From Mytilus trossulus (lineage: Eukaryota), in NCBI RefSeq assembly GCF_036588685.1, contig NC_086374.1:87544001-87608000 (forward strand): 64,000 nt of DNA, given 5' to 3'. The translations under genes and the position numbers were made by a program. Shown here piece after piece: positions 1-64,000 of the stretch (position 1 is the first letter of the stretch; every line of letters begins with the position of its first letter). The notes under the pieces are model-generated. The model saw only the letters and a list, made by a program, of their open reading frames with translations, was not told where the DNA came from and did no database searches.

Positions 1-3000
1 CCTTTGTCCTAAAATTTTGACATTTTTCGACTGAAAAGTGACAATCTTAGCCCTCCGTAGATATGGAAGATGACGTTATTCTGGTAAATCCATCTAATAC
101 AACCTTTATATATACAGAGTCAATGATTTGGTTGAATTTTATGGACATTGAAAGACCCGGGGGGTCTCAACCTCATTTAAGCGGTCTCGGGTAGGTTTTC
201 GCTATATATTTTGAATATCCAACTGGCACTTTGGGCGCTCCGTAAACATAGAAGACAGGAAGTGTACCCAAATTCCTTTTAGTCACGTTTGTATCTACCT
301 ATTGACTAAATGTCTGTCAAATATTAGAAAGATTGAGAAATCAGGGGGCTCTCACCATTACCCTGTGCCCTTTGTCCTAAAATTTTGACATTTTTCGACT
401 GAAAAGTGACAATCTTAGCCCTCCGTAGATATGGAAGATGACGTTATTCTGGTAAATCCATCTAATACAACCTTTATATATACAGAGTCAATGATTTGGT
501 TGAATTTTATGGACATTGAAAGACCCGGGGGGTCTCAACCTCATTTAAGCGGTCTCGGGTAGGTTTTCGCTATATATTTTGAATATCCAACTGGCACTTT
601 GGGCGCTCCGTAAACATAGAAGACAGGAAGTGTACCCAAATTCCTTTTAGTCACGTTTGTATCTACCTATTGACTAAATGTCTGTCAAATATTAGAAAGA
701 TTGAGAAATCAGGGGGCTCTCACCATTACCCTGTGCCCTTTGTCCTAAAATTTTGACATTTTTCGACTGAAAAGTGACAATCTTAGCCCTCCGTAGATAT
801 GGAAGATGACGTTATTCTGGTAAATCCATCTAATACAACCTTTATATATACAGAGTCAATGATTTGGTTGAATTTTATGGACATTGAAAGACCCGGGGGG
901 TCTCAACCTCATTTAAGCGGTCTCGGGTAGGTTTTCGCTATATATTTTGAATATCCAACTGGCACTTTGGGCGCTCCGTAAACATAGAAGACAGGAAGTG
1001 TACCCAAATTCCTTTTAGTCACGTTTGTATCTACCTATTGACTAAATGTCTGTCAAATATTAGAAAGATTGAGAAATCAGGGGGCTCTCACCATTACCCT
1101 GTGCCCTTTGTCCTAAAATTTTGACATTTTTCGACTGAAAAGTGACAATCTTAGCCCTCCGTAGATATGGAAGATGACGTTATTCTGGTAAATCCATCTA
1201 ATACAACCTTTATATATACAGAGTCAATGATTTGGTTGAATTTTATGGACATTGAAAGACCCGGGGGGTCTCAACCTCATTTAAGCGGTCTCGGGTAGGT
1301 TTTCGCTATATATTTTGAATATCCAACTGGCACTTTGGGCGCTCCGTAAACATAGAAGACAGGAAGTGTACCCAAATTCCTTTTAGTCACGTTTGTATCT
1401 ACCTATTGACTAAATGTCTGTCAAATATTAGAAAGATTGAGAAATCAGGGGGCTCTCACCATTACCCTGTGCCCTTTGTCCTAAAATTTTGACATTTTTC
1501 GACTGAAAAGTGACAATCTTAGCCCTCCGTAGATATGGAAGATGACGTTATTCTGGTAAATCCATCTAATACAACCTTTATATATACAGAGTCAATGATT
1601 TGGTTGAATTTTATGGACATTGAAAGACCCGGGGGGTCTCAACCTCATTTAAGCGGTCTCGGGTAGGTTTTCGCTATATATTTTGAATATCCAACTGGCA
1701 CTTTGGGCGCTCCGTAAACATAGAAGACAGGAAGTGTACCCAAATTCCTTTTAGTCACGTTTGTATCTACCTATTGACTAAATGTCTGTCAAATATTAGA
1801 AAGATTGAGAAATCAGGGGGCTCTCACCATTACCCTGTGCCCTTTGTCCTAAAATTTTGACATTTTTCGACTGAAAAGTGACAATCTTAGCCCTCCGTAG
1901 ATATGGAAGATGACGTTATTCTGGTAAATCCATCTAATACAACCTTTATATATACAGAGTCAATGATTTGGTTGAATTTTATGGACATTGAAAGACCCGG
2001 GGGGTCTCAACCTCATTTAAGCGGTCTCGGGTAGGTTTTCGCTATATATTTTGAATATCCAACTGGCACTTTGGGCGCTCCGTAAACATAGAAGACAGGA
2101 AGTGTACCCAAATTCCTTTTAGTCACGTTTGTATCTACCTATTGACTAAATGTCTGTCAAATATTAGAAAGATTGAGAAATCAGGGGGCTCTCACCATTA
2201 CCCTGTGCCCTTTGTCCTAAAATTTTGACATTTTTCGACTGAAAAGTGACAATCTTAGCCCTCCGTAGATATGGAAGATGACGTTATTCTGGTAAATCCA
2301 TCTAATACAACCTTTATATATACAGAGTCAATGATTTGGTTGAATTTTATGGACATTGAAAGACCCGGGGGGTCTCAACCTCATTTAAGCGGTCTCGGGT
2401 AGGTTTTCGCTATATATTTTGAATATCCAACTGGCACTTTGGGCGCTCCGTAAACATAGAAGACAGGAAGTGTACCCAAATTCCTTTTAGTCACGTTTGT
2501 ATCTACCTATTGACTAAATGTCTGTCAAATATTAGAAAGATTGAGAAATCAGGGGGCTCTCACCATTACCCTGTGCCCTTTGTCCTAAAATTTTGACATT
2601 TTTCGACTGAAAAGTGACAATCTTAGCCCTCCGTAGATATGGAAGATGACGTTATTCTGGTAAATCCATCTAATACAACCTTTATATATACAGAGTCAAT
2701 GATTTGGTTGAATTTTATGGACATTGAAAGACCCGGGGGGTCTCAACCTCATTTAAGCGGTCTCGGGTAGGTTTTCGCTATATATTTTGAATATCCAACT
2801 GGCACTTTGGGCGCTCCGTAAACATAGAAGACAGGAAGTGTACCCAAATTCCTTTTAGTCACGTTTGTATCTACCTATTGACTAAATGTCTGTCAAATAT
2901 TAGAAAGATTGAGAAATCAGGGGGCTCTCACCATTACCCTGTGCCCTTTGTCCTAAAATTTTGACATTTTTCGACTGAAAAGTGACAATCTTAGCCCTCC

Positions 3001-3346
3001 GTAGATATGGAAGATGACGTTATTCTGGTAAATCCATCTAATACAACCTTTATATATACAGAGTCAATGATTTGGTTGAATTTTATGGACATTGAAAGAC
3101 CCGGGGGGTCTCAACCTCATTTAAGCGGTCTCGGGTAGGTTTTCGCTATATATTTTGAATATCCAACTGGCACTTTGGGCGCTCCGTAAACATAGAAGAC
3201 AGGAAGTGTACCCAAATTCCTTTTAGTCACGTTTGTATCTACCTATTGACTAAATGTCTGTCAAATATTAGAAAGATTGAGAAATCAGGGGGCTCTCACC
3301 ATTACCCTGTGCCCTTTGTCCTAAAATTTTGACATTTTTCGACTGA
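1..3346. repeat. Tandem satellite array, 368-bp monomer, about 9.1 copies visible (runs off the left edge)
   Basis: CCTTTGTCCTAAAATTTTGAC recurs at 1, 369, ..., 1841, ..., 3313. No differences between copies were seen by eye. The array ends abruptly after GACTGA at about 3346. Confidence 0.97.
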
Positions 3347-4245
3347 TTTGTTTTTTGTTTTTTTGGCTTTCCATATATATTTCTATTTATAGTTATAAAT
3401 ATTTCTAGAGTTATGGGTTTTTCTTTTTGTCTTAAGAAATATTATACACAAAAGTACATCTTTGAAGTCGTTTTATTGACAAAACTCTATATTACATATA
3501 GACAAATATGTAACATGAAAAAGGGTTTATATTCGAGGACAACGAGAAATTATGACGAGAAATTACGCCAGCTTGAAAAGGTCATTTAACGATTTCCTAC
3601 GTATTTTATCAGTCTTTTAAAATATGAAAATCATGCTTTTTATGTTATCAAGTATTTTATTTTTTTATAATTTTTTTCACTAAATTTTGAATATCAAACT
3701 GGCTGCTAGCAGCCGATTGGATATTGAATATCGAATAACGAATAACGAACCGGCTGCTAACTTCACATACATAGATAATTGTTTATTTTAATGACATATC
3801 CATGCGTATTGCGATCACCGGATTTTAACGAAGAGGGTTACGCTCAGGTCACTATGCATACGGAAAATATGTCGGCAAATTGGAAGAAATAAAAATAAGT
3901 AAACTTCTTTTAAATGTGGACAAATTAAAGAATTTTCCTCAGAAAAAAGTATACGTACATAAGTTGTATAATGAAAACTATTCATTTAGTTATAAAAAAA
4001 AAACAAATGCATATTTTTTTTCTAATTTGAGGTTTCTTTTGACTTAAAATTAATGCTCTATTTTATGACGATTTAAGTTTCCGAAATTCCCTTTGTCAAG
4101 TATATTCTAAAAATAAGTGTTCAGGACAGATTATGGTCATTTACTGATCCTTGACCTTAATTATGATCTAAAACTCTACACTGGTAACGTTATTCCATAC
4201 TTGAGTTTTTCTAATTGTTACATCATGTACGTAATGTTCTTTCAG

Positions 4246-7200
4246 CAATGTGTCACAGATTTCTACATTACTCCACAAGGTCACGTGTTCTATGATCTTA
4301 AATGTGCATCAAATAGGGTAAGTATTCTAGGTTAACTTTTAAATAAATGTTCGGAAGGATGAGGTCTGACCATTCGTTTTAACTCGGCAGATTCCGTTCT
4401 TCAATCTATCAGAATTCGGATGCACCCGAGAATTGCCGATTGGATGGATGCCAAACTTGGATGTTGAGTAGAGTTTTTCAATTGCATTGAACTCTTTGTT
4501 ATCAATCGGATTGACATTTACGTGTATCACAGACAATCAAGAGTTATAAATAGAGGAAAACCTATACCAAGTCCGAATAAGTAAGATTTGTATCTAGCAT
4601 ATTTTTTTTGTTTTAAAGAAGAAGCCAGACTTATTTATAAAGATACAGATAAAAAAAAAAACGTCTTTAAATATTGATATTTCATAATTATTGTTTCATT
4701 AACAGATCATTTTTATGGCATGTGCATTTTTAATTGCTATAACTTATATTTCTCGTCGCGATAAAGGGAACTTGTACCAACTTAAGTTATCATCATATAA
4801 AATGACAAGTTTATCCATCAACGTTAAGAATTTTATCTAATTAGGGAGCTACCATTTGATTTTTATGAGAGGGGAGGGGGCGGGCTAGGATGAAATTTGA
4901 AAAAAAGGCAGGGCATGATTTTTTTAGTAAAAAAAGGCAGGATAAACTAATAATAAGAAAGACAGGAACGATTAGAGTGAAAAAAACGAAAAAGCAGCAC
5001 AGAGATAACAAATGCAGGACAACATTTTTCATCCTACAACCCCACCCTCATAAAAATCAAATGGTAGCTCCCTTATTTCTAATACGTAACAATCTTCTTA
5101 TTGTAAGGTGTGTGATGCTTTAAATAAGTTTGGGAAGAGAGAAGTTAAACGTCAAGATGACAATTTATACATCTGCCAGCAATGCTGTAACTCAAACCGT
5201 TGTAACCAATATGGATGTGGGGACCAGAGTAAGTACACAATATATGTCAAAGATACGGTTTCATAAATGTTCATCATCTTGATATGGGGACCAAAGTCAG
5301 TAAATGCAGCAGAAAAATGTAACCATATTAGTTATTTAACAAAGTTTGCAAAATAATGTGGACAATTAAGTAACCTATATGATGCAAAACATCTTCATAA
5401 TCTTCATAATCTCAGAAAGTAAAAGTAAAATAAATATATGCTTGGAAACCAATTTCAATATAATCGAAATTTTTCATTTAAGATATTTCTTAGCCTCGAA
5501 TATTATACTAACATTATCTATTTTAATAGAGCCTCTAATGTTGGTCGGTTTGACTGTTTGAGCTCTTCTCAATGTTTGAAGTGTTTGTGGGTTAAAGGTA
5601 TAACAATTGAGCTGCGTCGGAAAGAGATCGACCTTATGCAAATCAACATCAATACATATGTCAACCTATTTTGGTTTGGACAAAAAGATCAACCGAAAGT
5701 TTTGGACTGTTTGCAAGTTAAATTGTTAGTCATCTGTTACAAAACGTACCAAACGTCATCTTTTGTTTTATTGTATTTCGTATATGATTGTTCCAAAATT
5801 AACCAGAGTCTAATACATATACATATTTACGTACACTTGCATAGGTCGATATATTTGAAAGAAAGAAACGATTTCATGACTTAATGAACATTTCTTTATT
5901 CGCAGATAAGTTGAATCGGACACTTTGCTACAGTTGTAATGACGTAGAGCATCCAAGTAAATGTGACACAGTTTCTGTTTGCGACATAGATAAGGTATTC
6001 AGTAAAGCTAGTGTCAATTACATAGATAAGATATTCATTAAAGCTAGTGTCTGTTACATAGCTGAGGTATTCAGTAAAGCTGGCGTCTACTACATAGATA
6101 AGGTATTCATTAAAGCTAGTGTCTGTTACATAGCTGAGGTATTCAGTAAAGCTTGTGTATATTATATAGATAAGGTATTCATTAAAGCTAGTGTCTGTTA
6201 CATAGATAAGATATTCATTAAAGCTAGCGTCTATTACATTTGGCTGAGGTATTCATTAAAAGCTAGCGTCTATTTCATAATTAGGTATTCGTTAAAAGCT
6301 AGCGTCTGTCACATAGATAAGCTAGCGTTTTATATGACAGTTTTTGTCCATTCGTTTTTGATGTGTTTGTCATTTGATTTTGTCATGTGATTGTGGACTT
6401 TCCGATTGGATTTTCCTCTGAGTTTAGTATTTTTGTGATTGTAGTTTTTACATAGATACGGTAAAAGCTAGCGTTTATTACAAAATTAAGTTAAGATAGC
6501 GTCTATTACATAGATGAGGTATTCATTAAAGTAAGCATCTATTGTATAGATAAGGTATTCATTAAAGCTAGTGTCTGCGACATAGAAAAGGTATTCAGTA
6601 AAGCTAGCCTCTGTGACATAGATTAGATTTTCAAGCGTCTGCGACATGGGTAAAGTTGTTCACTGCGAAATAGATAACGTATGCATAAACGTTAGCTTTC
6701 GTGGCATAGATAACGGTATTAGTTATATAACCGGAAACCAAAGGACACGAGAGTGTATACAGCTTTTGGTCACCGTATGGCCTATTTCTTCAAGTCAAAC
6801 TCATTCCGTATATTTAGCTGTAAAACCCGCTATATGAAAAAATATCAAACCAATAAAGAGAGAAAACTAACAACCTCATTCAAGCAAAACAATAAACAAA
6901 AATCAAATATGGCGACCAGTGAATCCCAGGCTCCTTGGATACAAGATGAAGCGGGGTTAAACATGTTTTTGACCCCTAACCACTGACAGTGATGAACAAC
7001 ACAACATAAGAACAATCTTTTAAAATTATTTTGAATGAAATCAAATCAGCCCAATGAAAAAAACAAAAAAATCCCCCCAAAAACATCACCTAACAGTGTA
7101 ACAAAAAGAACAAAAAACTACAGATCTATGAGTACTCACAGTTACTGAGGGCTAGTCAAAGATAACTAAACAAATTAAAAAATAAATATTTTTTTTTCCA

Positions 7201-10200
7201 GACCTATCAATCAGTACGCTGCACCCAACGGATTTAGTGTAAAGTCGTCATAAGTCCTATCTGCACTGGCTCAATAATTGCTCATTTTGTTTAATTCTTT
7301 TTTACAGACGCTTGGGTACTCAGTAATGTAAAATGATACGATTTTCAGTTGTCTCTCATTCCAAGCAATCTTAAATAAAAATCTATGTTTTCTAGGAATG
7401 CTATACCAAAGAATTCGTCAATGATATGTTTAACACACGTTACGAGATGGGATGCGAGCACAAGGAGGTATAGATAGATATAAAATCTTATTTTTATTAC
7501 AAATTTTGTTTTGCTCTCCAATCTCTATATTATCATTAAAAGCTATGGTTCGGTACCGTCACCAATGGTAAAGACTGAAATAACTAGTACCTTACTTTAA
7601 TTAAAATATCTAAATTAATCTTGTTTTACGAATTAGTTTTCAATTTCATGGTTTTGAAAACACTGTCTACATATTCGCAGTCGTCTACTGTTTATGCGTA
7701 CAGTTTGAAAAAAAAAGTTTACTCTATGGACCTAGGCTTTGTATTATTTCCAATTGCACGTATCATTGCTATATCTTTACAACGAGCAAGGGTCGAAATC
7801 TAAACGATTTACATTGACAAACCTTTGGAATTTGATGCTAACAAACAATGTGAGTTGACAAACAATATTTGTCGAGCATGAATTTTTATCTGATGAACAA
7901 ACACGCATCAAGAGAATTGGAACCGATTTCAGACCATTATGTTCAGGTATTGTAAAATCTCTGTATACTTTTTTGGTGTTTACTATATTTAAATACTTAA
8001 AGAATGTAAATTTGAATAATCAAAATCTTGTTACTCAAAGTAACTGTATGATGTTGCCTTTTAAGTCATATTACTTTAAATATACAATACGGATTACACG
8101 ATATTGTACAAACAATGATAACTGTAACAAATTAAAATATGAAATCGGAAAATTGTAAATTTATAGATGTGTAAAAAGATGATGGGTAAAGAATCACTCC
8201 TAGCTGGTCATCCAAAGGCTAAGAAACAAATAATAGGAGGGATTGATAACTTTGATATCTGTTATTACTGTTGTGATAACGATTTCTGCAACAAGAAAGA
8301 ATGTGAGAAAGGTAAGGCTTCATGTATTTATCCAATCTTTCAATACAAATATAAGGAATCTGGACAGCGGTCCTTCGTTTATATATTTCTTATTTTTTGT
8401 TTACCATTTCCCCCCTTTTTTGTATATTTTCTTAATTATTTTGAATGGTTTATTTTACATTTTGCCCATTATATTAATCTATCCCTAATTTTCATCAAAC
8501 TTATAATAATACAACACGTTTGTTGTCTGTTTTTTGTCTTTCTATCACCATGGAGATGTTAGTTTAATTTCGACTTTGAATGAGTTTGAATGACCCTTTG
8601 GTATCTTTCGGCCGCATTCTTAATTCCTTCATCCGTAATTTTGGTCGACCTTTTTATTATTTTTCGTTTCTTGAATATACATGTATATGAGATATTCGCC
8701 ATGTTATGCATAAAAACTTTCAATTAGTCTAATATTTTATATACTTTTTTCCCTTGTCTCAAGTGTGTCATTTCATTTAGTATAAAGTACGGTTCTTAGA
8801 TGTTTTCAGTTCCTTTTTGTCCATATATATTTTTTAGTTTAGAAAAATAATTCTGCTCAAACAATCCTCATGAGATAAATCTGGAATCTATCTATCTTGT
8901 GTCAAAATAGCGGCATGGTCTTTCATTTTCTAAAGGGTTCATGTATTTAATGATGATTTGACAATTTTGAGATGGTTTTAAGATGTGTATCATTCTTCCC
9001 AACAGGACATCCCAGTACTCAACATAATATACAGACAAGTACTATACCAACTACTGTGACAACGAAAAAAGCGACACAACCACCGCCGACAACTACAAAA
9101 GCGACACACCCACCGCTGACAACTCCAAAAGCGACACACCCACCGCCGACAACTCCAAAAGCGACACACCCACCGCTGACAACTCCAAAAGCGACACACC
9201 CACCGCCGACAACTCCAAAAGCGACACACCCACCGCCGACAACTCCAAAAGCGACACACCCACCGCCGACAACTCCAAAAGCGACACACCCACCGCCGAC
9301 AACTCCAAAAGCGACACACCCACCGCCGACAACTAAAAAAGCGACACACCCACCGCCGACAACTAAAAAAGCAACACACCCACCACCGACAACTAAAAAA
9401 GCAACACACCCACCACCGACAACTACAAAAGCGACACACCCACCGCCGACAACTACGAAAGCGACACACCCACCACCAACGACTACCAAAAGGACTCCTC
9501 CACCGACGACAACAACGACTACCAAAATAACTCATCCACCGACGACTGCAACGACTACCAAAAGAACTTATCCACCGACGACAACTACTAGAAGAACTAC
9601 AACGCCAACACCAACTAGTATGTTATTCTCAGTTATTTGATATGCATTGGCATTCAACCGACTATACAAAAGTTAAGAGATGTGATCGTTTTGCCAATGA
9701 GTCAAATATCTCCCTTTCCAGAGTTCGAACAAATGGATATATGAAAATTATAGGTCACCGTGTGGCCTTCAACAATCGAAAATCCATACAAGATAGTCGG
9801 CACCAAAGGACACGTCGTGAAAAATATGATTGACATTAAGTAATAAATTCATTAAACTACTTACTTAGGTCAAGAACGAATAATCCACTATAAATAATTA
9901 TGTTTAAACTAAGAACGTAAAGAAAGTGGCAGGGTTAAGCATTCTTGCAAGCGGTCAAATATCCACATGCCGTGAACGGTGGTTTAACAGCACAACAAAA
10001 GAACAAACGGTACAAATCAGTAAAAATATACACAAAACACACCGATATAAGACTACCTGCAAACTGAAGGCTAGTTCAAAGCCAATTACAGCTACGTTGT
10101 AATAAATAGATCTCAGACTAAAATAAAATAAGTGCACATCCAACGGATTTAGTGTAAAGACGTTTTAAAGATGTGCTTCATTCTTAAAAAAATATAAAAA

Positions 10201-12860
10201 ATCGTTATCAAATGAGCGATATTTGCGGCAATTTCCTAACATGATATGCATGTATTCAAACAATAACAGAAAACAGATAGAAATGAAGTGTGTTTGTTGT
10301 ATTATTTGAAAATTTGTGTTATAATTTGCTTACTATTATATTGTATTATTGTTTCGTTTATTATGTGCCCTTATATGTGTATTATCGGTTACGTCTTGCA
10401 TATCTTCTTCACATTATGGAGAGAAATGTATTTCTAAGTTTAAACTAGATTGTGAATCTTTATGCAAGTAAGTTCTTTCCTTATGCGTGTGGTACAGACT
10501 GTTTAAAATGCGTAACCAGGAAACAGTTTTTTTGCACATATTTATATTGAATTTGAATGTAGTTTTGATTGAATTTGTATTTCTTTTTTAAAATTTTAAA
10601 GTGAATCAGATCATTTATATATTCAGCTATGTGATGATTCTTTTAGTAAAATTATGGAAAGCACTCCTTGTGTTTGCTTTGGCCAATTTAATATCCCAGG
10701 ACTGCAACGAACACTTTATTAGGCAGATAAACCAAGAGGGGCAACGAACATTTAATAGGGTTCATAAACTCAGAGGTGCAACGAAAGGTTTATAAAATCG
10801 GACGTACAACAAACATTATATTTAGTTGGTAAGGTCAGAGGTGCAACGAAAATTATGTACGGTTGATAAACTCAGAGGTGCAATGAAAGGTTGATAAAAT
10901 CAGACGCACAACAAACACCATATTAGTTGATAATGCAACACACACACACACACACACTATACAGGGTTGATAATTTCAGAGGTGCAACGAAAATCATATT
11001 AGGTTCATAAACTCAGAGGTGCATTTGAAACTATATAAAAGTCTGATTATAAAAACTTCATCTTATAGTTATATCTGAAAGAAGCTACGTATTTGAAATA
11101 CGTTACATAATTATAGCATTGCCTTTGCACTTAGGAACATTATATTTGGAAAGTGATAAATTGATAATTCTTTTGACTATATTTTTTATACCTTTGGGGA
11201 TTGATATAAAGGCATTTTTATAATAATCTTTATCCATTTAACAAATTTCAGATTTAGTTAAACTTTTAATATACAAATATTAAATCATTTTGATTTCGAA
11301 CTCAGTATGAAAACATTTACAGAACTGAAGCGACAACTCATAAGGGGATATTTATAATAAACTTAGTTAATTGTGTTTGTAGAACCCCCAGCGCTTAATT
11401 GTTATTATTGTGAATACAGCAGCCATGAAAAGGAATGTAATCATACTACAAAGTGTAATCCGGGTGCAGATGTAAGTACATATACAGTTAGATTGGGAAA
11501 ATTTACAATTTGAAAATTCGATTAGATCAAAATTATATATACGTCATATTACTATCGACGGGAACCAAAACTACACCGGACTGCGTTTAATCTTTTCAGT
11601 TTATGGACTTCCCATTTTTGAATTTGCCTTAGAGGAAGAAACATTAAAATTTTCTAGATAATGAATATATCAGAAATCATGGTAATACGAGAAATGTAAT
11701 AATTAAAAATGTTCACTTCAGCAATGTTATTTGAGTAGAGTAGATGGCGGATCTGATAACGACAATCTCTGTTTCTACAAGATGGGTTGTATGGCAAGAA
11801 CCGTAAGTTCCTCTTATAAGTCAATTTGTTTTAAAACTCTGAAACTATAAGTCCCCCTACAAGATCGATTTACAATATGATGGCTTTAAAATGTGGAAAT
11901 CTTTGATATTGTTCCCTTTAATTTCACAAAAACAGATTATTCAAATATAAAAACAATATAAAACAAACAAACATTTTTAATTAAACAAACAAACAACAAA
12001 AGGAACAAAACAGACCCATCCTGTCCCCACCCCCCCAAAAAAAGCCATAAAAAGTTAAACAAAAAAGAAAAGAAAAAAAACATCAACCCAACATCAACAT
12101 ATAATTAGAAAATAATAAAAAAAAACCTCTTACAAATCGGAATATTCTGAGGAAGCCTAGGGTTGCTTTCGCCTTTTTTGCAACTTTTGTAATGTACGTG
12201 TTCTACTTTAGGTATTCTGAAATCTTAGTATAATAGTTGTACTGTTGAAACACTGTTCCATGTTAGAGGGAGGTTGGGGCGCCAACAAACTTGTTCCAAG
12301 TCTGGAGCCTGTACACAGTAGTTGTCATTTTTTGTTGTTTTTCATATTTGTTTTTCGTTCATTGTTTGTAGACCTACCCAGACTGTACGGTTACCTATAG
12401 TTGTAAACTTATATGTTATTTGGTCTCTGGTGGAGAGTTGTCCCATTTGAAATCATACCACATCTTCTGATTTTTATATATGTGGCCATCTTAGAATAAA
12501 CAAAGTATGTGTTTATATAAAACTCTATTCTTCTGGTAAAGTTGAAAAAAGATATATAGAAGGACATTCGAACCAACCACCTCTAGTTAGTGTTTTGAAT
12601 GTAAGAATATAAAAAAAGTTTGTATTTATTATCTACATACGCTTTTTATGTGATGCATAAATAGTATTTAGATAATGTCAGTTTTGCTTTTTTTTTAGGA
12701 CTGCAACCACTACAATTCGACCCTCCATAAGACTGGGACAGCTGTGATGGAAATGGATACGATAGAATTTTTTGAGTGTTGTGACCATTCAAATTGTAAT
12801 AACCATATTATACGTAAACATCCACAACGATGCAATCCATTAACTACTATAAAACCATAA
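4246..12860 (+). CDS. Gene A (5'-incomplete): multi three-finger (Ly6/uPAR-like) domain protein with a Pro/Thr mucin segment, probably secreted
   Basis: Phase-compatible GT-AG exons: 4246-4317 QCVTDFYITPQGHVFYDLKCASNR; 5108-5228 VCDALNKFGKREVKRQDDNLYICQQCCNSNRCNQYGCGDQ; 5906-5994 NKLNRTLCYSCNDVEHPSKCDTVSVCDIDK; 7396-7467 ECYTKEFVNDMFNTRYEMGCEHKE; 8167-8311 MCKKMM...ICYYCCDNDFCNKKECEK; 9006-9617 mucin; 11383-11471 KPPALNCYYCEYSSHEKECNHTTKCNPGAD; 11722-11802 QCYLSRVDGGSDNDNLCFYKMGCMART; 12699-12860 DCNHYN...FFECCDHSNCNNHIIRKHPQRCNPLTTIKP*. The CYxC...CCxxxxCN signature marks LU/three-finger domains. AATAAA at 12893. Confidence 0.85.
4844..5072. mobile_element. MITE with about 28-bp TIRs and TTA target duplication (PIF/Harbinger-like)
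   Basis: TTA|GGGAGCTACCATTTGATTTTTATGAG ... CTCATAAAAATCAAATGGTAGCTCCC|TTA. Confidence 0.85.
5975..6720 (+). repeat. 36-bp minisatellite derived from the exon end and splice donor of the gene A exon 5906-5994
   Basis: The unit ACATAGATAAGGTATTCA(G/T)TAAAGCTAGTGTCTGTT is repeated, interrupted at about 6330-6450 by a dispersed-repeat fragment, and decays towards 6720. Confidence 0.9.
9071..9490 (+). repeat. Coding 30-bp tandem repeat, 14 copies of ATHPP(P/L)TT(P/K/T)K
   Basis: GCGACACACCCACCGCCGACAACTCCAAAA units lie inside exon 9006-9617. Confidence 0.95.
10730..11030. repeat. Degenerate intronic minisatellite
   Basis: CAGAGGTGCAACGAAA...GGTTGATAAA recurs at irregular spacing of about 30-40 bp, with a short (CA)n. 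Confidence 0.7.
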
Positions 12861-13226
12861 ACAATGTCTAGACATGTTTGAAATTAGAATGTAATAAAAG
12901 CAATTTGATAAATGATTGAAAATAAGTTTGAATAGAAACTGCGAAAGAGGTACTTTAATTGTGCTCTTCATTTCGCAAGTAATTCTCTTATATTAAAAAG
13001 AAAGCGGCTGATCCCAAATGGATATTTGAATTCCGAAGTAGGAGACAAACCGACAACGCCATGACATAAAACCTTCGAAAAAATATAAAAAAAGACAAAC
13101 TCCATACAGTCTACAAAACATATAAAACCTAAAACTGAGCAACACAAGCCCCCCATCCCCCAAAAACATAATAAAAACATACAGGGATGTGAACAGGTGC
13201 TCCTTCGTGTTGCTTATGTCAGGCAT

Positions 13227-13405
13227 ATATTACCTTAGCCATATTTGGCACAACTTTTTGGAATTTTGGATCCCCAATGCTCTCCAATTTTGTAATTGTT
13301 TCGCTTTATAGATATTTTGATATGAGCGTCACTGATGAGTCTTCTGATGTAGACGAAACGCGCGTCTGGCGTACTAAATTATAACCCTGGTACTTTTGAT
13401 AACTT
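13227..13405 (+). mobile_element. 5'-truncated hammerhead retrozyme copy (family 1)
   Basis: Reverse-complement match to the 356-bp unit at 47611-47966. It ends at CTGGTACTTTTGATAAC. Confidence 0.85.
13326..13372 (+). ncRNA. Type I hammerhead ribozyme, intact core
   Basis: Stem I GCGTCA/TGGCGT, CTGATGA, stem II GTCT/AGAC, GAAA, stem III C-GCGC-G, GTC cleavage triplet. Confidence 0.9.
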
Positions 13406-14962
13406 TTATGTAAATACAACATTAAGTAGTAATCCAAATTCGACAAGAAAAGAGGAAGGGATTGTGGTTACAACTATTGGAAAATATCCGTCGTCATGTG
13501 TGAAACAGATATTTCATAGTTGTCAAACAACTCAACGATTTCACCACATGGAACCATTGGTTAAAAAAACTCCCTTGTAAGCAAGAATTTTCTGTCAAGA
13601 AAAAAACCCAGTGTTAAGAATTTAAAGCTATGGAATATGGTTTAAACTGGTAGATTTATTCTCCATATGCAAGCATCAGATGTGCTTTATATCTAAACGT
13701 CGTAAAATTGACAATTAAAGTAAGCTGAGATTTCAAATTATTTTGACAAACTATATGATTTTAATTTCCGTTTTTGAACTTTCCATTTGTATTAAATAAC
13801 AATCTAAATAGCGCTGGAATATGGAAAATATATTTCTCTCATTTGACACAGTATTCCAGTACAATTCCCTTCATATTAGACATTTGGTGTTTGGAATATA
13901 AGAAAAGTAATTACTTCCTCTAATTTGTGTACTATTATTTGTCTGTTTGTCTGTTTGTCTTTTTCCTTTTTAGCCATGGAGTTGTCAGTTTAGTTTCGAT
14001 CTAAGAATTTGACTCTCCCTCTTTTTTAACACAATGGTTTTTGTTTGGGTTAGTGATGCTCAATATCAAGTTTATGTGTGTGGTTTTGTCAATTGCAATT
14101 TCATCAGGCGATGTTTAACTTAGATACGTTTTGCTGTTCGTCTCGGTATTCTCTTTGAATTGAAAATTCAGAAAAATGGGTTTAGTTCATGATTTGTTAA
14201 TTTAAAAGCATGGAACAGAGCATTCATTGGTCACGTTGTCTATTGCTATTGACAGTGCATGCGTAAATGAATGTCATAGACGCAAAGAGTCGACCGCTGG
14301 GAAATAGACAAAACATGTCTGCTTCCTTATTAAACCATCATTGATACAGTAAACATCTGACGAAGAATGAGTTATTTCTATTAGTTGTGTAAGCTCTGAG
14401 TAACCCTATGTTATTCAATTGTAAATTTGTATGCATAAAGACATATTAGCAATCAGTGATATTTATATCAAACAGTGCTGAGCTAAAATTACGATCGAGG
14501 AACATATAATTACTAAACCATATTTAAAAAAAGTTAAAAACAGGGGGTCTCTGATTCCCATTCGCTTTCCTTCCACTTACTTTCCTTTTTCTTCTTTTTT
14601 CCAAGATGTAAATCGACCATAGAAGGGTTTTTTTTAACATTTCTTCTTTTATCTCCCCCTCTTCTCCCGGTTCCAGTCTAATGAACACACCCCTTATCAC
14701 TATCAAACACTCTTAAACAAAACGAGCGCCTATTTCTTCGAACATGCCAGTTTATTCCGTTTTTGTTTTATTTTACCAAACTGAATTAGCTAGATAAATG
14801 GAAGAAGCGGTTTAGAAATTGACAACGAGGGTCGATTAAAACAAGTCTTTACTACAAAAGTGAAGATTTCAGCTGCCCAGTTGTACTAAACTGAACTCCC
14901 AGTAGATGTGATATTTCATAAATTACATTTGCTATCATGAATTTCTTGATAGACGGTTCCTG

Positions 14963-15064
14963 CTTACAGGGAAGCTATCTTACCAAGAGGTACCATCTTA
15001 CATGGAAGCTATCTTACCAAGAGGTACCAGCTTACCGGGAAGCTATCCTACCAAGAGATACCAC
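14963..15064. repeat. 34-bp tandem repeat, 3 copies
   Basis: CTTACAGGGAAGCTATCTTACCAAGAGGTACCA-like units start at 14963, 14997 and 15031. Confidence 0.9.
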
Positions 15065-15559
15065 AATACCGTTCTCCTTTTCTCCACTTGTCAGTCTGCA
15101 AATTAGGTGCGTTCGAAAGGTTTTTATGAAACAGATTAAATAAAAACGCTGTTCATTGCTACTACCTAAAGTTTTGTTTAATGACTTTTTGTATTTTAAA
15201 GCTTTACTTTTGTTATTAGTTTTATGTTCACCATTTATATTACTTCATACTCAGTGTACTCTTACAGTACAATCAAGTGGGAAAGCAGCTGGACATATTT
15301 TGATAGTATAATTTAGAGGATAACATATCGGAAACACTTTTAATCAAGTTTAAAGAAAATGTACATTTATAATGTAAACAGAAAAATAAATAAAACTCAA
15401 GACAGAACAATGGCGGAAATGAAACGAATGTCAAGTTCACAATAATACATCACAATAATACAACTGTCAGAAGAAAAAAATCTTCGTGTTGATTAAATTA
15501 AATACAGAAACATATGTATTTGCCTAAAAGCTTTTTAAACTTAACTTAAAGAAAACAAA

Positions 15560-16230
15560 ACGTTATTCTGAAATAACATTTATTATGTACGTTTACTTTT
15601 CAACATTAAAATGGTAGCACACGCCATATAGTTATTACTTGGGATTTCATAAGGCATATTTTGTTAATAGTGAACAAAAGGATAAAACATGCTACATAGA
15701 GGAACAAGTGATCAGTCTGCCGGAGTTTCTTATTGACAACATATTTATTGAATTTGGAGGTAGACTTTTTCAACAAATTGTCGGCATTCCTATGGGAACA
15801 AACTGTGCGCCTCTCTTTGTCGACCTCATCTTCTTTTCTTATGGATCGGAGTTTCTTCAGACAAAGAGGTCAGGTTATTTAATTTCACTTTCATATATAT
15901 TGATGATGTTCTTTCCATTAACAATCCAAACTCTTCTGATTGGGTTGCATTAATAAATCCCACAGAACCAGAACTTAAAAAGAGAAACAACAGACTCGGC
16001 TTCCTCCGCCTCATTGTCAGACCTATATCTCGAATTTGACACACACAGTCATCTCAATACCAAACGATTTTTACTTTGAAATTGTCAATTTCCTTCACCT
16101 TAGTAGCAATATACCAACTTCACCTGCACATGGGATATACATTTTTCAGCTTATTCGGTATTCAAGAGCTGGTAGCTCCTACTCAGACTTTGTAAAACGT
16201 TACCAGTGTCTATGCAGTGCGCTTTGATAC
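15560..16230 (+). mobile_element. Degenerate Penelope-like retroelement reverse-transcriptase fragment
   Basis: LIDNIFIEFGGRLFQQIVGIPMGTNCAPL, then frameshifted YIDDVLSINN, then IVNFLHLSSNIPTSPAHGIYIFQLIRYSRA. These are PLE RT and thumb motifs, with frameshifts. Confidence 0.85.
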
Positions 16231-16653
16231 ATTTGTTTGTTTTTAAAGAAAAAAAGACGATGACACAACTATTGACTGCTGTACCCCTGTTTGTGACATT
16301 TTTACCTATTGTTTGTGTTTGTTTTGTTAACACATTGTTGTCAATATAATGGACTTTTTTTAACGACTGTCATACAAGTGAGAGTATAAGCTAGCTATAA
16401 AACCTGGTTCAACCGACCATTTTCTACATGAGAAAGTGCCGGTATAAAGTCAGGAATATGACAGTTGTTATCCATTCGTTTGATTTGATTGAGATTTTGA
16501 TTTTGCCATTTGATTAGTTTGATTAAAGACCTTCCTTTTTTGAATATTCCTCGGAGCTATGTATGTGATTTTACTTTGTACACGGGTTGAAGAATAATTT
16601 TTTTTAATTGAAATATCAAAGAAATATCGAGAGGGAAAAAGCAAATACATAAA

Positions 16654-16993
16654 TAGTTATCAAAGGTACCAGGATTATAATTTTGTACGCCAGACGCGCG
16701 TTTCGTCTACATAAGACTCACCAGTGACGCTCATATCAAAATAGTTATAAAGCCAAACAAGTACAAAGTTGAAGAGCATTGAGGATTCAAAATTCCAAAA
16801 AGTCGTGCCAAATACGGCTAAGGTAATCTATGCCTGGAATAAGAAAATCCTTAGTTTTTTCAAAAATTTCAAAGTTTGGTAAACAGGAAATTTATTAAAA
16901 ATGACCACATTATTGATATTCATGTCAACACCGAAGTGTTGACTACTGGGCTGGTGATACCCTCGGGGACGAAATGTCCACTAGCAGTGGCAT
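16654..16993 (-). mobile_element. Near-monomer retrozyme copy (family 1) with a mutated hammerhead core
   Basis: Matches the 47611-47966 unit. The hammerhead at 16687-16730 reads CTGGTGA instead of CTGATGA on the minus strand. Confidence 0.85.
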
Positions 16994-17253
16994 AAAGTTT
17001 GTTCTAACTTTTGACATGTTCTATTATGAGGTGGACTCATGTTGGATGTCTTTGCTTAGAAATTTAAGTGACATTTTCTATAAAAGTATTTTAGAAAAAA
17101 CTGAAAGTAGATTAATGTGCAGTGAGCATTGTACGCGTTGTGTCTTGTAGAAATGCAGATCGTTTGTTAGAAACTAGTACCTACAAATTTAGCGAAAATA
17201 TATGAAGTGTAAATTTTTGTATTCAAAGAAATCCCGTACTAACGTTAACTTCA

Positions 17254-20200
17254 TTAAGGTTGATAAATTGTTTCATGAGGAGGCAATACTCCAGTATTAC
17301 ATATATCTTTCGTACAGCAGTATGAACATGTAAAATCAGACTTGTATAAAAAGTTCTCGTCGAAGTAAGTACACTGGTCATTATACTTTGTGTTGCCGGA
17401 TTTTGTTGCATCACAAGTTGCTTTACTTGCACACCTGTAATTGGAAATTTTTTTATATTCATGATTATAATACACAATACCTAATCCAACATTTGCGCAA
17501 ATGTGTGTTTTGTTAATTTACTTCATGAACAATATGAATAAATTAAGGCATCAGTAGTTTACCGCTGTTCAAAATTCACAAATCGATTGATTCTTAAAAA
17601 AAAAAAGAAAGAAAGTGTCCTTTTATTTCCCAAAACATTGCGTTGCATACGACATAAATAAATGATTGGTCAATAATGGTCAATTAGATGCTAACATAAT
17701 TTGAAATTTGGAGCGAGGAATGCCTTTCCCATAAGACAATAACAATCAAAACCAAGGAGTAAACAAAGACTCATAAAACCAAAAGACATTTACTTCGACA
17801 GTTACAAATAATAAATAAGACACAACACGAACTCCACTAAAAACCGGGAGTGAAATCAGGTGCTTCGGAAGAGTATAAGTTTGGAAGTCAGATGTCAATA
17901 GATATAGGACGATGTGGTGTGAGTGCCAAGACTATTTGGTATTTGAGAGTGAGAAATGGCTGTTCTATAAGTGTAAAACTCATCTGACATATACATATTG
18001 TGTCCGTAATTGGCATTTACAAATGTCTGTACCAGGTCAGGACTATTGCAATTTATCTAAAATGGTAATAATTCTTCCTGCAGAAGGTCCGATATTCTCT
18101 CCGGACACTATGGCTTCATCCAGTAGTGACGAATGGATAAAACCCCAAAAATCAATCAATCAATCAATCGGGATAATGGTGAGAAGACATTTTGTACATA
18201 ATGTATTTTTGTTCATATTGTGTTTATTTATCATGATCTATATGCCAGTTATATCGAATGCAATAATAACAAATTAAAAAAATACAAACTGCTTTTCTGT
18301 AATGTTCATTCCTTTGAAAAAAAGTTTGTATTTAAAAAAAAAACCAGTTTGCTACATTGCAGTAAATCTAACTATGCTATGACTACGCTTGAATGAGTAT
18401 ATTGAAATGTCCTACCCTTTAGTGGTCTCTCTGTATCCGTTATTGTAGTTAGTATAATGTGTGATACAGTATGGTGTAGAATCTGAACAGTCCTGTGATA
18501 CTTCTGGTGATGACGGTGATGGCTTAACTAAGCATTTAGCTGTTAAAATAAGGCGTTCACCATTTCAAATACTTTTAAAATGGAGAAAAACAACTCCAGC
18601 GACAATACAATATACACAATGTACATATACACTTTGACACATTCCCCATTTCCATTCTCAATTTTATGTATTTCTTAATTACTAGGGTTTGTGTTGCAGC
18701 CAAATAAATGGTTTATTGGAATAGACCACGATGTTTGGAGGAGCAGTCAATTGAAGTCGGGGTTATGAAGACGACTCACAGTTAATGGTTGCGCTTTTTT
18801 CATTTATGATTGTATCAGACCAGCTCAATTTAACTATTGCTGCTGTTTTCATTTATAAGGTATGCGTTTTTTTTTTATATCACTTATATTTCTCTTTTTA
18901 TTGCTGTAACTTTAGAATATCATTGGTTTCAACTGTGCAGATGTCATAGACTTCGAAAGACATATACAATTCTTACATGATTTTGGAATTAAAAAAAAAT
19001 AGATTTAATGCAACTAGCACGGCACTGAACATACCCAAACACTTCAATGAGACAGCATGAGCCATCTGAGTAAAATTGTGTTATGATAAACAATTATAAT
19101 GATACACCAATAACTGTTTTAAATCAAATGAAATACAATACATTCATACTTGTAGTTGTATTTATCGTTGTAGGTAAGGTCACGTGTCCTGTGTACATCG
19201 TCTCGTGCGGAGGAACAATTCTTCCATTACATTTGTCTTTGGTACAACAGTAATTACATTTAAAATCAGACTTGTAAAGTTGATCTTCGCTATATACATT
19301 ACACTGACCACTTGCTGTGTCTATTAAAGACGCCTGACACTCATAAGCGCTGGCACATCTGTAATTATAAGTAAAAGTAGAAATCTAGTCAAGAAGCACA
19401 CTATTCTACAAAACTCACTTGCTTTTAATATTTTAAAACGTTAAAACTTAAGGTTAACAAAATGTTACACGAACATAGTGAAATGTTGTTGCTATACTTT
19501 TTGGACCTTTTGGATTATAGCTCTTCATCTTTTATATAAGCTTTGGATATCAAATATTTTGGCCACGAACATCACTGAAGAGACATGTATTGTCGAAATG
19601 CGAATCTGATGCAAGAAAGTTGGTACCGTTAATTTTATTGTGAATGAAGTTTAAAAAAAAGCATTTTCTTAAAGATCTTGTCTTTTTGTAAGATTCATAA
19701 TATTTCTGTAAAAAGTCACCTGCTGATTACAACCACTGATATATGTTATGACTACATTCATCAGCAGTTTAAATCGTTGGACGCACTTCTAGCAACTGCA
19801 AAAATCTTATATATTGGACACCACATTGATGCATCATTTGATCTTGTTTGTTTTTTTTATCCCTGGTATACCATTTTCATAGTATAAAGTTTTTTTCAAT
19901 GATCTTTTCTGAGTCTATGGCTTATAAATTTGAAATGAGAGATTTTACCGCTAACAACAAGTTTAAAAGTGTATTGTGTGCATACCCTAAGCCAAGGACC
20001 TCCGAACTGCATTTATTTTTGGCGATTTTTGTATTGTTATTAGATGTTTAATTGTTTTCTGATTCAAAAAATGATAACTTTTCAGACTCGATGATATTTA
20101 CGGCTTTCCAAATCGCTTCGAACATATGTATAACAGTGCAGACTGTATGTAAACTTCGATTTAATTTGGTTATGTGTGTATTTTGTGTGTTATTGAATCA

Positions 20201-20678
20201 TTGACGTATTCATAAGACACATCTCCTGTTTTGCACAAAGATATATTTTTTGTAATTGTAAAACATTTGTGCACGTCAGGAATATGACATTTCTTGTCCG
20301 TTCGTTCATGATGTGTTTTGTCATTTGATTCTCCATGTGATTATGGACTTTCCGATTGGATTTTCCTCTGAGTTCAGTATTTTTGTGATTTTACTTTGTA
20401 TTAAAGTTAGCACTAAACACAAAACAAAAGATCCTGGTTTTTGAAAATGAATTGTACAGTATATGAAATAATGTCCCTACAATAAGGATTAATCAAGGAG
20501 AAAATTGTTTAAATCTTCGAAATTCCTTTTGACTTTATATAGCTTGAGACTTACCCTTTAGTTGTTTCCCTGTAGCCATTACCGTAGTTATGTAAATAAG
20601 TTACACAATATTGTGTGCTTCCAGAACAATTGGTAAGTTGGGCTGGCAATCCAGGCGAAAATTGACTAAAACATTCAG
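17254..20678 (-). CDS. Gene B (5' end not located): two tandem 10-Cys three-finger/LU-like domains
   Basis: Exons: 20678-20555 xECFSQFSPGLPAQLTNCSGSTQYCVTYLHNYGNGYRETTKG; 19358-19150 CASAYECQASLIDTASGQCNVYSEDQLYKSDFKCNYCCTKDKCNGRIVPPHETMYTGHVTLPTTINTTT; 18539-18416 TKCLVKPSPSSPEVSQDCSDSTPYCITHYTNYNNGYRETTKG; 17434-17254 CASKATCDATKSGNTKYNDQCTYFDENFLYKSDFTCSYCCTKDICNTGVLPPHETIYQP*. Phases are 1-2, 2-1, 1-2, and the internal duplication is clear. Confidence 0.85.
19569..19612 (+). ncRNA. Type I hammerhead ribozyme (second sequence family) in a short dispersed element at about 19495-19640
   Basis: Stem I CATCA/TGATG, CTGAAGA, stem II GACA/TGTC, GAAA, stem III T-GCGA-A, ATC triplet. Confidence 0.8.
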
Positions 20679-21769
20679 CTGTAAATAAATCATGCAAGGT
20701 ATATACAAGCATCAACATTTACTTGGCATGCAATCATTCTGAAAATCAATATCTATATTAGGGGAAGTGTATTATCGGTTACGTCCTTAAGAATTCTTGC
20801 ATTTCACCTACATACTTAAATATTATGATATACTTAACAAGATTGTCAAAGCCTGAAAACAAACTGTTGACAATGTAACCTTCTCATAGCTGCTATATTC
20901 TTCTATTTCCATACATTTAATATGAACTGTCCATTTCCGTCAGTGATGGTATTTTTAGATAGGTTCATAAGATAAAGTTGACAATTGAAACGTAAGAGAT
21001 AATTGTTACAATCTACACACTATTCCAATGTGTAAGTTGTAATTGTACAGGTACTTATTGATAAGGTCATATATAAGTACTAACAGAAAACTAGATGTTC
21101 CTTGTAGGCCAATTTAGGTCATAATAAATTAAGCAAAATTAAGCTTAATGAATTTCTAATGTAATCATAGACTAACAACATGTTTAACCTCGTCACACTA
21201 TCTTTGTTCTACTAGTGTATCATTGTTTTTTGACAATAATTGGTTTTCCTTTCATATAATAAGCCAGGCCATTATTTTTCTCTTTTGAATTGCCTTGTAT
21301 TATTTTATCCGGGGCCTTGTATAAGTTAACTTATCCAGTATTTCGTCGTCATTAATAAAGGCTGCTTGCCCGGTACTCTTTTTCGTCGTTTTGTAAATTC
21401 ATAAATGTCATCTTGCAAATCTAGGCATGCACATTTACATACATTAAAGGAATACGTTGTAGGGGAAGACAGATCAGTCCTACCAAAATAATCGACATTT
21501 TGACTACATTCAGTAGTTTATTATCAGTGCAGATCATAACGTAAATTATCATTTGAACCCATTGTTAACAAAATGAGTGTAATTTACGGCTCTTGAATTT
21601 ATACTTGGCACCGAAATTATTTTTACAACTAAACAAGATTCAAAAGGTAGCAGGACCAGTGTTTCGCACTGAGTGAACCTTAGGGCAATCCCCTATACAA
21701 TGTCAATAAGATTAAAAAAATGGAGATCTTGGAAATGACTCCGGTAACAAATGACTAACACAAATAGTT

Positions 21770-22935
21770 TAATGGTCAACATGCAGTCTACAATTATAGA
21801 CAGATATATATAGCAACCAAATGATATCCAAAAAAACATTGAGAGTTCAACAAACAGTCTACAACAATAAACACATATCTATAGCAACCAAATGACATAC
21901 ACAGATATTTATAGGTCCACATACAGTGTACAACAATAGAAACATATCTATAGCAACCACATGGCATACACAGATATTTATAGGTCCACATACAGTGTAC
22001 AACAATAGAAACATATCTATAGCAACCACATGGCATACACAGATATTTATAGGTCCACATACAGTCTACAACAATAGAAACATATCTATAGCAACCAAAT
22101 GACATTCAAAAATATTTTAGAATAATTAAAATAGAAGATGTGGTATGATTTCCAATAAGACCACTATCCACAAAAGACCAAACTGACACAGACATTAACA
22201 ACTATAGGTAACCGTACTGTCTTCAACAATGAACAAAGCCCATACCGCATAGTCAGCTATAAAAGGCCCCAATAAGACAATGTAAAACAATTCAAACGAG
22301 AAAACTAACGGCCAACATACGGACTCTAGAACTTAATTTTAATGTGCGAAATGTTATATGTTTACTTTTCTGCATTGGCTATAGGTAGAGGGGGAGGGTT
22401 GAGATCTCATAAACATGTTTAACCCCGCCGCATTTTAGCGCCTGTCCCAAGTCAGGAGCGTTGGCCTTTTTTAATCTTGTATTATTTTTAATTTTAGTTT
22501 TTTATGTACAATTTGGAGTTAAGTATGGCGTTTATTATCACTGAACTTGTATATATATTTGTTTAACGGCCAGCTGAAATGACGCTTCAGGGTGCGGGAA
22601 TTTCTCGCTGCATTGAAGACCTGTTGGTGACCTTCTGCTGTTGTCTGCTCTATGGTCAAGTTGTTGTCTCTTTGACACATTCCCAATTCCAATACTTAAT
22701 TTTCAGTATACAGTTTTCAACAATAGATACATATCTATAGCAACCAAAATGACATATAAAATTATTTAGAGGTCAACATAGAGTCTAAACATTAGATAAA
22801 TGTCTCTTGCAACCAAATGACATACACAGATATTTATAGGTCAACATACAGTCTACAACAACAGAAACATGTCTATAACATCAAAATGACGTACACATAT
22901 ATTCAGAAGTCAATACACAGTCTACAACAATAGCG
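21770..22935. repeat. 69-bp minisatellite array split by about 570 bp of dispersed-repeat insertions
   Basis: The unit ACAGTCTACAACAATAGAAACATATCTATAGCAACCAAATGACATACACAGATATTTATAGGTCCACAT occupies 21770-22120 and resumes at 22705-22935. Confidence 0.85.
22320..22703. mobile_element. Dispersed repeat family (SINE-like or retroelement tail); further copies at about 39360-39755, 40915-41050 and 55060-55230
   Basis: Shared GGGTGCGGGAATTTCTCGCTACATTGAAGACCTGTTGGTGACCTTCTGC...GTTGTTGTCTCTTTGACACATTCCC at several places. Confidence 0.8.
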
Positions 22936-23779
22936 AATGCTTATTCAATATATCAAGCTCTAAATCGTCCCTGGTCGTCTATATAATTTATAAAAAGGGT
23001 AAACAGAAGCAGTCTTATGACATACAAACACTTAATCTTTTAGAGGTGCATGAGTATTTTAAGAATTCGAATATAAAAAAATATACAATGAGGGACCATA
23101 TTTGTTGCATTTCTTTAAAATTCACTACGAATGATGTAAAAAAGTACAAAGGACTTTGAAAATCTGAAAAGGATCTGATGAGTAAATTATAGCTTTTTTA
23201 GGGTAATGTGTTCAACCAATTTCTCAGGTTAGAGGAGAGTTGAACTGGTATCAAGAATTTATAATGTGTGACATCATTTAATTTTACTGTTGAGTTACTT
23301 AAACAATTACGAATACCCTCTATGTTAAAAATGAATAAAATGACCTTGTAAGACACAAAGCAAGCATCAATCAACCAAGTCTCCTTCAAAGCAAATGTTT
23401 TAACGATAATATATTTTGATTGGAGTATTTATCTATTGAAAACAAACATCAAGTGAAAAGTTTCGATAATCCTATAACAAGAAAAAATCCTTTACCAATA
23501 AATAAATGAAAATAATAAGATAATTGAAGCTTCACTTAAAAAAATCATGCTTCGTGCACAAACAACTTGTTACAATAAAACACCCATGCAACCACGCATC
23601 CCATATTGCTGATAGGACCCGACACAAATAAATAATTTCGTGTTTCGGTAGTTAAGCTTGGGATTGTCATCTTAAGATGCATTGTTTGAACATAATCAAA
23701 TATGAAAATGATCCATGTTTATATTGATATATTTATATTTTAATTCTTTTTCAATATATCTAGTTATTATGACAGATCT

Positions 23780-25380
23780 ACCATCATCAGGGGTCCAACT
23801 GTCCATTTAATGCTAAAGTCTTTAACATTGATCTACTAAGCATATCTCCAATACTTTTATGTTTGCTATGCGCAACTATTGGTGCTGTATTGAATATTTG
23901 TACACAGTCTTTGTCGAAATGTAATAAATGCCAGTGTTTCATTATACGTTTCTTAATTTTACGTATATATGGATTATATTTAGTTATTAAAACTAACGGA
24001 ACACTTTGCTTCTCTTTGGATTTGTTTTGTTGTAATGAATTAGTATGGTCAATTGATAAAGCATCAGTAAAACTATCATCTATTTCAACGTTATCATAAC
24101 CCCTATCTAACAATTTCACTTTGAAATTAGTTAGATTGTTTATTAATTTGTTATGGTCACTTGTATTTAGAATTTGCCGTATTGCTTCACCTTTAGTAAA
24201 TCCGTGAGTGACAGCTATTTCTGTGCAGAAACAGATAAGCATTTGTTTCTTTAAAATGTATTTCGAGGTAATGAATGTCATATGTTGTAAAACTTTGACC
24301 TTTAATTATATCAACATCCAAGAACGACATTTTATCGTTTTTGATTTCATAGGTGAACTTTAATAAGGGGTTATAATCATTTGCTGGACGAAAAAAAACT
24401 ATAATTTCATCTGATGTTCCATCATATATTATGAATCCATCGTCTCCATATCTGCCATGATTGAATATTTTGTCTTTATATTAAAATGCAGAAATAATTT
24501 GAATCATTATTTCAAACATAAGTATGTCACAGATTTCCGGTGAAGGAACTGCACCAATTGCCGTACCTTTTATTTGTTTGTAAATTTTCCCATCAAATTC
24601 AAGTACATTGTGTTCTAAAATGATTCTCAACAAATGTATTAATACATTTACTGGCGAAGCATTGACCTTGAAGTTTGATTTGTCAAAACAGTCATATGCC
24701 TTGATCGTATAATGATTTAACATACTCAATGACTTGGATTTTCAGTTCTGTCATGTTAAATGAATCTAACTGGCAGTTTTTAAATATAGATAAATGTTTA
24801 AATATTAATAAATGCTCGTTGGACCATAAATCTCATGTATGTTGGTAAGCCTACCTGTTGTATTGTTGTACTGTTGTACTGTTTACTGCTTGGATATAAA
24901 CATGACTATTCATTACGAAGACATTATCAAGTAGATAAATGGATTTGGTATATACCAAAAGCGTGTATTGATATTGGTGGCTATCTCACAGTTAACAAAT
25001 GCGTTCACAAATTTGATTCCAAACTTTATACTTGGAGAGCACAGACACAAGTAAGTGTTCACCGTTCTTGTATCTGTTCAATCTGCTTACAGGATGGTTT
25101 GTTCAGGTACATGTACCACACGTGGAGCACGTTGATCAGTCTTTTTTTTATATTGTGTAAGTATTCCATTGTTTTTCTTTTGGTCTTTGCTTTATTTGCC
25201 ATGGCAATGTATTTTCGCATTTTTGACCATGGTATATCTTCTTTCAACTGAAGGTTGTTGTTTGGTCAAAAAAGGAAATCTAATATCTTTTCCTCAATCT
25301 TTAAACGTCTTATTCAAATTCAGAATCTAAAAAGGCAACATTCGTAAGAATGTTAATCGAAATGATTAAAACAACCTTTA
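23780..25380 (-). mobile_element. Degenerate Penelope-like retroelement (RT plus thumb; no GIY-YIG domain seen)
   Basis: EFDGKIYKQIKGTAIGAVPSPEICDI (24481-24729), HGRYGDDGFII (about 24430-24460), LLKFTYEI...SFLDV, FTKGEAIR...LLDRGY...PLVLITKYNP (23787-24281), with stops and frameshifts. Confidence 0.85.
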
Positions 25381-26485
25381 AATTCTCCCTCGCCCTGCTC
25401 GTCCGAATTTAAAGCATTTTATCTCTAATTCAATAGGCTATAAACAAGACAAACACAGATATAGGATTAGTTGCTCGCAGTAACATCTTATTTTCTCTTG
25501 CGATACAATATTTTATTTTACTGAATTGTACATATTTCTTCAATCGAAACATTATATAAACACATGACATATAACATTGTTCCTCTTTCGCATCGTTTCT
25601 TTTCCCCCGGCTAATGCCTCCAACGCCTGTACGTACAATAAACATAGCAGCAACTGCACATATACCTATGTGACCAACTTCAATCCGACGTAACTGCGAG
25701 CACCTTCGATACTAATACATTTAAATCCCAAACTTTATATAGTACCTTTAAACCCCACCCATAAAAACCGCCAAAACTTTCCTCGTGCCTCCTGCACCTA
25801 ACACCAAACTTATAAATAGTACATACTGTTACAAAACCAGTATCCGAACTAGTTACACTAGTTCCCATCTGTAAATATTAACTACAAATAGCAGTTCCCA
25901 TCTGTAAATATTAACTACAAATAGCAAACGGGAAAAACCCTATTTCAAACGAAATAAAATACATTTTTCTAGTACCAATAAACTATTATTTAAACAGTCT
26001 TGCAACGTTATAGCTAGGTTGTTGGAGTTTTTCATTAAAAATAAGAACTATTGAATATTTGATATTCTCAGTTTACTTATATCTGAGAATTGGAGCACGT
26101 TGATCAGTCTTTTTGTTTTTTTTATATTGTGTTAGTATACTATTGTTTTTCTTTTGGTCTTATCTTCATTTGCCATAGCAATGTATTTTCGTATTTTCGA
26201 CCATGTTTTATCTTCCTTCAACTGAAGATTGTTGTTTGATCAAGATAGAAAATCTAATATCTTTTTGTCCTTTTTTAAACATCTTATTCAAATTCAGAAA
26301 TTTAACAGGCAACATTCGATAGAATCATCTTCGAAATGATTTGAACAATAGTTACAACTTTTTCTAATTCCTATAAAGTATTATTCAGAATATTTAAACA
26401 TTATTGCAACGTTATAGCTAGGTTGTTGAGTTTTTTTAATGAAACATAAGAACTTTTTAATATTTGATATTCTCAGTTTACATTT
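25122..26485. repeat. Local diverged duplications flanking the Penelope-like element
   Basis: 25122-25375 resembles 26092-26345; 25985-26080 resembles 26392-26485; a 33-bp tandem duplicate lies at 25861-25926. Confidence 0.8.
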
Positions 26486-27339
26486 ATTCAAATTTCAAGT
26501 ACAATTAAAAACCAATTGTTCAGAGAACAATTGTAGGTCTTTCCACAAACACAATGTATTTTAATATGAAAGTTGTGAAATTAAGTTTAATATGTCATTT
26601 CAATCGTCAAACGATAGCTTATTGTACGCTGATTCCAAAAAATATATGGTTTCTATACAATATTTTTTAAATAAAGGAGATAATTTCTTACTCTCGGATT
26701 GAAAAATGCTATTTCCAATAATAATTGAATATATACTTGACACTGATTCCAAAAATATCTGGTTCTATATACTTTTATATTAATAAGGTACAATAAATAG
26801 CTACTTCCGGTTTACACAAGGTCACTTCCGGTTGTTTTTTCAAGGTTTAATGGTTTGATACCGTTTGCCAAAAGTCTCATGGCTTTATCATGTATACATA
26901 TGTGGTGAAAGCAAAGGTTAAGATCTAGAACGTCAAATTAAGCTATGACCTTGAGATCTCTTTCAAGGTCAAAAACCAAGGACCTCAAATCAAAAGACCA
27001 TAGGTCTTAATTATAATTGGTTAATCAGTTATATCACCATACGCGTATTTTTAAATACAAGAGGGGAGAAAACTCACATTTACGTTCAACGTACCCTTGC
27101 AATCAAAATTTACGTGTTACGACATTTCGCAACTATCATTTTAGAAAAAATAATTTGTCGATATCTTGCACGATTTCTGGAAATGAAAGGAAATAAGCCA
27201 AAAACCAACCCCTCTTATTTGGAAGTTAAAACGCATGAGTGAAAAACCAAATGTTCCCATGATTATTGGTTAAGACCATTTCACCCAAAGTTCTATTAGT
27301 CAGAACATATATAGACATATATACTGTACATGCGTAAAC

Positions 27340-27403
27340 AGTTATCAAAGGTACCAGTATTATAATTTAGTTCGCCAGACGCGCGTTTCGTCTATACAAG
27401 ACT
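27340..27403 (-). mobile_element. Very short retrozyme 3' fragment, truncated inside the hammerhead
   Basis: AGTTATCAAAGGTACCAGTATTATAATTTAGTTCGCCAGACGCGCGTTTCGTCTATACAAGACT, lacking the CTGATGA box. Confidence 0.8.
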
Positions 27404-28048
27404 AAGTAATGTGAATGTGTAACAGATCATTTTAATTTGTTTTACATTTTTTTCCAGCTTCACATTCCATGTTAGTAGCACTGTATATGCTTGGGAGGTT
27501 AACTTTTAATGGAGCATTTTTACTGTTATATCTATATACTGCAGAGGTAGCTCCGACAGTTACCCGTGGATTCTTTATTAGCCTCTGTTTTGGTGCTGGT
27601 AGAATCGGCTCCATGTCATCCTCATATATTGGAGATTTAGTAAGAGTCATTTATAGCCACCGTTTTATTTCACACTTTATATAATTTGTCTCTTTATAAA
27701 TATAACGATAAATAAATAAATAAAGACCAATTTCACATGACAAAAAGTAACAGGTAGGAATATTTTCTTTAGCACATTTTAAATTTTAGAATATAAAAAG
27801 TAAATTCTCAATTTTACATTGTTAAAATTTTGAACTTTGTAGGGACTATTGCTTGATACGAAGTTTGGACGTGCCTTACCAACTATTATATTTGGTGCTT
27901 TTGGACTAGCAGCTGGTAAACCCTGCGTTTTTTTGCCTGAAACCAAGGACACCTTCTTACCAGATACTGTTGAAGATGCTGTGAAGTTGGGAAGGTGAAC
28001 ATTCTAGAACTAAATATTATACGATTGTTATTTTTCAAACATAAGTAA

Positions 28049-28441
28049 TAGACCACTTTCGAGTTCATCCGTCACCGGTAAAAACTCGTCAATTATGCAC
28101 GCCTTTATGACGTCATTTACCAGATAGAGGGGGTCGCCTGTATCCCTGCACTATTTACGTACATCAAGCGTCTTAGTGATCGTCTTTGTGCAGGATAAAC
28201 TAGAAATAATGGTTGCTCTGTAGGTACTTACTGACAATTCCCTAATGCAAGCAGTGTTGATTGTCAATTTTGAGAATTCAATTTGCCGAATTATTCGTAC
28301 AATATAGAATTATAGTTTTCCAACCACTCGCTCAACAATGGAAAGTAAGTGACGACGCCCCTAAACGCACAAATGACGGTGATAAAGGCGCGTATAAATG
28401 ACGAGTTTTTTCCGGTGACGGATGAACTCAAAAGTGGTCTA
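28049..28441. mobile_element. MITE with about 60-70-bp TIRs and TAG...CTA termini
   Basis: TAGACCACTTTCGAGTTCATCCGTCACCGGTAAAAACTCGTC ... GACGAGTTTTTTCCGGTGACGGATGAACTCAAAAGTGGTCTA. Confidence 0.88.
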
Positions 28442-29149
28442 TTAAAAATATTTCTTTTGATAAAAACACAGGACCATGGTATCATTAATTGCCGTTTAAT
28501 CATTGGTTTTGTAAAATGTGACATGGATTTTCCAAAGAAACATGAAAATGTTTTATCAATGAATCGTTTCTGTTTTCAGTTTCTTTTAGTAGAAGCAATT
28601 CTGTTGCCAGGGAATGTTCCAAATTTCGAGTATTCCTTTGTCAGGAAGCTGCTTACTTTTCATAACTTCCGAGTGCATCCTCGATTTAGGTTTTCAGATT
28701 TTGGTTTTTAAATTTTAGTTATTTGTGTAGCTTTATATCGACTGTGTTATCCTCTTATTTTATGATGTGGTCTATCATTCTTCCGTGTGTGATCTGTGTT
28801 GTTCCTCTAAACAATCTCTGTATATTTTTCACACATTCGTCATATTTCCTAACTGGTACAATTTTTTCGGTCGGTACTTGTTCCTTTCGTTAGTTTTGCG
28901 TAAATGTTCGTCAACTTAAGCTTTAGTTATGTTCTCTACACAGTGATTTTGGTGACGTTACATACTAATAAAAATCATGAGTTATGGTTGATTTTGTAAA
29001 TTACGTCATCATTTCTACCAAAACCTAAGAATCACAGTTCCGTGATGAAATACTTGTATTTTTCAATATGTATATCCCTTATCTCTTTTATTTATAGTGG
29101 GTTCGGACAAATATTTGAAGATGCCTAATAATTTTATCAATTGTGTTAG

Positions 29150-29630
29150 AAAAGAGGGACGAAAGATACCAGAGGGACAGTCAAACTCAAAGATCGAAAA
29201 TAAACCGACAACCCAATGACTAAAATTTAAAAAGACAAACAGACAAATAATAGTACACAAGACACAACATAGAAAAATTAAAGACTAAGCAACGCGAACC
29301 CCACCAAAAACTAGGGGTGATCTCAGGTGCTGCGGAAGGGTAAGCAGATCCTGCTCCACATATTGCACCCATCCTGTAATTCGTGTTATTACACACCCCC
29401 TTAATATTCTTATTCGGTAGGTCAACTTCATCAAAAGGGAAGGGGATTGTAGTTACGACGTAAGGAACATATCCGATACCATCTGTGAAACGGATATCCA
29501 TAACGGTCAAACAACTCGTGATTGCGTTCGTAAAACTTCACCATTTAGAACTCTTGGTTAATAACTTCGTTGTGAGCAGAAACCCTCTATCAAAGACATC
29601 ATGATAGGAAACACAAGCCCGGGAATATTT
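29150..29630 (+). mobile_element. Abundant dispersed repeat; further copies at about 12995-13620, 43700-43985 (inverted), 44095-44435, 47577-48720 (split by the retrozyme) and 61330-61600
   Basis: Shared GAGGGACGAAAGATACCAGAGGGACAGTCAAACTC...GGTGATCTCAGGTGCTCCGGAAGGGTAAGCAGATCCTGCTCCACATG. Confidence 0.85.
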
Positions 29631-30182
29631 TTACACAGTTTATTTTTGCTTGATGTTTGTTTTCCTTTAAACAATGCTGTTAATTTTCATTACAGGGTTG
29701 TTAATAATAATGAAGTCAAAGAAGATATAGAGGAAAGATCACACGATGATGACCAAAATGATTTCGAGCTTCTTGAAAAAAAAAGAAACCATGACAACAA
29801 AATATAACAGTATAAAATGCAATAAAATATTTTTCTTTTAAAGAAATACATATGATTGTTCCTTTCTGTAAAGTATTGAGATTGGATTTTACAGATAACT
29901 GTATATTCAGTTTTTTGTCCATTTCAGCTTGTGTTTTACGAACTGATTTAATGTGCAACCTACATTTAAACCTGCAACAGTAAAAAAAAGTATTGTGGAA
30001 TTAGCGATGACATGTGATCCGACTTTTGTGAACAATAAAATTGCTACTATTATGCTGGTTGATAAGTTTGTCACATCTGCTCATATTATACTGTGTGAAC
30101 TCAATAAGTTCTTGCTCGATACAAAAATCATCAAATTATTGGTTGTTACAAAACTCATCAAGTTCTTGCGCAAATAAGAAAT

Positions 30183-30560
30183 TGTAATCCTGGTATCTGT
30201 GATGAGTTTATTTACAACCACTGGGTCGATACCATTGCTTGTGGAGTTTTTATTCCCCAATGGTATCACCAGCCCAGTAGTCAGCACTTATGTATTGACG
30301 TGAATTATCATTGAAATAGTCATAATTATAAATTAACTGTTTAAAAAACTTTGAATTTTTAAAAATCTGAAGCTTTTTTACCTCAGGATTAGATAACCTA
30401 AGATGCATTTGGCAAAACTATAAGGGATTTTTGGTCCTCAATGTTCTTCACCTTTATTTGGCCTTTTTAACTTTTTTTTATCCGAGCGTAACTGATGGGT
30501 CTTTTGTAGACGAAACGCGCGTCTGCCGCAAGTATAAAATTTCAATTCTGGTATCTGTGA
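30183..30560 (+). mobile_element. Full monomer (about 358 bp) of a retrozyme subfamily with a variant hammerhead
   Basis: CTGGTATCTGTGA occurs at 30190 and 30548. The hammerhead at about 30486-30530 reads CTGATGG GTCT..AGAC GAAA CGCGCG TC. Confidence 0.8.
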
Positions 30561-30829
30561 GACCGTAGCATAGATATACAAGGGTAAGCTTATTCTGCTA
30601 TACATACATTACCCATCATACGAATTCACACTCAGTAAAAATGTCAGGAAAATCCAATATCAGAATATAACTCTGGCATACTAATGAGTTCTAAGACCTC
30701 GAGGTCATGCCGTTTGTGTGTTGATACACAGAAACATCGTATTGTTTTACTAATTTATGATGGTGGCCGTAAAGTTATGAAGTGTCGGTTTCAGTCGTTG
30801 CTAAAAAGTGTGTGATGTAATAGCCAGTA

Positions 30830-31065
30830 GTATAGATTATGTTACTTCTGAGAAATGGGAAGTTGACAATAAGAATTTTGAAATGTACACATTTGTCATA
30901 GATTCTAGTTTCAATACACATTAAAAGATCAAGATGATATGAAGTAGACCTTTTAGTTTCGATAGTATTATTTATCTCAAGATCAAAAGAACATATGACA
31001 TGCAATCACCTACTGAAATTTAGGTCATTGAGTTACATGACATTCTCGATATATCTGAAACTACA
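30830..31065 (-). mobile_element. Highly degenerate Penelope-like RT fragment
   Basis: FRYIENV.., DLEINNTIETKRSTSYHLDL...TRIYDKCVHFKILIVNFPFLRSNI. Confidence 0.65.
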
Positions 31066-32208
31066 AATAAAACAAATTTGTTGTCGATCTAACGTAAAGT
31101 AATTTGATGAGATCAGATTTAATATAAATATGCGTTTGAAAAAGTATGGTTTGATAATGTAATATTTGTCAACATCCTTAAATTCTTAATATGTAAGACG
31201 AATAGAAGTGTAGTGTAAAGATACATTGTTTTCGTTATTATTTTACTGCAACTTTGTGATTGAAGATAATATTTTATTGTTTAAAAAGGACAAACGGAGA
31301 GGACACGAGTTATTCAACTAAGTAACGTCTTCTCGAAAACATACAAAAATATAAACATTTAGACACACTTTGAAAATTATAGGCCAAGACAATAATATTT
31401 TATGTATTTGCGAAATGATAATTATTTGCATCTGGTTGGTCTAAAAGTAAATATGTATTCTTATTTTGATACGTACTAAAGATCAAAATATAGATGTATT
31501 TGATCAAGTATCATCATAAAACATTACAAATGTAATATAAAAGAATAGCATGAATTTAAACATACTAACATCATTAAATTCTAATACAATTACTGATACG
31601 GCTTATTTCAAATAGGATTACTTTATGTTACCTTCTTACTTAGTGTCGAAGCCAGGAACAAGACAACACCTATGCCAATGTAAATATTTTAATAATCGTG
31701 AGATAGTTGATATATCATTAGTTAAATAAGAAATCAAGATACTGTAATTAAAGGTCATCAGATTGGTGATTGTGACCACAGTACTTGTGCACTAACAACT
31801 TACGATAGCCATGGTTGTGTAGATTATGAGTAAATAATTTACATGTTTTAGTTAATTTGCAAAAACTAAAGCATACTCCTGCATATAGTATAAAATGAAA
31901 TCAAAAACGTAGTAAGCGTAAAATTCCTGCATATTGTATGAAATGAAATAAAAAACGTAACGTAATAAGCGTAAAGGCAGTTTTATATATTCGATAACAT
32001 TTCCTTTAGTAGAGATTCCTCAGTTTTATAACTACCATTTATGTGGCACCATATATAATGAGACCAAAATTCTTGGTTCTTGATTAATCTAAAGGTTTCC
32101 CATGTCACCTAGTGAAGAAATAGCTAGTCACGTTTTGTTTATCAACAGAAAGGAATCAATTTGGTTCTTATCGCTAGCAGCTTACTTATGTTAATACATA
32201 CTTCAACA

Positions 32209-35200
32209 ATGGGTGTCCTTACAACGCTTGTATCTGTACTTGTAATTCTTGGTAAGTATGACATTTCTTTGTCTGTGTAAATTATTATTTATATTTAGAT
32301 AAATTGGTATTCAATATCATAGAATGTACATTTGGAAAATCACAAAACAAACGGTACCGTTTATTGGTACATTTTCGATCTGCATATAGGTTGTGTTTTT
32401 TTGGAGAAGTTGTGGGAGACGTTTTTCAGTCAGAAACAGATTCAAGATTGGACCTAATTTATCATTTAAGTAAAACCCATATCAAATCTGTATAATTGAA
32501 GAGTTTAATAATGATATTTTTAAAATGCCGAATGCCTATAGGTAACCTTAAGTCAATAGATCATTTTACCTCACATTTTGTAGTGTATATTTAATAAGAT
32601 GATTTCATGCATATATCATTTTTTAAACATAAATGGCAAAACTGCCAATACGTGCATTTCGAGATAAAGAAAAACAAAATTAAAAGGGACTAACAGATTT
32701 AATGAGAAACGAAAATACAACTGGTCTGATAATCTAATTCGTGTATCTAAGTCAGTAATTTATAACTGCTTATCATTCAATAATATTCCATAACTTATCC
32801 TAAGATCTGACAGATAAGACTAATGCGAGAGAAGGCTTTTGTTATGACTTTTGTTTTGCTGCTACAAAGGACCAGAAATCAAATGTTATTCATTTTATAT
32901 ATGCATTTTTTTTATATTCCGCAGCCATCCTTCACTGACCATTCAATGCTTTTCGAACTTATCTCTCGTGTACATCATCTAAATTACATTTTATCAAATC
33001 TACTTACTTTGACATTTCTATTTACCTTAATATAATATGAGGGTGTTAGAATCGAATAGGTCCATTTTTAGCAAATCGTACAATCAATTTGTGTGGAAAG
33101 TGATATATTATTTTTCTTATTCAGTGCCAACAGCAACCTCGCTTTCGTGTGTGGATCAGACATGTGATAGCACTCATGTATGTATATGTACACAACTGTT
33201 GTATTCTAAATACTGCAAACAACATTCATAATAAGCTATGATAAGATTACATTTGTACTGGAAACTTGGTACATTCGAGTGCTATTAATTGCACCAGAGC
33301 GGAAGCATCGAAATTTCAAAACAATCATTTAATCCATATAACCTCATTTTAATACTATAGATAAGAAATACAGTTTTGTTTTGCATTCGTTTGCATTGTT
33401 GTAAGCGTTAAGAGGTTATTATTTTGGCGGATTCAAAAAAAATATCAGTACCATTGCAAGTGCACTGTTAAATTGGCCGAATTTTGTTTGGCGAAAATAA
33501 GTGAACATGTACACGCCGCGCAAATAACCCGCTATACGGTATCTTTATTTTTCAAAAACAAATTCTGTTTCAATTGATTTTTTTGTATTTAAATTAAAAG
33601 ATGCTGACCAACGATGATTTTTGAAATAATCAATATATAAGGACTTATTGATACAATATTATTCCACTAGGTTTGCAAGCTTCAGTTCCATCAAGGAGTT
33701 CTAGCTCACAACCACTGTGACAAGCTTCATGCCGTAAGTATTAAAAAAAATGTCAACAGTAGTATACCGGTTTTCAATAGTAAAAAGTCAAACTAAACAT
33801 AACAGTTCCAGTCACAAACCAACACTGATGGAAATACATAAACTATAAGAGGAAAACATCGGAACAACATTGAACTGCTAAAGAAATAAACGCAAACATT
33901 TATAGAAATAGACTATTTGATATCAACTGTCAATCTCCTGATTTGGTAGAGAATTGAAAAAAAAAACCAAATGGTTGGTTGAACCTGCTTCAAAAGGTAG
34001 TCAAACCTCCCACTTATACCGAAATGTCAACAATACTGACAACTTTGCAGATAAACGCATGAACACTCAGGACACAGAAATACATTAATAAATTATACGA
34101 TAATACATTACACATAAACCAAAGAATAACAACGGACACTTTACATATAATAGCATTTGACGAAACCGAGAGCGATTTACTTATGCATGTAAGAATCGAA
34201 CTTATTTTCATATTTTGCTAAAAATAATACATATGAACTTACGAAATTTGAAATCATGATTCGTATTATAATTCTTAAGACCTTCAGAACTGTCAGTACT
34301 GGCAGATTAATATCAGTTGGCATGTGCAATCTTCAGTATATTAATACCAACTTAGGATACTGATCAATATTTCATGGAACAATTTTCAATAGCAATGGTA
34401 GAAAATCAGTATAAAATCATTGATACCAGCATTATATGTTTAACGTCAGATGCTGGTTTTGTCTACAAGAGACTCATTAGAGAATCTCGAATAAAAAAAA
34501 AGGCCAAAAATGGTGCGATGTTGAAAACCATAAAAATGCAAGCTTGAAATTATTGTATCAACTGAGTGACATATATGTATGCAGACGCTGCTTGGTGGAA
34601 TTTGCTCCATAGAAATAAATTGTAAAGTTGAAAAGTCGCAAAGGATTTTTTTTTGTCAACCGGTGCTCATTGTCAATATTTAGTAGATGAAAGTTTAGAT
34701 ATGAGGCAAACTAAAAATTTTAGGTTGTGGTAAAATTTGCAATTTTGGAATTGGTCATAGAAAAGAATCCGAGATTGTGATAATTATCTCTTTTGCTGAT
34801 TTGGACTTTTTTTTATACACGTGCATAACATTCGTCTTTTAGGCAAGATGGTTTATATTTAAGAACTGAACGCTTCTTAGTGCATTTGGGATGTAAAAGC
34901 GTTGACAGAAGTACATTTTGTATGAAGCGCCGAAGCGCTTCTATCTAAAAATGTGCGCACGGTCAACGTTTAGAGGTACAAAAGAGGCATTCAATACTTA
35001 TAATTACATTTTTTAGCTAGAATCATGGAAACACGATTTTAATCAAGTTTTCATTTAATTTATCTATGCACTATGCACTTTATTGTGGGACCTCGTGTAA
35101 TCATGAATGATACATTCTATGTGTAATGAAGTTGATTAAGGAATAACGCGAGATTGCAGATAGCCAACCAGAAAAACTCGTAACAATAAAACATACATCT

Positions 35201-38200
35201 AATGTAATTATATGAATATATATATATATATATATATCTCAATCAGTTTGTCTCATGCATTAATGCTGAAAATACTTTTACTACGTCGTTCTAAATTTGA
35301 ACATGTTTTTTTCCTTTTTTTTTCCATTTCTTGTTTTCATTGGCCCTTTAATGTCTCCTTATGTTGTCAAAATAAACATTTCTGCTTGAAAACACATTAT
35401 TTCATAAACCATCTTTTGCACTTTTGTACTGCATTTCTGGTATACATTTATTTACTATCGTCTAAAACCAATGTTATATATCCTCCTTTTAAGCATGGAC
35501 ATCATCCAAAATGCAGTGATCCATTCCCTGCTGACGACCATTGTCATTGTGATGATGAAGCTTGCATGAATCGTCTATGTGAGTTTTTTTTATTTTCGTC
35601 TGGAAACGTCATACACACGTATATTTAATTTGACATAAAACGGTATTTAGATCCTAGATCCTCATCAATTTTAAATACTGAAAAATGATTATAAAAAAGT
35701 TCAGACTTTAAACTCTTCGTGTATATCTCCGTATGGGGATGTATAAGTACCCTGCCACGTCAATTCTGTATTTTGTTGGATGTATTTCTGCCTTGAATCC
35801 ATCTGATAAGTGTATAGAGAACATGGTTTGATTGTCAATAATACAACCCTTTCAACTGTTTTTATAGATATTCTCATTGATATAGGAAGATGTAGTGTGA
35901 GTGCCAATGAGACAACTCTCCATTCTTATAACTGTGTAATTGGAGGTTTGTCGTCTTCACATTTATTAAACTAAGCCACATCCTGTCCCAATTCAGAAGC
36001 CTGTTATTCAGTTGTTATTGTTTGTTGCTGTATATCATATTTGTTTTTCGTTCATTATTTGGAAAATTAGGCTGTATGATGTTTGGAACAAAATAACCAC
36101 AATGATATACAATGTATTAACAAGTGACTAAAGAGATAATGTACCTTTACTTCTGTTGATTATAAACTCGAACACAAATAACTCGATAGTAACGTTTCAT
36201 CAGGATAATTGCTGATTGCGTTTTCTATCGTCAACATCAAAACAAATTATGATTTATGAACAGATGCATTGATGACAACTGCAGTCACTATTGATATGAC
36301 CACTGCTGACCCGATGGTTAACCCAACTGCAGCACCTACACAGAGTGCTATAACTACACAAGGTAAAATTTATAAATGCTTATTCATCTCATTATTGCAC
36401 TTTTATGATTAACCCACTGAGTATATTATAGTTTAAACACTCATTTGTAACTAGAATTGGAACAGTACATATTGCGGACCATCAGGGCATTATAACGGGA
36501 CCATTATTATTCAACCAGTCATTGCAAAAATTCCGCAAACGGATGTTATATTCTTTGGCATCTAAACTAGGAGACGCCATATGAATGCTCCCGGTGTCAA
36601 ACGTTAACACCAAGCATTTTCATGCATGTTCTACGCCAATTTTGAGGATTCCAAAAAACCACAGAAAGAATCATATGCGACTTAATGATGGTGGGGATAA
36701 AAACAAAAAGTGTCGGTCAGGTGCAATGTCAAGGAGGCCGGGCTCTTTTGATGAAATTGGAACAATGCATAACTACTTCAATATACAAATAAGTAGTGAT
36801 GTGATTGCCAATAGGCAACTATCCTACTAAGACTAAAGGATAATGATGTTAACTTAAGTCACAGTACGGCTGTCAAAAATACGCGTAGTCAATATATTTT
36901 TCGATTGTATGATGACGATGGAAGTTTTTTACTACATTGCCTGGCTATACACGCCTTGCACGGTCGGTGGTGGTATGATATCATTTGCATTTATACTGTG
37001 TTAATTTGTCGTTTTAATAGTTCCATTCTCTTTAGTTTTACACGAAATCTAAATCTGCAAGTGTTCACATTTGTGGACAGATGAATAGAAAAAAACCCAT
37101 CTACTACATCTATTTTTCAAAATACAGTTCCTGTAAAGGTGAAATGCAACCGATTTTGTTTTATATAAATAAACATTGGAGATGCAAAGGTATCTTCCAT
37201 CAAAATAAAATTTTAATAAAAAGTGCTTTTGAAAAATGTCTCTTCTAATTATTTAGTTGTTTTTTTCAAGCTATTGAATTCATTGAATACTTAGTAAAGA
37301 GTTTGAAAAGATGAAAAGTATATTGTTATTATTTAAGCATCAGTAGTAACCACAACAGCCCAGCCACCTTTTACAACAAAGGTACCACAAACTTCTCAAC
37401 CTGTTGTCACAACAATGGCACCAATGGCAACAACAACGATGGCACCTGTAACTATGGCTCCTACAACTCAAGGTAAATATAAGTGTCACGCATTTCCTAC
37501 TTTTATTGATACCATATTTCTAGAACAAACTACGGTGGGTTGACAATCTCACTACAACATATTGTACTTATTTTTATCTTTCTACTGCGGTACCTATGGT
37601 CCAAATTCATGATCAGATTTTGATCATGGAGCACACCTGTTTGAAACATGTTTTATTTAATCATATTTTTTATAGCTTACTCAAAAACATGCATATCAAC
37701 TGGATTTTATTGTACAATGTGACACTCAAGGCCAGATTTTGCTTTAAAGACATATATCATTGATATGGTCCTTTATTGTAACTGTTTATAATTTGTCAGA
37801 TTAAGGAAAATGCTTAGTTTGTTCTACGTCCGGGTTTGTCTTAGTCGTATTTACTCTAGCTTTTTCGGAAAGTTTGGTTATTATCTTTTTCAAATATTTT
37901 AAAATATCTTTTGTTGGCATTTCAACTGTATAGATCCGGGCCCCACTGGTGTTGCTTATAAAGACGAAACGCACGTCAGTCTATTTGATGAGTTTTTATT
38001 ATTTCAACGCTGATGGTGACATCTTATAATGAAAAACTTTAAATATTGTATAAATAATTGAACTTATTCCATTCAAACTCATTCTATCACTTTAGAACAC
38101 ACTGTATGTTTATTGTGAAATAATTTGTGTTTGTTTAGTAATGTAAACTTATATAAATTTTCGATATAAACTTTTCTCTTAATTGCAAATTATTAATAGT

Positions 38201-41200
38201 GAAATACCAAGTACATGTACATAACTTTTGGAAAAATTAATTTACAAAGATAAAAAAAAATAAGGCAGGTCTTGTCTTTGTTTTTGTTTTTGTTTTTTAA
38301 AGGTCATTTGAAGAGAGCAAGACCTTGTTGATAAATATTGCGAATCAACTTCACAAATAATTCATCATCTTGGTGTATGGATTCTAGGTATTGGTGTTGT
38401 CTGTCATCTTAATTCCGCATTATAGTGACCACTGCCCTTTCCTCGATCTTTATATCTATATCATTAACAGAAAGCTTAATAAAAATATTTATGATAATAT
38501 TTATCAAAGGTACCCGGATTATAATTCAGTACGCCAGACGCGCGTTTCGTCTATATAAGACTCATCAGTGACGCTCATATCGAAATAGTTATAAAGCCAA
38601 ACAAGTACAAAGTTGAAGAGATAAAAGAGATGATTTTTCATTTCCTATCGTGAGTTATCCATTTTTAGATGGTGACGTTCTCTTGTCACCATCTTTAAAA
38701 CGTCTTTATATATCTCAACTTGTACGATTCGCTCGTGTATGTAACAACGTTTTAGGTATTAGATATTTTATATTTTAGCAAGAGAAATTTATGTATTACT
38801 GAAAAATTATTACACCAGGGTTTTCGATATCACAAACTAGTCAAAACATTTACTAAATTTTATCCTCGGTACAAGGAAATAATTCGTAAATATAACTCAA
38901 CATGCAGACATCTTATACGTTCAGGTATTCACATCCAATCTTTCAGGGTAATATTCTTTACAAAGCAAAAAGTGTCAGTATTCACCTCATAAAACTAAAC
39001 CTTTACCAGACTTATTAAGAAGGGATATAGTTACGATACTGTTGTCAGGTCATTAAAGATTGCATATTTTGGCTTTAATATTGATTCGATTATAGGGTCT
39101 ATGCATCGGAATTAAACACATTTATTCTAAAACCAGTTGTTGGCATGAAACGGGTTATTTTCTTCTCATATATTTCATGATGGTATAATAATAAACCCCT
39201 AATAGGTGAGATTGTGCTTGATACTCATATGATGAAGACATAATCTTTCAAGCAGTTTAATTGAGGTCTGGAGCTGCCATGTTAGTAACTGCTAGTAGTC
39301 TGTTGTTATTTATGTATTATTTTCATTTTGTTCATTTTCTTTTGTTTCTTATTCTGACATCGGACTCGGAATTTTCTTAAATCGAGTTTTACTGTGAGTA
39401 TTGTTATGCGTTTGTTTTTCTACGTTAGCTACAGGTATAGGGAAAGGGTTGCGATCTCAAAAAACATGTTTAACCCCGCTGCAGTATTGCGCCTGTCCCA
39501 AGTCAGGAGCCTCTGGTCTTTGTTAGTCTGGTATGATGTTTAATTTTAGTTTCTTGTGTATACTTCGGAGTTTAATATCAAGTCCATTATCACTGGACTA
39601 GTATGCATAGTTGTTTAGGGGCCAGCGGAAGGACGCCTCCGGGTGCGGGAGTTTCTCGCTACGTTGAAGACCCTTTGGTGGCATTCGGCTGTTGTCTACT
39701 CTATGGTCGGGGTTGTTGTCGCTTTGACACATTCCCTATTTCCATTCTCAATTTTATAGTGTTCTTTTATTTTTCCATGTGAATTATCACAACTTTTACT
39801 GTAAAGTCAAGTTTTTAGGAAAAGTAAAATCCTTTTGGCGTAGCTCGGTACTTATGCATCCCGTAAATATATTTTTATACTAGGGTATTTTTTTTAAATT
39901 CTTCTCTTTTATTTTTTCTTATGTGCTTTTTCTTTATGTCACTTGTTTTTCTTTGTTGACGTATTTGTTTGTTTTTATTGTGATTATGGTTGTTAACACA
40001 ATGCTGGCTACTCTACCTGTTTTGACGTTGTTGTCAATACAATGGAATTGTATGTTACTGTTATACAAGTGGGAGGTTTAGCTAGCTATAACCCCATTTT
40101 TAATCCTCCATTTTCTAATGAAGAAATTGCCTGTATAAAGTCAAGAATATGACAGTTAGTTTCCATTTGTTTGGTGTGTTTAAGCTTTTAATTTTGCCAT
40201 TTGATAACGGAATTTCCGATTCGAATTTGCCTTACAGTTCGGTATTTTTGTAGCATCACTTTTTATTGAGTTGAAAATTATTTGTTTAATTTATTAAATT
40301 TACCGACTGTATCTTACAAATGATACAAAACATACAATGTTTATTATAACGGTGTTTTAGCTACAACAGCATTGGTATGCATGGACCAGGATAAAAGATG
40401 TAACGATGCAATTTACCAGCAAATCCTATGTCAATCAGTCGATAATAGGGATTACGCAATTCGAACATGTCCAAAGTCATGCAATTTATGTGATGAGTTC
40501 TTCGGTAAGTTTTACATTAACCTAAAGAATTCATTTGGCTTTATTTTTATGTATTTTCATAGGACTGTATCCAAAAGTGTACGATTCAAAGCCGTATTTG
40601 TCCTAACTTAAATTAAAAACTTTACCTATACATAACACTTATATAAATGAACGAAGGTATGTTGTTAATGAGAAAATGGGAATCGTTTAATCCTCACATT
40701 TTTTAGAGAGCATTATGTTACTAGAAAGGGAAAACAATATATATGAATTAAGCAGACTTCCATTTTTAAGTTGTATCCTAAAATGACAGACCACTAATAT
40801 ACTAGTCATTAACTCACACGTGGTCTTTTTTATGTTTTGTTTAAATGAACGCACGGAGAGGTTGTATAATCGCAATTTTTTATAATTTATTCAAAATTTC
40901 GAAAAAGATATATCCATATATTTGTTTAGGGGCAATCGGGTGTGGGAATCTCGCTACATTGAAGACCTGTTAGTAACCTTCTGCAGTTGTTTTTTCTATG
41001 GTCGGGTTGTTGTCTCTTTGACACATTCCCAATTTCAATTCTCAATTTTATATAACATGATAACTAATAAGACAAATTATGACTTTGACTGTTTGATTTA
41101 TGTGCATCAGTATACGATTAAACAAACAGTATTGCATTGAAAATACCTAGCTTTGATAAAGCTTAAACCCATGGTGAAGGTAGTTTGGAAGGCATTGAGA

Positions 41201-44200
41201 TTAAGATGAAAATGAAAAAAGCTGCTTTTTTATTTGCCTTCGCCAGGTTCGCGAAGATGGAAAATATTTTGGTATTACAAATATACTTTATTAATAAGAC
41301 AAGCAGAACATTCGAAGGAGGCATTCAGAACTCATTAGTTGAAGACAAATAAAACCATTATAAGTTTTGATTTGAATGTTTCAATGCTAACACTTTGGCA
41401 ATGATATGCTAGTTGTTTAACAATAATATTTAAATGGTGTTGAATATTTAAATCCTTAAATTTGCTTCATTAGAATATGTCTTCTTTGTTCACAATTGAA
41501 GTATAACTCAACTACTTTTGATAATATGTACCTTATATGTATGATTTGTAGCTTTGAAATCGAGTACAACACCTGTACCTGTTGTAACAACGACAGGTAA
41601 CTAAATATATATATTTATATATTATCTCATAAGTAATAGTATACTACTATTAATCGGTATGATAATTCAATATTGTTTTCAACGTTAAAACACATATTGA
41701 GATGCCATATGGTTTCCAGTGGGACATCATAAAGATGTGAACCTTTCAATGTCACCTTAACGCCTGCAAAAATAAGCAAATTCTTCGCGTATTGTATAGT
41801 AATCTTTAATGGCTCAAAATGTAATTCAATTAAAAGAAAGAAATGCAGAGTCTTATTTGGCTGATAAGATTAAGATTAAATTTAATTGGAGTGTTGAACG
41901 AACGCAGCAGCTTCTGTGCATTGGTGTTTCTTTATTTATATTCACATAAACATTTCAATAAAACATAAACAAAATGAATTAAAACAATGACGATGTCAAT
42001 GAACATATGAAATGAATGTTTATGAATGCTCGAGGAAGCCAAAATAATTGTAAACAAAAAACTTAATATAAACATCAACGGGCTGATATAAGCCATGAGG
42101 CTAAACAAAAATCGTGTTTGGATATTTTTCGGACGCAGTTAAAACTTAATATTTTTTATTAAATTGTGCACCTTTTATTATTTTTTACATTTCTAAACGA
42201 AAATTGTATTCAGGTGATCATTTTTTTTATTTTGTTTTGTAAAATTCTAATACATTTATTGTAAACTCTTATCCTTTAGAATTACCGACAACAACATCGT
42301 TCCAGTGCGTTGATCATGAAACCAAATGTAGTGATACGTTTTATCTAAGTATTCTCTGTAAAGCTACAGACCAACCATCAAAAGACTATGCTCTAGCCAC
42401 ATGTCCAAAGGCGTGTAACCTGTGTGGTTCAGTAGGTATGTATATGATATGTGTGTACCTATCATGTTTGAATATAATGCAAAATTTAAGATATCGAATT
42501 TGATATTGAATGCATTTCAAAACTCTAACCTAGACAACGATAGTCGTTATCCTTGGAATATAAGATATATAACTTGACCCTGTTACTGTCGGTGGAACAC
42601 ATGTGTCTAAATCGACTATACTGGAGTGGCATTTTTGTTTTTTTGCAAGCGCTTATTCATAACTGTATCTCAAATGAAACAGTGTAATATGTTAATTCAA
42701 TGCGCCTCCAATTTAACGTTGTAAAGGTCTGACATCATTTATCGAATGACGTCAAAGTTTAGCATTATGAAAGCCACAGTAGTCCAGGCGGGCTGTATAG
42801 TTCATTAAAGTTATAAACAAACGATAACATTTGTAAAGTTGCATCTAGAAACTTACTACTAGATTCACTTATCGTTATTATAATTTTATATACTACAAAT
42901 ACTATAAATAAATACATATATTTAAATGCAGGTATATTGTGTTTTTTTCGAGAAAAAAAAATGTAATATTAGGAGATATGTGTACTGGATTATAGTAAGC
43001 AAATGGATAATGGGTGTTTTAAAAAGTGAATTAGCCCATACGAACGTTTTGGTATCTACATATGCTTTATGAATTTTGTTCGGTTCTGTACAGATTTGTT
43101 TTAAATTCTTTATATAGGATCTCTGGATCCGGCTTTCGGGTAAGTAAACAAACATTCTTTTATTATTGCACACAGCTTATCGAATGAAGATAACAAAATA
43201 AAAGACCATTGAGTTTGCGTCTAGATTCAACACACTTGGTAAAGCCGGAAATGAAAATATATGTCAACATTCATGCATTTGTGCATGGAACATACACAGG
43301 AACTTCTTTAAGTTGATTAAAAACATTCAAGTTGTCACTAAATGTAGTCGTATGTTAAGGGATGTAAAGACTTGTTGCACAATAAACACGTGGCAATAGT
43401 TTACAAACACTTTCTACATTTACACGTGATCATGTTATAGGCGCTTTTTGGTTGGATGCAGCGAGTTTCAACTGCAACCAATAAAAATTCTTACCTTGTG
43501 TCTCCGAAATTTTATCTCAATCCGCCGAGGGTGAAGATAACGGGAGTGGATCGTAACCCTTGGCTAGCGAAGATGAATAATTGTCTGCAAATTGAAATTG
43601 GTAAGTGAGTGATAAGTAGGGTGTAGTGTTAATGTTTTCAAATGTTGCCACCGCTGCATGCAAAGAAATAAACACTATAGTTAGTATGTATTTTATCATC
43701 CCCTTGATGAATGTTACCTACCGAATTAGACAATTTACCGGATTTATTATCACATAAGCAACACGACGGGTGCCACATGTGGGGCAGGATCTGCTTACCC
43801 TTCCGGAGCACTTGACATCACCCCTAGTTTTTGTAGGGGTTCTTATTGTTTATTCTTTAGTTTTCTATGTTGTGTCATGTGTCCTATTGTTTGCCTGTTT
43901 GTCTTTTTCATTTTAGCCATAGCGTTGTCAGTTTATTTTGGATTTATGAGTTTGACAGTCCCTTTGGTATCTTTTGTCCCTCTTTTATCAAAGTATGAAG
44001 TGTTCAGTTATGATATAAAAAAGTCCGTATATACACTTTTAAAACTGTTGAAACATTCAAGTTCATTTTCACCGTAAAACATTTAAACGATTATAAAAGA
44101 AAGGCGAAAGACACCAAAGGTACATTAAAAATTACAAGTCGAAAATAAAGTGACAACATCATTGCAAAAAAAAAAACAAAAAAAAAACCAAACAAAAGTA

Positions 44201-44474
44201 TACAAAACACAACATAGAAAACTAAAACCTGGTGCAACAAAACCCCAACAAAAACTGAGGGTGGTCACATATCCTTCGGCAGGGTATGCAGATTCTGCTC
44301 TACATTAGGATTATGTCGTGTTGCTCATATCAGTAATGAAACAATACTAAGTCTATTACGGAATATCACACTCGATGTAAAGGCAACGGGGTTGAATTTA
44401 CGTCATTTGGAACATATTCGATATCATCTGTTAAATAATCTACTTAAAATAATTCTCTTTTTTATTTCAGATAA
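32209..44474 (+). CDS. Gene C: secreted protein with a His-rich 8-Cys domain, mucin linkers and two ShKT domains
   Basis: Exons: 32209-32251 MGVLTTLVSVLVIL; 33125-33177 VPTATSLSCVDQTCDSTH; 33671-33733 VCKLQFHQGVLAHNHCDKLHA; 35494-35578 HGHHPKCSDPFPADDHCHCDDEACMNRL; 36264-36362 and 37338-37472 Thr-rich; 40361-40504 CMDQDKRCNDAIYQQILCQSVDNRDYAIRTCPKSCNLC; 41552-41596 linker; 42280-42435 CVDHETKCSDTFYLSILCKATDQPSKDYALATCPKACNLC; 43118-43139 GSLDPAFG; probable terminal exon from 44471 (A-TAA) with AATAAA at 44511. All phases are compatible and mirrored in paralogue D. Confidence 0.88.
38500..38620 (-). mobile_element. Truncated retrozyme copy with an intact hammerhead (38531-38574, minus strand)
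   Basis: The minus strand reads GCGTCA CTGATGA GTCT TATAT AGAC GAAA CGCGCG TC TGGCGT. Confidence 0.88.
38621..39760 (+). mobile_element. 3' end of a Penelope-like retroelement plus downstream tail
   Basis: KRDDFSFPIVSYPFLDGDV..YISQLVRFARVCNNV..RNLCITEKLLHQGFRYHKLVKTFTKFY at 38621-39115, with frameshifts. Confidence 0.8.
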
Positions 44475-45764
44475 GAAATTGGACTTCAGATAGATACAAG
44501 CTTTAGTGAAAATAAAAATGTCAAGTAGATTTCTGTATTAATGAATATGCAATGTATACCGATGTTTCAACTGGTCTTCTGTTTATAAGTATACCTACAA
44601 GTTGGCCATTTCCGATGTGCTAAATAAAATTATTACAAAAATATCGAATTCCAAGGTTAATACAAAGATTGAATTCCATAAAGCCCCACAAAATCAAACG
44701 TTCAAGTTTACCAATCAACGAATGGTATTGAAAACATACTCACTATGTCTATTTTCTGATGATAATGGTGGGTTGTGCATCAAAATGCATCATCATAAAT
44801 ACTTCATTCTATAACTTTCCCATAACGAAAGGTTCCGAGTAAATTGCTATTTGCACGCAAGCAAAAATGCGTCAAATGATAGCAGGATTCAACATGTTGA
44901 CAATGACAGACATCAGAGCTGAAGGAACTGGAATAAGTATCAGTAATGGTCCTGAAATAGTGTTACTATACTTGGTTTGATGCATTGGTACTGAAAAATA
45001 CTATTACAATAACCTAAGAGTACAAAATCTTTCACATTAAGGTCAAACTTACTACTACCATTGGCAAATAGTAATTACCCTGTCCTCAATTTGTGAAGGT
45101 TATGTTTATAATCTTCTTTTCAAACTGCATACTAGTATGATCATGCAATAGTTGACTGGAACGATACATATATATTAACAGTTTAAACATAGTTTTTCGT
45201 TTCTATCAATTTACATTTTCAATAAAAAAAAAAACAATGTCCGAACTGAATAATTTTGCACAACAACAAATAAAATTCAACAGACAAAAAAAATCGAAAA
45301 TATAAGAATGAAATCAAAAGTGTGATATTGATGATGTATAAATAATGTAAGTGTACTACAACAAAGTTTGGTAATTTATATTGCGTTTTTTGATTCCCAT
45401 ATTAAAATGTAGGCTACTTACAAATAGTTAAACCTTTATATCATTTTTGAGAAAGGATATATAAAACATTCTAATATGACGTCCTATCACTCTTTGTAAC
45501 CAAAGCCATGTTCTAATGAGCACAAAATATTTTTGACACATGCGCACAAATTTACTGTTTATATTAAAGTTATTTCCATTGTTATCCCATAAAACATATA
45601 CACTAAAGTAGCTTTAATAAACTTTTATAATATATGTTATATCGAACAACATACGTATTTTTTTAACAGACTCCTCGGGGAGGAAACGGGAACAGCTAAA
45701 CATTTTTACGATATTTTCGTACGCTTTGACATATAAAAATACTGTATTTGTCCTATAAGAATCG

Positions 45765-46920
45765 AAATAATTCTTCATGTCATGCTCTATGCTCATTTTA
45801 ACAATGAGTAGGCATTATGTTTGACCACATTTTACAATGCCAAGAAATTACCTCCTTTCAAATTCGGCAAATACCCCATAAGACAAATTACATGGATGAT
45901 TAATATTGACCATTTGGTATATGGCTGTGTTCTAAGCGACACGTACATGAAGGTCATAAAATAATTTGTTGAATGAAATCAAATCTTTAAATACCAATGG
46001 GTGCCGTAGGAGGTCGACCGGAATTTTTAGCGAGGATTTTTCGCATGTATCAGATAGAAAACTTGGGGTTAGAATTCATAGAATAAAAAAGGGGGAGTGG
46101 CAAATATTCATGTATATTTTGTACACAGAGAGAATTTCCCAGAAACCCTTTGCCAAAAAACATTCTTTTTCTTATTTGTGACTTCGAACTTTATGTTTTG
46201 AATTGTAGTTTCACTTTCCATATTCGGTATTTATTCTAATGTAATCTCCACGTGGTAAAAATCACGTGATGCAGGAATAAAGTATCTTCGAGTTAGACTA
46301 TTTATTTCTTTTCGGGCGAATACTCCAAGCAAACAACATGCATGTGTATAACGGCACTGTATATTTTCGTATTGGATAAAGAAAGTTGACGGTCCGGTAA
46401 ATGAACAGATTTGTTAGAAAGCAAGGTTTTGATTTTAATTAGATTGGAAAGCTTAATTCGAGGGTTGAAAATAGAGAGCACAAAAGAGGGGGGTGTTCCA
46501 CAGGGAATATTTTTATCTTATGAACTCTACATTTGAAAGGGTTATTATTATTTTTATTTAATCAAAAGAGAAAAACGAATGTACTACAAATTGTGAATGG
46601 TCTTTCTTCCTTTCCCCCATGCCAAGAAATTGCCTCCTTTGAAATTCTGCGAACACCCCATAGAGCAAATTACATGGATGATTAATATTGACCATTTGGC
46701 ATATGGCTGTGTTCTAAGCGACACGTACATGAAGGTCATACAATAGTTTGTTGAATGAAGTCAAATCTTTAAATACTAATGGGTGCCGTAGGAGGGCGAT
46801 CGAAATTTTTAACGAGGATTTCTTGGCATGACCTCGCTAACGCTCAGTGTAAAATATCGACAAATATAGTGTCTACCCATGTTAAAATGAGCATAGAGCA
46901 TGACATGAAGGAATTATTTT
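45765..46920. mobile_element. Non-autonomous DNA transposon relic with about 70-bp TIRs and an internal direct duplication of about 210 bp
   Basis: AATAATTCTTCATGTCATGCTCTATGCTCATTTTAAC ... GTTAAAATGAGCATAGAGCATGACATGAAGGAATTATT; 45838-46050 resembles 46620-46830. Confidence 0.8.
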
Positions 46921-47643
46921 TTTTAATTTACACACGGGTCGCTCACTTTTGATAGTAAAGGACGAGGAAAAACTCCAGTCTTTATAATGGATAACTTAAC
47001 GTCACCTAATGTCTATAGGTAATTTAGTTAATGAATAGATCCTTATCATTACTACTCTAAATTTAAGCGACTGAAAGATGGTATTAACAAACTTTCTACT
47101 TTGCACTATATTCTCTCAAAATGTTTTAAAAAAGTGTCAATCAACATACATCACACTGCTTTAAGAGTTAAGTTAGATTCTTGTGGTCAGTTTCACAAAA
47201 ACAATATGACTAAGAGTAATAAGCAAACACTGCATATCATCACACACAAAGAATAAATCATCACCAATAAAAACGTTTTCAAATGAGAAAATGGATCTTG
47301 CAAAATGTACCTAATACGACGACATATCTCCTGCAAGGACATACAAGACAAGAACACATATATGTCATTATGATGAATTAGAACTGTGAGGTATTTAAGT
47401 GTGCAGTATAAACAATTATAATCTTTTTTTCCAATTAATTCTGTTATACTTCATTGTTTCTTTGAAAGGATAAATGTTGCATGCATCATTTTTGATATTC
47501 GGGAGCATATTGATGCTGAAACTAATATTGATGCTGAATATCGCCAATCGAAAACTTCGTTTAAATACGATTTAAAAAAGAGGGACGAAAGATACCAGAG
47601 GGACAGTCTATAGTTATCAAAAGTACCAGGATTATAATTTTAT

Positions 47644-47687
47644 ACGCAAGACGCGCGTTTCGTCTACATAAGACTCATCAGTGACGC
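47644..47687 (-). ncRNA. Type I hammerhead ribozyme, intact core, one stem I mismatch
   Basis: GCGTCA CTGATGA GTCT TATGT AGAC GAAA CGCGCG TC TTGCGT. Confidence 0.88.
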
Positions 47688-47999
47688 TCAGATCAAAAAA
47701 GTTAAAAAGCCAAATAAATACAAAGTTGAAGAGCATTGAGGATCCAAAATTCCAAAAAGTTGTGCCAAATATGGCTAAGGTAATCTACTCCTGGGGTAAG
47801 AAAATCCTTAGTTTTTTCGAAAAATTCTAAGGGTTGTAAACAGAAAATTTATAAAAATGACCATATAATTGATATTCATGTCAACACCGAAGTGCTGACT
47901 ACTGGGCTGGTGATACCCTCGGGGACGAAACGTCCACCAGCAGTGGCATCGACCCAGTGGTGTAAATAGTTATCAAAAGTACCAGGATTATAATTTTAT

Positions 48000-48043
48000 A
48001 CGCCAGTCGCGCGTTTCGTCTACATAAGACTCATCAGTGACGC
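48000..48043 (-). ncRNA. Type I hammerhead ribozyme with the cleavage triplet mutated from GTC to GAC
   Basis: GCGTCA CTGATGA GTCT TATGT AGAC GAAA CGCGCG AC TGGCGT. Confidence 0.8.
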
Positions 48044-49188
48044 TCAGATCAAAAATGTTAAAAAGCCAAATAAATACAAAGTTGAAGAGCATTGAGGATC
48101 CAAAATTCCAAAAAGTTGTGCCAAATATGGCTAAGGTAATCTACTCCTGGGGTAAGAAAATCCTTAGTTTTTTCGAAAAATTCAAAGTTTTGTAAACAGA
48201 AAATTTATAAAAATGACCATATAATTGATATTCATGTCAACACCGAAGTGCTGACTACATGGCTGGTGATACCCTCGGGGACAAACTCATTATCGAAAAT
48301 AAACTCACAACGCTCAGGCTAAAAATGAAAAAGACAAACTTACAAACAATAATACACATGACACAACATAAAAAACTAAAGAATAATCACAACACAAAAC
48401 CCACTAAAAACTAGGGGTGATCTCAGGTGCTCCGGACGTGTAAGCAGATCCTGCTCCACATGTAGCACCCGTCACGTTCCTTATGTGATAAAAAATCATG
48501 GTAAATAGTCTAATTCGGTAGGTCACATTTATAAAAGGGAAGGCGATTGTAGTTACGACGTAAGGAACATATCCGATATCATTTGTGAAACGGTTATTCC
48601 ATAACGGTCAACCAACTCGTGATGGCGTCCGTAAAATTTACGAAATGATGATTTCAACTTCACAATTTGGAACTCTTGGCTTATAGCTTCCTTGTGATCA
48701 GCAACCCTCTATCAAGAAAAATCACAGCTTTATATTTATGATCATTTGTTTGTTTGTGTGTTTGTCTCTGCAGTATTGCCAATAAATTTCCTTTATAAGA
48801 TTTCTACATAGAAGGTCAGATACAACGGCTATCAATTTGTACTGTTACATAATATAGAGGATTTGTACGTAAGGGACGGAAATACTGCATATCAACAGGT
48901 ATATACATATACCTCGTAAAGGTTTATCGAGGGCACTTCTTGTTTGACAATTTCCTTCCAAATTCCGTCGAATTTAATTGACGTGACTTTGTAGTCAGTA
49001 AAACGAGTGACCAGATGGACTACGTTTGTCTTATTGACAAACGAGAGAAGTCTTGATTATTTACTAGTTATTAGTATGAATTCCTAAGTAACCCCCGTGG
49101 TGGTCAAGATAATATAAGTCACGTTTACATAAGAAATATTTAATTTTCTTATCTTTACATGACCTTATTGTATCAATATAAATATAGA

Positions 49189-52100
49189 ATGGCTAACTTC
49201 ATAAGTTTTTATTTTACTCTTCTAATTTTTGGTAAGTTTTAAAAATTGTTATTTTAGTTATCAAGAAACTTTTTTCGTCAGAATAGTTGTAAAATCTTGA
49301 AGCAATGAAATAAACGAACAACTACAGTATAAATTTAGATATATACAAACTTGATTCATATTGTTTTCTTTATCAATAGATATAGTTCGCTATGTTTTTG
49401 TATTTTCGAAATATAATAGCTTAGAAAAAAATAATACGGTACTATATAATATTGTAATTCATGTAACTATGTTTAAGTCGTACGAAAATTTAACAATATT
49501 GAGTTTGGTGCATTTTTTATATTGATTTTATTGATGACTTTTGAAGTTTTGATATTGTACTTACGAAATTCCAGAAGGTAAACAAAACTTTTTTAAACCC
49601 GCAAAAAACAAATATGCATATCATATTTCAAAAATCTTGGGGGAAGGGGGGGGGGGGGTATCCTTCACAAAATGTACTTACTTTATTCGTTCTAAGAATG
49701 CCTTCGACGCCTTTTTTACTCTTTTGGAATCGAGCGTCACTGATGAGTCTTTTGTTGACGAAACACGCGTCTGACGTATATACAAAATTTAGTCCTGGTG
49801 TCTATGATGTGTTTATTTCGAATCCGAATTTTATTTTGATACACTTGGTTAGGTTTTGATTATGTAATCGCTGAGTTGCATAGTTGTAACTCTTTAACAA
49901 CAACCATTATTAATATGTGTATCAACAATTTTTTTTTAGACCTATGAAAGATATTAATGTTAAAACTTGGTTGTGAAATACTATTTATCAAACTATTGCG
50001 TAGGTTAAAGTATTCTACACAGCTACTTTTGCATAGGTACTATGTCTGTACCAAAAATCTGTAGTACTGGACGTCTCATTTTAATATTCAGTACTATTTT
50101 GTTCCTTTAAAACTATTGTAATGATTAGGTATCTGTATTTTACAGTACTTTATTTGTACTTGAAATTTAAGTACTAGATTTTGGGTTCAACAGTATTTTG
50201 AAAGTTTGTCTATTTCAAATCTCTTAAAGCTATGATTTTTAAACATGGAATATTTTGATTACTGTTGGTATTATTTTTGTACTAAAAATTTTAGTACAAA
50301 TAAAGTACTTTAAAATAAAGGTACTTAAATATTACAATAATTTTAGAGTAAACAAATAGTACTAAATATTAAAAGTAAATCTCCAGTACTTCATATGTTT
50401 AGTACAGAAAAAGTACCTATGCAAAAGTAGCAGGGTACAACATTCAAAAAAAATATGTATACTTGTATTTCAGTGCCAACGGTCACATCTTTCAACTGCT
50501 TTAAAGAACTATGTCGTGGGGCAGAGGTAAATTAATTTCTTATATGTATTGATACGATAATTCAAAGATAACTGCAGAGAATTTGGTGAAGTTCCACCGT
50601 ATTCAGTATCAATGAGGATTACATAGTATTGTGATTACAAATTTTAAAATGTTATTCTTAGTAAATGCTTTAGTTTAATTTCATGGTTTCCTATTTGTTC
50701 TTTTTACTAAGCTTTGTAAAAAAAAAGCAAATAAGAATTGTAATCTTAATCTGAATTCCCACAGAAAGCTTAAAGTTGTGTTTGAGAATTTTCCACAGGA
50801 CAGCTGACCGTAGTTGCTTCTATTTCTGAGATAGATGTTAACTTCAAATCCATCTTATAACAATCGGGAAATACTTCATAATTTTGACGTTGTATATTTT
50901 TTAATCCACCATCTTCTACGTTTGAAAATGCCTGTACCAAGTCAGGAATATGACAGTTCTTGTCCATTCGTTTTTGATGCGAATTGTTATATGATTTTGC
51001 CATGTGATTATGGACTTTCCGAATTGATTTTCCTCTAATTTCAGTATTTTTGTGATTTTACTTTTTAGTACTTTTCAAACATTGGTAACTTTCATCTGTT
51101 TAGACTATTTCATTATACACCTATGTCATTCCTTACCTGGAGTTGACAAATGACTGCATTTTTAATGTCCATTATCTTTCTCTTCAGTATTTTATTAAAT
51201 GTTTTAGGTTTGCAAACTTGATTTTAAAGATTCGTATATAGCTAACAGTAGTTGTGAGGAACCTCATCGTGTAAGTACTAGATATAAAGCAAAATCGAAC
51301 TGGTTTTTTTCTCTGCAAAATTGAATATCCTTAAAAAGTTCAATAAAGATTTGGTATGTTTTTCAATGTGACGAGTTTCCACAACCGACCAAATGGCAAG
51401 GATGTATATTACAGGTCACAATTTCAAATGCAATTTTTTTTGGAAATGAAGTGGTTTCTTACATATTATAATCCTTGCCATTTATTTTTTTAATAGTTTA
51501 TTAATCTTGAACTGCTAATATTTCGATAAAATGGACCTTTTTTCAATATATGTACAACTAAACATATTGAAATATGAATGCTGTTGCAAAGAAGATAAAA
51601 TAATAACACAGAAAAAACATTATTATTATGTTTCCTTATCATTTCAGCAAGGTCATACAGTTGATTCTAAATGTGGATTTTATTTCCCTACTAGGGGTAA
51701 ATGTTTCTGTGAAGATCCAGCATGCATGGCAAGGCTATGTAAGTGTTAATCGACATACATAAGATATTAAGATATGATTGACTAGATTTTATTTTATTTT
51801 AACAAATGTCATCACACTTGTTGATTTTTCGTATAATATCAATTATAATTTGTGTTTTGAATTTGTAGATTCCTTGACCACCACTCTTGGGACGAGCACT
51901 CCAACCACTGAATTAACAACATTTTTTTCAGGTAACATAAAAGAAGAAATTTACAAGTGACCTTTATTCAAACTTTTTGCGAGATCATCATTTTTCTAAG
52001 TGTTTTACCAAATTAATTTTCATATCAAAATGAATAGAAAATTATTAACATACTTTCAAAATATTTTCTTCCTCAACATGTTCATACCTTTTGCATTGGT

Positions 52101-55100
52101 ATATTCAGATTGTAATGCCCCTTTATAACTTATTATCATTCGAGCCTAATTAACTCTAATTGTATATGCGAACAAAAGATACGTGAATGTTTTGTTCTTC
52201 TTCTCGCCGACTTGTTTATTTATTTGTTCTATGCAGATTTTATGCTCGAGCACACGAGGAAGAATATAAAAAAAGATACAATAATTCTTTAGTTTTACAA
52301 ATATGTCTTCTCACTGAAAGTTTTATGACTATATTAATCGCATTTATCAAAAACTTGAAATATTAGATTGCACACATAGAATTTTACATGAAGACTCGCA
52401 TTCATGGAAATCAAGTCGGTTTCGCGCTAAACTATGTAAAAATAGAAGTCCTTTTTTTCATTGAAAACTTTCTGTTTTTATCAAGCATCATATATGTATG
52501 GAGTAAACTTATATACTTCTTTGCTTGCAGGATAAGCCAAGGCAGTTTACTTTTCCATTTTAAAATCTGTTGTTTTGACTATCCCATTTACTTCGTTGTA
52601 CTTTTTGAAAGCAACACAATCAACTTGAAAAATATATTTCTTGAAATTTTAAATCCTTAAATTCAGCTGTCATGAGCTTTCTTATTTGACATACAAACTA
52701 ATCTTAATACATAACACAGTACATTGACTTCGTATGTTAATTTTCAGTGTTGTGGGTGTTTTTTTGTATTTTAAGAAAAACCTACACAGCCAGTATGTGT
52801 TGACTTTGATGTGAGATGTAACAGCAGTTTTTACCAACAAATATTATGTGCTTCAAAAGATCCTTCAAGTATTTCACTGGCCATTTCCACATGTCCGAAA
52901 ACATGTAATCGTTGTGATGAATATTTTGGTAGGTAAATAAGGACATTACTTGAGAATTGAATGGTTTATTTTGTAGGGTTTGTTTGGGTTTTTTTTCTTC
53001 TTTTTTGTTAGTGTTTTTGTTTTTGTTATTTCTAGAGAGTAAACTTGTTGACCAAAGCCTATTTAGTATATAATGCGGAAGCACTTCATTTTAAAAATGT
53101 GTTCGGGATGAAACTATAAAAGAATGTATCAATGTGGTTGGATTTCAATGTAAAAGAAAGGCGAAAGAGTGTGAATTACGTCAAGCTTCTTTGTGTTTTC
53201 GTCAATCGAATATAATCCACCCATTTTCATAACGTTGTTACTGTAATGCTTCCAATGAGACGTTTATCAATCAGGCAACTGTATAGGAACTATGAATGCA
53301 ACTTCCTCAGACATTGTTAATAGTTATCAAAGGTACCAGGATTATAATTTAGTACGCCAGACGCGCGTTTCGTCTATATAAGACTCATATCAAAATATTT
53401 ATAAAGCCAAACAAGTACAAGGTTAACCTCGACGGTTTTGGCTTGACTTTTTGGGTTATTATGGTTTTGTTGCTCATCAGCATATAATACTATTTATGCT
53501 TCTCAATAAACTGATCTACAGTGTACTTGATGAAGGTTGGTATAGAAACACAAGCCGTGCGCACTGAAACTAATTTCAAACGTTTATATGACTTATTATA
53601 ATCAAAGAATTTGATTTTATTATGTTTTTATACTTTATGCAAGAAATCAATATTTCATGTGGAGTATTTATATTGCCTTATCAGAATAGAGAATGGAAAT
53701 CGGGAATATGCCAAAGAGACAACAATCCGACCAAAGAGCAGATGATAGCCGATTAATTAATTATGCATTATTAATCAAAGAAAATTCAGCAGGTTTTCCT
53801 AAATATCAATTTTAAAATGAAACAGTACAAACATAATTCAATGTTTTTCTTACTTTTTTGCAGCGCAGCTAACTACTTTATCTCCACAAACTGTCGCAGT
53901 TGTAACAACGAATGGTAAAAATAAACTTAGTTCATGTACTTATTTTGTTTCGTCGATCATGGATAACACATATCCTATATTTTTCTAATATAACTTGGTA
54001 TTCAGGGAGATATTTGCCACTTTTGCTCCTCAGATTTAGAACCGTTCTTCGCATGCAACAACCAATGCTGATTCAAACAAAGCGTAAAATAATATATTAC
54101 TTTTATGTCAACACAACTTTATTAAAACACAGAAAAAAATGTTTAGAAAGTATAGATATTTTCCTGTATGACTGTTGTTTAGAAAAATAACTTGAATCGA
54201 AAATTGTAGCCCAATATGCCAGGTTTTTGTTTTTTAAGCAGAAATGGCTTTGGAGTTCATGCAATTCCACTTGGTTTTACTTAAGCGTTTACTTGTTTGT
54301 CATCGGATTTACGGTATCTATATATATGAAAGCTTTCTTTATAGAATATATCATATATTATTTTGAATGGAAATTGTCAACAAAAAAATGAAAACATTTC
54401 ATACCTGCAATAAATGTTTAAAATGAATTTGATTTTTTAGAAATGCTTACTACGCTGGCTACAAAAGCTTTACCAACTACTGCGACAACAACAAAGTCAC
54501 CAACCACAGCTACACCAACCACAACAAGCTCACCGACTACAACAACTTTACCAACTACAGCAGCTACAGCAACTACCACGACGACGACGACAACACCGAC
54601 TACAACAACAATACTGACGACAACTACTACACCGACTACAACTACAACACCGACCACAACAACTGCTACGACAACAACAACTGCACCGACGACGACAACA
54701 ACGCCAACCACTACAATATCACCAACAACAACAACAATGCCGACTAAAACTACTTCACCTACTACAACAACTGCTCCAACTACAACAACTACAATGGCTA
54801 AAACAACTCCACTAACCCCTGCGTCAACAAAACTGTCAAATACTCAAGGTATTTTCATATTGAATAATGACATTATTTACAGAAAGTATTTCATTCAATA
54901 TATCTCCTTTAAACTAAAGAAACCTAATTTTATCACGATTTATTAATAAATCGTAAAAATCCCTAATATTATCAACCGGTACCATGTATCTGTAAAATAA
55001 TTGTCTAAATAAAATAAAAATGAGTTCGAATAGAGTTGGATATCATAAATGTGAAGAATTCATTATCACTGGACTATTATATATTTGTTTAGGGGCCAGC

Positions 55101-58100
55101 TGAAGGACGCCTCCGGGTGCGGGAATTTCTCGCTACATTGAAGACCTGTTGGTGACCTTCTGCTGTTGTTTTTTATTTGGTCGGGTTGTTGTCTCTTTGA
55201 CACATTTCCCATTTCCATTCTCAATTTTATTCATAACTTATGTTGTTAATTTATTTGTAGGAAATTTGAAAGTATGCCAAATTTATCTGAACGTGTATTT
55301 TAAGAAAAATTCTGAATACATATGTCTAATCTTATAATAACATACAAGATATCACACTGCAACTTAACAGTTTACTCTACTCGATTTTAACAGATAACTT
55401 TTACTATTTTTTTGACATTTTGAATAATGATGTGTTGATTTGGTACGCTGTACATATTGTTTAAAACAAAATTGAGAATGCGTCAAAGAGACAACAAACC
55501 GAACAAAGAGCAAAATAGAGAAAATTCCGCACTTGGAAGCGGGCTTCAGCTGCCCCTTGACTTGACACAGGTGCTTATAATGCGGTGGGGTTAAACGTGT
55601 TTTGTGAAATCTTTACCCTTGCTTATACCTCTAGCTAATGCAGAATGTAGAATAACAAACACAGCAATACGCACAGTCAAGTTCAGAGTCTAATGTTAGA
55701 AAAAGTAGCAGAAAAAAAGACACAAAATGACAATGATACATCAATTAACAAAGGACTCCAAACAGTGACTTATATGCCAGCTCCAGACCATATGAACTGA
55801 ATGGAAACAAATTATTCGTCATATGAAAATCGAGCACAACCCCTCCTGTTAAGGGTTTAGTCTCAAACCATTATAAAAAACGTTTGAAGAACATAACCGG
55901 TATCATGCCAACATATAGTTGTATGACACAAACATTAATACCCTGCTTGGGTTGGTCTCCAATGTAAATGGCTCATAAAAAAATATGACATTTTTTTTCT
56001 TCATTTTTTTTAATTTTACTTCAGTAACCACAGCACAGCCTACATGTTCTGACCAGAGCCCCAAATGTATTGATCACCTCTTCACAAGTATCCTGTGTTC
56101 AAACTTGGACCCCATCAATTTAGACTATGCAATTGCTACGTGTCCAATGTCCTGTAATCGATGTGATGAATATTACGGTAAGTATGTAGGTATGTAATGA
56201 TCGATAACATTAACAAGAATATGGAACAATTGATTGTGGATTTTACTTAAATATCTTTAAAAGACTTTCAGGTGCAACACTAAAAAATTCTTAAATCAAT
56301 TATTTTTTAGGTCTGTTTCTTACCGTTTTCCAAACAAAATGTCTACTCCTATCGAACATATGTATCTTCTTGTTCAATGACAGTCCTATATTTTCCTGCT
56401 TCATTTCATTTCACAGACGTTTTTTTAACCTGAATGATTATTTGGATAATACTTACTTTACATTCATTGTAGTCTTTACTAGATAAAGGCAACAGTAGTA
56501 TACCGCTGTTTAAAATATATAAATCGATTGAGAAAAAAAACAAATCTGGGTTGCATACTATAATGAGAGAAACACTTCATATAAGAGGAGAACTACTAGC
56601 ACTGGTCCGATACTACATCATATGGTTATACAGGACTAACATCATAATAGAATGTGTACATGTATACAATTCGTCTCAAATTTGGACCAAATAAATACTT
56701 TACTACAGACCAAATATATTGACGGAAAGGTACACCATCAACTTGCCACTCTACATCATATATTCTTTTACAACCCTAGATTAGTTCGACAAGGAACAAA
56801 ACTCGACTGTCGAAATTTCTATTTTTGTATATCTGAATTGGTGGGTTAGAAGTGGTCGGCAGACATATTTTGTTTTGTCGTACTGCTTAGATGTAAAGCT
56901 AGGTTAACACTGCCGATCAGATCAACTCGATGATCCCGATTGTCCAATTTTCAACGACCAAGCTCAACCAAATTCTTTATTGGACCTGCTACGACTTCTA
57001 TCCGATTCAACGACCAAGCTCAACCAAATTCTTTATTGGGTCTGTTTACGACTTCTATCCGATCGCCATCCGACTGTACATGACCTTAACTCGACCATTC
57101 ACGACTCCTTAATAACGCCATCACGACACCATCCCGACAATAATTGAATACATATTCGATTATTCCGACCTTTCACGATATCTACTCTACCAGAGAGATA
57201 ACTTAGTTATCAGCAGCCTAACAATGCATAATATTGCACAAATACTTTAATATTTGAAAAATCCGCCGGTGCCAAAATTGCAGGATTTTCTTCCAAAAAA
57301 ATTCTCGTGTAGAAAGTCAGATTGATGACGAGCAAAGTATACTATCCTGGACATTCTTGTCGATTGAGTCAGACCAGTCTCTCGATCACGTAATTAGACT
57401 TCATCGGGCTTGATCGAGTTGATCTGATCGGCAGTGTGAACCTAGCTTAACAGAAACAAGGGTAAGAATTCCGCAGAGGGAGGAAAACAATGTTAATACT
57501 GCATATTTGTAGATCTACTAGTATTTCAAACGGGATATGATATTATTATTTTAGGTAGACAGTTGAAATAATATAACAAACCACTTAGATAAAATAGACC
57601 AACACAAAACAAAAATAAAGTACAACAATACAGGTAACAGTTATAATTGTTATTCGTATTTTCATTTTCAGCTTATTTACAAGCAATAAGTAAGTTTTTC
57701 AATTTATTTTTTTATTTTTTTCAATTAAATTGGAATTGTGGTTGCTTTTAACATAGCCAATAGTTCTAAAGGAATAGTTCATCCCTACAATCAGATTTCT
57801 CCATTTACGTTGATATATAACGAAGTAGTTAACAACACATTGGATATTATCTAGTAAAGGAAATATGGACGGCGCTTTTTTTTTTTATTTTTTTTTTTAT
57901 TAATTTGTACTTATTCATGGATGCAGGTTCTCCTGGTTATGTCTTGTGTCTCCTCGTATTGTAAAATTTGGTTTTCCAAATGATGAATAATATAGGGAAA
58001 TTGGAAAGGTCAAGCACAATCCAACATTACAGGGAAAGGGTCTCGAAAATCGAAAAGTCTAGAAAAAATATTGACCACACAAAATAAAATTGAGGACAAA

Positions 58101-61100
58101 TAAACGACTTAATTAATGACCATAGTCAAAGTCTATCTTTTTTTTTCAAAATGAAATAATCCCTTGTTTAATGTTGAAGTGCTTAAACATATAATATATT
58201 TAAAAATTAAGTTGTTTATCATTACTCTTGTATTTTATAGAACACGACCAATTGCATTAAAAAAATTGCGTTTGCTTCTTTTCAGACATCTCAAAATATC
58301 GAAATAAAAATATCGCATAACAATATTTTTATTTCTTAATATGTAACACATTTCATGTTAGTAATAAACATTTAAAATTCAGCTTGGCTCTTTTGATTTA
58401 TTTCAGCAACAACGCCAGTACCTTTAAAAACGACAACAGGTAATCATACAATTATTCAACAAATTAGTTGCGTTGCATAAATTATAACTATTTAAAAACT
58501 TAGTCGCAAAACAAAAACAAAACATCTGTGTCCTTTTTTGAACAGATACTAATACGAAATGAATTGTATATTTATATTTGAAAGATTGAAAGTAGCATCA
58601 GTTTATCAGTTATAAATGGATCAAGAGTTTTAACTGCCAAAGTAGATGCTATGAAAGGCTTTATATATCAGCACGCGCCGAAATAGATTCACTGCTTTCA
58701 TTATATGTCAATGTATATATTTGAAGCACATCAAAAATTGTTTTCAATGATGCAAATTCGGAATATCATATCTTTTTTTAGGGCAAGGGGGAAACAGACT
58801 TTTGTTTATTTACATGGCAATCAATAATGTTTTGTCATTTTCCCAAAACTAATAGGGTTGTGTAAGTGTGTATTGTATGGTTTACAATTTGGTGATTTTT
58901 TTTTTATTTTGTTACTAATTCTTATTGAATTAATGAACGTTTTTTTCAAATACAGTATTGGGAACAACAACACCGCTAGAGTGCATTGATCGTGAAACAA
59001 AGTGCAGTAGCACATTTTATCAGTCGATCCTGTGTTCAGCGACCGACCAGCCTTCCAAGGATTATGCCCTACAGACGTGTCCAAAGGCTTGTAATTTGTG
59101 CGATAAGCTCCTTGGTACGTATCATGTCAATAGTAATTAAAAGCCGGATAAAGGCATAATTCTATCGGGCAGAGTTTCGTTAAATGTAAGATCAGGGGTC
59201 TGTAAATTATTTATTGTCATTAGTTGCTGTCTGTCATATTTTTAATTGATTCAATTTTTTTGTTTTAAATCAGGTAGTTGAATTTTTTTAATCGTTCACA
59301 TGTTGTCATGTCGTTTTTTTTTTATATGTCTTACATCGCCTTATTTTTACAAAACAGAATACTGTTTCACTTGTTGTATTATCCTGATATTTTATCTTTT
59401 GCAGGATCAATAGATTCAGCTTTTGGGTGAGTAAACTTAGTTTGTTCAAACATGGAAGTAATATTTGAATATTACTCGAATATTACTTGCATGGTTAGAA
59501 TTATAAAGATTAACAGGAAACTGTACACGTTTACTGCCAAATGAATACCGGTATAGACGGCCAGTAATTTGGATAAATATTCTATCAGTATATTCATCAA
59601 ACGGTTATTAGCGATGACTGTGGAGCCACTTTGTGTTCATTTGTACATTCAACAATTACTTTGTTTTCATGGTGTAAGTCAAAGTATTTATTAATACAAC
59701 AGCATTTACAGACTTACAAGCGACATTCAATAACTGTGAGCCTGCTTACACAAAAAAAACTCATTCCGACAATTCGCCTATTTTAATGAATCAAAACTCT
59801 CGCAACATGCTTCGTCAATTATCCGGAAAGAAATAGCACCTCTCCTCATCTGGAAATTGTACTCAAGGGGATGAAGTAAGTTATATAAAACTCAGTATAG
59901 CCGAAAATATGCAACCACGAAAGTATCCATGATAATGAACAATGATACGTGAAATAAATTTATTTTTAAATTTCATAACATTAACAAAACAAAGGTTATT
60001 TACCAAGATTGAGGCGAATTTTGGAGAAAGGAGCTTCATAACAAATTAATTTGTTATTTTGTTTTAATCAGGGATAGCACTGATTATATCAAGATAACTG
60101 ATCTCCGCCGTAACACGTTTGTTCAGAACTGTGTTTATCGAACATCTTTGCACATTCTTACAACTGTATTGAGTTTCATTAGTATCCATTTATTCAATTG
60201 TGATGAATTTTGCTAGAAAGCACATGCACTAAACAATAAACAGTTTGTTTGTGGGTAATAATAAAACATGCTACTCCGAGGGACCATATTGTGTAATTAT
60301 CATTCACATGGGAGCCTATTCTGCCTAAATCTAAGTAAGCGACACATTTTTCAATGAACATTTCTTAACTTTTTTGCATTGAAAGTTATTATACACCCGT
60401 ATTTGTTTCTGTAAATGGATAAATGTTTTATTTCAACATTGGTATACTAATGTTGCTTTTCCTTTATTACAATACCCCTTTCCATCCCTGTGGTATAACT
60501 ACCAATGCGACAATGAGACAACTCTCCACAATAGACCAAAATAACACAGAAATTAACAACTATAGATACATGTCCGTTTCTTTACGAAAACGGTAGTAGT
60601 TTTTTGACTGGTTTTCAATTGTAATAAAAAAAAATCAAATTCACAAGATGAGATCGAACGACAATGTAACTCCTGGTCAAAAAGACCTAACATTATCCAA
60701 GCTATAAATGAAAATATAAGAATGATAATTCTAGTACAACGTTGCTAATACCGTTTCCCAAACTAAGGTGGTACTTAACACTACAGGGGGATAACTCTTT
60801 AAAATCAGCTAAACGTTAAATTAGGTTGTGTTGTTATAGGGAATATTGACCAAAAGTAGTGTTTGTCAAACTGCTATATAACCAGTGTAATTTGTCTGAT
60901 AAACTTTTCAACTTTTTTGAAATTTTTATATTCCTGTCAAAGGGTCCAAGTAAATACTTTGTCAAAACTTTATGAAAATTAAAGGAGCCAAATTAATTCA
61001 TGTGAAGGTGTTGGGTACCACCTTGATCACCAGTTTAGAAACAACTATAACGTCGTAATTTGCTTTCATTCGATTTTCACTTCATTGATAAAATCTATTT

Positions 61101-64000: not shown

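Follow-up and report, generated by a model that had tools for sequence, protein, structure and literature searches.

The 8-Cys head at the N-terminus of two paralogous genes of Mytilus trossulus, C and D, likely descends from an LU (Ly6/uPAR) domain. The reading we favour, at a probability of roughly 0.58, is that of a miniaturised LU module, derived from the three-exon cassette of genes A, E and G with the core disulfides kept, which forms part of a predicted secreted mucus-phase binder. Its basis is gene structure, cysteine spacing, neighbouring architectures and the repetition of the module, from which we infer the LU ancestry and the putative disulfide pairing, fold, secretion, glycosylation and function. 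The initial annotation had proposed a shrunken LU derivative related to gene A. This is still the best reading, given the LU modules of gene E on a D-like tail, gene B as a control and a copy of the head ending in CN; the profile comparisons are non-significant, the structural model is too weak, and the terminal Asn and loop 1 length do not fit.

Both genes lie on the forward strand of the window, by which we mean the whole analysed stretch of 64,000 nucleotides. Gene C (32209-43143) is an open frame with a signal peptide, the 8-Cys head, Thr-rich linkers and two ShKT domains. The signal peptide exon (32209..32251), with a further in-frame ATG upstream at 32188, is followed by head exons a (33125..33177, phase 1-0, Cys1-x4-Cys2-x4, also found in the database protein P0001), b (33671..33733, phase 0-0, x-Cys3-x13-Cys4-x5) and c (35494..35578, phase 0-1, Cys5-x9-CxC-x4-Cys8-Met, His-rich). 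The remainder consists of a Thr/Pro-rich linker (36264..37472; exons 36264-36362 and 37338-37472, phase 1-1), ShKT 1 on a single 1-1 exon (40361..40504; Pfam PF01549 at 22.9 bits, over the cut-off), a short linker exon (41552-41596), ShKT 2 (42280..42435; PF01549 E 0.011) and a last coding exon (43118..43143) without a hydrophobic GPI/TM tail. The head of XP_063420286.1 (P0001; source name Mytilus trossulus) is identical to that of our gene C model, and the two differ only in the upstream ATG and a 3-residue acceptor choice. Database names for such proteins are misleading: 'nas-14-like metalloproteinase' finds no support in P0001, which has ShK alone by Pfam and no astacin HExxH motif, and no matching domain backs 'LDL receptor 1-like'.

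Gene D (49189-59430) is likewise an open frame, with a signal peptide (exon 1, 49189..49231), the 8-Cys head, Thr-rich linkers and three ShKT domains. Head exons a (50474..50526, phase 1-0), b (51208..51270, phase 0-0) and c (51648..51738, phase 0-1) lead through a linker exon (51869-51931) to ShKT 1 (52776..52928), then through a short exon (53864-53914) and a long Thr-rich, mucin-like exon (54441..54848) to ShKT 2 (56025..56177), and through two small exons (57672-57689 and 58407-58439) to ShKT 3 (58956..59114) and the last exon (59405-59430). The tails of C and D contain the ShKT motif ending C-x3-C-x2-C, and in the alignment all six Cys are common to the five ShKT domains; PF01549 matches four of these, one of them over the cut-off, with ShKT 2 of gene D alone giving no Pfam match. 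Transcript evidence for gene D comes from contigs of probable RNA runs, none of which is recorded as RNA: the joint 51270>51648 at GT..AG occurs in contigs of two of four such runs and 51738>51869, also at GT..AG, in contigs of all four. The upstream joints 49231>50474>51208 are not among the 15 joints listed (there are 81 further joints), and a protein search with the last head exon of gene D returned no candidate in the protein collection.

The cysteine pattern first read from the two paralogues, C-x4-C-x5-C-x13-C-x11/13-C-x9-CxC-x4-C-M, is exact in both: the spacings are 4,5,13,11,9,1,4 in gene C and 4,5,13,13,9,1,4 in gene D, Met directly follows the last Cys, and the head spans 55 and 57 residues, respectively, from first to last Cys. 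The coordinates also bear out its encoding by three exons of phases 1-0, 0-0 and 0-1, with AG/GT ends throughout. Gene A, on the same strand, had been credited with this triplet in each of its three-finger modules. The layout holds for modules 2 and 3, in which the middle exon indeed starts xC; in module 1 we located the middle and last exons only. A full 12-Cys LU module of gene A (5906..8311) has exons 5906-5994, 7396-7467 and 8167-8311 in phases 1-0/0-0/0-1, and its last LU module (11383..12860) has exons 11383-11471, 11722-11802 and 12699-12860, the first of which matches Toxin_TOLIP at E 0.0056. The last exon of the module 3 triplet ends in a stop codon.

The correspondence extends to the intron positions. 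Intron 1 falls at C-x4|x-C in the heads of C, D and F and in five of six LU modules of genes A, E and G; intron 2 lies five residues past its Cys in the heads, and four residues past it in five of the LU modules and four to five in the sixth. Under random placement such a match has P 1.3-1.4e-3 by a strict and 1.5-1.7e-2 by a loose definition, values that are post hoc and use assumed intron phase frequencies. One difference was absent from the initial annotation: the third exon starts xC in all six LU modules, but the first Cys of the corresponding head exon stands at position 4-9. Gene B (17257..20678, reverse strand) serves as a control, being an LU gene with another intron layout: its two LU-like modules, which are without the 2-3 pair, have two exons each and a phase-2 intron just before Cys6. 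Since terminal LU modules share this phase-2 layout with gene B, the triplet is not general to the local LU genes.

Unambiguous LU+ShKT genes are present on the same chromosome as C and D. Gene E, 13-35 kb beyond the window end, encodes two full LU modules and then a tail that nearly duplicates that of D (ShKT1 49/50 and ShKT2 41/50 identical, flanking DNA 72-83%), and in M. galloprovincialis protein P0007 an LU-LU pair is placed directly on a C-type tail. These full LU neighbours do match Pfam LU profiles, if weakly (P0007 at E 0.0006).

The head had been described as a feature of two paralogues; it is present in both, and this understates its scope, for it is a repeated module. Contig C2, from the same chromosome as C and D, holds 18 head exon triplets, all with eight Cys, although 15 of them (all but C, D and F) are candidates from an exon scan that required the phases and Cys motifs. 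The triplets often lie in tandem and next to ShKT exons, and many heads are His-rich. Median identity among 17 of the 18 modules is 24%. All 17 have [LFIV]-x-Cys1, their first intron is spanned by C-x5(6)-C, and they finish in CxC-x4-C; Cys1-Cys2 spacing is 4 in 14 of them and 7 in three, and Cys4-Cys5 spacing is 8-21 throughout versus 5-6 in the neighbouring LU modules. The 18th module ends in CxC-x4-CN and so keeps the terminal Asn that the others lack. In order and count, the head Cys would map onto the 8-Cys LU core, with the reservation that the scan selected the Cys motifs of 15 modules. Intact C- or F-type heads occur in database proteins from three Mytilus species. A profile search with this head type gave five matches among 48 candidates, all Mytilus proteins, and against 1.84 billion representatives two true clusters, both Mytilus, among five matches; of the other three, two are long proteins and P0010 is an unrelated repeat. 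These profiles predate the discovery of the divergent modules, and they therefore carry little information on the range outside Mytilus.

Sequence comparison places the head in no curated family: no Pfam family reaches its cut-off. Neither the LU families of the neighbours (UPAR_LY6 and Toxin_TOLIP) nor their relatives were listed by Pfam at E up to 10 for the 10 rows of the alignment, a further 8 full proteins and 7 last exons, and a PDB sequence search with the head returned none. HHalign of the head against the LU modules of the locus gave a non-significant probability of 0.4-0.7% (P 0.08-0.14), an LU HMM scored the heads no better than shuffles (equal or better in 51-214 of 300), and the 18-module head HMM scored all ten LU modules negatively. 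Against Cys-fixed shuffles, the latter HMM found as-good shuffles in 0, 3 and 9 of 200 for three of the six same-layout LU modules and in 23, 94 and 200 for the rest. At lead level, two paralogues have three-finger types as their nearest ESM Atlas clusters, with values of 0.75-0.78. DUF7741 (PF24888) is a further lead only: it is weakly matched by two divergent members of the family, at E 0.045 by the C head and at E 0.0054 by the last exon of a different module, both to the profile end yet under the 27-bit cut-off, and a genome search with it returned no head module, only one sub-threshold, stop-containing match. Literature searches found no paper naming DUF7741, none joining three-finger and ShKT domains in Mytilus or ShKT and Ly6 in a mollusc, and none for six of the protein accessions. 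A digestive-gland multi-ShKT gene (PMC9077915) could not be linked to the present genes, one of its primers being unmatched in the window, 23 loci and the genome, and its expression data were therefore left unused.

What fold might the head adopt? The proposed check by AlphaFold and fold search gave no LU match, its best rows being weak ones of EGF-, granulin- and knottin-type, and the models are too weak to test the fold (pLDDT 44 and 61; AlphaFold 61, with the C-terminal half below 50). AlphaFold nevertheless predicts two beta-hairpins in residues 1-33 at pLDDT 74-83, which is compatible with LU loops 1 and 2. One alternative, which we consider unlikely, is that the head is an LU cassette by ancestry but rewired, the short Cys1-Cys2 gap favouring a 1-2 disulfide and a new topology with no three-finger fold. 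A precedent exists in the salamander plethodontid modulating factor (PMF), whose short first spacing of 9 is tied to a shuffled pairing of 1-2, 3-6, 4-5, 7-8 (PMC4029566); the head gap is 4 or 7, the head has lost its Asn, the stretch from Cys4 to Cys5 is long and of variable length, and the model has no confidence in the C-terminal half. Against rewiring, the confidently modelled hairpins fit normal loops, and the strict C-terminal 1,4 spacing is retained, though the exon scan selected for it.

An improbable alternative is an unrelated small disulfide module, either of a new fold or with a beta-hairpin core like those of EGF, granulin or knottins, that resembles LU by chance and was shuffled into ShKT genes only through its phase-1 ends. 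The Foldseek EGF rows for the head have E 2.6 or worse. EGF-like domains have C4-x-C5 followed by x8-C6, and granulin, WAP and most knottins need adjacent CC doublets; the heads have C4-x8..21-C5 (17 of 17), no C4-x-C5 and no CC. The intron match, the CN-ending copy and the slot common with full LU modules would all have to be chance. That the head is spurious, pieced together from exon-like stretches with no relation to each other, is hardly credible: the motif-demanding scan behind 15 modules and the failure to find the D head in the protein collection speak for it, but the intact heads in three Mytilus species and the RNA-type contigs joining D exons b-c and c-linker refute it in the case of C and F, and for the most part in that of D.

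How could a miniaturised LU module have arisen? Most of finger 1, together with the 2-3 disulfide, may have been deleted within the first exon, leaving a 4-7 residue turn. Four core disulfides would be retained (LU 1-5, 4-6, 7-8 and 9-10 as head 1-3, 2-4, 5-6 and 7-8), stapling a short finger 3 along with the finger-2 hairpin. The phase-1 introns that bound the cassette would have allowed it to multiply in tandem and, on ShKT/mucin tails, to change places with full LU modules. The predicted protein would most likely be a mucus-phase binder, in which small protease-resistant binding heads and ShKT domains are spaced apart by putatively O-glycosylated stalks, and the His-rich heads could contribute metal- or pH-dependent binding. 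A stronger version, which we advance tentatively and think doubtful, is that this is the smallest-known two-finger module, with finger 1 reduced to a four-residue turn, Asn lost and His-loaded loops, a mobile exon cassette present in up to four copies on the ShKT/mucin scaffolds of secreted binders tuned by metal or pH, and that the fold of the module is so far absent from the PDB.

If the LU origin is true, the head is a natural minimal three-finger scaffold whose first loop lies far under the shortest described, and it bounds what the fold needs; an LU-like cassette in tandem, exchanged with full LU modules on ShKT/mucin tails, also offers direct material for the study of exon shuffling. LU domains pair 1-5, 4-6, 7-8 and 9-10, with Asn directly after the last Cys, and are encoded by phase-1-intron-flanked exon sets in clustered genes (PMC6600238); such flanks and clustering are seen for the heads. 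LU domains are 60-90 residues long, and their first loop has about 10 residues or more (PMC6600238, PMC4029566), as compared with 55-57 residues Cys to Cys and a spacing of 4 or 7 in the heads. The heads resemble the 8-Cys LU short form and the 12-Cys LU of A, E and G (PF00021/PF00087) in core Cys order, L/F-x-C start, C-x5-C, terminal C(x)C-x4-C, phase-1 flanks, gene clustering and three-exon layout, and differ in length, first loop (4-7), Asn (absent in 17 of 18), longer Cys4-Cys5 linker, lack of a profile match, frequent His-richness and attachment to mucin/ShKT tails. PMF, too, derives from a three-finger protein, has eight Cys and is unusual in its short first spacing, of 9 as against a minimum of 10 among the three-finger proteins that have been solved (PMC4029566); unlike the head, which belongs to multidomain proteins, it is a stand-alone vertebrate pheromone with a mapped pairing. 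A review rates LU as only a 'proto-module' that seldom occurs in foreign contexts (PMC6600238). Non-standard invertebrate architectures, with LU joined to C1q, fibrinogen, Ig, MAM or Kunitz domains, are reported in PMC13719153, whose secreted or membrane multidomain LU proteins of molluscs are comparable to ours and whose main text does not name LU+ShKT; that survey admitted LU domains only if Pfam detected them and they had 60 or more residues, so the present head would likely be missed, and its family likely escapes Pfam-based LU surveys. Finally, C and D resemble ShKT (PF01549) mucin-like secreted proteins in their six-Cys repeats, Thr-rich linkers, signal peptide and lack of a catalytic domain, and are set apart from the usual members of that group by the extra 8-Cys head.

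Gene C (32209-43143), as reconstructed from splice sites, would encode a signal peptide and an eight-cysteine N-terminal module (the head), then a Thr-rich stretch from two exons, a pair of ShKT domains and a short polar tail. Gene D (49189-59430), rebuilt in the same way, shares this plan, differing in its third ShKT domain and a long Thr-rich exon. The cysteine spacing and exon phases (1-0, 0-0 and 0-1) that the initial annotation had read for the head are reproduced exactly in these models, and neither predicted protein has a C-terminal hydrophobic anchor. The C head is present in the database protein XP_063420286.1, named Mytilus trossulus by its source. Contigs from two of four probable RNA runs support the gene D joint 51270>51648, and contigs from all four support the joint 51738>51869, with later D exons joined too. 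Pfam ShK is matched by four of the five C/D tail domains, one exceeding the cut-off, and alignment reveals six cysteines common to all five. The database names of XP_063420286.1 and of the proteins P0005 and P0004 (nas-14-like metalloproteinase, LDL receptor 1-like) disagree with their domains; in P0004 the tail of a D orthologue is apparently fused to LU (Ly6/uPAR three-finger) exons of the next gene.

The head is a multi-copy module. Gene F, 850 kb distant on the same contig, carries a third copy with C's spacing (database protein P0014). With C's second ShKT exon as a query, 16 matches were found on the contig, nine of them inside C, D, F and the neighbouring gene E; the surroundings of the other seven were fetched and scanned for head triplets, yielding 15 further ordered, single-strand exon triplets with canonical splice sites (genomic models without an RNA test, a few incomplete triplets being excluded) and a total of 18 heads. 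The scan's own requirement for those phases and motifs accounts in part for the constant phases and cysteines of the heads other than C, D and F. Median identity is 24% among 17 aligned modules, and leave-one-out profiles recovered 18/18 heads at 29-58 bits, a signal partly driven by cysteines. Some heads stand alone and others form runs of as many as about four, adjoining ShKT exons; histidine content reaches 10-16% in 11 of the 18, C included and D not. Three head genes apparently terminate in a full LU domain, both exons of which were located. Genes at 41.37-41.44 Mb and 85.38-85.47 Mb of the contig are arranged as head(s)-ShKT-ShKT-full LU, the last LU having two exons and a phase-2 intron. 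The last LU module of gene A has a close paralogue at 84834334-84836415 (minus strand), which adjoins a tandem-head ShKT gene and is 2.7 Mb away from the window. Narrow C/F-type profiles, searched against proteins, returned no heads outside Mytilus.

What could be the origin of this module? The initial annotation had proposed a shrunken LU derivative sharing ancestry with gene A, a view supported by the exon triplet and cysteine order but not by profiles, terminal Asn, length or first loop; we place the probability of LU origin at about 0.78. The head's eight cysteines correspond to those of the LU core without the optional 2-3 pair, the commonest loss among LU domains according to the available part of PMC6600238. 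A hydrophobic residue stands at Cys1 minus two in all 17 modules checked, and one module keeps the terminal CxC-x4-CN. In genes A, E and G the LU modules are built on the same three-exon set: the first intron lies four residues past one cysteine and one ahead of the next in C, D, F and five of the six A/E/G modules, the second being offset by about one residue. Under random placement such coincidence has P of about 1.3e-3 (strict) or 1.6e-2 (loose), by criteria that are post hoc. The LU-like modules of gene B and terminal LU domains elsewhere are instead split over two exons by a phase-2 intron, and the triplet therefore marks a subfamily. Gene B (17257-20678, minus strand; start and signal exon not located) contains two LU-like modules lacking the 2-3 disulfide, with a first loop still of 14 residues.

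Gene E (contig 87621188-87642607, window-relative 77188-98607), just beyond the window and predicted without RNA support, combines two full 12-cysteine LU modules with a Thr-rich exon and three ShKT domains. Introns as well as exons of its tail nearly duplicate those of gene D, and the LU modules precede this tail in compatible phases; if spliced as modelled, gene E would have an unambiguous LU+ShKT architecture. P0007, a Mytilus galloprovincialis prediction also without RNA support, places two full LU modules ahead of a C-type tail. In gene G (87650006-87664970, window-relative about 106006-120970) two E-like LU modules are followed by an exon recognised by eye as C-type-lectin-like, in place of ShKT. 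Window positions 1-3350, ahead of the first exon located for gene A, form a near-perfect tandem array with a unit of approximately 360 bases; no first exon for the first LU module of gene A turned up nearby. A short intronic tandem repeat at 5975-6320 has copies that take in the 3' end of gene A exon 5906-5994 together with its donor site.

Comparison of the head with the locus's own LU modules by HHalign and HMM gave no significance, and Pfam and PDB sequence searches gave nothing except sub-threshold DUF7741 matches. AlphaFold pLDDT was 44 with three sequences and 61 with ten, the latter model being confident solely at residues 1-33, where two predicted hairpins would fit LU loops 1 and 2 but could belong to another small disulfide fold too. 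No significant match, LU included, came from Foldseek or VIA, whose weak rows are of EGF, granulin and knottin type. The clusters that ESM Atlas gave for both paralogues tried are of three-finger type, scoring 0.75-0.78 where its lead threshold is 0.9. The terminal Asn is absent in 17 of 18 heads, the length falls outside the LU definition, and the first loop is 4 or 7 residues long where solved structures have 17 +/- 6 (at least 10) and the salamander plethodontid modulating factor has 9, as given in the accessible portion of PMC4029566. The same portion associates a short first gap with altered disulfide pairing, so we keep ancestry and fold apart and, the defining features being missing as well, do not file the head as an LU family member; it is probably an LU derivative. 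That such a derivative retains the core fold seems reasonably likely, and the different pairing seen with short gaps lends some credit to a rewired topology of LU descent, which we regard as improbable.

We hypothesize that an LU cassette bounded by phase-1 introns lost finger 1 inside its first exon and retained the stapled finger-2 hairpin, and that the cassette may then have been duplicated and exchanged among genes with phase 1-1 mucin/ShKT exon tails. The products would be putative secreted, stalked, disulfide-hardened binders in mucus or haemolymph, whose divergent heads might confer differing specificities and whose His-rich heads could bind metal. No link could be made between these genes and the digestive-gland ShKT gene in the available part of PMC9077915.

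Within a search scope lying outside most subscription journals, no paper was found joining Mytilus, ShKT and three-finger or ShKT, Ly6 and mollusc, nor any for the accessions or DUF7741; titles and abstract openings in related listings describe no module like the head. LU+ShKT is absent from the architectures in the accessible main text of a 2026 invertebrate LU survey (PMC13719153), whose supplements could list such proteins. As far as that text goes, the survey named several new mollusc architectures and retained only Pfam-detected LU domains of 60 residues or more.
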